Shown here: piece after piece, positions 1 to 64,000 of the stretch | Numbering within the stretch: position 1 is the stretch's first letter | Layout of the letters: every line of letters starts with the position of its first letter | NCBI GenBank assembly: GCA_902789265.1 | Contig: CADANR010000003.1 | Span: 5,603 to 69,602 of the forward strand | Reading direction: 5' to 3' | DNA from: an uncultured Lachnospiraceae bacterium | Lineage (GTDB): Bacteria > Bacillota > Clostridia > Lachnospirales > Lachnospiraceae | Length of the DNA: 64,000 nucleotides | The notes under the pieces: generated by a model | Database searches by the model: none | Told to the model about the DNA's origin: nothing | The model's input: only the letters and a program-made list of their open reading frames with translations | Position numbers and translations under genes: made by a program

Positions 1-1333
1 CAAGGACAACGGAATAGATTCCGATTTTAAATCCGTAAAGGAACAACAAAAGCGAACCGATGTTAACAATCAGTGCAATTACAGCGTTAATAACCGGAGT
101 ATAGATTTTTCCGATGCCCTGTAAAACGCCGTTTCCGAGAGTGGAAAGTGCAAAGAAAATAATCGATAAAGTACCGATATAAAGCATTCTTGCAGCCATA
201 TCAATTTCGCCGTTAAAGAGCATATCCACAATCGGTCGGCCAAGTACCGCAAGTCCAACCGCACACGGAATTGTGATGACCATGGTAACGCGGATTGCCG
301 TAGCAACCTTCATCCTGGCAGTTACCTTGTCATTCTTCGAAACGGATGCGGAAAGTGAAGGCACAATCGTGGAAACCATCGCATTCGCAAATGCAATCGG
401 CAGATTAATCAAAACCTTGTATTTACCGGAATAAACACCCATCGCAAGCGTCTTTAAATCAAGCTCTCCGATGCCTTCCATGTAATGATTGTACATGGAC
501 TGGTTCAAAATACCGGAAACATTATATATTACGGTACTCATAATAAACGGAACAACGGTAATCAGTATAATCCACATAATCTTACTCATTTTTTCCGTTC
601 GTTTCGTCTGATCGATTGCAACTTCCCGCTGCACCACTTTCTTTACGTAGAGCTGATAATTAATCACGACATAAAGAAGGGATGCCAAAGCACCGAGTCC
701 GCATCCGATGGTTGCGCCTGCAGCACCGAGTGCCGGGGCAAATTTTTCATCCATCATAACATTGCCGAATTTTGTACCGATTCCGAAGAAAAGGGATGCA
801 AATACAAGGGATGTTACAACAAGAATAATCTGCTCGATAATCTGGGAAATTGCGGTAACCACCATGGTTCCCTTTCCCTGAAAATACCCGCGGAACGCCC
901 CCATGACTGCGAAGATAAAGAGTGTCGGGGCAAGTACGCGAAGAGCCATCGCCGATTTAGGTTCTCCCATAACCGTAGTTGCCAGGAAATCCGCAAAAAT
1001 CAGTACCAAAATACAGCTTAAGCCACCGGAAATAACGGCAAAAAGCAACGCACCATGAAATAATTTCTGCGTATTCTTACTCTGTCCTTTCTCCGTTCTT
1101 GCAGCAACCAGTCTGGAAATTGCAACCGGCAGGGAATAAGAAGATAAAAGCAGGATAATCGAATAAATTTCATATGCATTTGCATAATATCCGTTTCCGA
1201 CATCGCCGATGATATTGGTAAGAGGAATTCTGCGTACCAGACCGATGGCTCTGGAAATAATTCCCGCTAAAGCAAGAATTCCGCCTTGGACAAGGATTCC
1301 TCCCGCAACTGAATTTTTCGTTTCTTTACTCAT
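1..1333 (-). CDS. MOP-superfamily flippase (SpoVB/MurJ-like polysaccharide biosynthesis protein); 3' end runs off the window
   Basis: Absent from the ORF track because there is no stop inside the window. Hand translation of the minus strand from the ATG at 1333-1331 is open down to nt 1: MSKETKNSVAGGILVQGGILALAGIISRAIGLVRRIPLTNIIGDVGNGYYANAYEIYSIILLLSSYSLPVAISRLVAARTEKGQ... It has many hydrophobic segments, typical of a SpoVB/MurJ N-terminus. Confidence 0.7.
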   Translation of the reverse strand, partial: MSKETKNSVAGGILVQGGILALAGIISRAIGLVRRIPLTNIIGDVGNGYYANAYEIYSIILLLSSYSLPVAISRLVAARTEKGQSKNTQKLFHGALLFAVISGGLSCILVLIFADFLATTVMGEPKSAMALRVLAPTLFIFAVMGAFRGYFQGKGTMVVTAISQIIEQIILVVTSLVFASLFFGIGTKFGNVMMDEKFAPALGAAGATIGCGLGALASLLYVVINYQLYVKKVVQREVAIDQTKRTEKMSKIMWIILITVVPFIMSTVIYNVSGILNQSMYNHYMEGIGELDLKTLAMGVYSGKYKVLINLPIAFANAMVSTIVPSLSASVSKNDKVTARMKVATAIRVTMVITIPCAVGLAVLGRPIVDMLFNGEIDMAARMLYIGTLSIIFFALSTLGNGVLQGIGKIYTPVINAVIALIVNIGSLLLFLYGFKIGIYSVVL

Positions 1334-1476
1334 ATTTTTACCTGATTTTTTTTTGCTTTTCTTTCGTTTTTCTATATTTTTTGTTTTTCTTAATTATTAC
1401 AGTTTACTTTTTTGTTTTTGTTGTTTTGCTTTGATTCATTCGTGGTTTTAGCAATTTACCTTTGCTTTATATTTAT

Positions 1477-1983
1477 TTAGTCCCTTGTAATGCCAAGCTC
1501 GTCCAGATACGCTTTCTGCTTATCTTCCATCACCTTTGCCTCATCTTCCGTCATATGATCATATCCCAGAAGATGCAACGTGGAATGTGCTACTAAGAAA
1601 GCAAACTCCCTCTTTTCGGAGTGCCCGTATTCTTCTGCCTGCGAAATCACACGGTCCTTTGATATTAAAATATCACCAAGCATTACCATTTCAGTGTCAT
1701 AGTCATAATCCGTAACGGAATCGGGATCATCCAGATAAGGCATAAAATCCGCAGGCGATTCAAACTCCAGTACCGGGAAAGATAATACATCGGTCGGCGC
1801 ATCAACCTCCCTGAATTCCCTGTTCACTGAGTGAATGCCTTCGTTGTCGGTAATGGTTAAATTCACCTCGACCTCAAAGGGACAGTCTTCTTTTTCCAAA
1901 ATATAAAAAATCACTTTTTCTGCGGTCTTTTGAAGGTCAAATTCCGGAGCATATTCTGTTTCATTCTCATAAATCAACAACAT
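1477..1983 (-). CDS. ybeY: rRNA maturation endoribonuclease YbeY
   Basis: 168 aa with the zinc motif HSTLHLLGYDH. Sits in the conserved position next to phoH. Confidence 0.9.
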   Translation of the reverse strand: MLLIYENETEYAPEFDLQKTAEKVIFYILEKEDCPFEVEVNLTITDNEGIHSVNREFREVDAPTDVLSFPVLEFESPADFMPYLDDPDSVTDYDYDTEMVMLGDILISKDRVISQAEEYGHSEKREFAFLVAHSTLHLLGYDHMTEDEAKVMEDKQKAYLDELGITRD

Positions 1984-1991
1984 TTTTTTAC

Positions 1992-2987
1992 CTATGACTG
2001 TTTTTTGCCCTTGGCTTTTCCCTGCGTTTGTCTTGCTTCATATTTCTCGTAAGCATTTACAATCTTCTGAACCAGCGGATGACGAACAACATCCTTGCCG
2101 GATAATTTGCATATTGCAACATCATCAATACCCGATAATACCTTGCATGCTACATCAAGACCGGACTGAACATCCTTCGGCAAGTCTTTTTGCGTTGCAT
2201 CACCTGTTACGATTACTTTCGACCCGTAACCGATACGGGTTAAAAACATCTTCATCTGAGCAGGTGTTGTATTCTGTGCCTCATCTAAGATAATATACGC
2301 ATTATCCAGTGTACGTCCTCTCATATATGCCAAAGGAGCCACTTCAATGAGTCCTTTTTCCATATTTTTGATAAATGCATCCGCGCCCATAATCTGATAA
2401 AGTGCATCATAAAGCGGTCTTAAATACGGATCAACCTTGCTTTGTAAATCACCGGGAAGGAAACCCAGTTTCTCACCGGCTTCAATTGCAGGTCTTGTAA
2501 GAATAATTCTTCCGACTTCTTCATTCTTGAATGCGGTAATTGCCATTGCCATTGCAAGATAAGTCTTTCCTGTACCGGCAGGACCGAGTCCGAAGACAAT
2601 CATGTTCTTGCGTATTGCATCAACATACTGTTTTTGTCCTAAAGTCATCGGCTTTACAATTTTGCCGTTTACGGTATGGCAAATAATATCCTCATCGATG
2701 TCTAAAAGCACATTTTCCCTGCTTTCTTTCGACATTTCAATTCCGTAATTAACCTTTTGTTCTTCTATCGTTCTGCCCTTTCCGGAAAGCTCCGATAATT
2801 CGGAAAGTAAAGATACCGCACGCTTTGCATCCTGCTCGCTTCCGATGATATTTAAGTAACCGTCGCGATTCACAATCACAACGTTTAATTCTTTCTCGAT
2901 TTTCTGTATATAATGGTCCTCTTCACCGAAGATATTACGCATATGCTCCGCGTCGATTTCCATTCTGTAGGTAGTTCTTTCGCTCAT
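1992..2987 (-). CDS. phoH: PhoH-family ATPase (PhoH/YbeZ)
   Basis: 331 aa with Walker A GPAGTGKT and the characteristic PhoH C-terminal domain. Forms the phoH-ybeY pair. Confidence 0.9.
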   Translation of the reverse strand: MSERTTYRMEIDAEHMRNIFGEEDHYIQKIEKELNVVIVNRDGYLNIIGSEQDAKRAVSLLSELSELSGKGRTIEEQKVNYGIEMSKESRENVLLDIDEDIICHTVNGKIVKPMTLGQKQYVDAIRKNMIVFGLGPAGTGKTYLAMAMAITAFKNEEVGRIILTRPAIEAGEKLGFLPGDLQSKVDPYLRPLYDALYQIMGADAFIKNMEKGLIEVAPLAYMRGRTLDNAYIILDEAQNTTPAQMKMFLTRIGYGSKVIVTGDATQKDLPKDVQSGLDVACKVLSGIDDVAICKLSGKDVVRHPLVQKIVNAYEKYEARQTQGKAKGKKQS

Positions 2988-3005
2988 AAATTCCTTTGTA
3001 AAATA

Positions 3006-4316
3006 TTAATCTATAATCTTATAAATTAACGGCAATTCTTCCGGCTTATTTTCTGAAAACTCATACGCATTTAAGAATCTCTTCACTGCATCAAGCGGTG
3101 GCACATGTTTTGCGGAATTGTAATGCATAACCGCAAGTACATCTCCGTCATTAACATAGTCACCGACTTTCTTCTTAAGCACGATTCCGACAGCCGGATC
3201 AATGATATCTTCCTTCTTTTCTCTTCCGCCGCCGAGCATCATGGAACAGATTCCGATTTCTTCACACTGAATATGGGAAATATAGCCTTCTTTATCGGCC
3301 CTGATTTCCATCTCAAATTCCGCCTTAGGCAAAAGTTCCGGATGATAGACTTCTTCCGCATTACCGCCCTGTGCTTCCACGAATTCGGCAAGTTTCTTAA
3401 GGCCTTCCTTCTTTGCAATTTTTTCATCAATCATTGCAAATGCCTGTTCTTTTGTATCGGCAAGTCCGGTTTTTAACAAAAACTCCGAAACAATCTCATA
3501 AATAAGCTTTGTAAAATCAGCCGGTCCTTCTCCGTTTAAAGTCGCAATTGCCTCCTTGACTTCCAATGCATTTCCTACCGCATTTCCGAGTGGCTGATTC
3601 ATGTCGGAAATCACGGCAATCATGGTACGACCGGCACTCTTGCCGATTTTTACCATTGCTTCCGCAAGTGCAACCGAATCCTCTTTTGTCTTCATGAAAG
3701 CACCGCTTCCGGTCTTTACATCAAGTAAAATGACACTTGCGCCGGCAGCCAGTTTCTTACTCATAATGGAGGAAGCAATCAGAGATATGTTTTCGACCGT
3801 TGCGGTCACATCCCGAAGTGCATATAATTTTTTATCAGCAGGCGCCAAATCCTTGGTCTGACCGATAATGGAGATACCGACATTTTTGACCTGGTTGATA
3901 AACTGATCCATAGAGATCTCGGTATGGAAGCCACTGAAACTCTCAAGTTTATCAACCGTACCGCCGGTATGTCCGAGTCCGCGGCCTGACATTTTTGCGC
4001 TTTTCAGTCCGAAGGATGCAAGCAGTGGCATCACTGCAAGTGAAGTTTTGTCCCCAACACCGCCGGTTGAATGTTTATCCACTTTGATTCCCGGAATCTC
4101 GGATAAATCAAGAAGTTCCCCGCTGTGAGCCATTGCCATAGTCAGATCGTAGGTCTCTTTTTCATTCATCCCGCGAAAATAAACGGCCATAGTAAAAGCA
4201 GACATCTGATAATCGGGGATATCGCCTTTCGTATAGCCGTCAACCATATATTGTATTTCTTCTTCGGTAAGTGCATTGCCGTTTCTTTTTTTCATGATCA
4301 GGTCATACATGCGCAT
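3006..4316 (-). CDS. pdp: pyrimidine-nucleoside (thymidine) phosphorylase
   Basis: 436 aa with the DKHSTGGVGDKTS motif and typical length for the family. Confidence 0.9.
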   Translation of the reverse strand: MRMYDLIMKKRNGNALTEEEIQYMVDGYTKGDIPDYQMSAFTMAVYFRGMNEKETYDLTMAMAHSGELLDLSEIPGIKVDKHSTGGVGDKTSLAVMPLLASFGLKSAKMSGRGLGHTGGTVDKLESFSGFHTEISMDQFINQVKNVGISIIGQTKDLAPADKKLYALRDVTATVENISLIASSIMSKKLAAGASVILLDVKTGSGAFMKTKEDSVALAEAMVKIGKSAGRTMIAVISDMNQPLGNAVGNALEVKEAIATLNGEGPADFTKLIYEIVSEFLLKTGLADTKEQAFAMIDEKIAKKEGLKKLAEFVEAQGGNAEEVYHPELLPKAEFEMEIRADKEGYISHIQCEEIGICSMMLGGGREKKEDIIDPAVGIVLKKKVGDYVNDGDVLAVMHYNSAKHVPPLDAVKRFLNAYEFSENKPEELPLIYKIID

Positions 4317-4352
4317 AAGTTTTTACCTCTGAAAATTATTCTATATTACTTA

Positions 4353-4832
4353 TCACTTATGATACGGTTCGTGATTCATAATCCGGAAAGCCCTGTAAAT
4401 CTGCTCAGAAAGAATCACTCTCATCAGCTGGTGCGGAAATGTCATGTCAGAGAAGCTTAACTTCATATCAGCCGCACTTAAAACATTCTTTGAAAGTCCG
4501 ATGGAACCGCCGATTACAAAGCAAATCACATTCTTTCCGGATAAAAAGATTCGCTGCATTTCTTTTGAAAAATCAACACTGTCCACTTTCTTGCCGTCAA
4601 TCGCAAGTGCAATCACATAAGCTCCGTTCGGAATTTTCTTTAAAATTTTCTCTCCTTCGCGGTCTTTAATCTGTTCCTCTTCCGCTGCGGATGCATTCTC
4701 CGGACATTCCTCATCAGCCACTTCAATGATTTGAAATTTGCAGTATTTGGAAAGGCGCTTGGAATACTCTGCAACAGCATCGCGAAAGTATGCTTCTTTG
4801 ATTTTCCCGACACCGATAATGGTGATTTTCAA
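4353..4832 (-). CDS. rlmH: 23S rRNA (pseudouridine1915-N3)-methyltransferase RlmH
   Basis: 159 aa SPOUT protein: MKITIIGVGKIK... ending EPYHK. TTG start at 4832 preceded by GGAG. Confidence 0.9.
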   Translation of the reverse strand: MKITIIGVGKIKEAYFRDAVAEYSKRLSKYCKFQIIEVADEECPENASAAEEEQIKDREGEKILKKIPNGAYVIALAIDGKKVDSVDFSKEMQRIFLSGKNVICFVIGGSIGLSKNVLSAADMKLSFSDMTFPHQLMRVILSEQIYRAFRIMNHEPYHK

Positions 4833-4844
4833 TCGAACAACTCC

Positions 4845-5837
4845 TTAATCGAATAATTCTTTATAGTTTTCGTCAAGCAATCCGTCTATTGTCGAATCTG
4901 CCACATCCTGAAACTTCGGTTCCCGCTTAATTGCACTTTTTAAAAAATCCATTCTTGCAAAATAAACGGTTTCATCTTCGGAATCTTCAGGTACAGGAAT
5001 CATCTTGTTGGCAGTTTCCACCGCTTCTTCCCTGCAGAATTTAAGAATTTCTTCTTTTAATTCGCTTTCATCCACAATGGAAGCGCGAAGTCTCCTTGCC
5101 GTAAAAATGGACATAATTCCAAAGCAAAGCAGAAGAAGAAAAACAACAGCCATAAAACCATACAGCACTTTGCCGGGAATTCCGTTAATCTGTAACGGAA
5201 GAACATGGAATACTACCAGTCCCTCAAAGATTAATCCCAAAGCTCCCATGGAAATCAAAGCAACTGCGGAATTTTTTGCATCATTCGCCTTTTCTTCCGA
5301 GGAATGGAAAGTTCCCGGATCCTTTTTCTTTTTGGAATCCTCATCGTCCTCGTCGTCGTCATCATCGTCGTCGTCATCATCCTCGTCGTCATCATCAAGG
5401 CTTATTCCTTCCGAGTCGTCTACCAAATAAAATCCCTTGGACTTAACTGCACTGTTTTCGTCCTCTTCCTCGTCTTCATCATCGTCATCATCTCCGAATT
5501 TCGCATGGAGCTGTTCCTGTTGAGCCTGAACATATTCATCCATCTCTTCCCTGCGTTTTTCAAAATAAGTCTTTATTGCAAAGGAAGCGGATTTTTGATA
5601 TTTCTTTTCCACCTGAATCTCGGAAAGTCCTTCGCCCAGGTCCTCTAAGTAAACGCCTTTGATTTTGTTATCTTTCAGGAACTCGTATACTTTTTCGATA
5701 TCAGCTGCAGGTCCGTTCAGCATTTGTACGGTTTCAGCCCTTGCTTCGCCGAGCACATCAACTAACTCGACGCCGCAATCGGCACAGACCGTAAAGCCTT
5801 CTCTGTATTCATTTCTGCATTTCGGGCACCAGGGCAT
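4845..5837 (-). CDS. hypothetical zinc-ribbon membrane protein with poly-Asp/Glu tracts
   Basis: N-terminus CPKC...CADCG (zinc ribbon, DUF2007-like), two acidic runs, a pair of hydrophobic helices and a C-terminal globular part. RBS GGAGAAAG lies upstream of the ATG at 5837. Confidence 0.65.
   Translation of the reverse strand: MPWCPKCRNEYREGFTVCADCGVELVDVLGEARAETVQMLNGPAADIEKVYEFLKDNKIKGVYLEDLGEGLSEIQVEKKYQKSASFAIKTYFEKRREEMDEYVQAQQEQLHAKFGDDDDDEDEEEDENSAVKSKGFYLVDDSEGISLDDDDEDDDDDDDDDDEDDEDSKKKKDPGTFHSSEEKANDAKNSAVALISMGALGLIFEGLVVFHVLPLQINGIPGKVLYGFMAVVFLLLLCFGIMSIFTARRLRASIVDESELKEEILKFCREEAVETANKMIPVPEDSEDETVYFARMDFLKSAIKREPKFQDVADSTIDGLLDENYKELFD
5336..5498 (-). repeat. GAT/GAC/GAA simple-sequence tracts encoding poly-Asp/Glu
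   Basis: Plus-strand tcatcgtcctcgtcgtcgtcatcatcgtcgtcgtcatcatcctcgtcgtcatcatc (5341-5397) and 5461-5493. They encode DDDDEDDDDDDDDDDEDDED and DDDDDEDEEEDE. Confidence 0.8.
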
Positions 5838-5864
5838 AGTTCTTTCTCCGATTTCTTTTTATTT

Positions 5865-7244
5865 TTATTTATTCAGGTATTCATCAATACCCTTTGCAGC
5901 TGCTCTTCCTGCGCCCATCGCAAGAATAACGGTTGCTGCACCGGTAACCGCATCACCGCCTGCATAAACACCTTCTTTGGTGGTTGCACCGTTTTCTTCG
6001 GCAATGATACATTTTCTTCCGTTGATTTCAAGTCCTTTGGTAGTGGAAGAAATCAAAGGATTCGGGGAAGTTCCGAGAGCCATGATTACAACATCGCAGT
6101 CAATGACATATTCGGATCCCGCAATTTCCACAGGACGTCTTCTGCCGGATGCATCAGGCTCACCGAGTTCCATCTTAATGCACTTAATTCCTTTTACCCA
6201 GCCGTTTTCGTCTTCAAGAATTTCAACCGGATTGGTAAGAAGATGGAATTCAATACCTTCTTCTTTTGCATGATGAACTTCTTCGGCACGTGCCGGAAGC
6301 TCTGCTTCGCTTCTTCTGTAAACAATATATGTTTCGGAACCGAGTCTTAACGCAGTTCTTGCAGCATCCATTGCAACATTTCCGCCGCCGACAACTACGG
6401 TTCTCTTTCCAATCATAATCGGAGTTGTGGAATCCGGATCAAATGCCTTCATCAGGTTGCTTCTGGTTAAATATTCGTTTGCGGAGAATACACCGCTTAA
6501 ATTCTCTCCCGGAATTCCCATGAATTTCGGAAGACCAGCACCGGAACCGATAAATACCGCATCAAAATGTTCTTTTTCGATTAATTCGTCAATGGTAACG
6601 CTCTTTCCGATAATTACGTTGGTCTCAAATTTAACACCGAGCGCTTTCACGTTTTCGATTTCCTTCTTTACAACTCTTTCCTTCGGAAGACGGAATTCGG
6701 GAATACCGTAAACAAGTACGCCGCCGAGTTCATGAAGTGCTTCGAATACGGTTACATCATAACCGAGCTTTGCAAGGTCGCCTGCACAGGATAATCCGGA
6801 AGGACCGGAACCGATTACGGCTACTTTCTTTCCGTTCTTGTTCGGATTTTCCTTCGGATGAACATTGTTTTCAAACGCCCAGTCTGCAACGAAACGCTCC
6901 AGTTTTCCGATGGATACGGCTTCACCTTTGATTCCTCTTACGCATTTGCCTTCGCACTGTGTTTCCTGGGGGCAGACACGACCGCATACTGCGGGAAGCG
7001 AGGAAGACAATGTAATTGTATGATATGCGCCTTCAAAATCGCCTTCTTTCACCTGCTTAATAAAATCCGGAATATGAATGGATACGGGACAACCCTGTAC
7101 ACAAAGAGGATTCTTGCAGTTTAAGCATCTGGAAGCCTCTTCCATTGCTTCTTCTTTGGTATATCCCAAACATACTTCTTCAAAATTTGTTGCGCGGACC
7201 TTCGGTTCCTGCTCTTTAATCGGTACTTTTTTCATTACATCCAT
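5865..7244 (-). CDS. nfnB: NADH-dependent reduced ferredoxin:NADP+ oxidoreductase large subunit (GltD/SudA-like, NfnB)
   Basis: 459 aa with the N-terminal Cys cluster CLNCKNPLCVQGCP and dinucleotide fold VAVIGSGPSGLSCAGDLA. TAATG overlap with the upstream partner; RBS GGAGGTGA. Confidence 0.8.
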   Translation of the reverse strand: MDVMKKVPIKEQEPKVRATNFEEVCLGYTKEEAMEEASRCLNCKNPLCVQGCPVSIHIPDFIKQVKEGDFEGAYHTITLSSSLPAVCGRVCPQETQCEGKCVRGIKGEAVSIGKLERFVADWAFENNVHPKENPNKNGKKVAVIGSGPSGLSCAGDLAKLGYDVTVFEALHELGGVLVYGIPEFRLPKERVVKKEIENVKALGVKFETNVIIGKSVTIDELIEKEHFDAVFIGSGAGLPKFMGIPGENLSGVFSANEYLTRSNLMKAFDPDSTTPIMIGKRTVVVGGGNVAMDAARTALRLGSETYIVYRRSEAELPARAEEVHHAKEEGIEFHLLTNPVEILEDENGWVKGIKCIKMELGEPDASGRRRPVEIAGSEYVIDCDVVIMALGTSPNPLISSTTKGLEINGRKCIIAEENGATTKEGVYAGGDAVTGAATVILAMGAGRAAAKGIDEYLNK

Positions 7245-8131
7245 TACTCTTCACCTCCGCAATTACCGCATCCGCCATGGTGGGTATTTCCTTCTTTTGC
7301 AGCAAGATATGCTCTGCCTTCTTTTGTTTTATACATCTGCTGACGTTTCATGGCCTGATCGAAATCTACCAAATGTCCGTCAAATTCAGGTCCGTCCACA
7401 CATGCGAATTTAATCTCGTCACCGACTTTCAATCGGCATGCACCACACATACCGGTTCCGTCAACCATGATCGGATTCATGGAAACGATGGTGTGAAGAT
7501 TTAATTTCTTCGTTAAGAGACATACGAATTTCATCATAATCATCGGACCGATGGTTACGCATACATCATAGCTTTTTCCTTCTGCATAAAGGTCTTCCAC
7601 TACCTTGGTAACCATTCCGCTTCTGCCGTAAGATCCGTCATCGGTTGTAACATATAAGGTTCCGGCAACTGCCTTCATTTCCTCTTCCATGATGACTAAA
7701 TCCTTAGTCTTTGCGCCGACAATTACATCAGCGGCAATGCCATGCTCATGCAGCCATTTTACCTGCGGATAAACAGGTGCGGTACCTAAGCCGCCGGCCA
7801 CAAAGAGAATCTTTTTATTCTTTAATGACTCGATATCTTCTTCAGTAAATTCCGAAGGTCTTCCCAAGGGGCCCACGAAATCATGGAAATAATCACCTTT
7901 CTTTAAGGAGGACATCAGGAATGTTCCTTCTCCGATGACCTGAACAACAATTGTTACGGTTCCCTTCTCTCTGTCATAATCGCAGATGGTAAGCGGAATA
8001 CGCTCTGCATCTTCGAATGCACGCACAATTACAAATTGGCCCGGTTCACAGTTTGCGGCACATCTGGGTGCTTCAACAACCCATTCGAAAATGTTGCTCG
8101 CAAGTTCTTTTGCTTCTAGAATCTTGTACAT
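7244..8131 (-). CDS. nfnA: ferredoxin-NADP+ reductase-like small subunit (PyrK/SudB-like, NfnA)
   Basis: FAD/NAD-binding fold plus the C-terminal 2Fe-2S motif GTGMCGACRLKV...CVDGPEF. I place the start at ATG 8131 (MYKILEAKEL), preceded by GGAAGGAAAG, rather than at the ORF-track start 8215. Confidence 0.8.
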   Translation of the reverse strand: MYKILEAKELASNIFEWVVEAPRCAANCEPGQFVIVRAFEDAERIPLTICDYDREKGTVTIVVQVIGEGTFLMSSLKKGDYFHDFVGPLGRPSEFTEEDIESLKNKKILFVAGGLGTAPVYPQVKWLHEHGIAADVIVGAKTKDLVIMEEEMKAVAGTLYVTTDDGSYGRSGMVTKVVEDLYAEGKSYDVCVTIGPMIMMKFVCLLTKKLNLHTIVSMNPIMVDGTGMCGACRLKVGDEIKFACVDGPEFDGHLVDFDQAMKRQQMYKTKEGRAYLAAKEGNTHHGGCGNCGGEE

Positions 8132-8232
8132 TTTTCTTTCCTTCCTTAACGCTTTACTACTTTGTATATCATACTTTTGAATAAATTCATGTATTTTTTC
8201 ACGTAATCCATTCAAAACAGTATTTTCAAAAA

Positions 8233-10071
8233 TTACTCATAGCTCTCCTCGGCGGGCGGAGTCGGTGGAGGAAGCGGCGCTCTGGTATAAACATAATTAC
8301 CGTCACCGTTTACCTTAAGAGTTCCGTAATCCATCATATCCTTGGTGGATACGCAGTAAACATAACCCGTCTTCATCATCGAGCCGGAATTGATATCCTG
8401 ATAATACTCATTAATAACATAATAAATATTGGCATCTTCTTTCGTATAAGGTGCGGCATCCGGATTATCCGTGTCATCACGTTCATTGAAATCAACTGCT
8501 GCTTCGCAAAGGAATAACAGTTTCCCGGAAAGTGTGGTGAGCGTTCCGTCAAGATCCGCCATTCCACCGAGCGACATACGGTACATCGTGATAATCTGGG
8601 TTGCGTCTGCAGCCGTAACAAGACTTTCGTCCTGCAGATACAGAAAATCACGAACGGTCGGTTCACTGGGCACATCATCAAAATTGTAGGTTACAAACTG
8701 AAACTGTGAGGAACCGAGCGGCATAAGAAGCGGATTCTTATAAACGTTGCTGTCCTTGGTAGGAAGCGATCCGTCGGTCGTATAATAAACCACGCAGTCT
8801 TCCGGAATATCTTCCACAGCAATTAACTTCGGTGTCTCGAATTCGCCGGACTCCAGATTGACGATCGGAGAATCGGGAACTGCCACATTAATGGAAAAAT
8901 CACCTTCCGTAATCGGACTCATGAGCCCGAAGGAATTAATATAAATCGCTTTGATATGGAATGCACCCTTTTCAAAATATAAAGGCGAGGTATATTCCAT
9001 GGATTCATTATCCGGCGTGGAACCATCCGTTGTATAATATATTTTCCCGGACGGATTTCCGGAGATAACCAGATATACGGGATCATCATAAGAACCCGGT
9101 ACTACGGAAAACTCCGGAGCATCTGCGAGATACTGCTGAAACTGACTGATAATGCTCGGATCATCGCAGTCCGCAAGAACATTGTTGATGGATTCAAAAT
9201 CTCCCAATTCTTCATATATCGCAAACAATTTCGTATAAGCAACAAGCACATCGGTATCAAAATCACGAATGATGTTTCGATAAGTCAGAATTGCCGCCTG
9301 CTGCTGGTTATTCTTTGTATAGTAATCAGCCAGTTCATACTGAACGGTTAAGTCATCGGAATGCATGTTTGCAGCCGATTCCATATAGTATACGGCATGT
9401 GCATAATCACCCTGTTCGTAAGCCAGTTTTGCCTGCTCATATTTATATTCAAAGGAATTCTTTTTGATTCTTCCGGAGATAAAAATCGACACCGAAACAA
9501 TAATACCAATTAATATAAACAGGGCAAAAATCATGAGTACGCGGGTAACCGGATTACTCATGGTTTTCTGGATAAACCTTCCTCCTCCGGTAAAATCAAG
9601 CGCTTCTTCCACATCCCAGAAATCCTCATCAAAATCATTCTCAAAATCATCCGGATCCTTTGGCTTTTGCGGATTCGTCTGAGGCTTGGTTTTCGGCTTG
9701 ACGGAAGCATTCTTCTTTTTGCCGGCCGCACCTTTCCCGGACATTTTTCGTATTTTTTCGGAAGATATTTCCTGCGTAGGCATCTTCTTAATTGTTGCCT
9801 TATTCGGCACTTCCTGTGTCGGATAACGCTCTAAATCCTCATCTCCGAGACCGTACTGATTTAAAAGTTCCTCGTCCAGATCATCCAGAGAATTTTCCTG
9901 ATCATAGAGTTCTAAATCTCTCTGCATGGTTGCCGCAACATTGGACATGGATTCCTGTATGCTGTTTTCCAGTTCCGGATCAAAATCGGGAACGTACTTA
10001 ATCTCTGCACCGCAACGGCTGCAGAGCAACATTCCTTCTTCGATTTTTGCCCCGCATTTCGGACAAGTCAT
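8233..10071 (-). CDS. zinc-ribbon / single-TM / TPR-like protein with two Fn3-associated (chitobiase C-terminal-like) domains
   Basis: N-terminus CPKCG...CSRCG, a basic/acidic linker, the TM segment VLMIFALFILIGIIVSVSIFI, TPR-like YEQGDYAHAVYYME, and two YYTTDGS-P motifs (IYYTTDGSTPD, VVYYTTDGSLPT). Confidence 0.7.
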   Translation of the reverse strand: MTCPKCGAKIEEGMLLCSRCGAEIKYVPDFDPELENSIQESMSNVAATMQRDLELYDQENSLDDLDEELLNQYGLGDEDLERYPTQEVPNKATIKKMPTQEISSEKIRKMSGKGAAGKKKNASVKPKTKPQTNPQKPKDPDDFENDFDEDFWDVEEALDFTGGGRFIQKTMSNPVTRVLMIFALFILIGIIVSVSIFISGRIKKNSFEYKYEQAKLAYEQGDYAHAVYYMESAANMHSDDLTVQYELADYYTKNNQQQAAILTYRNIIRDFDTDVLVAYTKLFAIYEELGDFESINNVLADCDDPSIISQFQQYLADAPEFSVVPGSYDDPVYLVISGNPSGKIYYTTDGSTPDNESMEYTSPLYFEKGAFHIKAIYINSFGLMSPITEGDFSINVAVPDSPIVNLESGEFETPKLIAVEDIPEDCVVYYTTDGSLPTKDSNVYKNPLLMPLGSSQFQFVTYNFDDVPSEPTVRDFLYLQDESLVTAADATQIITMYRMSLGGMADLDGTLTTLSGKLLFLCEAAVDFNERDDTDNPDAAPYTKEDANIYYVINEYYQDINSGSMMKTGYVYCVSTKDMMDYGTLKVNGDGNYVYTRAPLPPPTPPAEESYE

Positions 10072-10087
10072 ATATAATCTCCTCTGA

Positions 10088-10933
10088 CTATGAATTTAAA
10101 GATACACTCTCAACGCAATTTTTCATAAGCATGGCAATTGTCATCGGCCCGACTCCGCCGGGAACAGGTGTAATTGCGGATGTATGTGGTGCAACATCAT
10201 CAAAATCAACATCCCCGCAAAGTTTCTTGCCTTCCAGACGATGAATCCCGACATCAATGACTACAGCGCCTTCTTTTACATATTCCGCAGTAATCATCTT
10301 CGGCTTTCCGATTGCAACAATCAGAATGTCTGCACGCTTTGTAACTTCCGCCAAATTCTTCGTTCTGGAATGGCAAACCGTAACGGTTGCATTCTCTCGA
10401 AGCATTAAAAGAGACATCGGTTTTCCAACGATATTGCTTCGACCGATAATCACGCACTCTTTTCCTTCAATTTCCACATTGCTTCTTTTTAAAAGCTCAA
10501 TGATGCCTGCCGGTGTACAGGATACGAATCCCGGTTGTCCGATACAAAGCGCACCGACACTCTGCGGATGAAAACCGTCCACATCCTTCTTCGGTGAAAT
10601 TGCTTTAATTACAGCATCCTCATCAATATGTTTCGGAAGCGGCAACTGAACCAGAATTCCGTTTACGGAATCATCGGCATTTAATTTTTCGATTAATTCA
10701 AGTAATTCTTCCCGGGAAGTACTTTCCGGAAGTTCATAGGAAAGCGACTTGATTCCGATAAACTCGCATGCTTTCTTTTTATTCCCGACATATACGGTGG
10801 ATGCAGGATCCTCTCCGACCAAAATAACCGCAAGGCAGGGAACCGTGCCATGAGACTTCATCTCATCCACTTTAACCTTTAATTCTTCCTTCAAAGCGGT
10901 GGAAATTGCTTTTCCGTCTATAATCTGATACAT
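10088..10933 (-). CDS. folD: bifunctional methylene-THF dehydrogenase / methenyl-THF cyclohydrolase
   Basis: MYQIIDGKAIS... with GRSNIVGKPMSLLML. The start is moved to ATG 10933 (RBS GGAG), which removes the overlap with fhs. Confidence 0.9.
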   Translation of the reverse strand: MYQIIDGKAISTALKEELKVKVDEMKSHGTVPCLAVILVGEDPASTVYVGNKKKACEFIGIKSLSYELPESTSREELLELIEKLNADDSVNGILVQLPLPKHIDEDAVIKAISPKKDVDGFHPQSVGALCIGQPGFVSCTPAGIIELLKRSNVEIEGKECVIIGRSNIVGKPMSLLMLRENATVTVCHSRTKNLAEVTKRADILIVAIGKPKMITAEYVKEGAVVIDVGIHRLEGKKLCGDVDFDDVAPHTSAITPVPGGVGPMTIAMLMKNCVESVSLNS

Positions 10934-10967
10934 GTTTATCTCCAAACAATCTGTAATTTTTTTATAT

Positions 10968-12638
10968 TTAGAACAATCCGGTAATCTTACCTTCTTCATT
11001 CACATCAATTCCAAGTGCAGCCGGTACTTTAGGAAGCCCCGGCATTGTCATAATCTGACCGGTAATGGCAACCACGAAACCTGCACCTGCGGAAACATAT
11101 ACTTCACGAACCTCGATATTGTAACCGGTCGGCCTTCCGAGAAGTGCCGGATTATCGGATAAGGAGTATTGTGTTTTTGCGATACAAACCGGGAAGTTTC
11201 CGAATCCCAGATCTTCCAGTTTCTTAAGCTGTGTCTTTGCAGCTGCGGAATAGTTAACACCGTCTGCTCCGTAAATCTCTTTTGCAATGGTTTCAATCTT
11301 TTCGGTTAAGGAAAGGTCATCGGTGTAAATGGAATGATAATGGCTTTCCTTGGTTTCAAGAGTATTCAAAACTGCCTTTGCAAGCTCGATACCGCCTTCT
11401 CCGCCTTTCTCCCATACTTCGGAAAGTGCGAAATCACATCCTCTTTCTTCGCAGAATTGCTTTACAAATGCGGTTTCCGCAGGTGAATCAGTAACAAAGG
11501 AATTCAGTGTTACAACTACGGGTACGCCGTATTTCTGAAGATTTTCAATATGCTTTTCAAGATTGACAATACCCTTCTTCAGTGCCTCAAGATTCTCCGG
11601 TACCAAATCGTTTTTTGCAACCCCACCATTATACTTTAATGCACGAATCGTTGCAACAAGTACGATTGCATCAGGTTTTAAGCCTGCCATACGGCACTTG
11701 ATATCAAGGAATTTCTCAGCACCGAGATCGGCACCGAAGCCCGCTTCCGTAATGCAGTAATCTGCCATCTTAAGAGCAGCCTTGGTAGCTCTTACCGAGT
11801 TACAGCCGTGTGCAATATTTGCAAAAGGACCACCGTGAACAAGAGCCGGTGTATTTTCCAGAGTCTGAATCAGGTTGGGCTTTAATGCATCCTTAAGGAG
11901 TGCTGCCATGGATCCGACTGCACCCAAGTCAGCTGCGGTAACCGGCTTTCCTTCAAAATTATACGCCACGATGATACGTCCTAAACGTGCCTTTAAATCT
12001 TCCATATCATCTGCAAGGCAAAGAACTGCCATGATTTCGGATGCAACGGTAATGCAGAAATGATCTTCTCTTACAACGCCGTCCGCCTTTGCGCCGAGAC
12101 CGATTACTACATTACGAAGTGCTCTGTCATTCATATCAAGACATCTTTTCCAGACTACCATTCTGGTATCAATTCCAAGCTGGTTACCCTGCTGGATATG
12201 ATTATCAAGCATTGCTGCAAGAAGGTTATTTGCGGTAGTAATTGCATGGAAATCACCTGTAAAATGAAGGTTTAAATCTTCCATCGGAACAACCTGTGCA
12301 TAACCGCCTCCGGCAGCACCGCCCTTAATTCCGAAGCAGGGTCCTAAGGATGGCTCACGAAGTGCAATGATTGCTTTTTTGTTTAATTTGGCAAATGCCT
12401 GTCCGAGTCCTACGGTTGTAGTTGTTTTTCCTTCTCCTGCGGGAGTCGGGTTAATTGCCGTAACAAGGACTAATTTGCCGTTCGGATTGGACTGAATACG
12501 ATTTAAGTATTCATCCGTGATTTTTGCCTTGTACTTTCCGTAAAGTTCAAGCTCATCATAAGATATTCCGAGGCTCTCGGCAACTTCCGTAATAGGTTTC
12601 ATCGTAGCTTCCTGTGCAATCTGAATGTCTGTCTTCAT
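10968..12638 (-). CDS. fhs: formate--tetrahydrofolate ligase
   Basis: 556 aa with [15 protein letters not shown] and RBS AAAGGAG. Confidence 0.95.
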
Positions 12639-12723
12639 GGCATCTCCTTTTGTTCTTAAATATTTATTAAGTTACTCTTTTATAAAATAACAACGTTAAC
12701 TGTATTTTGTTTATTTAAAAAAA

Positions 12724-15495
12724 TTACTGGTTCTGAAGGTACTCCTCGAACTCTTCCATGTTCATAAGAATTCTTCTCGGCTTTGTTCCCTCTTCCGGTC
12801 CGACTACGCCGGCTTCTTCAAGCTGGTCCATAATACGCGCCGCTCTGTTAAATCCGATTTTAAAGATTCTCTGGAGCATTCCGATGGAACCTTTCTCTTT
12901 ATCGATTACGAATCTTCCCGCTTCCGCAAAGTATTCATCCCTGTCATCCCCGCCGGAATTCAACGCACTTCCGCCGCTTATATTACTGCTGATGACGGTC
13001 GGGATTTCGGACTGGTAGGAGGAGCAGATATTCTGATTCTTAATGAAATCAACAACATTCGCCACTTCTTCATCCGAAATAAACGCACCCTGCACACGGG
13101 AGGGTTTGTTAAGCCACTGCGGGAAGAATAACATATCTCCTTTACCGAGCAGTTTCTCCGCACCGTTTGAATCAAGGATGGTTCTTGAATCAATACCGGA
13201 GGATACCGAAAATGCGATACGGCTGGGCATATTTGCTTTAATCAGACCGGTAATGACATCTACGGAAGGACGCTGTGTTGCAATGATTAAATGGATACCG
13301 GCTGCACGGGCAAGCTGTGCAAGACGGCAGATACTTTCTTCCACTTCTTTGGATGCAACCATCATCAAATCGGCTAACTCGTCCACGATAATAACAACCT
13401 GGGGCATTTTTTTAAGCCGCTCTTCTTCGGGAACATCCGCACCCTGGGAAGCAACTTTTTCGTTAAAGCCTTTCAGGTCACGTACACCTAAATCCGCAAA
13501 GCGTTTATAACGCTCCGTCATTTCATTGACACCCCACTGCAAAGCTGCGGATGCCTGCTTCGGATCCGTAACGACCGGAAGAAGCAAATGCGGTATACCG
13601 TTGTATACGGATAATTCCACTACCTTAGGATCGATTAAAATAAGCTTAACGTCATCCGGATTTGCCTTAAATAAAATACTCATAATAAGCGTGTTAATGC
13701 AGACGGACTTACCGGAACCGGTAGCACCTGCGATTAACATATGAGGCATTTTTGCAAGATCTGATACAACAACGTCACCTGCGATATCTTTGCCGACGGC
13801 AAATGTAATATTTGATTTAAATTCCTTATATTCTTTCGATTCAAAAAGTTCACGAAGTCCTACGGAGGATGCAGTAAGATTCGGAACTTCGATTCCGACT
13901 GCCTGCTTTCCGGGAATCGGTGCTTCAATACGGATATCGGATGCAGCAAGATTTAACTTAATATCATCCGCTAAAGAAACAATCTTGGATACCTTAACCC
14001 CCATCTCCGGCTGGAGCTCATATCTGGTAACCGCAGGTCCCTTGGAATAATCGGTTACATGTACCCTTACGCCGAAGGTTTCAAGTGTTTCTTCGAGCCT
14101 TCTGGCAGTTTCTTCCAGTTCGCGCTTATCATCGGACTTTTTATTCTTATCAAACGGCTTTAAGAGATTGACGGAAGGAAGCCTGTACTGTGCCGAAGAT
14201 TTCTGCGGTTTTTTGAAATCATCCAGGCTCTTGGACAATCCGGCTTTATCACGGCTTCTTAAATGTACTGCCCCGTCGGATTCACTCTCGGATACTGTTT
14301 GTGCGGCAGCAGTCATTGCCACCGGTTTCGGTGTTGCAACAGGTGTAATCGGAGGCAAATCAGCCGTATCGGATAATGCGCCTCTTGAGAAAGTATCTTC
14401 CGCAGGGGCGGTTGTACCGACTGCATTCAAAGTAATGCTTGCCGAACCGGGAGTCGCACTGACGCCGTTATTACGGGATACCGGACGAATCCAGTCCTCT
14501 CTTTGATCGTCATACTCTTCTTCCACTTCCTTCGGAAGAACAACGCGGTGGATATTGTTGGATTCCGGTTTCTCCGGAATATTGATACCTCCGGCCTCTT
14601 TCGGTTTGGCCGCCTGTTTATTCTTAAATACGGGAACGGATTTGCCCATTAACTGAAGACCTTCAGGCTCTTCCTCAGCATATTCTTCTTTCACGCGGAT
14701 GTCTTCTTCCGGAACTTCTTTCTTTTTCTGAAGTTTGCTTAAATCATGATCAACGCTCGTACTTTGGGTTCTGCGTGAATTGACAGGTGCAGCGGAAGCG
14801 GTATTGCGGGTATTTTTCCGTCTGACCGGAACTTCTTCTTCCTCTTCCTCCTCATAATCATCATCTTCTTCCCGTTCCCTCTGTGTATACTCAATCAGTG
14901 CGGGAACATAGGGAAGCACAAAGACGCCGATGCCGATTAACGTTAAGATTACGCAAACGAAAATCGCACCGACCTTGCTGATTAATGATACTAAAAACAG
15001 AGCAATCGCGCCGAATAAAAAGCCTCCGCCCGTTCCGTTAATGAAGAAATCATGAGCCCAGTCCTTGCTGCCGACATAGCTTTCCAGATTACCGTAGGTG
15101 AACAGGTGCGCAAACAATGCAAAAGTTACCATCAGAAGTATAAGAGCCGCAAAACGAATGTAAAACGATCTGTCTCTTTCAATAATTCGAAATATTATGG
15201 TAAGTACAATCGCTGCAATCGGCAGGTAATAAGCGGATATTCCGAAGATACCGGTCACACCGATGCGGATGAAATCTCCTAAATTGTTCTTTCCTTCCAC
15301 TCCCGAGGAGATTACTTTAATCACGCACAGAAAAATGAAAATCAAAGCCGCGAAGACCGCGAGCATAATCACTTCTTTCTTGTACGCAAAGTCAAACTGT
15401 TCTGCCTGTTTTTTATTTGTCCTTTTTGCAGTACTTTTCTTCTTTGAAGACCCGGATTTTTTCCCGGTCTTTCTCCCGTTTCCGGAAGTAGCCAT
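12724..15495 (-). CDS. ftsK: DNA translocase FtsK/SpoIIIE
   Basis: 923 aa with N-terminal TM helices and an acidic/Pro-rich linker. Walker [10 protein letters not shown], Walker [13 protein letters not shown], and a gamma domain at the C-terminus. Confidence 0.9.
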
Positions 15496-15510
15496 ATCTA
15501 AATGCCTCCG

Positions 15511-15711
15511 TTATACATCATAAAAATCTTTACCCGTCAGATCCTTGATATCAAAATCCATTTCCTCTTCTGTCGGGTCATAATCAAATACAAGTTCCTT
15601 CGGAACATGAGGTTTCGGTCCCGGAAGAACATTCTTAATCTCTTTTACAGATTCTGCAGCAGGTTCTGTTACAGTTTCTGTTACAGTTTCTTGTGCCTTC
15701 AGCAGTTTCAA
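15511..15711 (-). CDS. probable displaced C-terminus of the upstream 875-aa repeat protein (alternate frame)
   Basis: After a TTG pseudo-start it reads ...QETVTETVTEPAAESVKEIKNVLPGPKPHVPKELVFDYDPTEEEMDFDIKDLTGKDFYDV. This continues the ETVTE repeat of the neighbouring ORF and overlaps that ORF's out-of-character tail. Confidence 0.5.
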   Translation of the reverse strand: MKLLKAQETVTETVTEPAAESVKEIKNVLPGPKPHVPKELVFDYDPTEEEMDFDIKDLTGKDFYDV

Positions 15712-16850
15712 TTCCTTTCGTTTCAGCCTTATTATCAGAAGTATCCTGTACGGTTTCCGTAACTGCTTCCGGTTTGGTTTCTGCCGGAATTTCTGCTGCT
15801 GTTTCTGTTGTAACTTCTGCTACGGTTTCAGTTGTAACTTCCGCTACGGTTTCCGGTACAGTTTCCGTTACGGGTTCTGCCGTAGTCTCGGTTGTAATAT
15901 CCGTTGCAGTTTCCGCAACTGTTTCTGCGGCAGGCGCAACCGTTGTTTCTGTTACGGTTTCTGCTACAGTCTCTGTTGCAATTTCCGTTACGTTTTCCGC
16001 AGAAGCAACAGTTTCATAAGTATTCGCAACTGTTTCAGTTGCCGCAACAGTTTCACCTGCTGCAGCAGTCTCACTTACAGGCGCAGCCTCGCCTGCCGCC
16101 ATGGCTCTGGCCACCAGTACAGATTCAACTGCAGTTGCAGTATTGGTTTCAGGTTCCTCTACCTTCTTAGTAAGCATAGGTCTGTTCATATATTCAGGAT
16201 TGCTCTCAAAATCACCCTCTGCCTTCTTAACAGGTGAGAACATCTTACCGCGACGTCCTCTGGGAGCCATCTTCATCGGTACATACGGAGGAAGTTCTTT
16301 CTTAACCGGTTTCGATTCTGCTGCGGCAGGTTCTTCTGCAACGGGTTCTGCTGTGGCAACAGTTTCAGTCTGAGTTTCCGTCTTTATTTCTTCCGCATTC
16401 TCGGTCTTCGTTTCTGCCGGTACTTCTGCCTTTGTTTCTACCGAAGTTTCTGTCTTCACTTCTTCAACCGTTTCAGGCTTTGTTTCTGTCGCAATTTCAG
16501 ACGTTGTATCTTCCGAAGTCTCATCTTTTGTTTCTGTCGGAATTTCTGCAATTGCTTCAGGCTTTGTTTCTACCACAGTTTCAGTCTTCGTTTCAGCAGA
16601 AGTTTCTGCCTTTTCAACTTCTTCTTTAACTGTTTCCACAGTGCTGTCTGCTGCAGTAGTTTCTTTAGCGGAAGTTTCAGGAGTTTCAATTGCAACCGTT
16701 TCTGTTGCAGCAGACTCTGCCACAGCATTTTCAGTTGCAGGAGTTTCAGTAGCAACAGTTTCGGTTGCAACAACTCCGGCCACTTCTGTCTTAACTTCTT
16801 CTGCAGTCTCCTCGGCAGGCGCCTCCATATGCACATCTTTTCCAAGGGTA
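15635..16850 (-). repeat. degenerate short in-frame repeats encoding a T/E/A/V-rich region
   Basis: Reiterated gtttc(t/c)g(t/c)nac units on the plus strand. The protein reads ...TETVAETVTETTVAPAAETVAETATDITTETTAEPVTETVPETVAEVTTETVAEVTTETAAE... Confidence 0.8.
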
Positions 16851-18262
16851 ATCACGTTGGTCTTGCGACTCTTACGCCCACCCTGCTTATTTTCTTTTTC
16901 AATCCTTTTGGCAAATTTAGCATTTGCCCTTTCTTTCCGCTTATTCTCAATATCAATTAACTGTTCCTTCATTGCCTCTTCCGATTCTGCCTCAACCGGC
17001 ATAAACAGAATTGCAATATAGCGAAGTCCGATAGCCCCGATCATTGTAAATACAAGGGACATCACAACTTCATAAGAAACATGATCCAAAGTTACGAAAT
17101 GGAATAAAACAAATACGATTGCCATTACCGCAAGAGGAAATACGCGGTCTTTCTTTGTTTTAACAAATTCCAAAAGCCATAGTCCCGCAAGCATATAGAT
17201 AATCGCAGACTCCCAGGTTCCGTAATACGGAGCAAGTATTGTTATGTCGATTCCGTCCCTCGGAACAAAAAGCATACCGTAACGGGCAATTCCGGTCAAT
17301 CCGGAAGGTGCGCCTGCCGGAAAGGCAAATAATGCAATCAGAAGAAATACGAGACCGCATCCGGCAAATACAAGGCTCTGCCAGGACGACTTATCGATTT
17401 TTTCCCTGATTTCCGTTTTAAACTTCATTTGATGGAATGCATAAATTGTAATCGGGAATAAGAAAAGTCCGGAAATATCAAAGTAAGCAATAAAGCCCGC
17501 AAATAATCCCGCAAGACCGAAATACAGCAAATGCCGGTTTTCTTCGATTTTTCCGTTTCTGTAATAATGAATGAGTTCCACAATACCCAAATAATATGCA
17601 CTGAGTAAGAAACCGTACATAAGCGCCGGTGTACAATAAAGGAACTGCTGGACGGATGCCGGCAGAAATGCAAGAAGAAGGAACGCAAACCACGCTGCCG
17701 CTTTTCCGACAGAGTTTCGAATTGCATAGAATACAAAAATCATAATTCCGAGAGAAAGAATGGCCTGTAGAACATAAACAACCACCAGGTTCTCTCCGAA
17801 AATGCCGAATAACATTTTGACCAAACCGGTAAATAAATATGCCCCGTTTTCACCGGTCCCGAGTGAAGGAATGTTTCCGAGAGCATATTCAATATATGCG
17901 CCGGTTCCTTTGCCTGTTCCGGCTCCGGTTTCATCAATGAAAAGTTTAATCGCACTCGAAAATCTTACAATCAGCGCAGTGATTGCAACCACGAATACGA
18001 ATACAACTTCCATAATGCCTTCGAGTTTTATGCCGCTTACACCAAATTTCTCTTCCACCGGCTTTTTCAAAGACTTAAATCCGATTGCGAGAATCGTAAT
18101 TCCGAGAATGAAAATACCATAGAATGCTCCGACATAAATCAGATATGCCGGATTCTCTGCCGCTTCCGATACACCGATTGCGGAAACACCGATTCCGGCA
18201 AAAACAATGACACAAAGAAAGCCCCAGATTATGTAATTGACAACGGATCTTTTAAAAATCAT
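15635..18262 (-). CDS. polytopic membrane protein (GT-C-like putative glycosyltransferase) with a long Thr/Glu/Ala/Val-rich repeat tail; the 3' end appears frameshifted
   Basis: The first ~450 aa are strongly hydrophobic and multi-pass; the rest is low complexity (ETVAE/TETV units). The ORF ends with the atypical Cys/Arg/Asn-rich tail EGTRNCNRNCNRTCCRICKRD. The ATG at 18262 abuts the stop of the GT2 gene. Confidence 0.6.
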   Translation of the reverse strand: MIFKRSVVNYIIWGFLCVIVFAGIGVSAIGVSEAAENPAYLIYVGAFYGIFILGITILAIGFKSLKKPVEEKFGVSGIKLEGIMEVVFVFVVAITALIVRFSSAIKLFIDETGAGTGKGTGAYIEYALGNIPSLGTGENGAYLFTGLVKMLFGIFGENLVVVYVLQAILSLGIMIFVFYAIRNSVGKAAAWFAFLLLAFLPASVQQFLYCTPALMYGFLLSAYYLGIVELIHYYRNGKIEENRHLLYFGLAGLFAGFIAYFDISGLFLFPITIYAFHQMKFKTEIREKIDKSSWQSLVFAGCGLVFLLIALFAFPAGAPSGLTGIARYGMLFVPRDGIDITILAPYYGTWESAIIYMLAGLWLLEFVKTKKDRVFPLAVMAIVFVLFHFVTLDHVSYEVVMSLVFTMIGAIGLRYIAILFMPVEAESEEAMKEQLIDIENKRKERANAKFAKRIEKENKQGGRKSRKTNVITLGKDVHMEAPAEETAEEVKTEVAGVVATETVATETPATENAVAESAATETVAIETPETSAKETTAADSTVETVKEEVEKAETSAETKTETVVETKPEAIAEIPTETKDETSEDTTSEIATETKPETVEEVKTETSVETKAEVPAETKTENAEEIKTETQTETVATAEPVAEEPAAAESKPVKKELPPYVPMKMAPRGRRGKMFSPVKKAEGDFESNPEYMNRPMLTKKVEEPETNTATAVESVLVARAMAAGEAAPVSETAAAGETVAATETVANTYETVASAENVTEIATETVAETVTETTVAPAAETVAETATDITTETTAEPVTETVPETVAEVTTETVAEVTTETAAEIPAETKPEAVTETVQDTSDNKAETKGIETAEGTRNCNRNCNRTCCRICKRD

Positions 18263-19270
18263 TTATTCTTCGTCCAATCCCTTCACAGAATCTTCTTTCT
18301 CTAAATCAGCACTTAAAAATGTTTCAATATGATATCTCGGTCTCTGTTTTACTTCGATATATATCTTTCCGACGTATTGACCGATTAAGCCAACAGAAAT
18401 CAGTTGGACACCTCCGATAAACCAGATGGAAAGCATGAGTGATGCCCAGCCCGGCTGTGTCTCTCCGAATATATTTAAGAAATACGAAACAAGCACATAT
18501 ATCAACGCTAAGAAGCTTAAAATTACAATCATAATTCCGAAGCCGGTAATAAAACTGATCGGCTTTACGGAGAAGGAAGTAATTCCTTCAATTGCAAGGG
18601 CAAGCATTTTCTTAAGCGGATATTTGCTCTCGCCTGCAACTCTTTCCAGACGCTCATAATAAACACTGTCTGTCTTGAAACCGATGAGAGGTACAATTCC
18701 CCGCAAAAACAGATTTCTCTCAGGATACTCCGAGAATGCCTGAAGCGCCCGCTTGCTCATTAGTCTGAAATCCGCATGATTATAAACGGTTTTTACACCC
18801 ATGGAACTCATGACTTTGTAAAATCCCTGCGCCGTGGTTCTCTTGAAAAATGTATCTTTCTTTCTGGAATTGCGGACACCGTACACAATATCGCATCCGT
18901 CATGATACTTATCCATCATGTCATCAAAAACATGAACGTCATCCTGAAGGTCCGCATCGATGGAAATTGTGACATCCGAGCAATCCTTTGCGGTAAGAAG
19001 TCCGGCAGTCAAAGCAAACTGATGTCCGACATTTCCGGCTAATTTCAGACCATAAATCCGATTCGGATATTTTTCATGTTCGGCTGCAATAAGTTCCCAG
19101 GTTTTATCCTTACTTCCGTCATCGACAAACAGGACAAAGCTGTTTGCTGCAATTTTTCCCTTTGATGTAAGGTCTTCCAAAGAAGCACGAAGAGCTTCCG
19201 ATGTAATCGGAAGCATTTCCTCTTCGTTATAGCATGGTACAACAATTGCAAGTTGTCCCGGTCTGTTCAT
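18263..19270 (-). CDS. GT2 polyprenyl-phosphate glycosyltransferase (GtrB/ArnC/CsbB-like)
   Basis: Motifs VVPCYNEE and DADLQDD, with two C-terminal TM helices. I prefer ATG 19270 (MNRPGQLAIVV, RBS GAGGTGG) over the GTG at 19279. Confidence 0.85.
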   Translation of the reverse strand: MNRPGQLAIVVPCYNEEEMLPITSEALRASLEDLTSKGKIAANSFVLFVDDGSKDKTWELIAAEHEKYPNRIYGLKLAGNVGHQFALTAGLLTAKDCSDVTISIDADLQDDVHVFDDMMDKYHDGCDIVYGVRNSRKKDTFFKRTTAQGFYKVMSSMGVKTVYNHADFRLMSKRALQAFSEYPERNLFLRGIVPLIGFKTDSVYYERLERVAGESKYPLKKMLALAIEGITSFSVKPISFITGFGIMIVILSFLALIYVLVSYFLNIFGETQPGWASLMLSIWFIGGVQLISVGLIGQYVGKIYIEVKQRPRYHIETFLSADLEKEDSVKGLDEE

Positions 19271-19284
19271 TGATTCCACCTCGC

Positions 19285-20565
19285 CTACATACTCGCAAGA
19301 GCCTGTTCAAGATCTGCGATAATATCATCCACATTCTCGATACCAACCGAGAAACGGATTAAATCAGGCTGTACGCCTGCTTCAAGCAACTGCTCATCCG
19401 TCATCTGACGGTGGGTATGGCTTGCCGGATGAAGTACACAGGAACGGGTATCCGCAACATGTGTTACGATAGCAACCAGCTTTAAATGATCCATAAAGCT
19501 TACGGATGCAGCTCTTCCGCCTTTCAGACCGAAGGTCAGAACACCGCAGGTTCCTTTCGGCATGTACTTCTTTGCTCTTTCATAGTATTTATCGCCCTCA
19601 AGTCCGGGATAATTAACCCATGCAATCTTATCATTTGCTTTCAGCCATTTTGCAACCGCAAGTGCATTGGAACAATGACGTTCCATACGAAGATGAAGGG
19701 TTTCAAGTCCGAGATTTACATAGAATGCATTCTGAGGAGACTGGATAGATCCCAAATCTCTCATCAGCTGTGAGGTTGCCTTGGTAATATATGCAGCCTT
19801 TCCGAATTTCTCGGTATAGGTAATTCCATGATAGGATTCGTCGGGAGTACAGAGTCCCGGGAATTTGTCAGGATATTTACTCCAGTCAAAATTGCCGGAA
19901 TCCACGATACATCCGCCGACTGCAGTTGCATGTCCGTCCATATATTTGGTCGTGGAATGCGTGATAATGTCCACACCGTATTCAAAAGGTTTGCAATTAA
20001 TCGGTGTCGGGAAAGTATTGTCAACGATTACCGGAATTCCCGCTTCATGCGCAACCTTCACAAATTTATCAAAATCGAGAACAGCCAGGGAAGGATTGGA
20101 AATGGATTCCGCAAGAATGCATTTTGTGTTCGGCTTGATTGCAGCCTTTAAATCTTCCTCGGAAATCTCAGGATCAACAACTGTAGTTTCGATCCCCATC
20201 TTGCTGACCGTAGTGGTCAGCAGGTTGAATGTTCCGCCGTAAAGTGCGGAAGAAATGATTAAATGATCTCCCGCTTCACAGATATTAAATACTGCATAGA
20301 AATTTGCCGCCTGCCCCGAGGATGTCAGCATCGCTGCATAACCGCCTTCCAGATCGCAGATTTTCTTCGCTACAAAATCATTGGTCGGATTCTGAAGTCT
20401 GGTATAGAAATATCCGGATGCTTCCAGATCAAACAATGCACCCATTGCATCGGATGTGTCATATTTAAAAGTTGTGCTTTGATAAATCGGGAGCACTCTG
20501 GGTTCTCCTGTTTTCGGAGTCCAGCCTCCCTGTACGCATATTGTTTCCGTTTTAAAATCGGACAT
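19285..20565 (-). CDS. metY: O-acetylhomoserine sulfhydrylase (PLP-dependent Cys/Met metabolism enzyme)
   Basis: 426 aa with the PLP-lysine region HSTTKYMDGH and a family-typical N-terminus. Confidence 0.85.
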   Translation of the reverse strand: MSDFKTETICVQGGWTPKTGEPRVLPIYQSTTFKYDTSDAMGALFDLEASGYFYTRLQNPTNDFVAKKICDLEGGYAAMLTSSGQAANFYAVFNICEAGDHLIISSALYGGTFNLLTTTVSKMGIETTVVDPEISEEDLKAAIKPNTKCILAESISNPSLAVLDFDKFVKVAHEAGIPVIVDNTFPTPINCKPFEYGVDIITHSTTKYMDGHATAVGGCIVDSGNFDWSKYPDKFPGLCTPDESYHGITYTEKFGKAAYITKATSQLMRDLGSIQSPQNAFYVNLGLETLHLRMERHCSNALAVAKWLKANDKIAWVNYPGLEGDKYYERAKKYMPKGTCGVLTFGLKGGRAASVSFMDHLKLVAIVTHVADTRSCVLHPASHTHRQMTDEQLLEAGVQPDLIRFSVGIENVDDIIADLEQALASM

Positions 20566-21308
20566 TATCTGTAATCCTCCTCTTCTTCCCAGTTTGTATA
20601 AACATTCTGTACATCATCATCTTCATCGAGTAAATCAAGTGTTCTGTTTAACCACTTGATATTTTCCTCATCGGTCAACGAAACGTAATTCTGGGGAATC
20701 ATGGTTACTTCGGCGGATGCCATTACAATCTTTTCCTCATCCAGCTTCTTCTGAACATCCAATAAGGAATCCGGATCGGTAATAATCTCGAAGCTGTCTT
20801 CCTCTTCGGAAAAATCTTCAGCACCTGCATCCAGTACCAGCATCATCAAATCGTCTGCGTCCATTTCGCATTCTTCTTTATCGATGATAATCTGTCCTTT
20901 TCTGTCAAACATAAAGGATACGCATCCCTGTGTACCGATACTTCCGTTTCCTTTCGTAAATGCACTTCTTACATTCGCTGCGGTTCTGTTCTTGTTATCG
21001 GTTAAGGTTTCCACGATAATGGCAATTCCGCAGGGACCATAGCCTTCGTAAGTCGCATGCTCATATACAACGCTTCCGTCATCTCCGGCAGCCTTCTTGA
21101 TACCACGCTCGATTGTATCGTTCGGCATATTGTTTGCTTTTGCCTTTGCAATGACAGTAGCAAGTTTATAATTGTTGGAAGGATCCGGTCCGCCTTCTTT
21201 TACGGCAACAGCAATTTCACGGCCGATAATGGTAAAAATCTTACCCTTTGCTGCATCGTTCTTTTCCTTCTTGTGCTTGATATTTGCAAATTTTGAATGT
21301 CCTGACAT
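20565..21308 (-). CDS. yebC: YebC/PmpR-family transcriptional regulator
   Basis: MSGHSKFANIKHKKEKNDAAKGK..., 247 aa, RBS AGGAGG. Confidence 0.9.
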   Translation of the reverse strand: MSGHSKFANIKHKKEKNDAAKGKIFTIIGREIAVAVKEGGPDPSNNYKLATVIAKAKANNMPNDTIERGIKKAAGDDGSVVYEHATYEGYGPCGIAIIVETLTDNKNRTAANVRSAFTKGNGSIGTQGCVSFMFDRKGQIIIDKEECEMDADDLMMLVLDAGAEDFSEEEDSFEIITDPDSLLDVQKKLDEEKIVMASAEVTMIPQNYVSLTDEENIKWLNRTLDLLDEDDDVQNVYTNWEEEEDYR

Positions 21309-21358
21309 AATATCCTCCTAAAAAACAAAAATATACAAATTACATCATACCATTTTTT

Positions 21359-22258
21359 TCAGATTTCTTCAATATTTACATCCTTTATCTTTTGGATTAA
21401 AGCCTTCCCGATAATGTGTCTTTCGACCGAGAGAATTTCAAACCGGTAACCCTTCTCTTCAAACGAAAAACCTTTGTCCTCATCTGTCGGAATATGCTTC
21501 AGATACGAAATCATATAACCGTTTAAAGTCTCATATTCTTCTGTTTCGAAAGTCACACCCAGAACCTCTTCCAGTTCTTCCAAAGGGGTCAGTCCGTCGA
21601 GCTCATAGGAGTCCTTCCCGGTTTCCTTAATGGAGAAATCCTTCACGTCATATTCATCCATGATATTACCGACGATTTCCTCTAAGATATCCTCCATGGC
21701 AATCAGTCCTGAAGTCTGTCCGTATTCATCCACAACAATCGCCATCTGAATACGTTCTGCCTGCATACGACGGAATAAATCATCCACATCCTTGGTTTCG
21801 GGAATAAAAATCGCCTTTCTGAGCAATGACTTGCAGTTTTTGATAATCTCCTGCTCGTCGTGTTCTTCATCCGTATAACGGACTATATCCTTCAGGTGAA
21901 TAATTCCGATAATATGATCCAGATCATTAATAAAAACCGGATATCTGCTGTACGGTAGCTTTATCATCATCTCTTTTGCTTCCGCAAGTGTACTTTCCGC
22001 ATCGATAGCCGCAATATTGCTTCGATTCGTCATAATATCCTGTGTCTGCTTATCGCCGAACTCAAAAATATTATGAATCATCTCCGCCTCGGAATCTTCC
22101 AGAACGCCCTGCTCAAAGCCTTCATCTACCATGGAAATAATTTCTTCTTCCACATTTTCCTTCTTAATTTCACCTCTCAGAAGAAGCCACTTGATGAAGA
22201 ATACAAGGAAGGCGACAAACAAAACTGCAATTATAATCCAGTATATCGCTGAACCCAT
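21359..22258 (-). CDS. CBS-pair + CorC/HlyC transporter-associated domain protein with a single N-terminal TM
   Basis: Hydrophobic N-terminus IYWIIIAVLFVAFLVFFI, followed by a CorC/TlyC-like CBS pair and C-terminal domain. The four-helix DUF21 membrane domain is absent. Confidence 0.75.
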   Translation of the reverse strand: MGSAIYWIIIAVLFVAFLVFFIKWLLLRGEIKKENVEEEIISMVDEGFEQGVLEDSEAEMIHNIFEFGDKQTQDIMTNRSNIAAIDAESTLAEAKEMMIKLPYSRYPVFINDLDHIIGIIHLKDIVRYTDEEHDEQEIIKNCKSLLRKAIFIPETKDVDDLFRRMQAERIQMAIVVDEYGQTSGLIAMEDILEEIVGNIMDEYDVKDFSIKETGKDSYELDGLTPLEELEEVLGVTFETEEYETLNGYMISYLKHIPTDEDKGFSFEEKGYRFEILSVERHIIGKALIQKIKDVNIEEI

Positions 22259-22284
22259 ATAAAGCCTTTCATAATTAAATAATT

Positions 22285-23457
22285 CTAGAAATCATCATGG
22301 TAATCCTTCGTGGAGATTACCTTTCCGTCCTCATAGTACTCCTTCGGCACACGTTTTCCGATGTCGCAGATCATCTCGTACGGGAAACCGCCGTATAGCG
22401 CACATAAATCCTCAACCGTAATTTCTAATTCTCCGTCACGGCCGATTAAGATTACCTTATCAAATTCCTGCACTTCCGGGATATCGGTTACATCCACCAT
22501 AAACTGGTCCATGCATACACGTCCGAGAATCGGCGCTTTCCTGCCATGAATCAGGACATAGCCGCAGCCTGATAAACCTCTCGGATAACCGTCCCCGTAG
22601 CCGACCGGCACGGTTGCAACTCTTGTTTCCTTTGTTGTTTCATACGTTCCGCCGTAACTGATTTTACTCCCTGCAGGAAGTGTTTTGATATAAACAATAT
22701 GGCTATAAAGAGAAAGAGTAGGCTTTAATACTGTAAGGTTTCTGTCCATTTCGTCCGAAGGCCATACGCCGTACATGGAGATTCCGACTCTTACAAAGGA
22801 AAAATCCTGTGCCTGCATTTCCATTGCAGCCGCGGAATTAAAGCAATGCCTTAAGGGGAATTCAATCCCTTCTTCTTTCATGCGACCGATGAAATACCGG
22901 AATTTTTCTACCTGTCCGTAAGCATCGGTTTTATCCACCACATCGGCATTTGCAAGATGCGTAAAGATTCCTTCCGCATCAATGCCTTCCATTTCACAAA
23001 TCCGCTTTGCGGTCGAAATTCCTTCTTCCGAAACCGCCACGCCGATTCTGTGCATGCCGGTATCGACCTTAATATGTACCTTTGCATTCTTTCCGACCTT
23101 TGCCGCAGCCTCGGAAATTTCCCTGCCCATATCCTCTTTGAAGGCAGTCAGGGAAACGTCATTCTGAATCAGTTCCTCATATGCGTAAGGAAATGTATAT
23201 CCGAGAATCAGAATCGGCTTTTTGATTCCTGCTCGTCTCAGAATCAACGCCTCTTCCGCAGTTGCCGTTGCAAAACCGAAGATATCATCTCTCGGTTCCA
23301 GTCTTCTGGCAATCGGCAGTGCACCGTGTCCGTAACCGTCCGATTTCACTACGGCCATCATGCGAACGCCGGCCGTTAATTTTTGACCGATCTGATCCAT
23401 ATTGAAAGCCACTGCATCCAGATTAACACCTGCGCAAACGCGTTCATAATGTTCCAT
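22285..23457 (-). CDS. alr: alanine racemase
   Basis: 390 aa with the PLP-lysine motif AVVKSDGYGHG and the C-terminal beta domain. Confidence 0.9.
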   Translation of the reverse strand: MEHYERVCAGVNLDAVAFNMDQIGQKLTAGVRMMAVVKSDGYGHGALPIARRLEPRDDIFGFATATAEEALILRRAGIKKPILILGYTFPYAYEELIQNDVSLTAFKEDMGREISEAAAKVGKNAKVHIKVDTGMHRIGVAVSEEGISTAKRICEMEGIDAEGIFTHLANADVVDKTDAYGQVEKFRYFIGRMKEEGIEFPLRHCFNSAAAMEMQAQDFSFVRVGISMYGVWPSDEMDRNLTVLKPTLSLYSHIVYIKTLPAGSKISYGGTYETTKETRVATVPVGYGDGYPRGLSGCGYVLIHGRKAPILGRVCMDQFMVDVTDIPEVQEFDKVILIGRDGELEITVEDLCALYGGFPYEMICDIGKRVPKEYYEDGKVISTKDYHDDF

Positions 23458-23458
23458 C

Positions 23459-24937
23459 TTAATTCTCTCCTTCCAGGAATTCGCACAGTTCCATTCCTGT
23501 TATGAATCTTCCTTGGCAGCCGTAATGTATTCCGTCCGCCTCCAGATAATAAAAGCAGTTTTCCTGCGTAATATAATTGCTCTTTGTCATATCAAAGCAT
23601 TTCAAATTCCGTGTAGTCGCAATTTTACGTATAATTTCGCGGTATGTTTCCATTGATTCTCCATCCGCCTGAAACGGAATTTCCCCGTTATTCATATCCG
23701 GCATATTTAAGAAACCGGGAACCACCAGAACAATCTGTGCATGACGAGGTTCCGATTCAATTCTGTCAATTGCCGCATTGTATTCACGTTCGAATTCATC
23801 CGCTTTAACGCCATTCACATAATCATTTATTCCGAACTCCAAAAGAACCGTAAATGCATCATCGTCTTCTTTCTGAAAAAGCGTCGATCCGTAGGCAAAG
23901 CTTCCGGCATTCTCGGAAATAATTCTGTCCGTAATTCTGTCCTGAACTTCGGATTCATCTTCCTGTAAAATCACATCCAGAAGGCCGTCAAGTCCCGGTG
24001 TGTTAGCATCTGCATGGATGGATAATCCGCCGATTCCGCAGTTTGCAACATTAACATCCGTAAGAGAATGAACCACCGCGGGAATGGACGTGGGCGGGCC
24101 GTAAATTCCGAAAATACTGTCGCCCAAAAACAGGATTTCCTCATCTTCCGATTTCTTTTTTATAAAAACGAGATTATCATCAAGAATCTTTAAATTATTC
24201 TCTAAAGACCGAAAGCACAAATCAATGTCATTACCGGAGAATACCGCATAATTTCCGTCACAGAACGCAGACATAATAATTACCTTCGAAGCATCTTCAC
24301 AAATGGCATTTCGGTTGTCTTCCGTAAAGCAACCCGGATTTCCAATGAGCCAGATTTCATAACCCGGGAAATAAACATTGGCACTTCCCGTACCTATGAT
24401 ATTTTCCGTTACGGTTTTATAATCATTCTTATAACTTTCCAGTTTGGAGTCTGATAATTTATCCCAGTAATCCGCCTGATAAACCGGATAAAGAATATCA
24501 ATCTCCGCACCCGTACCGAGCGCTGTCAGATAAGAATAAAATACATCTGCATCCTTGGCATTTTGATTTAGTTTCACGGGGTCCACACCGATAAAATAAT
24601 GCGTAACCGAATTCGATGTTTTTGTCGGAATTTTATTCAATAAGGAGTTTAAATCCTTTGTTTTTTCAATATTCAGGGAACGTGAAACATATGTCGGTAT
24701 ACCCCTGCGCTCTGAAAAATAAGTTTCATTGAAGTCGGAAATATCATAATCCGCTACAAATACCGCATTTTTCCCCGACTGTACAATTAAATCGGCTTCT
24801 TTCTCAATCTGCTTTTCCATCCCGGTACTGCAGCCGCTCAAAACGGGTATCGCAAGGGAAACAGCAAAAGTTACAAGAATCACGGAGATTCTTTTTTGTA
24901 ATCTATTCTTTTTTGTATATTCTCCGGGATAATTCAC
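23459..24937 (-). CDS. lipoprotein with a C-terminal SGNH/GDSL hydrolase domain
   Basis: GTG start with AGGAG RBS. Signal peptide with lipobox VLSGC; GDS block FLGDSIFG. Confidence 0.7.
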   Translation of the reverse strand: MNYPGEYTKKNRLQKRISVILVTFAVSLAIPVLSGCSTGMEKQIEKEADLIVQSGKNAVFVADYDISDFNETYFSERRGIPTYVSRSLNIEKTKDLNSLLNKIPTKTSNSVTHYFIGVDPVKLNQNAKDADVFYSYLTALGTGAEIDILYPVYQADYWDKLSDSKLESYKNDYKTVTENIIGTGSANVYFPGYEIWLIGNPGCFTEDNRNAICEDASKVIIMSAFCDGNYAVFSGNDIDLCFRSLENNLKILDDNLVFIKKKSEDEEILFLGDSIFGIYGPPTSIPAVVHSLTDVNVANCGIGGLSIHADANTPGLDGLLDVILQEDESEVQDRITDRIISENAGSFAYGSTLFQKEDDDAFTVLLEFGINDYVNGVKADEFEREYNAAIDRIESEPRHAQIVLVVPGFLNMPDMNNGEIPFQADGESMETYREIIRKIATTRNLKCFDMTKSNYITQENCFYYLEADGIHYGCQGRFITGMELCEFLEGEN

Positions 24938-24978
24938 TTTTTCTCCTGCTGCGTCTTTGTTTATTTCTTTTTTATATG

Positions 24979-25012
24979 TCTTTGTTATTTATCTTTGTTA
25001 TTTATCTTTGTT
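24979..25012. repeat. 13-bp tandem repeat tctttgttattta (2.6 copies) in the nnr / lipoprotein intergenic region
   Basis: Direct reading of 24979-25012. A degenerate extra copy lies near 24953. Confidence 0.6.
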
Positions 25013-25035
25013 TTTTTATTACCGGTATTTAGTTA

Positions 25036-26580
25036 TCATTCTCTATGTTTACCGGGCTGATCTTCAAGAAGTTTCAGTCCGCGGATAATATCACCGGCCA
25101 GCATTCCTCTGTGGCCTTTTTCTTCCGCAATTGCATCCCCGGCTTTCCCGTGTACGAAGACTGCCTTGCAAACACCGTCAAAACATGTATTTTCATTTAA
25201 CAGAAACGCACCGGTCATTCCGGCTAAAACATCACCGCTGCCGGCAGTCGCCATTCCGTCATTTCCGGAAAGATTGTAATAAACTTCTTTTCCGTCCGAT
25301 ACTATGGTGGTGGCACCTTTTCCGACTAAAATCACGCCGTATTCTTCTGCAATTTGTTTAACATATCTTTCGTAATCAGAAAGCAGTTCACTTACCGATA
25401 GTCCGGATAATCTCGAAAGTTCTGCCGGATGAGGTGTTAAAACAGTAATACGTGCGGCTTCCTTCCTTTTCTTTAAGAACGCCTTAAACCGTTCATTTGC
25501 CGAAATTATATTAATACCGTCCGCATCCAGTACAAGAGGTTTTAAGCATTTTGTAAGGACCTCCTCGACCATAAATTCAGCATAATCGGATTTGGATAAC
25601 CCGGGACCGATAACAACCACATCCGCACGGGAAATCATTTCCTCCAAAGCTTTCCCGTCCGTATTCATTTCCTGATCGGCATAGGTATGAAGAATCGCCT
25701 CCGGCAAAGAAGAAAGGACAACATCCCGGTTTGCTTCATGGGTATATAATTCTGCCAATCCGGCACCGCTCCTGAGCGCACTTTCAGAGCAAAGTATCGC
25801 TGCTCCTGCCATTTCTTTGCTTCCGGCTATGATAAGAATCCTTTTGAAAGTCCCCTTATTCCCGTCCGGTCTTCTTTTCTTTAAACGGACTTGATCTTCA
25901 TTTGTACCGGATAACTCATATGTAAATACATTCTTTTTAATTTCAGGAACATCCAGACTGTCAATTCCAATCGAAGATACGCATATTTTTCCTGCGTAAT
26001 CCCTTCCCGGATATAATAAAAGTCCGGGTTTTAAATATGAAAACGTAACGGTTTCATCTGCTTTTACGGCAGCCCCCAAAACAGCTCCCGTATCGGTATG
26101 AATACCGGACGGAATATCAATTGAAATCACATGCTCCCGTGATTTTTCTTTTTTTGAATTCACCCATTCTATTGCAGTAAGAAAAGCATCTTTCACGGGA
26201 CGGTTTAAACCGATTCCGAAAACGGCATCCACTATGACATCATACGTTTTCTCAGGCAAATCCGAAAGAATTACACCACCGAATGACCGGAAATACTCCG
26301 CTTCCTTCTGTACGCTCTCCTTACATTTCTCAGGCGGCACAATAAGATAAGCCTCAACTTTTATTCCTTTATCCAGAAGAATTCTGGCAAGTGCAAGTCC
26401 GTCTCCGCCGCAGTTTCCGGGACCGGAAAGCACCAAAACGGACGGATTATCGAATTGTCTTAAAATACAACCGGCAACCCCTAATGCAGCACGTTCCATC
26501 AAAACACATTGCGGAATACCAATGTGTTCGATTGCAAACTCATCCAGTTTATTCATTTCTTCCGCATGAAGAATAAACAT
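25036..26580 (-). CDS. nnr: bifunctional NAD(P)H-hydrate epimerase / ADP-dependent dehydratase
   Basis: 514 aa with the YjeF_N motif SGPGNCGGDG and the C-terminal carbohydrate-kinase motif GSGDVLAG. Confidence 0.9.
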   Translation of the reverse strand: MFILHAEEMNKLDEFAIEHIGIPQCVLMERAALGVAGCILRQFDNPSVLVLSGPGNCGGDGLALARILLDKGIKVEAYLIVPPEKCKESVQKEAEYFRSFGGVILSDLPEKTYDVIVDAVFGIGLNRPVKDAFLTAIEWVNSKKEKSREHVISIDIPSGIHTDTGAVLGAAVKADETVTFSYLKPGLLLYPGRDYAGKICVSSIGIDSLDVPEIKKNVFTYELSGTNEDQVRLKKRRPDGNKGTFKRILIIAGSKEMAGAAILCSESALRSGAGLAELYTHEANRDVVLSSLPEAILHTYADQEMNTDGKALEEMISRADVVVIGPGLSKSDYAEFMVEEVLTKCLKPLVLDADGINIISANERFKAFLKKRKEAARITVLTPHPAELSRLSGLSVSELLSDYERYVKQIAEEYGVILVGKGATTIVSDGKEVYYNLSGNDGMATAGSGDVLAGMTGAFLLNENTCFDGVCKAVFVHGKAGDAIAEEKGHRGMLAGDIIRGLKLLEDQPGKHRE

Positions 26581-26589
26581 ATACCGCTC

Positions 26590-27231
26590 CTAAATTTCCG
26601 TATCCTCGCCCCTGCTCAACTTATAGGAGAGCTTCATTAAACTTTCGGATAAGTGAACATTTTCCACAATTACGCTGTCCGGAAGATCCAAATCCACATG
26701 GGCAAAATTCCAGATTCCCTTGATTCCGGAATCCACCAGCTTTCCGACAATTTCCGTTGCGCCCATTTTGGGCAGGGTTAACACCGCAATTTCAATATCG
26801 TGTTTCTTTATAAATTCGGGAGCTTCGGAAATATCTTCAATTTCCATATCGCGAACTATTTTCCCAATCAGCATGGGATTCTTATCAAAAATACCGAGAA
26901 TGATAAATCCGCGTCTTTCAAAATTCATATAATTTGCAAGTGCCTGTCCCAGATTACCGGCGCCCACAATGATTAATGTATGCTTATGATCAAGGCCTAT
27001 GATTTTTGCTATTTCATCATACAGATAGCCGACATTATATCCGTATCCCTGCTGTCCGAACCCGCCGAAATGGTTAAAATCCTGGCGAATCTGGGAAGCC
27101 GTCACATGCATCCGGACACTTAAATCATGGGAAGAAATTCTCTCCACGCCTTCGTCCTTTAAATCACCCAGATATCTTAAATACCTGGGCAAACGGCTGA
27201 TTACTGCCTGCGATATTTTTCTGTCCGACAT
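26590..27231 (-). CDS. rex: redox-sensing transcriptional repressor Rex
   Basis: 213 aa with the winged-helix N-terminus ISQAVISRLPRYLRYL and Rossmann motif VGAGNLGQAL. Confidence 0.9.
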   Translation of the reverse strand: MSDRKISQAVISRLPRYLRYLGDLKDEGVERISSHDLSVRMHVTASQIRQDFNHFGGFGQQGYGYNVGYLYDEIAKIIGLDHKHTLIIVGAGNLGQALANYMNFERRGFIILGIFDKNPMLIGKIVRDMEIEDISEAPEFIKKHDIEIAVLTLPKMGATEIVGKLVDSGIKGIWNFAHVDLDLPDSVIVENVHLSESLMKLSYKLSRGEDTEI

Positions 27232-27433
27232 AACCTTGCTCCTTTAAAATAATCCAAACAACATGCAATAATCTGTTTTTTAACAATCGCAAAATACAGA
27301 TGTAGAATTTTTAACAAATACCATATCGTGTGCTAAAACACCTATAATATTATAAAATTACGAAAGGAAACTGTCAACTTTTGTAAATTTATGGTATAAC
27401 AATGTAATTGTTATTACAGCATTTACGAAGAAA

Positions 27434-27811
27434 ATGTGGTATTATTATCGAGTTATGATTCTATCCTGCTACGAAATCAAAAAAAGTTTTGGTGATAAAG
27501 AAGTTTTGAGAGATATCACCTTCCATATCAACGAACACGAAAAAGTGGCGATGATCGGCAATAACGGTGCCGGCAAAACCACTCTCTTTCATATTATCCA
27601 AAAAGAGCTCGAGCCGGACTACGGCGTAATATCCATAAAAAAAGACGCAACGGTCGGATATCTTGCACAGGTGCAAAATTATAAGGATGACCGGACCATC
27701 ATGGAAGAACTCCTCGATGCAAAGCACGATGTTATCGAGATGGAGGTACGCATCCGTCAGATGGAAGAAGAAATTGATGAATCGCTATCACGAAGTCCTT
27801 CACTTATTTGA
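27434..27811 (+). CDS. ABC-F ATPase, N-terminal fragment (Walker A, Q-loop); frame broken
   Basis: Contains GNNGAGKTT and GYLAQ. Terminates at 27811 after the out-of-family tail DESLSRSPSLI. An alternative ATG lies at 27455. Confidence 0.7.
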   Translation: MWYYYRVMILSCYEIKKSFGDKEVLRDITFHINEHEKVAMIGNNGAGKTTLFHIIQKELEPDYGVISIKKDATVGYLAQVQNYKDDRTIMEELLDAKHDVIEMEVRIRQMEEEIDESLSRSPSLI

Positions 27812-29417
27812 TTTGGCTGGCGGATATACCTATAAGAGTGATATCCAGGGAATTCTTCGTGGTTTGAATTTCCCGGAGTCCGACTTTGGCAAATCCGTTT
27901 TAAAGCTAAGCGGCGGAGAACGGACCAGACTTTCGCTCGGAAGAATTCTTCTTACCGCACCGGATTTAATTCTTTTGGATGAGCCAACCAACTATCTGGA
28001 TATTGCATCCGTAACATGGCTTGAAAACTATCTTCTCAATATCAAAAGTGCCGTTCTTCTGGTTTCCCATGACCGTTATTTTATCAACCGTATAGTAACC
28101 AAGACGGTCGAAATTGAAAACGGCAAGGCTTTGATGTTTGACGGAAACTATGAGGATTTTATTGTAAAAAAAGAAGTTCGCAAAGCCTCTCTTCTTTCCG
28201 CATACGAAAAACAACAGAAAGAAATCAAGCACCAGAAAGAAGTCATCGATACGCTTCGATCCTTCAATCGCGAAAAGAGCGTAAAACGTGCCGATTCCAG
28301 ACAACATGCTTTGGACAAAATGGATTTAATCGAAAAACCCGTGGAAGAAAAAATCGACATGGGACTTGAATTCCATTTAAATAAGGACAGCGGAAACGAT
28401 GTCCTTTCCGTGAAAAACATCTCCAAAAGTTACGGAGAACGGACTCTTTTTTCCGATGTATCTTTTGAAATCAAAAAAGGCGAACACGTTGCATTAATCG
28501 GTGCGAACGGTACGGGAAAAACGAATATCCTGAAAATCATCAACGGAGTCATCCCGGCCGACTCAGGTGAAATCTCACTTGGAAGCAATGTTGAAATCGG
28601 TTATTTCGACCAGCAGTCCGCCGTATTATCCGATGAAAAAACGGTATTTGAAGAAATTTCGGATACCTATCCGAAAATGACGGAAACCGAAATCAGAAAT
28701 ACCATGGCAGCTTTCCTGTTCCGCGGTGACGAAGTCTTTGCTCGTATCTCCACTCTTTCCGGAGGGGAACGCGGTCGTGTTGTTTTGGCCAAGCTTATGC
28801 TCTCCGGCTCCAATTTTTTAATCTTAGATGAGCCGACCAACCACCTGGATATGATTTCGAAGGAAATCCTGGAGAATGCTCTGAATGCATATCCCGGTAC
28901 TCTTTTCTATGTAAGTCACGATCGTTATTTCATAAACCGTACTGCCGAAAGAATTCTTTGTCTTGATCATAACTGCATTACAGGGTATCTGGGCAATTAT
29001 GATTACTATCTGGAAAAATCTGCGGAAATACAGACAGAAAATGCGTCTTCAGCCGATAACAATCCGGCAAACAGACAATCCGGAAGCTCTATTTTCAGTA
29101 ATTCTTCTGCAACAAGCGCAAATCCCAATGCGAATACTTCCGGAGCATCTGTCTCCGAAAGCAAGGCTGACTGGCAAAAAGCAAAAGCAGAACAGGCCGC
29201 TAAAAGAAAACTGGAAAATCAAATTAAAAAAATCGAAGAGGAAATTTCCGTTTTGGAAACTGTCCTCTCCGATTTAGAAATCCAAATGAATGACCCCGAT
29301 ATTGCCACCAATTCCGTTAAACTTCAGGAAGTCTGCAGGGAGCATTCCGAAAAGAAAGAATTACTCGATGAGAAGATGGCTCTTTGGGAAGATCTTCTTC
29401 TTTCCGAAGAATCTTAA
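27663..29417 (+). CDS. ABC-F ATPase, remainder (signature and Walker B of cassette 1, linker, full cassette 2, C-terminal coiled coil)
   Basis: Homology begins at LMNRYHEVLHLFDLAGGY. Then LSGGERTRLSL, LILLDEPTNYLD, GANGTGKTN, LSGGERGRVVLA and LILDEPTNHLD. The first ~40 codons of the ORF-track model are not ABC-like. Confidence 0.8.
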   Translation: MHRCKIIRMTGPSWKNSSMQSTMLSRWRYASVRWKKKLMNRYHEVLHLFDLAGGYTYKSDIQGILRGLNFPESDFGKSVLKLSGGERTRLSLGRILLTAPDLILLDEPTNYLDIASVTWLENYLLNIKSAVLLVSHDRYFINRIVTKTVEIENGKALMFDGNYEDFIVKKEVRKASLLSAYEKQQKEIKHQKEVIDTLRSFNREKSVKRADSRQHALDKMDLIEKPVEEKIDMGLEFHLNKDSGNDVLSVKNISKSYGERTLFSDVSFEIKKGEHVALIGANGTGKTNILKIINGVIPADSGEISLGSNVEIGYFDQQSAVLSDEKTVFEEISDTYPKMTETEIRNTMAAFLFRGDEVFARISTLSGGERGRVVLAKLMLSGSNFLILDEPTNHLDMISKEILENALNAYPGTLFYVSHDRYFINRTAERILCLDHNCITGYLGNYDYYLEKSAEIQTENASSADNNPANRQSGSSIFSNSSATSANPNANTSGASVSESKADWQKAKAEQAAKRKLENQIKKIEEEISVLETVLSDLEIQMNDPDIATNSVKLQEVCREHSEKKELLDEKMALWEDLLLSEES

Positions 29418-29448
29418 ATTATATCTGTTTACTCTGATATCTTATCCC

Positions 29449-30246
29449 TTAAGTGAAATCCGTATTATTGTCGGAACCGTTATTGTCCGTTTTAGGTGCG
29501 AACGGGTCCTGGTAAGTATTACTGCTCTGTGATGCAAACGGATCCTGGTAGGTATTGCTGCTCTGTGATGCAAACGGATCCTGATAGGTATTGCTGCTCT
29601 GTGAAGCGAACGGATCCTGATAGGTATTGCTGCTCTGTGAAGCGAACGGATCCTGATAGTTCCCGCCATTCTGCGGTGCTCCGTAAGAATCCTGGTATCC
29701 GCCATTCTGCGGTGCTCCGTAAGGATCCTGGTATCCGCCGTAAGTCCCCTGAGCGCCGTAGTTGTTCTGCGTACCGTAACCGTTCTGATAACCGTCATAG
29801 GTATTTGAAGAATAATTTTCCTGATGATTTCTTAAAACATCTTCGGCATTCTTAATACCTGCAGCATAATTGCCCCAGGAATCAATGGTTGACTGCTCTC
29901 TGAAGGAACTGTCCAGCTGTTTCATGGAAATACCGGAAAGAACCCAGATTACAATACCGATCATGCATCCGACAATGGAGAATACCAGACTTACAATACA
30001 GGAAGCCAGGCAAAGCCCCAGTCCTTTTAATCTTCCTTCGTTATTCTTCATAAGAATTGCAGTATATACAATACAAGCTACCGCTATAATACCGCCAATA
30101 ACACGAATAACTGTCTGGATTGTCATAAGTGCGGAAGATGCATCAGCCCATCTGCCGATCATATAGACTGCAAATGTGACCAGATTCACACCGATGATAA
30201 TGCCGTTAATGAGTTTTCCCCGATTCGCAATTTCGTTTAATTCCAT
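29449..30246 (-). CDS. membrane protein (four hydrophobic helices) with a Gln/Tyr/Gly/Pro-rich tandem-repeat C-terminal tail
   Basis: 265 aa. The tail is GGYQDPYGAPQNGGYQDSYGAPQNGGNYQDPFASQSSNTYQDPFASQSSNTY... Confidence 0.7.
   Translation of the reverse strand: MELNEIANRGKLINGIIIGVNLVTFAVYMIGRWADASSALMTIQTVIRVIGGIIAVACIVYTAILMKNNEGRLKGLGLCLASCIVSLVFSIVGCMIGIVIWVLSGISMKQLDSSFREQSTIDSWGNYAAGIKNAEDVLRNHQENYSSNTYDGYQNGYGTQNNYGAQGTYGGYQDPYGAPQNGGYQDSYGAPQNGGNYQDPFASQSSNTYQDPFASQSSNTYQDPFASQSSNTYQDPFASQSSNTYQDPFAPKTDNNGSDNNTDFT
29498..29732 (-). repeat. 36-bp in-frame tandem repeats (12-aa units QDPFASQSSNTY x about 4.4, then GGYQD(S/P)YGAPQN x 2)
   Basis: Units begin at 29498, 29534, 29570, 29606 and 29642. 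The related 36-bp unit ccgccattctgcggtgctccgtaag(a/g)atcctggtat occurs twice after that. Confidence 0.9.
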
Positions 30247-30268
30247 TAATAAATCCCCCTTTTTTTAA

Positions 30269-31474
30269 TTACATCGCATCAAAGGATGCGCGAATTGCTT
30301 TGATAAAATTCTCACTATTCAATACTGTAACATCTTTTAAGGATGTTATCAACGCCAAATCCTTTGTCATCTTTCCGCTTTCAATCGTGGAAACGGTGGC
30401 TTTCTCAAGCTTGTCTGCAAATTCCATCAGCTCTTTATTTCCGTCCAGTTCACCGCGTTTTCTGAGCGCACCTGTCCATGCAAAAATCGTTGCAACGGAG
30501 TTTGTTGATGTCTCTTCCCCTTTTAAATGCTTATAATAATGACGTTGTACGGTTCCGTGTGCCGCTTCGTACTCATATACTCCGGAAGGAGAAACAAGTA
30601 CGGAAGTCATCATGGCAAGAGAACCGAATGCGGAAGATACCATATCGGACATAACATCTCCGTCATAGTTCTTGCAGGCCCAGATAAAACCGCCCTTGGA
30701 TTTCATAACACGTGCAACTGCATCATCAATCAATGTATAGAAATATGTAATGCCTGCGGCATCAAATTTTTCTTTATACTCGTTATCAAAGATCTCCTGA
30801 AAGATATCCTTGAAAGTATGATCATATTTCTTGGAAATCGTATCCTTGGTAGCAAACCAAAGTTCCTGCTTTGTATCCAATGCATAATTGAAGCATGCTC
30901 TTGCAAAAGATTCAATGGAACGATCCAGGTTATGCATACCCTGAACAACACCGGGTCCGTCAAAATTATGAATGGTAGCACGGCTTACCGTACCGTCATC
31001 TGCGGTAAATACAATCTCTGCTTTTCCGGGACCGTCAATAATCATTTCGGTATTCTTGTAAACATCACCGTAAGCATGACGCGCAAGGGTAATCGGCTTC
31101 TCCCAGTTACGAACACAGGGTTCGATTCCTTTTACGACAATCGGTGCACGGAATACGGTACCGTCAAGCATTGCACGAATGGTTCCGTTCGGAGACTTCC
31201 ACATCTCCTTTAAATTATATTCTTCCACTCTTGCTGCATTCGGTGTAATCGTTGCACATTTAACAGCAACACCGTATTTCAATGTAGCTTCAGCAGAATC
31301 TTTTGTTACCTGATCATCAGTCTCATCTCTGTGCTTTAACCCAAGATCATAATACTCTGTTTTCAGGTCGATATAAGGAAGTAACAGTTCATCCTTAATC
31401 ATCTGCCAGAGAATTCTGGTCATTTCATCTCCGTCCATCTCGACAAGGGGTGTTGTCATCTGAATCTTGCTCAT
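30269..31474 (-). CDS. icd: NADP-dependent isocitrate dehydrogenase (eukaryote-like type)
   Basis: 401 aa: [37 protein letters not shown]... RBS GGAGAATACC. Confidence 0.9.
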
Positions 31475-31515
31475 GGTATTCTCCTTTTTTGTATAAAAAA
31501 CTATATGCTACACAA

Positions 31516-31590
31516 CAGATGTCATGTATATTTTGCGAAGGGTGAGTTGCCACTGCATCCGAACCCTGAGCAAATATATACAGACATCTG
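31516..31590 (+). repeat. hairpin carrying a conserved 31-32-nt loop core (family 2, copy A)
   Basis: The arms cagatgtcatgtatatttt (31516-31534) and aaatatatacagacatctg (31572-31590) pair. The loop contains GCGAAGGGTGAGTTGCCACTGCATCCGAACCC (31535-31566). The same core recurs in reverse orientation at 60685-60717. Confidence 0.7.
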
Positions 31591-31599
31591 CATCTATTT

Positions 31600-33021
31600 T
31601 TATATATTAAGTGGAACATCCAGCGCTGATATCAACTCACGCAGTTTTGCATCAAGCTCCTCATCCGTCATTACGGTAACACGGCCCTGTTCATACTGCT
31701 CATCCACCCAGTTCTTCATCTCTTCCACAATCTTATCCTTCTTATCAACTGCGGAATCACCTTTTAAGTGATATGTGGAATTAATCCAGATTGCAATTCC
31801 TGCAAGTCCCGAAGTGTTGGATACGGCACATTTGCAGGGACGGTTTAAGAACTTATCGGTATCAAAGATACTGTATATTTCCTCATTTTTCAGAAGTCCG
31901 TCTGCATGAATTCCTGCACGGGTAACATTGAAGTTCTTTCCGACAAAAGGTGTCATCGGCGGAATCTTATAACCGATTTCCTTTTCGTAATATTCTGCCA
32001 GTTCGGTAATAACGGTTGTATCCATTCCGTTTAAATCGCCCTTCAGCTGTGCATACTCAAATACCATTGCTTCAAGCGGTGTATTTCCGGTTCTTTCACC
32101 GATTCCGAATAACGAACAGTTAATTCCGGAGCATCCGTAAATCCATGCCGTTGTGGAATTCGTAACTGCCTTATAGAAATCATTGTGACCATGCCACTCA
32201 AGGAGTGCATGCGGTACACCCGCGTTTACATGAACCGCATAGATAATACCCTGTACGGAACGGGGAATTGCAGCACCGGAGAAGTTTACTCCGTAACCCA
32301 TTGTATCACAGAGACGGATTTTGACTGCAATATGATACTCGTCCATCAGTTTCATCAGTTCCATGCAGAAAGGAACCACGAAACCGTAAATATCGGCACG
32401 GGTAACATCTTCCAAATGACATCTCGGAGAAATGCCTTCTTCCAGACACTGGCGGACAATTCCGAGATAATGATCCATTGCTTCACGTCTGGTCATTTTT
32501 AATTTCAGGAAAATATGATAATCGGAACAGGAAACCAGGATTCCGGTCTCTTTCATACCGATTTCTTTTACGAGTTTAAAGTCTTTTTCGGATGCACGAA
32601 TCCAGCTGGTTACTTCAGGGAACTGATATCCTCGTTCCATACATTTATAAACCGCATCACGGTCCTTCTTGGAATATAAGAAGAATTCCGATGCCCGAAT
32701 CATTCCCTTCGGTCCGCCGAGTCTATGCAGATAATCATAAATGGTTACAATCTGCTCGGTGGAATAAGGAGCTCTCGACTGCTGTCCGTCACGGAATGTG
32801 GTATCCGTAATCCAGATTTCTCTCGGCATATTATGAGGCACAATTTTGTCGTTGAACGGACATTTCGGAACCTCGGAATACGGAAACATGTTTCTGAAAA
32901 CATTCGGTTTCTTGACGTCGTCAAGAATGTACATCTTCTCCTCGATTTCAAGGAGATTACTCTTTTCATTCATGTAGACCGGGCGATTTTCAAATCCCGG
33001 GTTGTCGTTATACTCGTACAT
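31600..33021 (-). CDS. HMGL-family acyl-CoA condensing enzyme, homocitrate/isopropylmalate synthase-like; probable Re-citrate synthase
   Basis: 473 aa with TDTTFRDGQQS and EWHGHNDF metal/substrate motifs and a long N-terminal extension. Sits directly upstream of icd. Confidence 0.7.
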   Translation of the reverse strand: MYEYNDNPGFENRPVYMNEKSNLLEIEEKMYILDDVKKPNVFRNMFPYSEVPKCPFNDKIVPHNMPREIWITDTTFRDGQQSRAPYSTEQIVTIYDYLHRLGGPKGMIRASEFFLYSKKDRDAVYKCMERGYQFPEVTSWIRASEKDFKLVKEIGMKETGILVSCSDYHIFLKLKMTRREAMDHYLGIVRQCLEEGISPRCHLEDVTRADIYGFVVPFCMELMKLMDEYHIAVKIRLCDTMGYGVNFSGAAIPRSVQGIIYAVHVNAGVPHALLEWHGHNDFYKAVTNSTTAWIYGCSGINCSLFGIGERTGNTPLEAMVFEYAQLKGDLNGMDTTVITELAEYYEKEIGYKIPPMTPFVGKNFNVTRAGIHADGLLKNEEIYSIFDTDKFLNRPCKCAVSNTSGLAGIAIWINSTYHLKGDSAVDKKDKIVEEMKNWVDEQYEQGRVTVMTDEELDAKLRELISALDVPLNI

Positions 33022-33079
33022 AGTTACTCCAATTTTAATAAATTTATAATGATTTTATATTGTTATATTAATAAACTGA

Positions 33080-33199
33080 GTGATTGACAGGTTACCGAAG
33101 CAGGCTCTATAGAACGGGAGCAACGCGTAACCTTTCTGTTTTCGTTTATGTAAAAATTGCGACCCTCTACGAGACTGCTGAGGTAATCCTGCAATCACG
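33080..33199. repeat. 120-nt imperfect-palindrome structured element (family 1, copy A)
   Basis: gtgattgacaggttaccgaagcaggctctatagaacgggagcaa...(variable ~33 nt)...attgcgaccctctacgagactgctgaggtaatcctgcaatcacg. A near-identical copy lies at 57392-57512, with compensatory changes in the stem. Confidence 0.75.
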
Positions 33200-33233
33200 A
33201 AGTGAGTCATTACATATACGCACACACTTTCTT

Positions 33234-33261
33234 ATTCTATCATTCTCTAAAACAATGTCAA
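33234..33261 (-). promoter_or_regulatory. candidate sigma-A promoter for the Re-citrate-synthase-like gene
   Basis: The minus strand reads TTGACA (33261-33256), a 16-nt spacer, then TAGAAT (33239-33234). It sits just downstream of the EF-G terminator and implies a ~200-nt leader containing the family 1 element. Confidence 0.5.
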
Positions 33262-33298
33262 TAATAAGAAAAGGAGGAAACGGTAATCCGCTTCCCCC
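33262..33298 (-). terminator. rho-independent terminator of the EF-G paralogue
   Basis: Minus strand: GGGGGAAGCGG-ATTA-CCGTTTCCTCC followed by TTTTCTTATTATT. The two G-U pairs form only on the minus strand. Confidence 0.7.
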
Positions 33299-33336
33299 TT
33301 TTCATATGTAACCCCCCTATTACTTACGTGAATCAA

Positions 33337-35430
33337 TTATGCATCCACATTGCTTGCAGCAACCTTTTCAGCTCTTGCCTTTACTTCAGCTTCCTGAACA
33401 TCGCTCGGAGCCTGCTCATAGCGCGTGAATTCATATTCGTAATCTCCGCTTCCGCCGGTCATGGAACGAAGATCGGTGCAGTAACCGTATAAGCTCATCA
33501 TCGGAATGTCTGCTTCAACAACGGTCTTTCCGTTTCCAGCAGGATTCATGCCGAGCACACGACCTCTTCTCTTATTCAGGTCACCCATAACATCACCGGT
33601 AAACTTATCGGGAACGGTAACCTTTAAGGATGCAATCGGCTCAAGGAGAATCGGTCCTGCTTCCATGAAGCCCTTCTTGAATGCCTGAATTGTAGCAGTC
33701 TTGAATGCCATTTCGGAAGAGTCAACCGGATGATAGGATCCGTCATAAAGGATACCCTTTACACCGACTACGGGATATGCTGCCAAAGGTCCTCTCTGAA
33801 CGCTCTCAGCCATACCTTTTTCTACTGCGGGGAAGTAGTTCTTCGGAACTGCTCCGCCGACAACTTCTTCTTCAAATACATAAGGTGTGGAAAGATCGCC
33901 TGAAGGCTCGAAACGCATCTTAACGTGACCGTACTGGCCATGTCCGCCGGACTGTTTCTTATACTTGTATTCCACATCGGATTTCTTCTTGATGGTCTCG
34001 CGGAATGCAACCTTCGGAGCGGTAAGCTCGATTTCCACTTTATATTCGTTCTTTAAACGGCTTGCAACAACATCGATATGAAGATCGCCCATACCGTAAA
34101 GGAGCATCTGCTTATTCTCAGCATCATTGACTGCCTTTAAGGTCTGGTCTTCATGCATCATCTTCTGTAAGGACTGTGCAATCTTGTCTACATCGCCCTT
34201 ATTTACTGCATGATATCTCTTATAGGTATAAGGCTTCGGAAGATCTACCTTACCGTAGCGGATGATGTGCGCCTTGGTGGATAAGGTATTTCCGGTTCTT
34301 GCTGCGGTAACCTTTGCAAGTGCTCCGAGATCTCCTGCATGAAGCTCGGAAACTTCGCTGGGCTTGTTGCCCTGAAGAACATAGATTTTACCGATCTTTT
34401 CTTCCACGCTCTTTTCATCGTTATACATTAAATCATCTGTCTTTAATACACCGGACATAACCTTGATAAAGGAATACTTTCCGATGAACGGATCCACGAT
34501 GGTCTTGAAAATATAAGCGCTCTTCGTTTTCGAGAAATCATAATCCGCTTCGAAAACTTCGTTGGTCTTTAAGTCGATACCTGCAACCTTGCGGTTATTC
34601 GGTGCCGGCATATATTTCACAATATCATCCATCAGAGTATAAATACCCTGGCAAAGGATGTTTGAACCCATGGAAATCGGAACGATGGAACCGTCATCCA
34701 CGGAAGTACGAAGTGCTGCACGGATTTCATTCTCGGTAAAGGTCTCACCGCCGAAATAACGCTCCATTAAATCTTCCGATGTTTCCGCAACAGCTTCCAT
34801 TAAGGACTCTTTGTATTTCTCAAGATAATCCTTGTTTGCTTCGGGAATCTCACATTCTACGGCATCTTTTCCCTGCCACTTGAATGCTTTCTCGGATACT
34901 ACGTTAACATAGCCCGTAAATTTCTCATTCTCACGAATCGGTAAATGGAACGGAGCAATCTTGTTTCCGTAAAGTGCGGTTAAATCTTCCACTACCTGAC
35001 GGAAGGATGCGTTATCAATATCCATATCGGTTACAAAGAACATTCTGGGAAGTTTGAATTTCTCGCAAATATCCCATGCGCGCTGAGTACCTACTTCCAC
35101 GCCTGCCTTACCGGAAACGACGATAATTGCTGCGTCTGCAGCAGATGCTGCCTCTTCCATTTCACCGACGAAATCGAAAAATCCCGGTGCATCCAAAAGA
35201 TTGATTTTGCAATCACCCCATTCCATTGCAATCATGGATGTACTGATGGAAATCTGTCGTTTCTGTTCCTCTTTTCCGTAATCGCTGACGGTATTTCCGT
35301 CTGCAACCTTCCCCATTCTGGAAGTAAGGCCTGCAAGATAAGCCATTGCTTCCGCGAGGGATGTTTTTCCCGCACCGCCGTGGCCGAGAAGAACAACGTT
35401 ACGGATTTTGTCCGTTGTGTAAATGTTCAT
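33337..35430 (-). CDS. elongation factor G family GTPase (stand-alone paralogue, not in an str operon)
   Basis: 697 aa with G1 GHGGAGKTS and G3 DAPGFFDF, plus domains II-V. RBS GGAGGG. Confidence 0.85.
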   Translation of the reverse strand: MNIYTTDKIRNVVLLGHGGAGKTSLAEAMAYLAGLTSRMGKVADGNTVSDYGKEEQKRQISISTSMIAMEWGDCKINLLDAPGFFDFVGEMEEAASAADAAIIVVSGKAGVEVGTQRAWDICEKFKLPRMFFVTDMDIDNASFRQVVEDLTALYGNKIAPFHLPIRENEKFTGYVNVVSEKAFKWQGKDAVECEIPEANKDYLEKYKESLMEAVAETSEDLMERYFGGETFTENEIRAALRTSVDDGSIVPISMGSNILCQGIYTLMDDIVKYMPAPNNRKVAGIDLKTNEVFEADYDFSKTKSAYIFKTIVDPFIGKYSFIKVMSGVLKTDDLMYNDEKSVEEKIGKIYVLQGNKPSEVSELHAGDLGALAKVTAARTGNTLSTKAHIIRYGKVDLPKPYTYKRYHAVNKGDVDKIAQSLQKMMHEDQTLKAVNDAENKQMLLYGMGDLHIDVVASRLKNEYKVEIELTAPKVAFRETIKKKSDVEYKYKKQSGGHGQYGHVKMRFEPSGDLSTPYVFEEEVVGGAVPKNYFPAVEKGMAESVQRGPLAAYPVVGVKGILYDGSYHPVDSSEMAFKTATIQAFKKGFMEAGPILLEPIASLKVTVPDKFTGDVMGDLNKRRGRVLGMNPAGNGKTVVEADIPMMSLYGYCTDLRSMTGGSGDYEYEFTRYEQAPSDVQEAEVKARAEKVAASNVDA

Positions 35431-35493
35431 TTTGTTCCCTCCGTATTACATTATTATAGTTTTCTATTATAGTTTTCTGAAAACCTAAGTTTT

Positions 35494-35522
35494 ATTCTAC
35501 TAAATTTGTACAAATTTTACAA
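35494..35522 (-). promoter_or_regulatory. candidate sigma-A promoter of the EF-G paralogue with a 14-bp perfect palindrome in the spacer
   Basis: Minus strand: TTGTAA, 17 nt, TAGAAT. The spacer contains AATTTGTACAAATT (35503-35516). A 13-bp duplication attatagttttct x2 (35453-35478) follows in the leader. Confidence 0.4.
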
Positions 35523-35836
35523 GAAAATTTGCGAAACGAAATATTTTTTATGCGGATTTATAGCCCCATCATCGAAGGCTTACTTATTTTTTTCACCAAA
35601 GAGTGGTTACTCTCAATATTGTTTGAAGCTATTTGGTTGTTTTTCCTTTCCACATTTCCCTTCGCTTTACCGAGTTTTTGTATAAAATCTCTTCCGGTCA
35701 TTTCCTCTGTCTTTTTTTTCCTGTCAGCAAAAACAGAATAACTTGTCACAGGGTATCAAAATGATATAAAATTATAATAACATATGTGATCAGATAATAC
35801 ATAAACAAATTTGAAAATCAATCCCCGGAGGTATTC

Positions 35837-37072
35837 ATGAAAGTTTGCGGAATTATAGCGGAATATAACCCGTTTCATAACGGACATTTAAATCAGATTA
35901 AGGAAGCAAGAGAATTGACCGGTGCGGACAAGGTAATCGTCATCATGTCCGGCGATTTCACACAACGCGGATGTCCCGCATTTATTGATAAATACGAACG
36001 TACCAGAATGGCTTTAAAAGGCGGTGCAGATCTTGTACTGGAGCTTCCGCTTTACTATTCCGTCGGAAGCGCTGAATTCTTTGCATCCGGAGCCGTTGCT
36101 TTACTTGATAAAATAGGTGTCACGGATACCTTATGCTTCGGCAGCGAATGTGGTGACATTGATTTGTTAAATGATATTGCGAATATTCTTTATGACAGAA
36201 AAGAAGAACTGCATGACGAAATCCGTGAGAAAATGAAAACCGGCTTAAACTATCCGATGGCAAGGGCCGCAACCATCGAAGAAATGATTCCGAATTCCTA
36301 CGAGCATGTACAGGCAATGAGCGAGCCGAATAATATTCTCGGATTTGAATACTTACGCGCCATCAAACAGCGCGGATGCAATATTGAAGCATACACCAAC
36401 CGCCGCATTGGTTCCGGTTACCATGAGCGCATGATGGTCTCCACCTTAAGTTCCGCCATGGCAATTCGTGAATCCGTATACGAAACCGGCGAACTCTCCC
36501 GTGTGGAAAGCCAGGTGCCTTACTTTGTTTATGACATTATGAAGGAGAAATATAACGAGACTTTCCCTATTTTTGAAGAAGATATTTCCGCAATCTTAAA
36601 ATACAAGCTCCTTTTGGATGCCGCAACCGGATATACGTCCTATGTGGATATTTCTTCTGACTTTTCCGATAAGATTTTGAAACACTTAAACCGCTACTCT
36701 TCATTCTCGCAGTTCTGCGATTTGTTAAAGAGCAAGGACATTACTTATGCAAGAGTCAGCAGATCGTTACTGCATATTCTTTTAAACATCCGTAAGGACC
36801 GTATGGAAATGTTTAAGGCAGATGATTTTATTTACTATGCAAGAATGCTCGGGTTCCGCGAGGAATCTAAGGATCTTTTGACAGAGATTAAGAATCACTC
36901 TTCCATTCCGCTCATTTCAAAACTTGCGGATGCGAAGAATATCTTAAGCGAGCACGCAATAACAATGCTCGAATCGGACGTCCAGGCAGCACATATTTAC
37001 GATACATTGGTTACCGAGAAATATCATTCTGCCACAGTCAGTGAGTTTTCAAGAGAAATCGTAAGAATATAA
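35837..37072 (+). CDS. tmcAL: tRNA(Met) cytidine acetate ligase (UPF0348/YlbM family)
   Basis: MKVCGIIAEYNPFHNGHLNQI..., 411 aa, RBS GGAGG. Confidence 0.85.
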   Translation: MKVCGIIAEYNPFHNGHLNQIKEARELTGADKVIVIMSGDFTQRGCPAFIDKYERTRMALKGGADLVLELPLYYSVGSAEFFASGAVALLDKIGVTDTLCFGSECGDIDLLNDIANILYDRKEELHDEIREKMKTGLNYPMARAATIEEMIPNSYEHVQAMSEPNNILGFEYLRAIKQRGCNIEAYTNRRIGSGYHERMMVSTLSSAMAIRESVYETGELSRVESQVPYFVYDIMKEKYNETFPIFEEDISAILKYKLLLDAATGYTSYVDISSDFSDKILKHLNRYSSFSQFCDLLKSKDITYARVSRSLLHILLNIRKDRMEMFKADDFIYYARMLGFREESKDLLTEIKNHSSIPLISKLADAKNILSEHAITMLESDVQAAHIYDTLVTEKYHSATVSEFSREIVRI

Positions 37073-37112
37073 TTGAATTAAAAGTAATTCGACTTACAAA
37101 ATTATTATCTTC

Positions 37113-40100
37113 TTATCGTGCTCCCGCATCATACAGTAATTCCCCAAGAACACGAATCAGGTTGTCCGCTTCCACGGGTTTGGTTAAATGTGCATTCATT
37201 CCTGCCTGTATGGAAAGCTTTGCATCCTCATCAAAAGCATTTGCCGACAACGCAATAATCGGGATTTGTTTTGCATCCTCCCTGTCCATGGAACGGATTA
37301 TTCTCGTCGCCTCCAGACCATCCATCTCCGGCATACGGACATCCATAATGATTGCCGAATAAATTCCGACAGTACTGTTTTTAAATAAATCAATCGCTAT
37401 CTTTCCGTTTTCGGCATGATCCGCTTTTATGTCTTCCATTTCGAGAATATCCATTATAATTTCCGCATTTAATTCCATATCTTCAGCAAGAAGAATTCTT
37501 CTTCCCGAAAGCTTTACACGATTCTTTTCCGTGAAAATATCCAGTTTACTACGTCTTGCAATATTCTCGATATTATCCAAAAGATTTGTAGTAAACAAGG
37601 GTTTCGGAAGAAAACCGTTCACTCCGACATTATTAGCTTCCGCCTGTATATCATCCCAGTTATATGCAGTCAGCGCAACAACAATACTCTCTTCGGAGTA
37701 CATCCTGTTGATTTCCGCAGAAGTTTCCGGGCCGCTCATTCCGGGCATATTCCAGTCCATAAGTACCATATTGTAAGGCCTATATTTGGCATGCTGCACT
37801 TCCATTTTACGTAATGCTTCCTGCCCGCTCGTGCACGTATCTGCCGCAATTCCGATTTCTTCAAGAACAATTCTTGCATGCTCCGCTTCAATCGGGTCAT
37901 CGTCAACGACCAGAATATAAAAGTTTGCCGGATCAATTGCATTTGTATGATTTACATTTTTTGAATTGGCATTTCCGAGTGATAATACAACTTCAAATTC
38001 CGTACCGATGCCTTTCTCGGATTTCACATTAATCGATCCGTTCATCATTTCCACAATCCGCTTGGTAATCGCCATTCCGAGACCGGTGCTTCCGTACTTT
38101 GTTTTATTTTCTGCATTCTCCTGTGAAAACGCCTCAAAAAGCTTCGGAATATAGTCTTTATCCATTCCGATTCCGGTATCCCTGATATCAAAACGAAGGG
38201 TGGAACGGTCTTCGTATTCCGCAATCTTTTCAACCGTCAGAATAATGTCTCCGGGTGCATCCGTAAATTTAATGGCATTTGACATGATGTTTAAAAGCAT
38301 CTCCCTGAGTTTCGTTTCATCCCCGAAAAATGTTCCGTTTACCATATTCACAAGACGGCACTCGTAATGAAGTCCCTTTTCATTGCACTGCGTCAAAACC
38401 ATGGTATTAATTTGTTCCAGAAGGGCAAATAAGGAAAATTCTTCCTTATGCATGAGCATCCGTCCGGATTCAATCCGGCTCATATCAAGAATATTATTGA
38501 TAATTCCGAGAAGATGTTTGGAGCTGTTGCCGATTTTTTCCAGATAATCACGGGTTTCGGGAGTCAGATCTTTATTTTTCAAAGCAAGAGCATTGAGTCC
38601 GATAATTGCATTCATCGGTGTGCGGAGTTCGTGACTCATACCGAAAAGAAATGCAGTCTTTGCTTTACTGGCTTCTTCCGCAGCTTCCAATGCTTCTGCG
38701 AGAACTTTGTTTTTCGCAATGGTTTCATGTATTTCCGCATCAACGTCCGTAATTCCCATGATAATATACTGCTCGTCTTCCATACGGGAAATTTTGATGG
38801 TAACGTAGTACGGACAGTTTTCTTTTACAATACGTGTGGTCATGACAAAAGTATCTTTCCGTTCCAAAGCTTTCATCAGTTCTTTACGTTTCATGGCCTG
38901 CAAGAATGCATTCCGGTCCTCTTCAAAAACCTTCCCTGCCAGTTCATTCCTGCAGTCACTGAAGAAATGCCATCCACGACGAACCTCGGAAAAGGAATGA
39001 TCCTCTTCGTTAATCTGATACTCAATATATTCTTCCGTATCCGTATTCACATAGTACATGTCCATGAAATCACGGGCCAGTATCTGTGCAATTCGCGAAT
39101 ACATAAGACCTGCACTAACCGCCTTTTCATATGCTTCCTTCGTCATGGCCTGCTCATGCTGAATGCTCACCATCTCCGTTACATCCTGGCACATACCGAG
39201 AACACAGAGTCTTCCCGACGTATCCGTATATTTTAATTTAGTTGTTTGTAACTGTCTGTGATTACCGGCAGCATCCGGAACATCCTCAAAGAAAACATAA
39301 GGTTTGCTTAAAGAAATTGCAATTTTATCATCCTCTGCGAAATGTTTTGCCGTTTCAGCATCAAAAATCTCTGCATCGGTAAGACCTGCCACTTCGTCAG
39401 GACTGTCTTTATGCGCATAATCGGCAAAACCCTGATTGCAGAAAATGTAAACACCGGTTTCGACATCTTTCGTAAATGTCATACCGGGCATATTGTCCAA
39501 AAGAGATTTAAACCTGTCTTTCAGCTCGTTAATCTTTTCCGCTTCTTCCCGGCTGCGCTTATGTTCTTCTTTTTCATCAATTGCGACAAAGGAATGCAAA
39601 AGACATGTCCCCAGCATATATGCAATGGAATAAAGCGGAAGATACGGAAACCATAACTGTGCAAAAAGACAGGCTGCCATGATGAATCCAAAAGCTGCCA
39701 GAGTTCTGTAGCGGTTACGTTTATCCGCAGATTTTACATTACGAATCATCGTCGCCAGAGAATAGACGGAAATGTTAAGCAACAATAAAATCTGGCATAC
39801 CAGCATAACATAACGGAACGGAAGTGCCTCGTAAACACATTTTTTATCCACAGTAAATAACACCGGTTTAAAAATATTTACAATAACCAGTACGGTGATC
39901 AATCCGGCAACAATACGGCTTGCAAAAATGAGAGCCTTTCCGTTCCTGTTCCTTTCTTCCAGATATATCACTGCAAATTCCGCCCAGAATAAGACTCCTG
40001 CCGACATTGCAATAAAATAGACGGTTGTATCTGCAAAAAGTGATTTCGGCATTTTTAAATATTCAAAAACACCCCAAATAATATCCGTTATATAATATGT

Positions 40101-40235
40101 CAAAACAGTAAGCAAAAATCGCCTGTATTTTTTCCATGCAGGTTTTTTAAATGAATCATCGGAATGAAACAGAATATCCCGGTTCACTATTATTAATACA
40201 AAGACTGCAAGCAGTCCGATTGCAGAATAATACAT
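37113..40235 (-). CDS. hybrid sensor histidine kinase: multi-TM N-terminal domain, two PAS-like modules, HisKA, HATPase and two receiver domains
   Basis: 1040 aa with H-box SHELRTPMNAIIG and G-box GSTGLGMAI. REC1 is YILVVDDDP...LMDWNMPGMSG; REC2 is RILLAEDME...IMDVRMPEMDG...TKP. Confidence 0.85.
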   Translation of the reverse strand: MYYSAIGLLAVFVLIIVNRDILFHSDDSFKKPAWKKYRRFLLTVLTYYITDIIWGVFEYLKMPKSLFADTTVYFIAMSAGVLFWAEFAVIYLEERNRNGKALIFASRIVAGLITVLVIVNIFKPVLFTVDKKCVYEALPFRYVMLVCQILLLLNISVYSLATMIRNVKSADKRNRYRTLAAFGFIMAACLFAQLWFPYLPLYSIAYMLGTCLLHSFVAIDEKEEHKRSREEAEKINELKDRFKSLLDNMPGMTFTKDVETGVYIFCNQGFADYAHKDSPDEVAGLTDAEIFDAETAKHFAEDDKIAISLSKPYVFFEDVPDAAGNHRQLQTTKLKYTDTSGRLCVLGMCQDVTEMVSIQHEQAMTKEAYEKAVSAGLMYSRIAQILARDFMDMYYVNTDTEEYIEYQINEEDHSFSEVRRGWHFFSDCRNELAGKVFEEDRNAFLQAMKRKELMKALERKDTFVMTTRIVKENCPYYVTIKISRMEDEQYIIMGITDVDAEIHETIAKNKVLAEALEAAEEASKAKTAFLFGMSHELRTPMNAIIGLNALALKNKDLTPETRDYLEKIGNSSKHLLGIINNILDMSRIESGRMLMHKEEFSLFALLEQINTMVLTQCNEKGLHYECRLVNMVNGTFFGDETKLREMLLNIMSNAIKFTDAPGDIILTVEKIAEYEDRSTLRFDIRDTGIGMDKDYIPKLFEAFSQENAENKTKYGSTGLGMAITKRIVEMMNGSINVKSEKGIGTEFEVVLSLGNANSKNVNHTNAIDPANFYILVVDDDPIEAEHARIVLEEIGIAADTCTSGQEALRKMEVQHAKYRPYNMVLMDWNMPGMSGPETSAEINRMYSEESIVVALTAYNWDDIQAEANNVGVNGFLPKPLFTTNLLDNIENIARRSKLDIFTEKNRVKLSGRRILLAEDMELNAEIIMDILEMEDIKADHAENGKIAIDLFKNSTVGIYSAIIMDVRMPEMDGLEATRIIRSMDREDAKQIPIIALSANAFDEDAKLSIQAGMNAHLTKPVEADNLIRVLGELLYDAGAR

Positions 40236-40261
40236 AAAACAATCCTCTTATACTGTTACAT

Positions 40262-43200
40262 CTAATGCTTTTTTCTGGCTTTTAAGATGCTCTTATTTTC
40301 ATACATCTTCTTATCCGCGCGTTCGTAAACGGCTGAAACCTTTTCATCCGCTTCATACCTTGACATACCTAATGCAATTACAACTCCGCCGTTTTCTAAA
40401 GCTTCATCATTATGGCAGTTAACCTGCTCTACGAGTTCATCAATATGTGCGTAATCATCCCCCTGGGACAGGACTGCAAACTCATCTCCGCCCACACGGA
40501 AAACAGGGCTTCTTTTGAACGTCATGCAGACAATTCTGCAGGCATCACGCAAATACTGGTCTCCTGCTTTATGTCCTTCATTGTCGTTTACCTTCTTTAA
40601 ATCATTAACATCCAGAATAATGATTGCGAATTCCGGAGCACGACCGATATTAATCTGTGCATTCAGTCTTTCTTCATAAACACGATATGCGTTCCTGTTC
40701 TTTACTCCCGTAAGCGCATCGATATTTGCTTCAATTCTGGCCTGGGCAAGACGTTTGCCGTATTCTTCTTCCTGGCGGACCGCCGCATCAATATCATTGT
40801 ATCCGATAATCAGTCGCTTTCCTTCATCCTCCTCTAACATTACGGCTTTCAACTGAACATATCTGGGTTCGCCGTCAAGCATAATCCGGTAGCTTAATGT
40901 AAAGAGTCCGTTCTTATCCACTTCGTCTAAAACCTTTTCCCTCGTTACCATCGAAATAAATAGTCCCTGGTCCTCAGGGTAAATCAATTTTTCTGCTTTT
41001 ATTCTGGAATCCGAGAAGAAATTTTCTCCCTCTCTGAATCGATCAAAACTTTCAAAATTCGAAGTTGCGCTGATTTCACGATACTGACATGTTTCCGGAT
41101 TTACAACATAGATACAGAAGAAATCACCGGCAAGTGCACTGATTCTGTTATATGCAATCTGTTCCTCTCGCATTTTAGCAGCGGCATTATGTTCATTCAT
41201 CTGCTCGCTGACATCCATTAATGCGATAATAATAAATCTGTTGTCATCCTGCATTCTGGTAATTTTCATGCTGACGTAACTCGGTTCTTCTTTCCCTTTG
41301 AGTCTTATTGTCATCATAAAATTATTGTTCTGGTCCAAATGTTTCTCCAGAGTCTTTCGGTCCATTGCGGCTTTTACGGCTTCCTGATCTTCCGGTAATA
41401 CATGTTCCTCAATAATGTCCATGCATTCTTCAAAGAAATGGAAACCTCTTCTGTTTTCAATCAAAGTACCGTTTTCATCATCCGTCAGATAACTGATAAA
41501 TTCTTCCGAATTTAAATCCACATAGAAAAGATTCTCGTAACCATGTGCCAGAGTCTGCGCAATGTGAGCGTAAATAATACCCGTACTTAAAGCTTTTTCA
41601 TAAGATTCCTTGGATCCGACACTTCCTCTTGTTATATGCACGAAGTCAGTAACATCCTGGAAAATACCGAGAATACATTCCCGTCCGGAATCGTCCGTAT
41701 ACTTTAATTTGGTTGTCTTAATCTGTTTTTTGCGTCCGGAAGCATCCGATAAATCATCATAGAATACATATGGACCATCCATGGACAAAGCCATATTGTC
41801 ATCTTCCGCATAACGTTTTGCGGTTTCTTCATCAAATAATTCCGAAGCGGTAAGTCCGACTACATCCTCCGGTTTTTTCTTATGCGCATAATCCGCAAAT
41901 GCCTGGTTGCACGCAAGATATTTTCCGGTTTTTGCATCTTTGGTATAGTTCATGCCCGGCATATTATCAAGAAGAGATGTTACCGTCTGTTTCAGATTGG
42001 CAATCTCCTCTGCCTCCTTTAACAATACCCTTTGTACATTGGCTGTCCTGTCCGCTTTAATTTTTTGAACAAGCAGGAAAATAATAATGGAGAATACCGC
42101 AATAAGAAGGAGCATGACAATCATCCAGTTATCCTTTAAAAACTGCATAAATGTAACTTTTTGATCAGCCTGCATGTAGGAAGCAAGTGCAGAATCCATA
42201 TCTTCGCTCTTGGTCAGTATCGTTGACTTATTCATTAAGAAGTAAAGTTCGGTATCCCATTTTCTTACAGCAAAAGAAAACGACATGTTTTCACCGGTAG
42301 GTACGGAAAATAAATTGTATTTTTTCAATGTTTCCTCTGCCGAAGGAATTCGGTAATTGCTGACTAATACTGCATCCGTTTTCCCATCCGCAACAGCTTT
42401 ATAGCAGGCAGGAAGTCCCGGATATTCCACCCTTTTTGTCTTGGGATAATGTTCCATAATAAAGGATTCGATATTCATCATTCCTTCATTTACCGCAAGA
42501 GTAATCGTACTGTCTTTCGAAAGTCTTTCCTGTTCCGAAACCCGCATAATAGCATTCATTTCCGTCTTCATGGCCGGATCCGTTAATCTTATATTCTTCT
42601 GATCTGCATCATAAGAGTTTAAATTAACCGGGAAATAGCAGTCTATCTCTCCTGCATCCATTGCAATAAGCGCTTCTTCCGTTGAATTGTAAGGAATTGT
42701 TTCAAATTGAATGTATGGTTTGTCTAAAACATTCTGCGAATGTATCAGATAATCCTTAAGCGCTCCGGTCAGTTCTCCGGTTTCATCATCCATATCGCAA
42801 AACGGCAGGTAATCATCCCGATATCCAATCCGTATGGTACCGTGTTCCTTAATCCAGTCTTCGATTTCCGGTGTAAGCGTCGTACTCGTTCTTACATCAT
42901 AGGTTCTTTGTTCCGTTATCATCTGATTGAAATACGGATCTTCATCATGGATTTCAGCTAAAGCCATATTCAGTTCGGCAAGCAGATCCGGACGTTTTTT
43001 GTTTACGGCATAATAATAATCGGAGCCGCCGATTCTGGCGGAAGGAATTAACATCTGTTCCGATTCATACATGTAGACGGATGCATATCCGTCAAGTTCG
43101 CCTTCAGAAACCATTTGCATGGAAACAGTTTCTTCCGCGGTAAGCGAAACGATTTCCAGATTCACTTTGTATTTTTCGGCCCATTCGCGAAGATACATTT

Positions 43201-43666
43201 CCTGAATACTGTCTTTGTTGACACCGACACGTTTTCCGTTTAAAGTTGACGGATCATCTGCTGCAATATCCCTGTTTTTCGAATCAATATAAATGTAATA
43301 AGATTCCGTTCCCATCGGGAGATCGGTAAAGGACATAAATTCTTCTCGTTCCGGCTTATATGACACATCGCTTAAAAGATCGATTTTCCCCTCCTTTAAC
43401 ATTTGAAAAAGATTGGGCCAGCTGTCTTCCACATATTCATATGTCCATCCGGTATAAGCAGAAATCTTCTGCTGATACTCATAATCGATACCGCATCTTC
43501 TTCCGTAATCATCATAATAACAGAATGACGAATCAAACCAGCCGACACGTACAACTTTGTGTTCCGGTTCATCAGCACGAGCCGTAACAGGAGCAAAAAG
43601 ATTTATTACAAATGTGAAAAGCAAAAGGAATATTATTATCCTTTTCGGAAATAGATTTCTTTTCAT
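40262..43666 (-). CDS. sensor diguanylate cyclase: signal peptide, two family-3 solute-binding domains, TM, PAS-like modules and GGDEF
   Basis: Start placed at ATG 43666 (MKRNLFPKRIIIFLLLF...ARADE), forming an ATGA overlap with the stop of the upstream gene. SBP_bac_3-like segments VVRVGWFDS... and TIRIGYRDDYLPF... TM MIVMLLLIAVFSIIIFLLV. Intact RVGGDEFAV motif. Confidence 0.85.
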   Translation of the reverse strand: MKRNLFPKRIIIFLLLFTFVINLFAPVTARADEPEHKVVRVGWFDSSFCYYDDYGRRCGIDYEYQQKISAYTGWTYEYVEDSWPNLFQMLKEGKIDLLSDVSYKPEREEFMSFTDLPMGTESYYIYIDSKNRDIAADDPSTLNGKRVGVNKDSIQEMYLREWAEKYKVNLEIVSLTAEETVSMQMVSEGELDGYASVYMYESEQMLIPSARIGGSDYYYAVNKKRPDLLAELNMALAEIHDEDPYFNQMITEQRTYDVRTSTTLTPEIEDWIKEHGTIRIGYRDDYLPFCDMDDETGELTGALKDYLIHSQNVLDKPYIQFETIPYNSTEEALIAMDAGEIDCYFPVNLNSYDADQKNIRLTDPAMKTEMNAIMRVSEQERLSKDSTITLAVNEGMMNIESFIMEHYPKTKRVEYPGLPACYKAVADGKTDAVLVSNYRIPSAEETLKKYNLFSVPTGENMSFSFAVRKWDTELYFLMNKSTILTKSEDMDSALASYMQADQKVTFMQFLKDNWMIVMLLLIAVFSIIIFLLVQKIKADRTANVQRVLLKEAEEIANLKQTVTSLLDNMPGMNYTKDAKTGKYLACNQAFADYAHKKKPEDVVGLTASELFDEETAKRYAEDDNMALSMDGPYVFYDDLSDASGRKKQIKTTKLKYTDDSGRECILGIFQDVTDFVHITRGSVGSKESYEKALSTGIIYAHIAQTLAHGYENLFYVDLNSEEFISYLTDDENGTLIENRRGFHFFEECMDIIEEHVLPEDQEAVKAAMDRKTLEKHLDQNNNFMMTIRLKGKEEPSYVSMKITRMQDDNRFIIIALMDVSEQMNEHNAAAKMREEQIAYNRISALAGDFFCIYVVNPETCQYREISATSNFESFDRFREGENFFSDSRIKAEKLIYPEDQGLFISMVTREKVLDEVDKNGLFTLSYRIMLDGEPRYVQLKAVMLEEDEGKRLIIGYNDIDAAVRQEEEYGKRLAQARIEANIDALTGVKNRNAYRVYEERLNAQINIGRAPEFAIIILDVNDLKKVNDNEGHKAGDQYLRDACRIVCMTFKRSPVFRVGGDEFAVLSQGDDYAHIDELVEQVNCHNDEALENGGVVIALGMSRYEADEKVSAVYERADKKMYENKSILKARKKH

Positions 43667-46626
43667 GCTTCTCCACCTCCACATTCCAGAATAAGACGGG
43701 CTATCGTCTCATATAATTTATCCGGTTCTACCGGTTTAGATAAATGCTCATTCATTCCGGCACAGATAGAGTCTTCCACATCATCATCAAACACATTGGC
43801 TGTCATTGCTATGATGGGAATACTTCCTGCATCTTCGCGGTTTAAAGCGCGAATAGTACGTGTTGCTTCCAGACCGTCCATCCTGGGCATACGCACATCC
43901 ATCAGAATTGCTGCATAATACCCCGGCATTTTTTCTTTAAACATCCGAACAGCCTCTAAACCGTCGCAAGCCCGTTCCGCAAGGATATCTTCCAGTTCCA
44001 GCAGATCGGAAAGTATTTCCGCATTTTGATCCACATCTTCTGCCATTAATATTCTCTTGCCTGCAAGAACGGTTTCGTAAGATACCGTTTCATTCTCCAC
44101 CATTATAGTGCGATTACTCTCGGAAAGACCTGATTTTGTATTCTCATCCGCACTTCTTTTTGATGCTTCAAGCGGAACAACTATTGTAAATGCAGTGCCT
44201 TCTCCCTTCTTACTTTCAACGGAAATCTCACCGCCCATCATTTCCACGAGATTTTTGGTAATTGCCAGTCCCAGACCGCTTCCACCGTATTTGTTGGTAT
44301 TACTGTCATCCTCCATGGAAAATGTATCAAAGAGATGCGGAATATATTCGGGATCCATTCCGATACCCGTATCCTTCATAATAAACCGCATTCTGCAAAT
44401 CCCTTCTTCTTCGGATAACTGTTCCACCGTAAGAAATACATCCCCCGGGGCATTGGTGAATTTTACGGAATTTCCGAGAATATTTATTAAAACCTGTTTC
44501 AGTTTTAAATCATCGCCGATATAATAATCCTTCATTTCGCCGATCACATCGCAATGAAAACTGAGTCCTTTTTCCTGACATTGTCCATTAATAATGATTT
44601 GAATCGGATCCAGAAATCCCTTGAATAAAAATTCCTCATTCTTCACACTCACATGTCCCGATTCGATACGGCTCATATCCAGGATATCATTGATTAAGCC
44701 AAGCAAATGTTTTGCGCTGATACCGATTTTTTCAAGATGATCTCTCGTGCGCGGAGTCAGGTCCGGCTCTTTTAATGCTATCGTCTGAAGACCGATAATG
44801 GCATTCATCGGAGTACGTATTTCATGACTCATATTCGAAAGGAAACTGGATTTTGCCCGTGATGTTTCCTCTGCACGCGCCTTTTCGATTTCAATCATTT
44901 TCTCTCTGTTTTGCAAAATGTTATATATATCCAGAAGAATCAAAAGAGCTACCGCAATGAGTCCGATCTGAATATAACTGGCAATACGCACGGAGCCTTC
45001 GACTTTCGAAGTTTCATCCTGAAGAAACAGACCATCCGAGGACTTAGCGAAAAAATCTTTATCATGTGTATTCATTTGTTTCCATACAGTACTCTCATAC
45101 TTTTCAAGTGCCTGATTCGTGGTTTGATGCATCCAGACCGTGGAAGTAAAAACAATGAGCCCCAAAAGAACTACCCATGCAATAATGGATTTCCCCATGC
45201 GGCGTTCGTGATCCCGCTTAATAAATACACGAAAATACAGGAAGCCGCATATACTCCAGACAGAAAGAATCATATAGGATTCCGTGGATAATGTGCTGAT
45301 GGAAAGAATATTCGGGATTAAAAATTCAATCGCAAAAAGGACGGATATTACAAGCCCGAGCAGTCCGAATATTTGATATTTTCTGTTATTATCCTTTCTT
45401 GCGGTTTTAAACGCGGATGCAGAAGCCATTGCATAAGCAATTGTAGCTCCGACCGTGGTAACATCCACAATCCAGCTGATTGCAGTTCTACCTAAAAGCG
45501 GAAAAATTGCAGAGAATAAAAGAATACTCAGAATTGCATTTCGCGGAACGAAATTTTTTTTCTTTCCGAGCCATTTAGGGAAAAGACCGTCTGAAGAAAG
45601 AGAATCCACAAGTCGGCTTAATGCAATATAATTACCGATTAATCCGGTAAAAATTCCTCCCATTGCGGCAATACCCAGAATCAAACTTCCATTCTTTCCC
45701 ATAGCCTGAAATGCCGCATGGAAAGTCGGTTGTGAAGCAGCTCCGGAATAGTTCCCGAGATTTCTGATATAATCTGTCCAGGAAGTGCATCCTTCCGGAA
45801 ATGTTTTTACTGCCATAAGGGATAATAAGATATACACAATCGTCGCCGTAATTACAGCAACAAGAAGTACGGGAAATGATTTTTTTAAGGAAAACTTTGC
45901 TTCCGCCGCAGAATGCGAGATGGATTCAAAACCGACAAAAGCCCATGGTGCAAGGGCAAAAATGGTAAATACACCGGATGCGGCACTTTTTCCCGGTGCA
46001 AATGCCGGGAAATATCCGCCGGTTCCGAATTTGCCGGCAACGACAACAAAACAAACGACCACGCCCATGAATAAAAGAACAGCCATAATAATCTGTGTAA
46101 CGGCAGCAGGTTTCCGAAACAGGCAAACCACAGCCGCAAGCACGAGCGCACATTCTGCCAGAAGAATTTCACCGACATAGATCGAATATCCTGCGAGATC
46201 ATAGAGATGACCGAATTGAAACAGATTACCGACAAGTGTCCTCATGATTAAAGGTAACGCAGTTGCATTCGCCCAGATAATTGCGATATAAGTCAGAATC
46301 AAAAACCATGCGCTTAAGAATCCCTGGTCGTATCCAAAGGCATTCTTTGTATAAGTATATGCCCCGCCGCCGTCCGGATAACGATTCATCAGATAGTGGT
46401 AATTAACGGCAATCAACAGCATAACCAATCCGCCGAGTCCGAGTCCGACAGTTGTTCCGACCGGACCCGCAATGGGTAAAAACGTGGTTCCGGGCATAAC
46501 AAAAGACCCCCAGCCCACACTGCACCCGAATGCAAGCGCCCATGCGCCGAGAAGTCCCAGATATTGTTTACTCTTTAAAGAAAAACCTTCCTCATTCATG
46601 AAATGTTCCACGATGCCCCCCGACAT
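43663..46626 (-). CDS. APC-superfamily permease domain fused to a histidine kinase and receiver (transporter-like hybrid sensor kinase)
   Basis: 987 aa. The N-terminal ~470 aa are permease-like (GAWALAFGCSVGWGSFVMPG..., many TM helices), followed by extra TM helices. H-box SHEIRTPMNAIIG, G-box GGSGLGLAI, REC RILMAEDVD...LMDVRMPRMDG...SKP. Confidence 0.8.
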   Translation of the reverse strand: MSGGIVEHFMNEEGFSLKSKQYLGLLGAWALAFGCSVGWGSFVMPGTTFLPIAGPVGTTVGLGLGGLVMLLIAVNYHYLMNRYPDGGGAYTYTKNAFGYDQGFLSAWFLILTYIAIIWANATALPLIMRTLVGNLFQFGHLYDLAGYSIYVGEILLAECALVLAAVVCLFRKPAAVTQIIMAVLLFMGVVVCFVVVAGKFGTGGYFPAFAPGKSAASGVFTIFALAPWAFVGFESISHSAAEAKFSLKKSFPVLLVAVITATIVYILLSLMAVKTFPEGCTSWTDYIRNLGNYSGAASQPTFHAAFQAMGKNGSLILGIAAMGGIFTGLIGNYIALSRLVDSLSSDGLFPKWLGKKKNFVPRNAILSILLFSAIFPLLGRTAISWIVDVTTVGATIAYAMASASAFKTARKDNNRKYQIFGLLGLVISVLFAIEFLIPNILSISTLSTESYMILSVWSICGFLYFRVFIKRDHERRMGKSIIAWVVLLGLIVFTSTVWMHQTTNQALEKYESTVWKQMNTHDKDFFAKSSDGLFLQDETSKVEGSVRIASYIQIGLIAVALLILLDIYNILQNREKMIEIEKARAEETSRAKSSFLSNMSHEIRTPMNAIIGLQTIALKEPDLTPRTRDHLEKIGISAKHLLGLINDILDMSRIESGHVSVKNEEFLFKGFLDPIQIIINGQCQEKGLSFHCDVIGEMKDYYIGDDLKLKQVLINILGNSVKFTNAPGDVFLTVEQLSEEEGICRMRFIMKDTGIGMDPEYIPHLFDTFSMEDDSNTNKYGGSGLGLAITKNLVEMMGGEISVESKKGEGTAFTIVVPLEASKRSADENTKSGLSESNRTIMVENETVSYETVLAGKRILMAEDVDQNAEILSDLLELEDILAERACDGLEAVRMFKEKMPGYYAAILMDVRMPRMDGLEATRTIRALNREDAGSIPIIAMTANVFDDDVEDSICAGMNEHLSKPVEPDKLYETIARLILECGGGEA

Positions 46627-46683
46627 TCATATTTTTATAAAAACATTTCACATTCTGAATAAATATTTCATTCTAAAACATAT

Positions 46684-47082
46684 TCATATTATATACTTTT
46701 GACCGGATCGTTCAACAGATTCTGCGTATCTTTTTATCCCCTCCACAGTATTCGCATACATGTTTCGAATCATCTCAATCTTTGTTTTTACTTCTTCATC
46801 CGAAAATTTCCTTGCACTGCCCGGACGATATTCTTCCGAAATCTCAGAAAACGCATCGGAAAGATTCATAAGCCCCAGATTTGAACAGACTCCCTTCAAT
46901 GCATGTGCCGTTTCAAACAGTTCCGTGGGATTCATGCTGTTTCCGGCAGCGAAAAAATTGTCCGAAACATTGTTTTCCGGAAACTTACGAATATGTTTAT
47001 CAATCAGTTTATCCATACGGAGAATCCGGACAGCCTGATCGTAATCGCCGTTTATATTTTGATATAATTCCTGAATTGTCAT
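46684..47082 (-). CDS. Hpt (histidine phosphotransfer) domain protein
   Basis: 132 aa with the phospho-His motif AHALKGVCSNLGL. Confidence 0.85.
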   Translation of the reverse strand: MTIQELYQNINGDYDQAVRILRMDKLIDKHIRKFPENNVSDNFFAAGNSMNPTELFETAHALKGVCSNLGLMNLSDAFSEISEEYRPGSARKFSDEEVKTKIEMIRNMYANTVEGIKRYAESVERSGQKYII

Positions 47083-47118
47083 GTAGAATCTTCTTTCAGC
47101 TTATAGCAGTTAAATTCT

Positions 47119-47177
47119 GTTTCATTTAAATCCGTTTCATTTATAGCTGTTTCATTTAAAGCTGTTTCATTTATAGT
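47119..47177. repeat. 15-bp direct repeat x4 (gtttcattta + 5 nt) between the DUF362 gene and the Hpt gene
   Basis: The copy core gtttcattta starts at 47119, 47134, 47149 and 47164, an exact 15-bp period. On the minus strand it reads TAAATGAAAC x4, followed by TATAAG and the Hpt ATG. Confidence 0.85.
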
Positions 47178-48302
47178 TTACTTCATCGTTATCAGTTCGT
47201 ACGATCTCGTACCGATACCGATTTTCTCTGCATGCTCCAGCGTTTCTTCCCAGGAAACATTCGGATTGCTGTTATGCCATACATCTCCGTGATCATGAAA
47301 ATGCTCACGCGCCATATTATCGCCGAGCTGGCTGTTTCTGATCGGCTCTGCTTTCTGGCAAAGATCCACGCATGCCTGGTCGAGTGCCACCGGATCAAAG
47401 GATGCCAGCATTCCGATATCGGGTAAAATCGGTGCATCATTTTCTCCGTGACAGTCACAGTTCGGAGAAACATCGGTAATTAAGCTGATATGGAAATGCG
47501 GTCTTTCGTTTAACACGGCAGCCGTATATTCGGCCATTTTTCTGCCGAGAATTGCAGCCGCATCCCAGTTATCGTTTTCGATTGCATCGAATGCACAGGC
47601 ACCGATGCAGCGTCCGCATCCCTTACATTTTTCCGGATCAATCCATGCTTTTTTATCCGTATAACTGATGGCATCCGAGCCGCATTCTTTTGCACATCTT
47701 CTGCATCCTTTACATTGTGCTTCAATTACATGGGGATGTCCCGAATTATGCTGCTGCATTTTTCCGGCACGACTCCCGCAGCCCATTCCGATGTTTTTGA
47801 TGGCACCACCGAAACCGGCCATTTCATGTCCTTTGAAATGATTTAAGGAAACCAGAATATCCGCATCCATTACGGCACGTCCGATATATGCTTCCTTACA
47901 GTATTCCCCATTCGGAACCGGTACCGCAATGTCATCCGTTCCGCGAAGCCCGTCGGCTATAAGAATCTGACAGCCTGTGGTAATTGTATTGAACCCGTTG
48001 ATGTTTGCGCAGTCCAAATGCTCGAGCGCATGCTTCCTGCTTCCCGGATACAGCGTATTGCAGTCGGTCAGAAACGGCAGTCCACCCTGTTCTTTAATCA
48101 CATCTGCAACCGCCTTTGCATAATTCGGTCTTAAATACGCAAGATTCCCGAGTTCTCCGAAATGCATTTTGATTGCCACGAACTTGCCGTTCATATCAAC
48201 GGAGCCGATGCCCGCCGTCTTAATCAGTTTTTGAAGTTTCGCAGTTAAGCTGACGCCCAAAACGGTTCTGAAATCGGTAAAATAAACTTTTGACTTCTCC
48301 AT
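47178..48302 (-). CDS. DUF362 domain protein with a 2x[4Fe-4S] ferredoxin insert
   Basis: Start at ATG 48302 (MEKSKVYFTDF), preceded by GGAGGAAG. Cys motifs CKGCRRCAKEC and CKGCGRCIGAC. Confidence 0.8.
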   Translation of the reverse strand: MEKSKVYFTDFRTVLGVSLTAKLQKLIKTAGIGSVDMNGKFVAIKMHFGELGNLAYLRPNYAKAVADVIKEQGGLPFLTDCNTLYPGSRKHALEHLDCANINGFNTITTGCQILIADGLRGTDDIAVPVPNGEYCKEAYIGRAVMDADILVSLNHFKGHEMAGFGGAIKNIGMGCGSRAGKMQQHNSGHPHVIEAQCKGCRRCAKECGSDAISYTDKKAWIDPEKCKGCGRCIGACAFDAIENDNWDAAAILGRKMAEYTAAVLNERPHFHISLITDVSPNCDCHGENDAPILPDIGMLASFDPVALDQACVDLCQKAEPIRNSQLGDNMAREHFHDHGDVWHNSNPNVSWEETLEHAEKIGIGTRSYELITMK

Positions 48303-48374
48303 CGGCTTCCTCCTTTTCTTATTCGGAATATTCAATATCCTAAGTCCCTTGATTCACCACATTTCATATGTTCT

Positions 48375-48403
48375 ATTTTAGTTTTTTACACCCTAAAAGT
48401 CAA
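48375..48403 (-). promoter_or_regulatory. candidate sigma-A promoter of the DUF362 gene (and possibly the signalling operon)
   Basis: Minus strand: TTGACT (48403-48398), 17 nt, TAAAAT (48380-48375). Confidence 0.5.
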
Positions 48404-48514
48404 TTTTCTACAGCATTTTACCTCCCGTTTCTATTATGCTTTTATAGCAGTTTTAAGTTCCTTTACAAGTTCCCACTCTTCATTCGTAAAATCAGGTAAT
48501 ATTTCTCTCTTTTT

Positions 48515-48549
48515 TCAAACAAAAATCCCGGCAAAATCCTGCCGGGACC
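48515..48549 (-). terminator. rho-independent terminator after the metallophosphoesterase gene
   Basis: Minus strand: TCCCGGCA-GGATTT-TGCCGGGA followed by TTTTTGTTTG. Confidence 0.8.
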
Positions 48550-48571
48550 AAGTATTTTCAAGAGAATCTTT

Positions 48572-49258
48572 CTAATCTATATTTTGAGGATAAATCGTCC
48601 AGAACGCACCTCTTAAATTTTTCGATAAATCCTTCTTCTTAATGTGGTTCTTCTTTCTTAAATCAAAATCAATAATATATTTATCATAACAGTTAACGAC
48701 CGTAGTTCCGGTCGGATGCACACTTTCGCGTTTAAAATTCCTATGACGGTAACTTGCATGCACATGTCCGTGAAGCATATATGTCGGATGTACACGCTCC
48801 AAAAACTCATTGAAGCAGGCGAAGCCTTTATGTGCATAATCCTCCATGTCACCGAAATCCAGGCAGGCTGCATGAGTAACCAGAACATCCACTCCGCCGT
48901 TTTTGATAATCTTCGGTTTTGCCTTACAAATCTTTGTACGCATCTGATCCTCGGTGTACATGTATTTACCGTTCGAATATTTTCTGGAACCGCCGAAGCC
49001 CACGAAACGAACCCCGTTAACGGTTACTACTTTTCCGTCAATATTAATGCAGCCCTCGGGCGGACGTTCGATATACTGTTTGTCATGATTCCCCGGTACA
49101 TAAAGAAGCGGAAGCCCCGTCATCGTAACCAGGAATTCCAGATATTCTGCGCGTAAATCCCCGCAGGATACAATTACATCAACATCCTTCACTTTGTCCG
49201 GGGTATAGTAATCCCAGAGTGCTTTTGATTCGTCATCCGAGATGGCTAGGATTTTCAT
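48572..49258 (-). CDS. calcineurin-like metallophosphoesterase
   Basis: 228 aa with motifs VSCGDL, VPGNHD, VTHAA and GHVH. ATGA overlap with the upstream gene. Confidence 0.8.
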   Translation of the reverse strand: MKILAISDDESKALWDYYTPDKVKDVDVIVSCGDLRAEYLEFLVTMTGLPLLYVPGNHDKQYIERPPEGCINIDGKVVTVNGVRFVGFGGSRKYSNGKYMYTEDQMRTKICKAKPKIIKNGGVDVLVTHAACLDFGDMEDYAHKGFACFNEFLERVHPTYMLHGHVHASYRHRNFKRESVHPTGTTVVNCYDKYIIDFDLRKKNHIKKKDLSKNLRGAFWTIYPQNID

Positions 49259-51231
49259 AACGGTCTCCTGTAAAGAGGAATGGTTCCTTCAATGTTTTCA
49301 TTGAGCCAATCCATTTCTATAATTTGTCCGGCGTTCATCTTTTTCAGTTCATGAGGAAGCTTTAATGCCTTACCCATACTGCCTTCGTTAATTACTTCCG
49401 TCTGGGAATGAATCTCTCCTGAGAACGGATCCATCCCCCCGTAAACCATGGCATTCTTAAAGAATGCCATCATTTTTTCCGTCTGGAACGGCAAATTCGG
49501 CGCACGCAGTCCTACCACACCGGTAGAAAGGCCAAACCAGTAGTTAGTCGGTGATGTGGTCTTATCCTGCTCGTTAATATCCCAGGCACCGGAAATCACC
49601 GACTGAATAATCATGGAATAAAATTTACCCCAAAGAATATACGGTGCTCCGATAAAATAATCCTGGTTTACAGTACCGGGCTGGGCCGCATTCATTTCAT
49701 CCGTGGTAATGTTCTGATTAATCTGGAACAGTCCGCTTTTATATCTTGCACCATGTGTTGCGGAATATTCAAGGTCGGCATAAAGCAAAACGCCCTCGTC
49801 AATCCACTCGTCACGGTAATGATCATGCTCGCCGTCGCCCGTGTATTTTAAAGAAACCTTACATTCCGGATCCACAATGGAAACACCGATTGCAAATGCA
49901 TTTAAATTTGCATAGGTACGGGAATGTACGGAATGAACAAGATAACCGACTCTTCTGTCCGTCGGGGAATATCCTTTTGTCAGCATCAGGTTTGCCGCCA
50001 GCACACCGGTTAAAAATGTGGCTTCATACAGTTTTCCGTGATAACAGCGGAAGGACGGATGCGGCTGTCCGATGGAACAGTTTAAAAATTTAATTGTCGG
50101 ATTCGCAATGGCAAGCTGCAGTGTGTTTGTGGCCATTTTGGAAGAAACCGTAAAGATGACTTCGTTCTTATCATCAATGGCTTCCTGAATCACTTCATTA
50201 GCATCGCTGTCATCGGATTTCGCCTGGTAGGTTTTAGATACAACACGGTTTCCGATGATTTCCATCGCATAGATTCTGCCGGCTTCATGCGACTCCACCC
50301 ATCTGGAGTTATTCATATCCTCATCATAGATAAAGGCAACCCTGAGCGGATTCGACGCCGTATAATTCTTGTTATGGTTAAAGATTTCAAAAAGGTTGAC
50401 GGTCTTCTTTTCTACCGCAGGAGTATCGGATAAAAATTCGATATCCTCGACCTTCGTGCTGGAACGAAGCTCCTGTCTTGCCATTTTGATATTCTTAATA
50501 ATCTGATCTTCCGTATCTTCAAAGAGCGATTTCACCGGGAAAACGGATAAGTACAGTAAAAATGCATCCGATACAACCCACCGGTCGCTTTCCTTGATAA
50601 TGGAATGATAAAGTTTCGCAAACTGGAAGAAAGCCGCTTTTAAATCCTGCAGAACCACATCATCCCATATATGCTCCAAATCCTGACCCAAAAGGTCCGC
50701 AAGTTTTGCATATCCGCCGGGTTCGGTAAAGGTAATATAGAATGCCCTGGTCACATTAAAGAAGTCCAGATATTCATAGTAAACCTTTAATTCCTTGCTA
50801 TCTCCCTTCGGCGGAAGAATTCTTGTTACCTCGGAGTGAATGAAGCCCATTTTTAAATAATTGGAAACCGAAACACGCTTGTTTCCTTCCTGAACATAGT
50901 AATTATTCAGATATTCATAGCATTTAATTCCGGTATGTACACCTTCTAAGCGAACGGATTCGCAAAGATTCGACCACTTTGTGGCAAACTCGGTTCTGTC
51001 ATCCAAAAGGGGCATAAAATTATTGGCAAACGCATTGTTTCTGGACATTTCCTTATTACCGACAATATAATTGACCGGCAATTCCAAAACTCCGATATAT
51101 GCTTCGCCGACTGAATCCTTTATTTCGGGAATGGCATCCAAAACCGGAAGGTATGGGGATTTTCCTTCCTTCATTGCTGCCTTCGCAGCTACCTCTCCCA
51201 TTCGTTTTGCAATCTGATAATCTTCTGACAT
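49255..51231 (-). CDS. cytoplasmic protein: ParB/Srx-like N-terminal domain, helical middle region and a BMP (Med/PnrA-type, nucleoside-binding-like) C-terminal domain
   Basis: 658 aa with no signal peptide or lipobox. N-terminus IKCYEYLNNYYVQEGNKRVSVSNYLKMGFIHSEVTRI (ParB-like pattern). C-terminus LRVAFIY...TIKFLNCSIG...RVGYLV...DYFIGAPYILWGKFY...WLNENIEGTIP (BMP-like). Confidence 0.6.
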   Translation of the reverse strand: MSEDYQIAKRMGEVAAKAAMKEGKSPYLPVLDAIPEIKDSVGEAYIGVLELPVNYIVGNKEMSRNNAFANNFMPLLDDRTEFATKWSNLCESVRLEGVHTGIKCYEYLNNYYVQEGNKRVSVSNYLKMGFIHSEVTRILPPKGDSKELKVYYEYLDFFNVTRAFYITFTEPGGYAKLADLLGQDLEHIWDDVVLQDLKAAFFQFAKLYHSIIKESDRWVVSDAFLLYLSVFPVKSLFEDTEDQIIKNIKMARQELRSSTKVEDIEFLSDTPAVEKKTVNLFEIFNHNKNYTASNPLRVAFIYDEDMNNSRWVESHEAGRIYAMEIIGNRVVSKTYQAKSDDSDANEVIQEAIDDKNEVIFTVSSKMATNTLQLAIANPTIKFLNCSIGQPHPSFRCYHGKLYEATFLTGVLAANLMLTKGYSPTDRRVGYLVHSVHSRTYANLNAFAIGVSIVDPECKVSLKYTGDGEHDHYRDEWIDEGVLLYADLEYSATHGARYKSGLFQINQNITTDEMNAAQPGTVNQDYFIGAPYILWGKFYSMIIQSVISGAWDINEQDKTTSPTNYWFGLSTGVVGLRAPNLPFQTEKMMAFFKNAMVYGGMDPFSGEIHSQTEVINEGSMGKALKLPHELKKMNAGQIIEMDWLNENIEGTIPLYRRPL

Positions 51232-51295
51232 ATAAAACTCCTTTAATCAGCCATCCCCATCCGAAAAAACTCACTCCAAAAATCGGATCAATAAA

Positions 51296-52093
51296 TTACT
51301 GACAGAAATATCCAATCAGATTTGACTCCGGTTCCGTAAAAATCCCCCATGCATGTTCATGATTCCAATCCCCGTTATTATAGATTTCATACCATTCCAC
51401 TCTCTCAAGGCCGGCTTCATCAAACTCATCGGTTAAAACACCGACCGGCATTTCATAATAGGACTTCGGTTCAATCCCACTGCAGTATAGATCAATCTGA
51501 TCATGCATAAAATGCGAATCCGTATAAAAATATAAAACCTCATATCCGGCGCCCTGCATAATACTTGGCTGCATCTTCCATTTCACCTTTTCTGCCCCGT
51601 CCGGAATACTATCCGGAAAGAAATAATACCGGTCCGGATTTTTTTCCTTCAATTCCCGGATATCCTTCACATAAGCAGATTTTCCTTCCGGAACGGCAAT
51701 ATTAATCAAAGCGAAGAAAAACGAACCATAAAACACCGTTGCCAAAACTATGAAAAATAATGCTGTTGTATTTGGCGTTAAAATTTTACTTTTTTTCGGT
51801 CGTGGTTCTGTAAAAGGAACATTTGCTTTTACCGCTGCTTTTCTTTTTTTGTCCCATTCCTTGATTTTTTTATTCAGGACATCCCGGTCTTCAAAAATTG
51901 CCGCCTGCGACCAGAGAATATTTAAAGCAAGAAGAACCGATGACATGGTAAGCCATGCTGCATGAAGAATACTGAAATTTCTGAAGCAAAGCACTAAAAG
52001 CCATAACTCCACACCTGCATTCAGTATGGCACATACAAAAAAAGTCAAATTAACGGATTCTTTAAAACTTTTCTTATTCTTTGTCTCTTCCAT
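51296..52093 (-). CDS. hypothetical membrane protein
   Basis: Three hydrophobic segments followed by a soluble C-terminal domain. ATG 52093 is preferred to TTG 52111; neither has a strong RBS. Confidence 0.55.
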   Translation of the reverse strand: MEETKNKKSFKESVNLTFFVCAILNAGVELWLLVLCFRNFSILHAAWLTMSSVLLALNILWSQAAIFEDRDVLNKKIKEWDKKRKAAVKANVPFTEPRPKKSKILTPNTTALFFIVLATVFYGSFFFALINIAVPEGKSAYVKDIRELKEKNPDRYYFFPDSIPDGAEKVKWKMQPSIMQGAGYEVLYFYTDSHFMHDQIDLYCSGIEPKSYYEMPVGVLTDEFDEAGLERVEWYEIYNNGDWNHEHAWGIFTEPESNLIGYFCQ

Positions 52094-52123
52094 TTTTCTG
52101 TCTTTAATCAACCCAACATCTCT

Positions 52124-53488
52124 TTAATTCTTAAAGCTGTGAATCGGTGCGGGAATTCTTCCGCCGCGGTTTACGAAATCATCGCAGGAGAAGGAATTGA
52201 CCGGCATAATCGGTGCATGACCTAAAAGTCCGCCGAACTCCACATTCTCTCCGACTCCTTTTCCGATGACCGGAATAATACGAACCGCCGTGGTCTTTGC
52301 ATTTACCATACCGATTGCAAGTTCATCCGCAATAATACCGGAAATTGTTGTTGCCTTGGTATCTCCCGGAATTGCAATCATATCAAGTCCGACGGAGCAG
52401 ACACAGGTCATTGCCTCTAATTTCTCTATTGTCAAAGCGCCTGCTTCCACTGCATTAATCATGCCCTGATCCTCGGAAACCGGGATAAATGCACCGCTTA
52501 AGCCACCGACATAGGAAGATGCCATAACGCCGCCCTTCTTCACCTGGTCATTTAAAAGTGCAAGTGCTGCGGTCGTACCGGGTGCGCCGGCGTGTTCCAA
52601 ACCGATTTCACAAAGAATATCCGCAACCGAATCACCGATTGCCGGTGTCGGTGCAAGCGATAAATCTATAATTCCGAAAGGAACACCGAGTCTTGCGGAT
52701 GCTTCCTTTGCAACAAGCTGTCCGACACGCGTTACTTTGAATGCCGTCTTTTTCACGGTTTCGCAGAGCACTTCGAAATTCTCTCCTCTGACTTTCTCTA
52801 ACGCGGTTTTTACAACGCCCGGACCGGAAACACCGACATGAACCACGCAGTCACCTTCCGTAACACCGTGGAAAGCACCTGCCATAAACGGATTATCATC
52901 CGGCGCATTGCAGAATACCACGAGTTTCGCGCATCCCAAAGAATCCTGCTCCTTCGTCTTTTCCGCGGTTTCTTTAATAATGTCACCCATTAAACGAACC
53001 GCATCCATATTGATTCCGGTCTTGGTGGAACCCAAGTTTATGGAAGAACAAACACGGTCCGTTGTGGAAAGCGCCAAAGGAATGGATTTCATCAAAAGCT
53101 CATCGGAAGGCGTACTTCCCTTGCTGACAAGTGCCGAATAACCGCCGATAAAATTGACACCGACTTCCTTTGCCACGTCATCCAGCGTCTTTGCAATCTG
53201 AGCAAAATCCTCAGGCGTTTTGCAGCATGCCGAACCGATAATACCGATCGGCGTAACGGAAATACGTTTATTGACAATCGGAATACCGAATTCCTTCTCA
53301 ATATCTTTTCCTGTTTTCACAAGGTTTTTCGCCTTGTTATAGATTTTGTCATGGATTTTTTCGCAGCATTTGTTTAAATCCGCATCCATGCAGTCAAGAA
53401 GCGAGATTCCCATTGTAATGGTTCTGACATCGAGATTCTCCTTCTGGATCATTTCATTTGTTTCTATTACTTCACGTCTTGTAATCAC
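52124..53488 (-). CDS. UPF0210 / DUF711 family protein
   Basis: 454 aa with a GTG start and GAGG RBS. Contains ...[17 protein letters not shown]..., characteristic of the family. Paired with the ACT protein. Confidence 0.85.
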
Positions 53489-53581
53489 GATAATTTACCT
53501 CATTCATTATTATGACTTGCAGCGAGTTAAATATACACATTCATCGCCCGGCAAATCTTCCTTCATTGATCTGTGCATGAC

Positions 53582-53854
53582 TTAAATTCTGTGCATGGAA
53601 TCAAAAATTTCTTCTCTTTGAAGACGAATCACAACTCCGATTTCCTCACCGACTTCCGCAAGCTCGGAAGAAATCTCTTCAAATGCTTTCGGAGATTCAT
53701 TCATATCCACAACCATCATCATGTTGAAATATCCGTGTACAATGGTCTGTGAAATGTCTTCAATATTGATTTTATTATTTGCAAGATAGGTACAAACCTT
53801 TGCAATAATGCCGACTCCGTCTTTTCCCACTACGGTAATAATTGTTTTCTTCAT
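53582..53854 (-). CDS. ACT domain protein (UPF0237 family)
   Basis: 90 aa: MKKTIITVVGKDGVGIIAKVCTYLANNKINIEDISQT. RBS AGGAG. Confidence 0.85.
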   Translation of the reverse strand: MKKTIITVVGKDGVGIIAKVCTYLANNKINIEDISQTIVHGYFNMMMVVDMNESPKAFEEISSELAEVGEEIGVVIRLQREEIFDSMHRI

Positions 53855-53946
53855 AGCAATTGCTCCTTGTATGTTATTTCTTTAACAATCTATTATATAC
53901 GTAAATTAAATAAATTACAATTTTACATTAATCCGGATTTTTCTTA

Positions 53947-54744
53947 CTAGCATTCCAGCGTCTGTGAAACTGCCCCGCGCTTTGCCACGGTAATCGGAAA
54001 ATCATTGCCGTCATAAGGATTGTCCCCGATGGTTACCTCTAACTTTACGGTTTCATATGCAAGCTCCGGCAGGTTATTTTCATGACTCAAATGACCGAGC
54101 TGAATATAACGGATTCCGTCATGCAAAAGTCTGGATAACAGTCTTCCGCATGCCTCGTTGGACAAATGCCCTTTTTCTCCCAGGATTCGCTGTTTTAACG
54201 GATACGGATAATTTCCGACCTGCAGCATATTGATATCATGATTCGCTTCCAAGAACAGCAAATCGAAGCCCTGCAGGGCATCCACAATATTCTGGTCATA
54301 AGTTCCGAGATCGGTTAAAATAGCCGCCTTCTTTGCATTTTCATAAAAACGGTACGCCACCGGTTCTCTTGCATCATGTGAAATCCGAAGCGGGTCCACT
54401 TCCAAATCATTTACCAGAAACGGAAGTTCCGCTTCAATCGGATGAAAAAGAGAATAATCCAATTCCCCCAGGCTCTTTGTCTGGCGGATTCCTTCAAAGG
54501 TTCCTCTTGTTGCATAAATCGGAATGCCGTATTTTCTGGAAAGTACCCCAAGGCCCCCGATATGATCGATATGTTCATGTGTTATCAGAATTGCATCAAT
54601 ATCATTCGTGGTAAGGTCGATGGAATTCAATCCCTCTTCCGTTTTCTTCCCGCTGATTCCGGTATCCACCAGAATATGTGTATGATCGTTTCCGACGTAG
54701 ATGCAGTTTCCGTTGCTTCCGCTGCTTAAACTGACAAGTCTCAT
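53947..54744 (-). CDS. MBL-fold metallo-hydrolase (YycJ/WalJ-like)
   Basis: 265 aa with the HEHIDH motif. Confidence 0.8.
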   Translation of the reverse strand: MRLVSLSSGSNGNCIYVGNDHTHILVDTGISGKKTEEGLNSIDLTTNDIDAILITHEHIDHIGGLGVLSRKYGIPIYATRGTFEGIRQTKSLGELDYSLFHPIEAELPFLVNDLEVDPLRISHDAREPVAYRFYENAKKAAILTDLGTYDQNIVDALQGFDLLFLEANHDINMLQVGNYPYPLKQRILGEKGHLSNEACGRLLSRLLHDGIRYIQLGHLSHENNLPELAYETVKLEVTIGDNPYDGNDFPITVAKRGAVSQTLEC

Positions 54745-57354
54745 TTAATCCGCTCCTAAAGTGATTTCTTCCCAGTGGATATCCACGATTGCACCGTCCG
54801 GTAAATCCTGCATATAATTCGCAACCGGCACGCCGTTTACCTTGGTCACTATTTTTCTTCCCCGGGAATCTTTTAAATCAAAATTAATATAATCAAAAAC
54901 ATCTACGAAAATGTATTTCTCTTTTCCCTTCATTACAATTGGTTCGCCGTTAACGGATACCACGAACTTCTTGTCAACCCTGCTTTCCGGGCGTTCCGTT
55001 TTATAAGAATTCATTAAATCATCATCGTAAATTGCTTCTGCATTTGTCTCTTTTACTGATTCATATGATTTTACTTTTTCCGTTCTAAAGGAATTTTCAC
55101 TGCCGGATTCGCTTTCTTCAGGTTCGGAATAGATATCGGAATAAAATAATTCTTCTTCATACAAATTCGTTCCGATATTAATCACGTCTCCGTCCTGAAT
55201 TTCATAATACGGACTTTCTTCATGGTTATTTACGATAATCACTAAATCCTCATCCACAAATTTCCGGTATTCCGCAAGATTCTCGATTCTGCATTTTGCA
55301 TCCTCACCTCTCGTGGAAAATGTGATATTTACCTGATCGTTCTTGTGAACAATCGTATGAATATTTGCGGCATTTCCGTTTACGGTAACTGAAGCTGCTT
55401 CCCCGAGACCGCCTTTTAATAAACGGATTTCCCCGTTAATTGTAAATCGTATGGATTTCCCACGTCTCGGAAATATGCTGTCATTCGGAACAGCCATCTG
55501 CATTAATGCATCCGCCACATGGAGATTTCCGTTATTGTATAATTTCACGCGTTCATTATTGACATTGACATAGATGAAATTATTGTTCTGCTCATAATAA
55601 TTCAAACAGATTCCAAGAGGCGTTACGCTCATTGCATCATGATGCGAATTCGCTTCGTGGAATACAAATTTCGTCATCAGTTCCTCGCCGCGAAGTGCCA
55701 CACGGTTTACCGGAATATCCATTGCATTTGCAAGTGCTTCGGAATAGCCTTCCACCATTCCGCCGCCTCCGACGACAAAAATTGCGCTGACCGGAGTTCC
55801 TCCGTTTAATTCCTTCATGCATTTTGCAACTTCGTCAGCCATATCCACAAGAATCGGACGAATCAATTTTAAGATTTCCGCTTTCGTAATTGTCTGAGGA
55901 AGTCCCATGATATCTTCATACGTAACTTCTTCTAAAACGGATATACCTTTTTTGATGGATTCCGCGGTTGCAAAATCCACAAGACAATGCTTTGCGATTG
56001 CTTCCGTTAATGCATCTCCGGCTCTCGGAATCATGCCGTATGCGGTAATTGCACCGTCATTCGTAATACAGATATCCGATGTACCTGCACCGACATCCAC
56101 AAGCGCAATATTCAGTAACCGGAACTTCTCCGGAATGGCTACCATGGATGCGGCAATCGGCTCGAGAGTTAAATTGGATACCTCAAGTCCTGCCATTTCC
56201 ACGGCACGATATAAACCGTCGATTACTTCTTCCGGCAGGAAGGTTGCAATCAAATCCAATGCAATCAGATGGCCCTTTTGATTCTCGAGATTACCGATTA
56301 TATTTCCGTTTAAGTACTGTTTAGTTACAGAGTAACCGACAAGATAATACTTTTCCGGATTATCTGCCGGTTTTATTTGTCTTTTTTCAAATTCGGAATA
56401 TGCTTTTTCCAAAGCCATGGATTCGAGTTCATAAATCTCATCGCCTTCAATCAGAATATCCGCTTCAAAGGCAAGTTCCTCATGAATATTCATGGTCTTT
56501 AAAACACGTCCTGCGGCTGCGATACAAACCTTCTTTAAGATGGTTTCACATTTTTCTTCCAGGGCATTCTTTACATCACGAATCGTTTCCGCAACTCTTC
56601 CGACATCATGAATCTGACCGTCTAACATTGCACGTGTATCATGCTCTTTGCTTACTTCGGCAGTTACGTGGAAAATTCCGCCTTTCATATATCCAACCGT
56701 TCCGACAACGGATCTTGTTCCGATATCCAGACCGAATACCGGCTCCGTCATCAGAACATCAATCTGTTCATAAAGTTCCTTTAAGCCTTTGGAATTATCG
56801 ATTACATGATCTGCGAAAGATGCATATTCCGAATCTGAAAACTGTCTTGATATAATGGAGTTGCATTTTTCCTCGGAGTATCCGCGCGTCTTCATAAGGC
56901 GGTCTTTCCTGTTCTCTTCCCCCGCCGTAACAAGCCAGAGTTCATCCAAAATATCAAGAAAACCTGCTTCCACAAAAATCGCAGATTCAATAATAATGGT
57001 GCGTTCCGGATTCTTTATCCGTTCTTCCGAAATGTGCTTTTCCACATATCTTCTGACCGCCGGGTGTACGATATCATTGATACCTTTTAACAGCTCTTCA
57101 TTTGAAAAAATCAATTCCGCGACTTTCGGCTTGTTCAATTCACCATCCGGCAAAACTACTTCGTCGGAAAGCAACGCAACAATGGGTGCGAAACACTCCC
57201 CACCCTTTTTCTCCATATCATTAGCAATATCATCCGCAGGCATAATCAGACAGTCATACTGTTCTTCCAAATACTTAAGGACTGTCGATTTGCCGCATCC
57301 GACACCACCCGTGACACCTATTATTTTTCCCTGTTTTGTACTATTGTTTAGCAT
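54745..57354 (-). CDS. dephospho-CoA kinase domain fused in frame to an FtsA/actin-like ATPase and a C-terminal region with three VNG-type beta-grasp-like segments
   Basis: 869 aa. Residues 1-~200 are CoaE (IIGVTGGVGCGKST). From M202 (ATG at 56751) it reads MTEPVFGLDIGTRSVVG...DVGAGTSDI...VVGGGG (actin fold). The tail contains FTINGE.., VTVNGN.., VSVNGEP.. and KVNGVP..DGAIVDI. Confidence 0.65.
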   Translation of the reverse strand: MLNNSTKQGKIIGVTGGVGCGKSTVLKYLEEQYDCLIMPADDIANDMEKKGGECFAPIVALLSDEVVLPDGELNKPKVAELIFSNEELLKGINDIVHPAVRRYVEKHISEERIKNPERTIIIESAIFVEAGFLDILDELWLVTAGEENRKDRLMKTRGYSEEKCNSIISRQFSDSEYASFADHVIDNSKGLKELYEQIDVLMTEPVFGLDIGTRSVVGTVGYMKGGIFHVTAEVSKEHDTRAMLDGQIHDVGRVAETIRDVKNALEEKCETILKKVCIAAAGRVLKTMNIHEELAFEADILIEGDEIYELESMALEKAYSEFEKRQIKPADNPEKYYLVGYSVTKQYLNGNIIGNLENQKGHLIALDLIATFLPEEVIDGLYRAVEMAGLEVSNLTLEPIAASMVAIPEKFRLLNIALVDVGAGTSDICITNDGAITAYGMIPRAGDALTEAIAKHCLVDFATAESIKKGISVLEEVTYEDIMGLPQTITKAEILKLIRPILVDMADEVAKCMKELNGGTPVSAIFVVGGGGMVEGYSEALANAMDIPVNRVALRGEELMTKFVFHEANSHHDAMSVTPLGICLNYYEQNNNFIYVNVNNERVKLYNNGNLHVADALMQMAVPNDSIFPRRGKSIRFTINGEIRLLKGGLGEAASVTVNGNAANIHTIVHKNDQVNITFSTRGEDAKCRIENLAEYRKFVDEDLVIIVNNHEESPYYEIQDGDVINIGTNLYEEELFYSDIYSEPEESESGSENSFRTEKVKSYESVKETNAEAIYDDDLMNSYKTERPESRVDKKFVVSVNGEPIVMKGKEKYIFVDVFDYINFDLKDSRGRKIVTKVNGVPVANYMQDLPDGAIVDIHWEEITLGAD

Positions 57355-57391
57355 GCCAACCCATTTTTAATCTTAATACTCCTGTCAGCAA

Positions 57392-57512
57392 GTGATTTGC
57401 TGGTTACTGAGGCGGGCTCTATAGAACGGGAGCAAAGCTTTTTCTTATCGTTTACAATAAAGTAAAAATTGCGACCCTCTACGAGAACGCCGAAGTAATT
57501 CCTGCAATCACG
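57392..57512. repeat. 121-nt imperfect-palindrome structured element (family 1, copy B)
   Basis: gtgatttgctggttactgaggcgggctctatagaacgggagcaa...attgcgaccctctacgagaacgccgaagtaattcctgcaatcacg. Same orientation as copy A. Lies between the polA stop and the CoaE-fusion start. Confidence 0.75.
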
Positions 57513-57525
57513 CAGCAAACAGTAT

Positions 57526-60276
57526 TTACTTCGCATCATACCAGGTATCCCCGGTATGTAAATCCACTTCCAGTTTCACGGCAAGATTCGCGGCCTCCTC
57601 CATCTTCCCCTTAAGGATTTCGCGCACTCTTTCTACCTCTGCTTCCTTTACTTCAAGCAAAAGTTCATCATGTACCTGTATGAGAACCCTGCTTTCCAGA
57701 TTTTCTTCGGCAAGTGCATCACGGACATGAAGCATTGCGATTTTCATGATATCCGCAGCGGTTCCCTGAATCGGCGCATTCATTGCAACTCTTTCTCCGA
57801 AGGATCTTTGCATGAAATTCGAAGATTTCAGTTCCGGAATCGGTCTTCTTCGCCCAAACATTGTTTTGGAATAACCGGTATTTTTTGCATCGCTTACGGC
57901 AGAATCTAAGAAGCCTTTAATTCCGGGGTATGTAACAAAATACTGATCAATATAATTCTGTGCTTCCTTCTTGGAAAGGTTTAAATCCTGGCTTAAACCA
58001 AAGGACGAAATTCCGTAAACGATACCGAAATTAACGGCTTTTGCACGTCTCCTTAAAAGCGGTGTAATCTCATCGAAAGGAACATGAAATACCTTGGATG
58101 CCGTGATTGCATGAATATCTTTTCCGGAATTATATGCTTCAATCAACCCCGGATCCGCGGACATATGAGCCAGAATACGAAGTTCAATCTGTGAATAATC
58201 CGCATCCATAAAAACAAACCCGGGCTTCGGTACGAATACCTTTCTGAGTTCCCTTCCGAGTTCGGTTTTAATCGGAATATTCTGCAGGTTCGGATCCGTT
58301 GACGACAGTCTTCCGGTTGCCGTCACGGTCTGCTGGAAGGTCGTGTGAATCCGGCCGTCCGGTGCAATCTGCGTTGCCAGTCCGTCTGCATATGTGGATT
58401 TTAATTTGGTAAGAGCCCTGTATTCCAAGATATCCGCCACAAAAGGATAGTCCGGTGCAAGTTTTTCAAGCACATCCGCAGCGGTGGAATAACCGGTCTT
58501 CGTCTTCTTTCCGCCCGGAATCCGCATCTTTTCAAATAAAATTTCGCCTAACTGTTTCGGGGAATTGATATTAAAATCCTCACCGGCGGCTTCCTTAATC
58601 CGCACCTGAAGTTCTTCAATTCGTCCCTGCAGGCGGTCGGAATACTGCTTTAATTCATTCGGAAGAATCTTAATCCCTTCCGATTCCATCTCGTAAAGAA
58701 CATAGGAAAGCGGCATTTCAATCTGTTTAAACAGGTTTTCGAGCATTCCGGCATTTTCCAGTTCTTTTACAATCTTCTCCGAAGCATTGAAAAGTCCGTT
58801 CGCTACCGCACCGAGATAATGAAGATATTTATCCCTGTTCGTATCCGATAATGGATCTGCCCCCTTTTCAAAGAGGGTTACATACGGTTTGAAATCCGGA
58901 TTGTCATACTGTTCAATCACACTTTCCTCTTCATAATCATTCTTCAATGGATTTAAAAGATATGCTCCGATTACGGGATCAAAGAAAGAATTCGAAATGA
59001 CATAAGACGGCTTATTCTTTTGTTCTTCCGGAAGGAATGGATAATAATTCTTTACACCCGCTGCAACAAGAATTTTTCCGTCTTTAAGGATAAAATCTTT
59101 CAAAAGATTTATAAATTCGTCTTCTTCATGGCCATCAGCAATTACAAAAGCAATCGTTTTATCCGCACCGGAAACGGAAGCCGCCTTCAACGCCTTAGGC
59201 TTTGCATCCGCGGTATTCTGCGCGGAAAAATTGTCAAATAAGGACAACTGTTCCCCGGATGTTTCCAGCATGCGTTTCTCTTCTTTGGTCAGAAAATGAA
59301 TCTTTAAACTTACCTTGTCGGAATCCGTGAAAAGATTGCTTATTTCATTTTTCCCTACCGAAAAAGAATCAAAACATAATACCTCTGCTTCATGTTTTGG
59401 TTTCATGGAGGAGACATCGAATTTGGAAAAGAAAGATTTTAATTCCAGTTCCTTGATTGTTACAAAGGAATTCTCGTTATAGAAATCACCGATTTCGGCA
59501 TCGCTAAGTTTAATCGGCAGTTCCGCATCCGTAATAATCGTTACCAGTTTCTGACAGAAATATGCCATCTCTTTATTTTCCGCAAGAGATGTTTTGATCG
59601 CGGGTTTACTAACCGAGTCAATATTCTCATAGATTCCGTCAATGGAACCAAATTCCTGAATCAGCGAAATTGCGGTCTTTTCTCCGACCTTAGGAACCCC
59701 CGGAATGTTATCGGAAGAATCTCCCATAAGTGCTTTTACATCGATAAACTGCTTCGGTGTAACGCCGTATTTTTCAACTACATCTGTAGGATAATACTCC
59801 TCCACTTCTGTCTTTCCGCCCTTGGTTTTGGGGATTCTGATTTTGATATGTTCATCACTGATTTGCAATAAATCCCTGTCACCGGAAAGAATAATGGCAT
59901 CCCAGCCGTCCGCCTGTGATTTTTTTGCAGCGGTTCCAAGAAGGTCATCCGCCTCGAATCCGGCTTTCTCCATAATCGGAATATTCATGGATGTAAGCAG
60001 TTTCTTCATAACCGGAACCTGCTCGCGAAGCTCATCCGGCATCGGATGTCTGGTTCCTTTATACTCTTTATACATTTCATGACGGAAGGTCGGTGCATGC
60101 AAATCAAACGCAACCGCCAGATGCGTCGGTTTTTCATCATCCATGGCTTTCAGCATGATATTTAAAAACCCGAAAATTGCATTCGTATGAAGGCCGTCTT
60201 TATTCGTTAAATCCGGCACTCCGTAGAATGCTCTGTTTAATATACTGTGTCCGTCAATCAGTAAAATTTTATTCAT
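57526..60276 (-). CDS. polA: DNA polymerase I
   Basis: 916 aa with a 5'-nuclease N-terminus, motif A DADYSQIELRILAH and motif C QVHDEL. Confidence 0.95.
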   Translation of the reverse strand: MNKILLIDGHSILNRAFYGVPDLTNKDGLHTNAIFGFLNIMLKAMDDEKPTHLAVAFDLHAPTFRHEMYKEYKGTRHPMPDELREQVPVMKKLLTSMNIPIMEKAGFEADDLLGTAAKKSQADGWDAIILSGDRDLLQISDEHIKIRIPKTKGGKTEVEEYYPTDVVEKYGVTPKQFIDVKALMGDSSDNIPGVPKVGEKTAISLIQEFGSIDGIYENIDSVSKPAIKTSLAENKEMAYFCQKLVTIITDAELPIKLSDAEIGDFYNENSFVTIKELELKSFFSKFDVSSMKPKHEAEVLCFDSFSVGKNEISNLFTDSDKVSLKIHFLTKEEKRMLETSGEQLSLFDNFSAQNTADAKPKALKAASVSGADKTIAFVIADGHEEDEFINLLKDFILKDGKILVAAGVKNYYPFLPEEQKNKPSYVISNSFFDPVIGAYLLNPLKNDYEEESVIEQYDNPDFKPYVTLFEKGADPLSDTNRDKYLHYLGAVANGLFNASEKIVKELENAGMLENLFKQIEMPLSYVLYEMESEGIKILPNELKQYSDRLQGRIEELQVRIKEAAGEDFNINSPKQLGEILFEKMRIPGGKKTKTGYSTAADVLEKLAPDYPFVADILEYRALTKLKSTYADGLATQIAPDGRIHTTFQQTVTATGRLSSTDPNLQNIPIKTELGRELRKVFVPKPGFVFMDADYSQIELRILAHMSADPGLIEAYNSGKDIHAITASKVFHVPFDEITPLLRRRAKAVNFGIVYGISSFGLSQDLNLSKKEAQNYIDQYFVTYPGIKGFLDSAVSDAKNTGYSKTMFGRRRPIPELKSSNFMQRSFGERVAMNAPIQGTAADIMKIAMLHVRDALAEENLESRVLIQVHDELLLEVKEAEVERVREILKGKMEEAANLAVKLEVDLHTGDTWYDAK

Positions 60277-60306
60277 TCGTAATTCCTTTTGTAACCAAAA
60301 TAATCA

Positions 60307-60645
60307 TCAATATCCGAGAATCATCTTCGATAAAAAATACCCGCCGACAATTGCAAGGAGAATTGCAAAAATAAAAATCATCAGGGAAATCTGCTGCTTA
60401 TTCCTTGCCTTTCTTTCATTCTTATACATGAGTTCTTCCAACTCCTGATTCAGATTAAATGCGGAGGCGGAATCCAGGCGCTTTACACCCACGACAACAA
60501 GATACTCCACGGACAGTTCTTCCATGCAGGCATCACAGTGCTCGATATGCCTGATAAATGCAAGGGAGTCTTTGCTGTCCATACGGGTATCAATGAACTT
60601 CGGGATATTCTTTTGTACCTCTTCGCAGGTCATTTCTTTTTTCAT
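60307..60645 (-). CDS. zf-HC2 anti-sigma-factor-like single-TM protein
   Basis: Start placed at ATG 60645 (MKKEMTCEEVQKNIPKFID). H-x3-C-x2-C motif HIEHCDAC and C-terminal TM ISLMIFIFAILLAIVGGYFL. The ORF-track N-terminal extension covers the family 2 repeat. Confidence 0.6.
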   Translation of the reverse strand: MKKEMTCEEVQKNIPKFIDTRMDSKDSLAFIRHIEHCDACMEELSVEYLVVVGVKRLDSASAFNLNQELEELMYKNERKARNKQQISLMIFIFAILLAIVGGYFLSKMILGY

Positions 60646-60665
60646 ATAATCACAATGTCCCTTCT

Positions 60666-60730
60666 GACTGACTGCAATTTTTTTGGGGTTCGGATGCAGT
60701 GGCAACTCCCCCCTCGCAATGCAGTCAATC
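60666..60730 (-). repeat. hairpin carrying the conserved loop core (family 2, copy B, inverted relative to copy A)
   Basis: The minus strand reads tgattgactgcatt-GCGAGGGGGGAGTTGCCACTGCATCCGAACCCC-aaaaaaattgcagtcagtca. The core is at 60685-60717. The arms pair but are unrelated in sequence to those of copy A. Confidence 0.7.
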
Positions 60731-60749
60731 ATCAGGCTTAATATCTTTC

Positions 60750-61823
60750 TCAGCCTACGTTCTTCCTGTGAATACTCGGATCCTCATACTTGTCCATGAA
60801 ATCATGTCCGAGCTGGATTGCCTCATCTGCAAATTTCACACTTCCAAGCTCGGTATATACCGCAACTAAAAGATCAAAATGTATCTCTTCAAAGAAATTG
60901 AAAATCTCCATCGGAATTGTGCGGTCAAACTGCAGAACATCTGCAAATCTGTTCCTGTAATCAAGGTCATCTCTCGGGTGCGGTTTTAAAAATACCCTTC
61001 CCTCTTTTGAATATTCGTTTACCAGATCCCTGAAAATCTTCTCCCTGGTATCAAAGGAAGGAGTCAGCGGTTCCGTCAGAATCAGGATATTCTTTTCATC
61101 ACTCTCAATGGAACGCCCCACCTCTAACATTTTATCATAACCGCGTACAAATGTCCGAATAATCAGTTCCCTGGAATCTTTATCAAGTGACTCCATCAGG
61201 GCATTTCTGGATACTTCTTTGTAAACATCCGGGTCGTCCTTAATAACGCTTAAATCATTGACTTCCATGTCCAGACAGTACTTCCCGTAACCGTCACGGA
61301 TAAAGATCAAATTCAGTTTCTTGGAAAAGAATTTCTTTAATTTCCAATGTCCCTGATTGTCGAATCTTGAATAAACACAGGGTCTTAAGGTATTAAAGCC
61401 GTCTTCCACGGCATGATAGTAAATATGATTCTGATTTAAGTAATACCCGATCGGATCCGTATCGCAGAATACATATACGTCTTTATACTGTTTGAAATCC
61501 ACCGGAATATAGGGCGCCTGACATTTCGCGAACTTCTTTGTGAAACGGATACGGTTATACATATTGGAAATGATATTCCCTTTATCGTCCCTTAAATGGG
61601 TCAACTCCGGAAAATTGCTTTCCCTTTTTTCATCAAACAAAATCACGGAACGGAAGATTTCTGACTCTTCAAATCGTTTCGGAAAATCCTCGAAATCCGT
61701 GGACATCGTGGAAAGCACCAAATCAGCAGGCTCGCTCCGGTCTGCTAAATTCAGTTCCTTTAAACAGGTTACGAAGACATGATAATAGGTATGGCATACA
61801 TAAACTCTTCCGGATTTATTCAT
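60750..61823 (-). CDS. putative nonulosonic-acid (sialyl-type) glycosyltransferase
   Basis: 357 aa. Carries the two short motifs of bacterial sialyltransferases: D/E-D/E-G (AVEDGFN) and HP (FLKPHPRD). Overlaps the pseG-like gene by 8 nt. Confidence 0.45.
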   Translation of the reverse strand: MNKSGRVYVCHTYYHVFVTCLKELNLADRSEPADLVLSTMSTDFEDFPKRFEESEIFRSVILFDEKRESNFPELTHLRDDKGNIISNMYNRIRFTKKFAKCQAPYIPVDFKQYKDVYVFCDTDPIGYYLNQNHIYYHAVEDGFNTLRPCVYSRFDNQGHWKLKKFFSKKLNLIFIRDGYGKYCLDMEVNDLSVIKDDPDVYKEVSRNALMESLDKDSRELIIRTFVRGYDKMLEVGRSIESDEKNILILTEPLTPSFDTREKIFRDLVNEYSKEGRVFLKPHPRDDLDYRNRFADVLQFDRTIPMEIFNFFEEIHFDLLVAVYTELGSVKFADEAIQLGHDFMDKYEDPSIHRKNVG

Positions 61824-62943
61824 TTATACCACCCCCGGACAGCTTAAAAATCTGCTCAGCCATGCGTTTTGCGCCGTTTCCGTCAACCAGTTCCTTTTCT
61901 TTTTCTCCCATCAGAACACGTCTTTCGTAATCAACTTTCAATTTCAGAATTTCTTCAATCATGTCTGTGTAAAGAGACTTGTTCAATCTGACATCTCCTG
62001 CATAATGAAAAATACCGAGCCTTCCGAATTCCTCTCCTCCGGGCATCTGGTTATCCGCCATGGAAAAACAAATACACGGGATCTGGCATGCACAGATTTC
62101 ATATTGCGTACTTCCGGCTGCGGAAACAACAAGATCCATTTGCTGTAAAACTTCCTTCATGTTGGAAATATTCACATGGAGTTTTAGCCAGGAATACAAT
62201 AATTCCATCTCTTTCAATGCTTCCAGATCCGGTTCCATGGAACCTAAAATCATGTGAATCTCACAATTCTCTGTAATACATTTATCCGTATCTGCTGCAT
62301 TCTCTTTATTGTGCGAATTGCAACCTGTATTATCCGAGTTCAGTTTCTCATATTCAATCAGGGTTTCCACAAACTTTTTCGCCATACGCATGGGATCGGC
62401 ACCGCCAAAGGAAAGTGCAATTTTTCGAACTTCCCTGTTCTGTTCCCGCTTCGGGATACCGGCGAATTCCGCACGTAAAGGCGCATAAGAAGGTCCTATA
62501 ATCATCGGCGGAAGTTTCACGCCTTCCGTCTCATATAATTCTTTATATTTTTCCGCATTTGCATATACATTGTAATTAATGAGCAAATCCACCGGATAGG
62601 CAAAGTTATATACATCGTCCAGATATCCGGTAAAAATCTTCTCCCGCACGGCATTTAAATACTCTTTGGTCACATAATAACTGTCCACCAAAAGAAGCTC
62701 CGCACCGTAAGACTGAATAATCCCGGTAAGTTCTTCCACTTCCGAATCCATCTCCGTATAGGAGGAAGAAAGCGTGAAAACCTCATATCCCCGGTCTTTC
62801 ATCCGATTGGCCGATGTATCCTTTGCAATCACAAAGGCGCTTAAAACTCCCATTGCAGTAAATGCATCCGCAACGGATAACAGGCGCATCACATGCCCCT
62901 GACCGATATTCGCATTACAGTCTGCACGCATGAGAACTCTCAT
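61816..62943 (-). CDS. pseG: PseG-like UDP-sugar hydrolase (GT28 C-terminal-like; pseudaminic acid pathway)
   Basis: 375 aa: MRVLMRADCNANIGQGHVMRLLSVADAF..., a family-typical N-terminus. Sits in the context of a NeuB/PseI-type synthase. Confidence 0.55.
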   Translation of the reverse strand: MRVLMRADCNANIGQGHVMRLLSVADAFTAMGVLSAFVIAKDTSANRMKDRGYEVFTLSSSYTEMDSEVEELTGIIQSYGAELLLVDSYYVTKEYLNAVREKIFTGYLDDVYNFAYPVDLLINYNVYANAEKYKELYETEGVKLPPMIIGPSYAPLRAEFAGIPKREQNREVRKIALSFGGADPMRMAKKFVETLIEYEKLNSDNTGCNSHNKENAADTDKCITENCEIHMILGSMEPDLEALKEMELLYSWLKLHVNISNMKEVLQQMDLVVSAAGSTQYEICACQIPCICFSMADNQMPGGEEFGRLGIFHYAGDVRLNKSLYTDMIEEILKLKVDYERRVLMGEKEKELVDGNGAKRMAEQIFKLSGGGINE

Positions 62944-63032
62944 GTTTGTTCGTACTCCCTTTCCGCATCTTCATCATTAGCTTTTCTCTAATCATTTTTT
63001 ACGTTTATGCTACAGCTAATAATTCAAACAAT

Positions 63033-64000
63033 TTATTGCCTTAACATGCGAATTGCATCCGCAATCTTTAAATCCCAGTTAAAATCACTGCCGTCCGTGA
63101 TTTCATGAAAGTCTTTCACGGTATGATAACTGCCCTCACCGGATTGTTTCACAGCCTGTATTTTCCCGGTTTTAATGTCTTCCCAACTGGCTTTAAATAA
63201 TTCGCCGATCTCAAAAATCAGCTTGTCATAGGCCTGTCGGAAGGTTTCATTTTCTTCATCAAAAGATACTTCCTTCTGACAGAGAATATCTCCCGTATCC
63301 AGTCCCGGTGCCATCTTGTGAATCGTAACACCTTTCGGGGTATTGTCATAAAAGCTGAAGAAATTCGGACTGGAGCCGCGATTATACGGAAGATAAGAAA
63401 TATGCAGATTGATAATCCGGCCGTCCATATAATCAATAATTTCTTTCGGAATGATATAGCGGTAATTAAAGCTGATGATAAAAGAAGGATCCAGATTCTG
63501 AATCATCTTAAGCGTAATTTTCTGTGCGATGCGGCAGGTATATCCTTCTTTTTCCTTTAACCACGCATACAATTCCGCAGTATTCTCGTTATTGGTCAGG
63601 AACAATATTACACCCTTTTTAAACAAATCAAACGAAACCGGTGTGCCGAATGCCACATCACTTGCGAATTCCAGTTCCTTAATATCCTCAATATACTTCG
63701 GCTTTATGCCGTATCCCGGACGTATGATTCTTACATTCTTTTCATCCGGCTTATCTCCTGCCTGAATCTCTTCCACGGCAAAAATCGAACGGCGGAAAAC
63801 AACACTTGCCTCTTCCTTCGGTGATACGCCGTAGAATGCCTCTCCCATGGCCGATTCAATCTCTCTGATATTGTCGACCATTTCTTTGAATTCAGTCGGA
63901 GTCATGGAAAATGACGCATCCGGATTTTCAATCTCGCGACCGAGACAGAAATGTTTTTCGATAATCTTTGCACCCATGGAAACCGCTATTCCGGCGCTGA
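63033..64000 (-). CDS. nonulosonic acid synthase (NeuB/PseI family, C-terminal part with SAF domain) fused to a formyltransferase-like domain; 5' end lies outside the window
   Basis: The reading frame stays open through 64000 (..SAGIAVSMGAKIIEKHF..). SAF domain RRSIFAVEEIQAGD..IRPGYGI. Then a Formyl_trans_N-like segment IINLHISYLPYNRG...GLDTGDI. Confidence 0.7.
   Translation of the reverse strand, partial: SAGIAVSMGAKIIEKHFCLGREIENPDASFSMTPTEFKEMVDNIREIESAMGEAFYGVSPKEEASVVFRRSIFAVEEIQAGDKPDEKNVRIIRPGYGIKPKYIEDIKELEFASDVAFGTPVSFDLFKKGVILFLTNNENTAELYAWLKEKEGYTCRIAQKITLKMIQNLDPSFIISFNYRYIIPKEIIDYMDGRIINLHISYLPYNRGSSPNFFSFYDNTPKGVTIHKMAPGLDTGDILCQKEVSFDEENETFRQAYDKLIFEIGELFKASWEDIKTGKIQAVKQSGEGSYHTVKDFHEITDGSDFNWDLKIADAIRMLRQ

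Follow-up and report, generated by a model that had tools for sequence, protein, structure and literature searches.

We analysed a 64,000-nt stretch of DNA (the window) from an uncultured Lachnospiraceae lineage for which the sample names RmDRAFT, STEW19 and XIEF21 point to a rumen origin. Nearly all genes in the region lie on one strand, no transposase or recombinase gene is present in the window, and a search for exact records of two window proteins found none. Two intergenic spacers carry copies of a short imperfect palindrome, which we call Family 1. Copy A occupies the 5' leader of an operon encoding an HMGL-like synthase and an isocitrate dehydrogenase, 56 nt before the synthase start codon, and is preceded by the terminator of the EF-G gene (33303-33268) and then by a strong promoter-like site. 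Copy B begins 13 nt past the polA stop codon, about 23 nt past the -10 hexamer of a second promoter-like site, and ends 35 nt upstream of a gene encoding a CoaE-FtsA-like fusion protein. The features at these two sites are:

33080 to 33199, minus strand: Family 1 copy A, a 120-nt imperfect palindrome (model R1, 137 bits)
57392 to 57512, minus strand: Family 1 copy B, 121 nt, in the spacer from polA to the coaE fusion gene (model R1, 129.5 bits)
33234 to 33261, minus strand: promoter-like site outside the element, TTGACA-16-TAGAAT, TG-extended, about 35 nt upstream of copy A
57535 to 57562, minus strand: promoter-like site outside the element, TTTACA-16-TATGAT, TG-extended, inside the end of polA

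A first-pass annotation of this DNA had placed two copies with near-identical arms at these coordinates, each behind a plausible minus-strand promoter, and our analysis recovers both the copies and the promoter-like sites. The arm 21-mers occur exactly twice each in the 64-kb window, with 0 occurrences expected by chance. On the gene (minus) strand copy A reads C-GTGATTGCAGG...CCTGTCAATCAC, and the terminal inverted repeat GTGATTG(A)CAGG(A)TTACC is found at both ends of both copies, in the common layout [6 nt]-C-GTGATTG...AATCAC-[6 nt]. The central 33 nt had been described as completely different between the copies; they are in fact equal in length and identical at 20 of 33 positions without gaps, and are thus diverged, not unrelated. 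The earlier view that the element is non-coding is upheld: copies A and B share no ORF and no frame is open in both, and a composite of all stop-free element translations has no relatives among 5.8 billion proteins. We also ran the comparison with Rfam that the annotation had proposed. Rfam 15 covariance models yield 0 matches at gathering score across the whole window, and no family matches the element itself at gathering score or down to E<=10.

Both copies fold as one long rod on either strand, in agreement with the imperfect hairpin drawn in the first-pass annotation. Predicted energies are -46.0 kcal/mol (plus) and -42.8 kcal/mol (minus) for copy A, with z-scores of -5.6 and -5.3, and -39.7 (plus) and -38.0 kcal/mol (minus) for copy B, with z-scores of -4.6 and -4.0. 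The three double substitutions that had been said to preserve pairing between A and B are present, at 3 of 36 arm pairs, a number that 48 of 100,000 random placements attain. Likewise as described, a 2x2 internal loop reads GA/GA, a 5'-YGAR-3' tandem G-A, on the plus strand only and UC/UC on the gene strand, and all three copies (A, B and a third, C) retain it. Every copy has a GTAG (CTCGTAGAGGGTCGCAA) on the 5' side of its inner stem, paired inside the rod (GUAGA/UCUAU). Signals as to which strand matters conflict. G-U pairs and two arm substitutions in strain contig L010, both C-to-T on the gene strand and giving G-U in the sense RNA, point to the gene strand, whereas the G-A loops, energies lower by 1.6-3.2 kcal/mol and a substitution in the L001 variant that gives a G-U pair only on the plus strand point to the plus strand.

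Short direct repeats flank both copies at identical offsets:

33074 to 33079, no strand: copy A flanking 6-bp direct repeat, AACTGA on the plus strand and TCAGTT on the gene strand (5/6 match to 33200-33205)
33200 to 33205, no strand: copy A flanking 6-bp direct repeat, AAGTGA on the plus strand and TCACTT on the gene strand
57386 to 57391, no strand: copy B flanking 6-bp direct repeat, CAGCAA on the plus strand (6/6 match to 57513-57518)
57513 to 57518, no strand: copy B flanking 6-bp direct repeat, CAGCAA on the plus strand

Read along the gene strand, the flanks are TCACTT and TCAGTT for copy A and TTGCTG and TTGCTG for copy B. The joint score of 11/12 at one common offset is reached in 4 of 20,000 flank shuffles, which bears out the earlier suggestion that AACTGA/AAGTGA and CAGCAA/CAGCAA are target-site duplications in so far as the repeats are present and in register. 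The left flanks of A and B have no tetranucleotide in common, and among the strains compared there is no virgin empty site at either A or B.

A third, diverged member of the family was found by an nhmmer profile search outside the window:

L049:12322-12449: Family 1 copy C, about 450 nt beyond the left edge of the window

Copy C is also present in L050, L051 and L053. It lies 10 nt past a MurJ-like gene and 38 nt before a gene for an aminoacetone-oxidase-family flavoprotein (an FAD enzyme), with no promoter-like site before it and no convincing duplication in its flanks. Only the inner core is common to C and A/B, TCTCGTAGA.G.TCGCAA ... TTGCTC..GTTCTATAGAGCC, and the element ends are GTGATTGCAGGATTACC in A and B and GCGAGTCAGACAG in C. 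The outer arms of copy C differ in sequence and are still fully complementary to each other, all internal loops fall at matching positions, and the rod is again strong (z -5.2 and -6.1). Family 1 is thus known from three unrelated loci in about 74 kb: A between the EF-G and synthase genes, B between polA and coaE, and C between the MurJ-like and aminoacetone-oxidase-family genes. The copies measure 120-128 nt and all have the same orientation relative to the genes, a bias that is not significant (p = 0.25). Conservation of the core and loops but not of the terminal repeats is the opposite of what a typical family with terminal inverted repeats displays. A separate idea, that the UC/UC loop is a 2-bp duplication left by a nested inner insertion, was dropped: the termini of the inner 4-5-bp stem differ in all three copies too.

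Copy C also bears on the earlier claim that compensatory changes reveal selection on the structure. In an alignment of seven variants, representing about three independent sequences, 94.1 % of cells pair; sliding the partners lowers this to 38-44 %. Of 39 pairs, 14 are changed on both sides. The case for a maintained structure is strengthened by these figures; the step from there to selection on RNA is not, as it is inseparable from inverted-repeat processes acting on DNA. Paired changes and complementary arms also arise without RNA selection, through matched pairs of terminal inverted repeats and through template-switch correction of quasipalindromes.

Comparison between strains shows that the element comes and goes at both sites. 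Among contigs with a 100 %-identical synthase the upstream spacer varies, and copy A is present in most. L006 lacks exactly 122 nt at copy A, leaving the junction TCACTT+AGTT, and L008 lacks copy A together with part of the leader; both encode a 100 %-identical synthase. The promoter-like site at 33234-33261 is kept in strains with and without copy A. We best read the L006 allele as a slippage deletion. The junction TCACTT+AGTT is the expected product of replication slippage between TCACTT, the left duplication, and TCACTC, formed by the element end plus 2 nt, and because L010 retains the element, with three substitutions, on the same flank haplotype, L006 represents a loss and not a virgin site. 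Taking L006 instead for a clean empty site without duplication, which would have suggested an HUH-type element, was rejected: A and B in register show 6-bp repeats, and L006 keeps TCACTT+AGTT. At the second site, copy B is present in L011 and L032-L034, and the entire polA-coaE spacer is different, with no copy B, in L030 and L031. L030 and L001, a carrier of copy A, belong to the same 227-kb contig, where the polA-coaE spacer is unrelated to that of the window. More widely, about 130 kb from strains with P0003/P0006-type synthase variants contains no Family 1 copy, the synthase site included, the element is absent from the synthase leaders of L035-L048, and in L035, from a related lineage, that leader is without any hairpin. 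A look-up based on FTHFS yielded only strains already in the set.

These comparisons contradict the hypothesis favoured by the first-pass annotation, that Family 1 is a CoA-related riboswitch or leader RNA controlling an acetyl-CoA-condensing enzyme and dephospho-CoA kinase. Its appeal lies in the position of A and B between promoter-like sites and start codons and in the downstream genes, an HMGL-like synthase and a protein with a dephospho-CoA kinase domain (TIGR00152, 132.6 bits; cutoff 65.55). The synthase scores below every NCBIfam equivalog cutoff, and its CoA chemistry is therefore only presumed. Strain-variable presence at both sites makes the element dispensable and so rules out a conserved leader function: it is missing before the identical synthase in L006 and L008, missing in related strains with the P0003/P0006 variants, and replaced before coaE in L030/L031. 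Copy C precedes a flavoprotein gene unrelated to CoA. Neither conservation before orthologous genes across strains nor a consistent downstream function, both expected of a riboswitch, is seen. Neither a ligand pocket nor an expression platform is obvious in the near-perfect rod, the ribosome-binding sites lie 35-56 nt past it and are unpaired, and Rfam holds no match. We regard control of these genes by a common CoA leader RNA as barely credible. The coaE fusion is of interest in its own right: at 54745-57354 (minus strand) a single 869-aa ORF joins the dephospho-CoA kinase (TIGR00152) to a long FtsA/EutJ/PilM-like actin-fold ATPase region, an unusual combination.

A second type of rod, Family 2, occurs in the same neighbourhood:

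31517 to 31590, minus strand: Family 2 rod, 74 nt, in the synthase-to-Iso_dh spacer (pair I1; 16.9 bits with the Family 1 model, E about 0.01 over the window)
60677 to 60723, plus strand, the opposite orientation: second Family 2 copy, partly decayed (9.8 bits)

Its module, UUUGC-UC-AGGGU ... ACCCU-UC-GCAAA, has the order stem, UC-UC 2x2 loop, stem that is seen in Family 1, and a U/C mismatch is likewise kept in copies A, B and C and in Family 2 while the adjoining stems turn over. Family 2, whose match to the Family 1 model is weak, may be a relative of Family 1. It is also strain-polymorphic (L039:8579-8642; L030:3978-4025; L008:4441-4513) and covarying: where the window has AGGGT/ACCCT, L008 has GGAGT/ACTCC. 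In L039-type strains Family 2 sits in the EF-G-synthase leader, and L030/L031 have it between polA and coaE; these are the two spacers that carry Family 1 in the window. Such alternation of small rods in the same spacers is expected of permissive intergenic landing sites.

Other inserts were observed in these spacers. The synthase-to-Iso_dh spacer measures 125 nt in the window and 31 nt in some other strains, and in L041 (1590-1790) and L043 it is filled by a GC-rich insert of about 200 nt with no Rfam match at gathering score. In the synthase leaders of L039 (8480-8575) and L045 (620-745), the promoter is separated from the Family 2 rod by two to three tandem units (GGCTCGCACGACGTCATCACGATAT), each about 25 nt long, and their copy number varies by strain. 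L008:2825-2915 is an unrelated GC-rich insert between the EF-G terminator and the promoter, with the hairpins GCGCAGGGCTGCG...CGCAGCCCGCGC and CGAGTAGGGA...TCCCTACTCG; a 55-aa ORF is called over it, and it has no Rfam match.

We propose that Family 1 belongs with the bacterial MITEs, as a small, non-autonomous palindromic repeat resident in an uncultured rumen Lachnospiraceae lineage, and we put the probability of this reading at roughly 70%. Bacterial MITEs are under about 200 bp, have terminal inverted repeats and target duplications, lack a transposase gene and give rise to a long RNA stem-loop (PMC3184786). We assign Family 1 to them because it is short and without an ORF, has terminal inverted repeats, has flanking duplications at A and B, occurs as dispersed copies whose presence or absence varies between strains, and is predicted to form a long stem-loop. 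The copies are paralogous and show no link to gene function. The first-pass annotation had listed a MITE-like repeat as the counter-argument to its own hypothesis, and the near-perfect rod and flanking duplications that it cited were the right clues. Several observations count against the MITE assignment: the window has no transposase or recombinase gene, only three loci are known, copy C has the core with different terminal inverted repeats and no convincing duplication, and neither A nor B has a virgin empty site among the strains compared. The single orientation of all copies is, moreover, what a functional RNA would also show.

The closest descriptions in the literature are those of the ERIC, Correia and RUP repeats (Delihas 2011, PMC3184786), which are of similar size (ERIC about 127 bp, RUP 107 bp, Correia about 104-157 bp) and resemble Family 1 in being imperfect palindromes with one stem-loop and no ORF, in transcribed spacers, with flanking direct repeats and strain variation. 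Family 1 differs from the ERIC type in having a 6-bp flanking repeat in place of TA (PMC3184786), and from all three in its rumen Lachnospiraceae host and in a copy, C, with other terminal inverted repeats round the same core; the likeness drawn here is one of description. The BOX and SPRITE repeats of Streptococcus pneumoniae (PMC3184786) are comparable as Firmicute intergenic repeats with predicted RNA structure that are co-transcribed and coexist as several unrelated families per genome. BOX is, however, modular, with tandem sub-units, and SPRITE is terminator-like (PMC3184786), whereas Family 1 is a single rod and its copy B lacks a U-tract. Our search for literature on MITEs in Lachnospiraceae found nothing relevant.

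Under the MITE reading, copies would have inserted at unrelated intergenic spots, A and B each making a 6-bp target duplication, with transposition activity presumably supplied by a transposase encoded elsewhere in the genome. The window contains no longer element or parent insertion sequence with matching terminal repeats, and a scan of viral contigs gave only seed-length matches. Exact-arm scans of genome contigs (19-mer), metagenome contigs (18-mer) and viral contigs (four patterns) likewise returned only seed-length chance matches or none, as checked by blastn and nhmmer; exact patterns would miss copy C, and these negatives therefore understate the distribution. Plasmids and phages gave no match to the element in a distant blastn search. 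Once in a transcribed spacer, a copy would probably be co-transcribed with the flanking genes, and the transcript would fold there into a long hairpin, within the 5' leader in the case of A and B and within an intercistronic spacer in that of C. Such a hairpin could incidentally alter mRNA stability without any sensing of a ligand. Copies may be lost by hairpin-stimulated slippage between short direct repeats, as in L006, or by allelic replacement of a whole spacer, as in L030/L031.

Two further explanations take the conserved fold as their starting point. Family 1 could be a structured RNA module under selection, whether an mRNA-stabilising or processing hairpin, a protein-binding site or a plus-strand antisense RNA with a stacked tandem G-A, and mobility would then be its means of spreading. 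The rod and loop positions are kept despite the different outer arms of copy C (94 % paired cells, 14/39 double-side changes), three compensatory pairs separate A from B (48/100,000 random placements), and the UC/UC loop and U/C mismatch recur in three copies and in Family 2. The L010 arm substitutions that give G-U in sense RNA, the sense orientation of all three copies, the start of A and B 16-27 nt after promoter-like sites and the alternation of Families 1 and 2 at the same two leaders would fit as well. This reading must nevertheless accommodate an element that is dispensable and absent beside identical flanking genes, and an L035 leader with no hairpin; inverted-repeat DNA gives paired changes without RNA selection, the strand signals conflict and only three independent sequences contribute. 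We consider an RNA module unlikely.

Alternatively, the element could be a single-strand DNA hairpin, REP/REPIN-RAYT-like or IS200/IS605-derived, that owes its mobility to an HUH tyrosine transposase; the enzyme would recognise the folded core, its loops and the GTAG instead of the terminal sequences. A conserved core within outer stems that vary yet stay paired is consistent with such recognition, as is the single orientation of the copies in a region with nearly all genes on one strand. The 5'-YGAR-3' tandem G-A is, in addition, stable in DNA hairpins. IS200/IS605-derived miniature elements are hairpin-rich, non-coding and strand-specific, much like the singly oriented Family 1, but their hairpins are separate and subterminal, and they lack both terminal inverted repeats and a target duplication. 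Family 1 stands apart from them as a single rod with terminal inverted repeats and 6-bp duplications, which are not products of this mechanism, and with left flanks of A and B that share no target tetranucleotide. A Y1 transposase is found neither in the window nor in about 74 kb of this lineage's genome. The conserved GTAG directly 5' of the inner stem recalls the tag cleaved by RAYT in REPs (PMC3733652). REPs are palindromic units of 20-40 bp, one end of which carries an unpaired GTAG or CGTC, and REPINs are two inverted units (PMC3733652); like Family 1, they are hairpin intergenic repeats, mostly between co-directional genes and thought to be co-transcribed, with GTAG beside the stem and structure conserved more than sequence (PMC3733652, PMC3116915). 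Family 1 falls outside the REP unit definition of PMC3733652, however: its arms are not self-palindromic 20-40-bp units, its GTAG is paired inside the rod with no unpaired tag at the end, it has 6-bp duplications, no RAYT is seen in about 74 kb, and PMC3733652 reports no GTAG REPs from Firmicutes. An HUH-mobilised hairpin is in our view very unlikely. An integron attC site was rejected on sequence, with no RYYYAAC/GTTRRRY end boxes and no cassette context.

A broader and rather improbable idea would unite the two families as one class of structure-defined Lachnospiraceae hairpin replicators. A folded core with fixed loops, among them the 5'-YGAR-3' tandem G-A, might, in place of a terminal sequence, be recognised and copied by a dedicated single-strand-specific enzyme, a Firmicute counterpart of REPIN-RAYT, or the rods might be interchangeable modules of RNA, tolerated or put to use by the host in the leaders of operons. 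The pattern of conserved core and variable arms, together with the common tandem G-A loop, is worth a second look.

With Family 1 read as a MITE-like repeat, our analysis adds a small, previously undescribed family of repeats from uncultured rumen Lachnospiraceae, whose intergenic spacers change fast from strain to strain. It also disposes of a false riboswitch candidate: the hairpin that shows compensatory changes in the leaders of two "CoA" genes looked regulatory, but on strain comparison it is dispensable and probably a mobile repeat. Such elements have consequences for strain typing, for the assembly of metagenome-assembled genomes and for motif-discovery pipelines that take covariation as evidence of a functional RNA.

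Several other features of the region were noted in passing. A signalling block of about 15 kb (37113-52111), with two hybrid histidine kinases, an SBP-PAS-GGDEF protein, an Hpt protein, DUF362 and others, separates HIGH_NTase1 from DUF711, which are neighbours in the related strains L035 and L039; it looks like a lineage-specific insertion without a mobility gene. In one strain, L049:17315-18673 is a gene-free gap of about 1.36 kb; L050 and L051 have a gene for a 414-aa aldehyde dehydrogenase at that place, and the gap may be a pseudogene or a replacement. Two coding regions of the window carry strong internal periodic repeats and probably encode low-complexity repeat proteins: at 15635-18262 a 12/24-nt periodicity extends across about 1.2 kb of an 875-aa ORF, and at 29449-30246 four to five 36-nt tandem units occupy 29497-29676.

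What the first reader, a model, noticed from the sequence alone, without database searches (positions are those of the whole stretch)
43663..46626. Amino-acid/polyamine-type permease fused to a histidine kinase and receiver: a transporter-like sensor
The first ~470 residues have the look of an APC-superfamily permease: a glycine-rich first helices GAWALAFGCSVGWGSFVMPG and about a dozen hydrophobic segments. Two or more additional TM helices and a ~60-aa loop follow, then a complete HisKA-HATPase-REC unit. Solute-carrier-fused kinases are known for the sodium-solute symporter family (CbrA/CrbS type), but to my knowledge an APC-type fusion has not been characterised. It would couple substrate flux or binding directly to a phosphorelay. 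Its gene is translationally coupled (ATGA) to a protein with two extracytoplasmic solute-binding domains, which strengthens a nutrient or amino-acid sensing role.
Basis: partly seen in the sequence, partly recalled or inferred. Interest (0 to 1): 0.65.

Follow-up and report, generated by a model that had tools for sequence, protein, structure and literature searches.

The report
Amino-acid-permease-like sensor fused to kinase
One rumen-bacterium gene joins a complete amino-acid-transporter-like membrane domain to a signalling kinase, and it belongs to a large, uncharacterised family in which this transporter module acts as a plug-in nutrient sensor for several bacterial signalling enzymes.

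Summary
ORF 43663..46626 (-) is one uninterrupted 987-aa protein. It has an APC/AA_permease_2 core of 12 TM helices, a TM13-loop-TM14 hairpin, then HisKA, HATPase_c and REC with all catalytic motifs.

The fusion is not an assembly artefact. Independent bovine-gut metagenome contigs cover it without indels. More than 100 homologues at 58-98% identity share the architecture.

- **Partner gene:** an Hpt phosphotransfer gene lies directly upstream. It holds that position in 63 of 73 related loci.
- **Downstream gene:** its ATG overlaps the stop as ATGA. It encodes a 2xSBP_bac_3-TM-PAS-GGDEF diguanylate cyclase, not a plain binding protein. A paralogous PAS hybrid kinase follows.
- **Modularity:** the same 14-TM module is fused elsewhere to GGDEF, GGDEF-EAL, HD-GYP, PP2C and LytS-type kinases.
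- **Conservation:** substrate-site helices are as conserved as the kinase H-box. The external loop is not conserved.
- **Typical output:** most loci carry a REC-GGDEF-EAL regulator, which points to c-di-GMP.

My best reading is a ligand-sensing "transceptor" hybrid kinase feeding an Hpt phosphorelay. It works like CbrA but is not a member of that family: no SLC5 domain, no STAC, no PAS. I found no paper describing it. Ligand and transport activity are unknown.

The parts
46684..47082 (-). Hpt histidine phosphotransfer protein, 132 aa, with an H-A-L-K-G motif. It ends 57 nt upstream of the sensor kinase gene.
   Evidence: Pfam Hpt, E 1.4e-5, 25.7 bits against a cut-off of 24.6. Sequence read. 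An Hpt gene is immediately upstream in 63 of 73 related loci and in R. albus, E. ruminantium, Blautia and a further metagenome contig.
43663..46626 (-). APC-permease-like hybrid sensor histidine kinase, 987 aa. The true start may be the GTG at 46611.
   Evidence: Model mean pLDDT 82.5. Homologue P0001 begins MEHFMNEEG.
45214..46560 (-). APC / LeuT-fold core, residues 23-471, TM1-TM12. Carries the TM1 motif G34-x3-G38-W39-G40 and the TM6 motif P227-W-A-x-G-F-E234.
   Evidence: Pfam AA_permease_2, 97.6 bits. PDB sequence search: GkApcT E 4e-9. Foldseek: GkApcT TM-score 0.80, AdiC 0.83 with rmsd 3.5-3.6 A. Invariant residues listed.
44914..45186 (-). Transducer hairpin, residues 481-571: conserved TM13, a variable external helical loop (503-550), and TM14.
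   Evidence: Entropy is 0.55 bits for TM13, 2.57 bits for the loop and 1.35 bits for TM14. A TM13-like segment is also present in GGDEF-, HD-GYP- and SpoIIE-fused relatives.
44656..44913 (-). Cytoplasmic linker helix plus HisKA/DHp, residues 572-657, with phospho-acceptor His601. In the model it is continuous with TM14.
   Evidence: Pfam HisKA. Model helix 528-617. H601 invariant. No STAC, HAMP or PAS match in residues 448-600.
44167..44517 (-). HATPase_c catalytic domain, residues 704-820, with intact N, G1 and G2 boxes.
   Evidence: Pfam E 8e-28. N715, N719, D752, G754, G756, G784 and G786 are invariant; G782 is kept in at least 90%.
43702..44052 (-). Receiver domain, residues 859-975, with E863, D864, phospho-acceptor D910, T942 and K964.
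   Evidence: Pfam E 2e-20. Invariant or near-invariant columns. 56% identical to REC2 of the third gene.
40262..43666 (-). Membrane diguanylate cyclase: 2xSBP_bac_3 (external), TM, PAS_4, GGDEF with an intact GGDEF motif. Its ATG overlaps the kinase stop codon as ATGA.
   Evidence: The same gene lies immediately downstream in 8 of 49 related loci and in R. albus and E. ruminantium.
37113..40235 (-). Second hybrid kinase: multi-TM N-terminal domain with no Pfam match, PAS_4, HisKA, HATPase_c, REC, REC. It is a paralogue of the first kinase core.
   Evidence: 43% identity over kinase plus REC; the PAS module is paralogous to that of the cyclase.
47117..47176 (.). Four tandem copies of a 15-nt unit in the 95-nt gap upstream of Hpt. 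It may be a promoter or operator element. It is strain-variable.
   Evidence: TRF period 15, 3.8 copies, 88% matches. Sequence. One metatranscriptome contig skips 47103 to 47178. Absent upstream of Hpt in L005.

Best explanation
The protein is a transporter-derived sensor (a "transceptor") hybrid histidine kinase.

**Anatomy.** Its N-terminal 14-TM module is an APC-family amino-acid-permease core (12 TM, LeuT fold) followed by a conserved TM13-loop-TM14 hairpin.

**Proposed mechanism (inferred).**
1. A small amino-acid-like solute binds in the canonical pocket between the unwound parts of TM1 and TM6.
2. Occupancy, or the conformational state of the core, passes through TM13/TM14.
3. TM14 continues as one helix into the DHp helix that carries His601.
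4. Autophosphorylation therefore changes directly, with no STAC, HAMP or PAS in between.

**Phosphorelay.** The phosphoryl group goes from His601 to Asp910 of the protein's own receiver. It then goes to the Hpt protein encoded directly upstream, and on to a terminal receiver. In most related genomes that terminal receiver is a REC-GGDEF-EAL protein, so the system's usual output is c-di-GMP turnover.

In this window the operon instead adds an SBP-gated diguanylate cyclase and a second, paralogous PAS hybrid kinase. That kinase probably feeds the same Hpt.

**Transport.** Net transport may be retained. If so, it is not proton-coupled in the manner of GkApcT.

**Shown versus inferred.** Shown: domain identity, fold, intact catalytic motifs, authenticity of the fusion, synteny, modular reuse and the conservation pattern. 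Inferred: ligand binding, direction of signalling, phosphotransfer partners and transport.
For: **Domains and fold.** Pfam matches. GkApcT and CAT hits in the PDB by sequence. Foldseek TM-score 0.80-0.83 to GkApcT and AdiC, with ShkA, GacS and HK853 matching the kinase part.

**Site residues**, mapped onto the GkApcT residues described in PMC5803215:
- TM1 G38-W39-G40 corresponds to G42-T43-G44.
- W228 corresponds to the gate residue F231.
- E234 corresponds to the essential D237.
- R338 corresponds to R327.
- All four are invariant in 113 sequences.

**Conservation by region**, in bits of entropy: TM1 0.36, TM3 0.27, TM6 0.58, TM10 0.47, against HisKA 0.42, HATPase 0.89 and the external loop 2.57.

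**Pocket variation.** Positions 36, 112, 328 and 332 differ between subgroups. Position 332 corresponds to the GkApcT selectivity residue M321. The scaffold stays fixed.

**Modular reuse.** The same module is fused to GGDEF, GGDEF-EAL, HD-GYP, SpoIIE/PP2C and LytS-type kinases.

**Stand-alone members.** Three of the four examined lie beside or overlap GGDEF or kinase genes, and the fourth lies beside a Ser/Thr protein kinase gene.

**Synteny.** Hpt is upstream in 63 of 73 loci. REC-GGDEF-EAL proteins occur in the typical cluster.

**Catalytic residues** are invariant or near-invariant.

**Authenticity and expression.** Independent DNA contigs show no indels. Metatranscriptome contigs span all gene junctions.
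Against: - No ligand, transport or phosphorylation data exist for any member.
- The TM1 Trp (GWG in place of the usual G-S/T/A-G) could fill or block the pocket.
- GkApcT's proton-coupling Glu115 is replaced by T112, and the Na2-surrogate Lys191 by F186. The normal energised cycle may therefore be lost.
- No terminal response regulator is encoded in the 64-kb window.
- I had no model coordinates, so the contact between TM13/TM14 and the core was not examined.
- The metatranscriptome contigs may contain carried-over DNA.
Confidence: 0.65

Rival explanations
1. The protein is a pure receptor. The APC domain binds ligand but has lost transport, as in yeast Ssy1 or the spore germinant receptor subunit GerAB. 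Signalling depends on binding alone.
For: E115 is replaced by T112 and K191 by F186 relative to GkApcT. There is an unusual bulky Trp in the TM1 G-x-G motif. The whole subfamily, including stand-alone members, sits with signalling genes rather than catabolic ones. An APC-type protein acting as a receptor is precedented by GerAB (PMC8617281, listed).
Against: Gate and cycle residues are invariant: W228, E234 (GkApcT D237, essential for transport) and R338 (GkApcT R327). Many genuine APC exchangers and facilitators also lack the Lys and Glu (own knowledge). CbrA keeps transport even though signalling does not need it (PMC7096432, abstract).
Confidence: 0.3
2. The permease core is only a membrane anchor or scaffold. 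The real stimulus is read by the external TM13-TM14 loop, or delivered by partner proteins such as the SBP-GGDEF protein.
For: A TM-loop-TM unit directly before DHp is the classical sensor kinase layout. A protein with two external binding domains is translationally coupled.
Against: The loop is the least conserved part of the protein, at 2.57 bits and 20% mean identity. The core's pocket helices are near-invariant. The SBP-GGDEF gene is present in only 8 of 49 related loci. A 450-residue anchor would not be kept so conserved, nor reused with five kinds of output.
Confidence: 0.07
3. The information flow is reversed. The protein is primarily a transporter, and its activity is regulated by the attached kinase and receiver or by the phosphorelay.
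For: The permease core is complete with conserved gating residues. Regulatory C-terminal domains on transporters are common (own knowledge).
Against: A dedicated Hpt partner and intact autokinase motifs argue for outward phosphotransfer. The same module is fused to signal-producing enzymes (GGDEF, EAL, HD-GYP, PP2C), which have no obvious way to gate a permease. No catabolic or amino-acid genes are linked in the loci examined.
Confidence: 0.07
4. The fusion is an assembly or frameshift artefact that joins two separate genes.
For: Assembly graphs break at 44655-44694, inside the conserved H-box region shared with paralogues. One relative, in L085, appears split into two ORFs.
Against: Contigs from separate studies cross the junction with no indels. 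112 homologues share the architecture, including one in a 3.8-Mb Ruminococcus albus contig. Of 80 loci from different species genomes, 73 show the permease joined to kinase domains and one to GGDEF; the other 6 show the permease alone, mostly at contig ends.
Confidence: 0.01

Closest known systems
SLC5/STAC sensor kinases CbrA and CrbS/MxtR of Pseudomonas and Vibrio
   Same: A LeuT-fold secondary-transporter domain is fused N-terminally to a histidine kinase in one polypeptide. CbrA binds and transports histidine and is called a rare "transceptor" (PMC13488458, PMC7096432, PMC7918813).
   Different: The transporter family differs: AA_permease_2/APC (TC 2.A.3) here, not SSF/SLC5. There are 12+2 TM helices rather than 13. 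There is no STAC and no PAS, and TM14 runs straight into DHp. The kinase is a hybrid with its own REC and an Hpt partner, not a classical kinase with an NtrC-type regulator. The hosts are anaerobic Firmicutes and Actinobacteria of the ruminant gut, not Proteobacteria. The module is also fused to c-di-GMP enzymes and PP2C.
GkApcT and the SLC7 cationic amino acid transporters (CAT); AdiC
   Same: These are the best sequence and fold matches for residues 14-465: E 4e-9, TM-score 0.80-0.83. The unwound TM1 G-x-G, the TM6 aromatic gate and G-F-(D/E), and the TM8 Arg are shared. Eukaryotic CATs also have 14 TM helices (own knowledge).
   Different: Identity is only about 16-20%. W39 replaces T43, T112 replaces the proton-coupling E115, and F186 replaces K191. 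These transporters have no signalling domains.
Ks-Amt5, the ammonium-transporter-fused histidine kinase of Kuenenia
   Same: A transporter domain fused to a histidine kinase acts as a sensor/transducer (PMC5764959, abstract).
   Different: The fold is unrelated (Amt/Rh trimer), the ligand is ammonium, and it is a single characterised case.
APC-type proteins that act as receptors or co-sensors without fusion: GerAB (spore germinant receptor), yeast Ssy1/Gap1, E. coli LysP with CadC
   Same: An APC-fold amino-acid-binding protein is used to sense rather than, or as well as, to import (GerAB: PMC8617281; Gap1 cited in PMC11109136; Ssy1 and LysP/CadC from own knowledge). Stand-alone members of the present subfamily sit beside GGDEF or kinase genes in a comparable split arrangement.
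   Different: In those systems the signal passes through separate partner proteins. There is no Pfam Spore_permease match here, and no covalent link to a kinase in those systems.
Hybrid kinase/Hpt phosphorelays such as GacS, RetS and ShkA
   Same: The kinase core and receiver match these structurally. The Hpt-mediated relay logic is shared. In most homologues the protein has two receivers, like ShkA.
   Different: The input domain is entirely different. The Hpt here is a separate small protein. No c-di-GMP-binding pseudo-receiver was demonstrated.

Membership tests
APC superfamily amino acid permease (Pfam AA_permease_2 / TC 2.A.3) | Sequence match to the family model above the curated threshold | tested here: met
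   PF13520, 97.6 bits against 27. PF00324, 64.3 bits against 24.6.
APC superfamily amino acid permease (Pfam AA_permease_2 / TC 2.A.3) | LeuT fold with a 12-TM core | tested here: met
   AlphaFold2 model with pLDDT about 90 in the core. Foldseek TM-score 0.80 to GkApcT and 0.83 to AdiC.
APC superfamily amino acid permease (Pfam AA_permease_2 / TC 2.A.3) | Unwound TM1 G-x-G and TM6 G-F-(D/E) substrate-site motifs | tested here: met
   G38-W39-G40 and G232-F233-E234 align to GkApcT G42-T43-G44 and G235-F236-D237. G38, W39, G40, G232 and E234 are invariant in 113 sequences, and F233 is kept in 112 of 113. The Trp in the middle position is atypical.
APC superfamily amino acid permease (Pfam AA_permease_2 / TC 2.A.3) | Solute transport activity | not testable with these tools
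   Needs uptake or counterflow assays.
APC superfamily amino acid permease (Pfam AA_permease_2 / TC 2.A.3) | Membership of a named, curated transporter subfamily | tested here: not met
   The best NCBIfam matches are TIGR00909 (85.5 bits against a cut-off of 556.8) and BcaP (85.4 against 690), both far below threshold. This is a separate, unnamed subfamily.
Hybrid histidine kinase (HisKA type) with Hpt phosphorelay | H-box His plus N, G1 and G2 ATP-binding boxes | tested here: met
   H601, N715, N719, D752, G754, G756, G784 and G786 are invariant, and G782 is kept in at least 90%. Pfam HisKA and HATPase_c match.
Hybrid histidine kinase (HisKA type) with Hpt phosphorelay | C-terminal receiver with the acidic pair, phospho-Asp, Thr and Lys | tested here: met
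   E863, D864, D910 and K964 are invariant, and T942 is kept in at least 90%. Pfam Response_reg, 73 bits.
Hybrid histidine kinase (HisKA type) with Hpt phosphorelay | A cognate Hpt domain or protein | tested here: met
   The adjacent 132-aa Hpt carries HALKG. The position is conserved in 63 of 73 loci. Phosphotransfer itself was not tested.
SLC5/STAC sensor kinases (CbrA, CrbS/MxtR) | N-terminal SSF/SLC5 solute:sodium symporter domain | tested here: not met
   No SSF match. The domain is AA_permease_2.
SLC5/STAC sensor kinases (CbrA, CrbS/MxtR) | STAC domain between the transporter and the kinase | tested here: not met
   A Pfam scan of residues 448-600 at E up to 1 gives no STAC, HAMP or PAS match. 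Only about 30 residues separate TM14 from His601.
Spore germinant receptor B subunits (Spore_permease) | Match to the Spore_permease family model | tested here: not met
   Not among the Pfam hits at E up to 0.01.

The most novel reading that the evidence does not exclude
The "GWG-type" 14-TM APC module (permease core plus TM13-loop-TM14 transducer) may be a general membrane sensor domain of anaerobic gut bacteria that has not been described. In this reading it is a true prokaryotic transceptor family. It reads an amino-acid-like nutrient and is wired, fused or split, to phosphorelays, c-di-GMP cyclases and phosphodiesterases, HD-GYP and PP2C phosphatases. It would have diversified its pocket for different ligands and spread between phyla within the rumen by horizontal transfer.
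Probability: 0.5. Interest if true: 0.75.

Novelty: new variant of a known kind. Interest (0 to 1): 0.62.

Why it matters
Transporter-derived receptors are regarded as rare in prokaryotes. PMC11109136 and PMC13488458 both say so. The studied bacterial cases are the SLC5/STAC kinases and one Amt-kinase.

This finding points to a third lineage, of APC type, and it is populous. There are 380 clusters at 50% identity with E up to 1e-30. At least 595 stretches in a collection holding one genome per species encode a relative.

The lineage behaves as a modular input domain and is tied mainly to c-di-GMP signalling. It lives in rumen fibre degraders such as Ruminococcus albus, Eubacterium ruminantium and Butyrivibrio. 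In bacteria generally, c-di-GMP often governs adhesion and biofilm formation (own knowledge; not examined here), and nutrient sensing bears on feed conversion.

The family also offers a clean system for asking how a LeuT-fold conformational cycle is converted into a kinase signal. No STAC or PAS intervenes, and TM14 is continuous with the DHp helix. Cultured hosts exist for genetics.

Tried and rejected
- **Literature.** Eight full-text searches combined amino acid permease, APC, AA_permease, HisKA, GGDEF, transceptor, transporter-like sensor kinase and related terms. None found a paper on an APC-kinase fusion. The hits concerned CbrA/CrbS, Amt-kinase, the ECF-S/5TMR link and GerAB.
- **NCBIfam.** The N-terminal domain gave only sub-threshold matches, so no substrate could be transferred.
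- **Rfam.** The whole window gave no riboswitch or other RNA family, and so no c-di-GMP riboswitch.
- **Promoter and terminator scan.** Promoter-like sites were no more frequent than in shuffled sequence; terminator-like sites were somewhat more frequent (15 against a mean of 8.4), but most lie inside the coding sequences and none marks the end of the operon, so I placed no weight on the scan.
- **Terminal regulator.** I searched the window for another REC or GGDEF gene. None was found.
- **Tandem repeat as conserved operator.** Rejected, because it is absent upstream of Hpt in the closest locus (L005) and is skipped in one contig.
- **L085 as a natural split (Rosetta stone).** The downstream kinase ORF begins inside a TM13-like segment (MWMCQ...). 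It is more likely a frameshifted fusion, so I count it only weakly.
- **Cluster look-up for names and organisms.** It returned almost no annotation.
- **Model coordinates.** They were not available to scripts, so pocket geometry and TM13/TM14-to-core contacts could not be measured.

Full report
**1. What is in the sequence**

ORF 43663..46626 on the minus strand is one open frame of 987 codons. Pfam places five domains on it, each far above its gathering score:
- AA_permease_2 on residues 23-437 (E 1e-27, 97.6 bits against 27).
- AA_permease on residues 37-433.
- HisKA on residues 591-657.
- HATPase_c on residues 704-820.
- Response_reg on residues 859-975.

A hydropathy scan and the helices of an AlphaFold2 model give a 12-TM core. 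The model has a mean pLDDT of 82.5, and about 90 in the membrane core. After the core come a strongly basic cytoplasmic loop (466-482, six K/R), TM13 (481-502), an external helical hairpin loop (503-550) and TM14 (551-571). The basic loops fall on alternate sides as expected for an N-in, C-in topology, so the kinase is cytoplasmic.

In the model, residues 528-617 form one continuous helix. It runs from the external loop through TM14 into the DHp helix that carries His601. Pfam finds no STAC, HAMP or PAS between TM12 and the H-box, even at E up to 1.

**2. The fusion is real**

I laid contigs from four bovine gut metagenome runs, each from a different study, on 43600-47100. No insertions or deletions appeared. 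One contig covers 43600-46653 with 12 substitutions and no gaps. Another covers 43600-45704 across the permease-kinase junction.

A search with the N-terminal 587 residues returned 1695 relatives. Of the best 120, 112 are at least 900 aa long, and nearly all of those carry the identical five-domain set. The few short ones sit on short contigs. Named sources include Eubacterium ruminantium, Ruminococcus albus (on a 3.8-Mb contig), Blautia, Lachnospiraceae and Oscillospiraceae. NCBI simply calls them "amino acid permease".

**3. The permease domain compared with known transporters**

By sequence, the nearest solved structures are the proton-coupled amino acid transporter GkApcT (6f34/5oqt, E 4e-9) and the eukaryotic CAT1 and CAT4 transporters. 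By fold, the model matches GkApcT (TM-score 0.80) and AdiC (0.83, rmsd 3.5-3.6 A over about 470 columns). The C-terminal half matches ShkA, GacS, HK853 and RetS.

I used the alignment and the residue roles described for GkApcT (PMC5803215):

| GkApcT residue and role | Residue here |
|---|---|
| G42-T43-G44, carboxylate-binding TM1 | G38-W39-G40 |
| I40 | S36 |
| F231, extracellular gate | W228 (AdiC also has Trp here) |
| I234 | V231 |
| D237, essential | E234 |
| R327 | R338 |
| V317 / M321, selectivity positions | G328 / N332 |
| E115, proton coupling | T112 |
| K191, Na2-site surrogate | F186 |

In 113 aligned full-length sequences at 58-98% identity, G38, W39, G40, T112, W228, E234, G328 and R338 are invariant.

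The ligand-binding scaffold and the gates are therefore kept. The two residues tied to proton coupling are not. If the domain still transports, it more likely acts as a facilitator or exchanger than as a GkApcT-like symporter.

**4. Where selection acts**

Column entropy over the 113 sequences is as follows:

| Region | Entropy (bits) |
|---|---|
| TM3 | 0.27 |
| TM1 | 0.36 |
| HisKA | 0.42 |
| TM10 | 0.47 |
| TM13 | 0.55 |
| TM6 | 0.58 |
| HATPase_c | 0.89 |
| External loop 503-550 | 2.57 |
| Linker between kinase and receiver | 2.53 |

The pocket-forming helices are among the most conserved parts of the protein. The only sizeable external loop is free to vary. This argues that the stimulus is read by the permease core and not by the loop. 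It also suggests that TM13 is a functional element rather than a passive spacer.

**5. The module is a reusable sensor input**

An exhaustive HMMER search of 1.84 billion cluster representatives gave 2410 hits at E up to 1e-3 and 380 at E up to 1e-30. The same permease module is joined to:
- HisKA-HATPase-REC, in 37 representatives, plus further variants with two receivers.
- GGDEF, in 19 or more.
- GGDEF-EAL.
- HD-GYP-type HD_5.
- SpoIIE/PP2C phosphatase.
- A LytS/YesM-type kinase.
- In one case, a TupA-like ATP-grasp domain.

The TM13-like segment is present in all of the distant fused members whose first 500 residues I read, including GGDEF, HD-GYP and SpoIIE fusions.

The TM1 G-W-G motif, the TM6 P-W-A-x-G-F-(E/D) motif, R338 and the TM10 pattern R380..W385..D388 mark the whole subfamily. 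Positions 36, 112, 328 and 332 differ between subgroups, for example N against F, L or Y at 332. That is the pattern expected if a fixed scaffold has been retuned for different ligands.

Promiscuous fusion to unrelated output domains is the classical signature of a sensory input domain.

Proteins of about 470 aa with the same signature also exist. Of four whose neighbourhoods I examined:
- One overlaps a GGDEF gene by 14 nt (L089/L090).
- One is divergently adjacent to a membrane hybrid kinase (L087).
- One lies next to a Ser/Thr kinase gene (L088).
- One is followed by a kinase ORF that starts inside a TM13-like segment, so it is probably a frameshifted fusion (L085).

**6. Genomic context**

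Directly upstream, after a 57-nt gap, lies a 132-aa Hpt protein with the HALKG motif. In 80 loci from different species genomes, an Hpt gene is immediately upstream in 63 of the 73 with enough flank. It is also upstream in all four loci retrieved separately: two named isolates, a Blautia MAG and a metagenome contig.

The commonest cluster has this order:
1. Sometimes a GGDEF gene.
2. A soluble HisKA-HATPase-REC kinase.
3. A REC-GGDEF-EAL protein of about 570 aa (Pfam).
4. Hpt.
5. The APC kinase, which there usually has two receivers.

The window shows the rarer arrangement, found in 8 of 49 loci and also in R. albus and E. ruminantium. Here Hpt and the APC kinase are followed by a 2xSBP_bac_3-TM-PAS-GGDEF diguanylate cyclase with an intact GGDEF motif. 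Its ATG overlaps the kinase stop codon as ATGA, behind a GGAGG motif. A second hybrid kinase comes next. It has an unassigned multi-TM N-terminus, a PAS domain and two receivers.

The two kinase cores are paralogues at 43% identity. The receiver of the APC kinase is 56% identical to the second receiver of the other kinase. Both plausibly feed the same Hpt. No other REC or GGDEF gene lies in the window, so the terminal acceptor is unknown here. In R. albus a REC-GGDEF-EAL gene sits just upstream of Hpt.

Metatranscriptome contigs from bovine samples cover all four genes. They span the Hpt/kinase, kinase/cyclase and cyclase/kinase-2 junctions. This fits one transcript, although DNA carry-over cannot be excluded.

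**7. Distribution**

Of these, 595 encode a relative. The 80 best are almost all MAGs or isolates from ruminant guts:
- Firmicutes: Lachnospiraceae (best 83% identity), Eubacterium ruminantium, Ruminococcus, Oscillospiraceae, Christensenellales, Erysipelotrichaceae, Anaerovoracaceae, Butyrivibrio.
- Actinobacteria: Atopobiaceae and Coriobacteriaceae.
- Negativicutes: Selenomonadaceae.

Identities of about 60-65% between Firmicutes and Actinobacteria suggest horizontal spread within this habitat. The window's own sequence occurs in many bovine gut metagenomes.

**8. Mechanism, and how sure I am**

The most likely reading is a ligand-sensing transceptor. I put it at about 0.65.
1. An amino-acid-like solute occupies the TM1/TM6 pocket.
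2. The state of the core is relayed by TM13/TM14 into the continuous TM14-DHp helix.
3. That sets the rate of His601 autophosphorylation.
4. The phosphoryl group passes to D910, then to Hpt, then to a terminal receiver. At family level this leads mostly to c-di-GMP turnover.

Whether net transport persists is open. A binding-only receptor is a serious variant, at about 0.3 within this picture. Less likely readings are an anchor-only role with sensing by the loop or by partners, reversed control of transport by the kinase, and artefact.

The ligand cannot be named. The nearest curated families are branched-chain, neutral and cationic amino acid carriers, but all lie far below threshold.

**9. 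Relation to what is known**

Functionally, this is the same kind of device as CbrA and CrbS, which are SLC5/STAC kinases (PMC7918813, PMC7096432, PMC13488458), and as the Amt-fused kinase Ks-Amt5 (PMC5764959).

It is not a member of the SLC5/STAC family. It fails both defining features, the SSF domain and the STAC domain. It also differs in using an Hpt relay and in its range of outputs.

Within the APC family, receptor use is precedented by GerAB (PMC8617281). From my own knowledge it is also precedented by yeast Ssy1 and by the LysP/CadC pair, but never as a covalent kinase fusion.

Recent papers describe prokaryotic transceptors as rare (PMC11109136, PMC13488458). None of my eight searches found a description of this architecture. 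The sequences are in public databases but are annotated only generically.

I therefore rate it a new variant of a known kind, of moderate to high interest.

Noticed in passing
window 47117-47176 (intergenic, upstream of Hpt): There are four tandem copies of a 15-nt unit, about CTGTTTCATTTAAAG on the + strand, between the DUF362 gene and Hpt. One metatranscriptome contig skips 47103 to 47178, so the array is absent in a variant strain. The closest related locus, L005, lacks it. It could be a strain-specific operator or just a variable repeat.
   Followed up: partly
window 37113-40235 (-), residues 1-235: The second hybrid kinase has an N-terminal domain with about 6-7 hydrophobic segments and no Pfam match at E up to 1. 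This domain recurs with the same PAS-kinase in R. albus, E. ruminantium and several MAGs, where I labelled it P3TM. It may be an undescribed membrane sensor domain.
   Followed up: partly
window 40262-43666 (-) and 37113-40235 (-): The PAS_4 modules of the SBP-GGDEF cyclase and of the second kinase are close paralogues (phmmer E about 5e-49). The region after each PAS is also similar. This suggests a shared cytoplasmic cue for both proteins.
   Followed up: no
window 47178-48335 (-): A DUF362 / 4Fe-4S protein gene lies just upstream of the Hpt operon on the same strand. A DUF362 gene also lies about 4 kb upstream of Hpt in the Blautia locus L003. This may be coincidence.
   Followed up: no
L035 7950-17494; also L019, L048, L051: Some genomes carry two or three APC-sensor genes in tandem, for example APC-kinase-REC-REC followed by APC-GGDEF-REC and a third APC gene. 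This indicates paralogous expansion of the sensor module.
   Followed up: no
P0207 (790 aa; six cluster members of the same length): The same permease module is fused to a TupA-like ATP-grasp domain, which is not a signalling output. The fusion recurs on several independent contigs.
   Followed up: no
window 44655-44694: Many short metagenome contigs end or branch here, inside the conserved HisKA H-box region. The cause is presumably that paralogous and orthologous kinases share these words. It is an assembly-graph effect, not a feature of the gene.
   Followed up: partly
window 46599-46626: The start codon of the sensor kinase is ambiguous: ATG at 46626, GTG at 46611 or ATG at 46599. The 98%-identical homologue P0001 begins MEHFMNEEG, which favours the GTG. 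It follows a G-rich stretch.
   Followed up: partly
L020, L028, L029, L037, L041, L050 (Atopobiaceae / Coriobacteriaceae MAGs); L078, L084 (Selenomonadaceae): Proteins 50-64% identical to the window's permease module occur in Actinobacteria and Negativicutes MAGs from ruminants. The Actinobacteria ones (62-64%) are as similar as those of Ruminococcus. This suggests horizontal transfer within the rumen, but MAG binning errors were not excluded.
   Followed up: no
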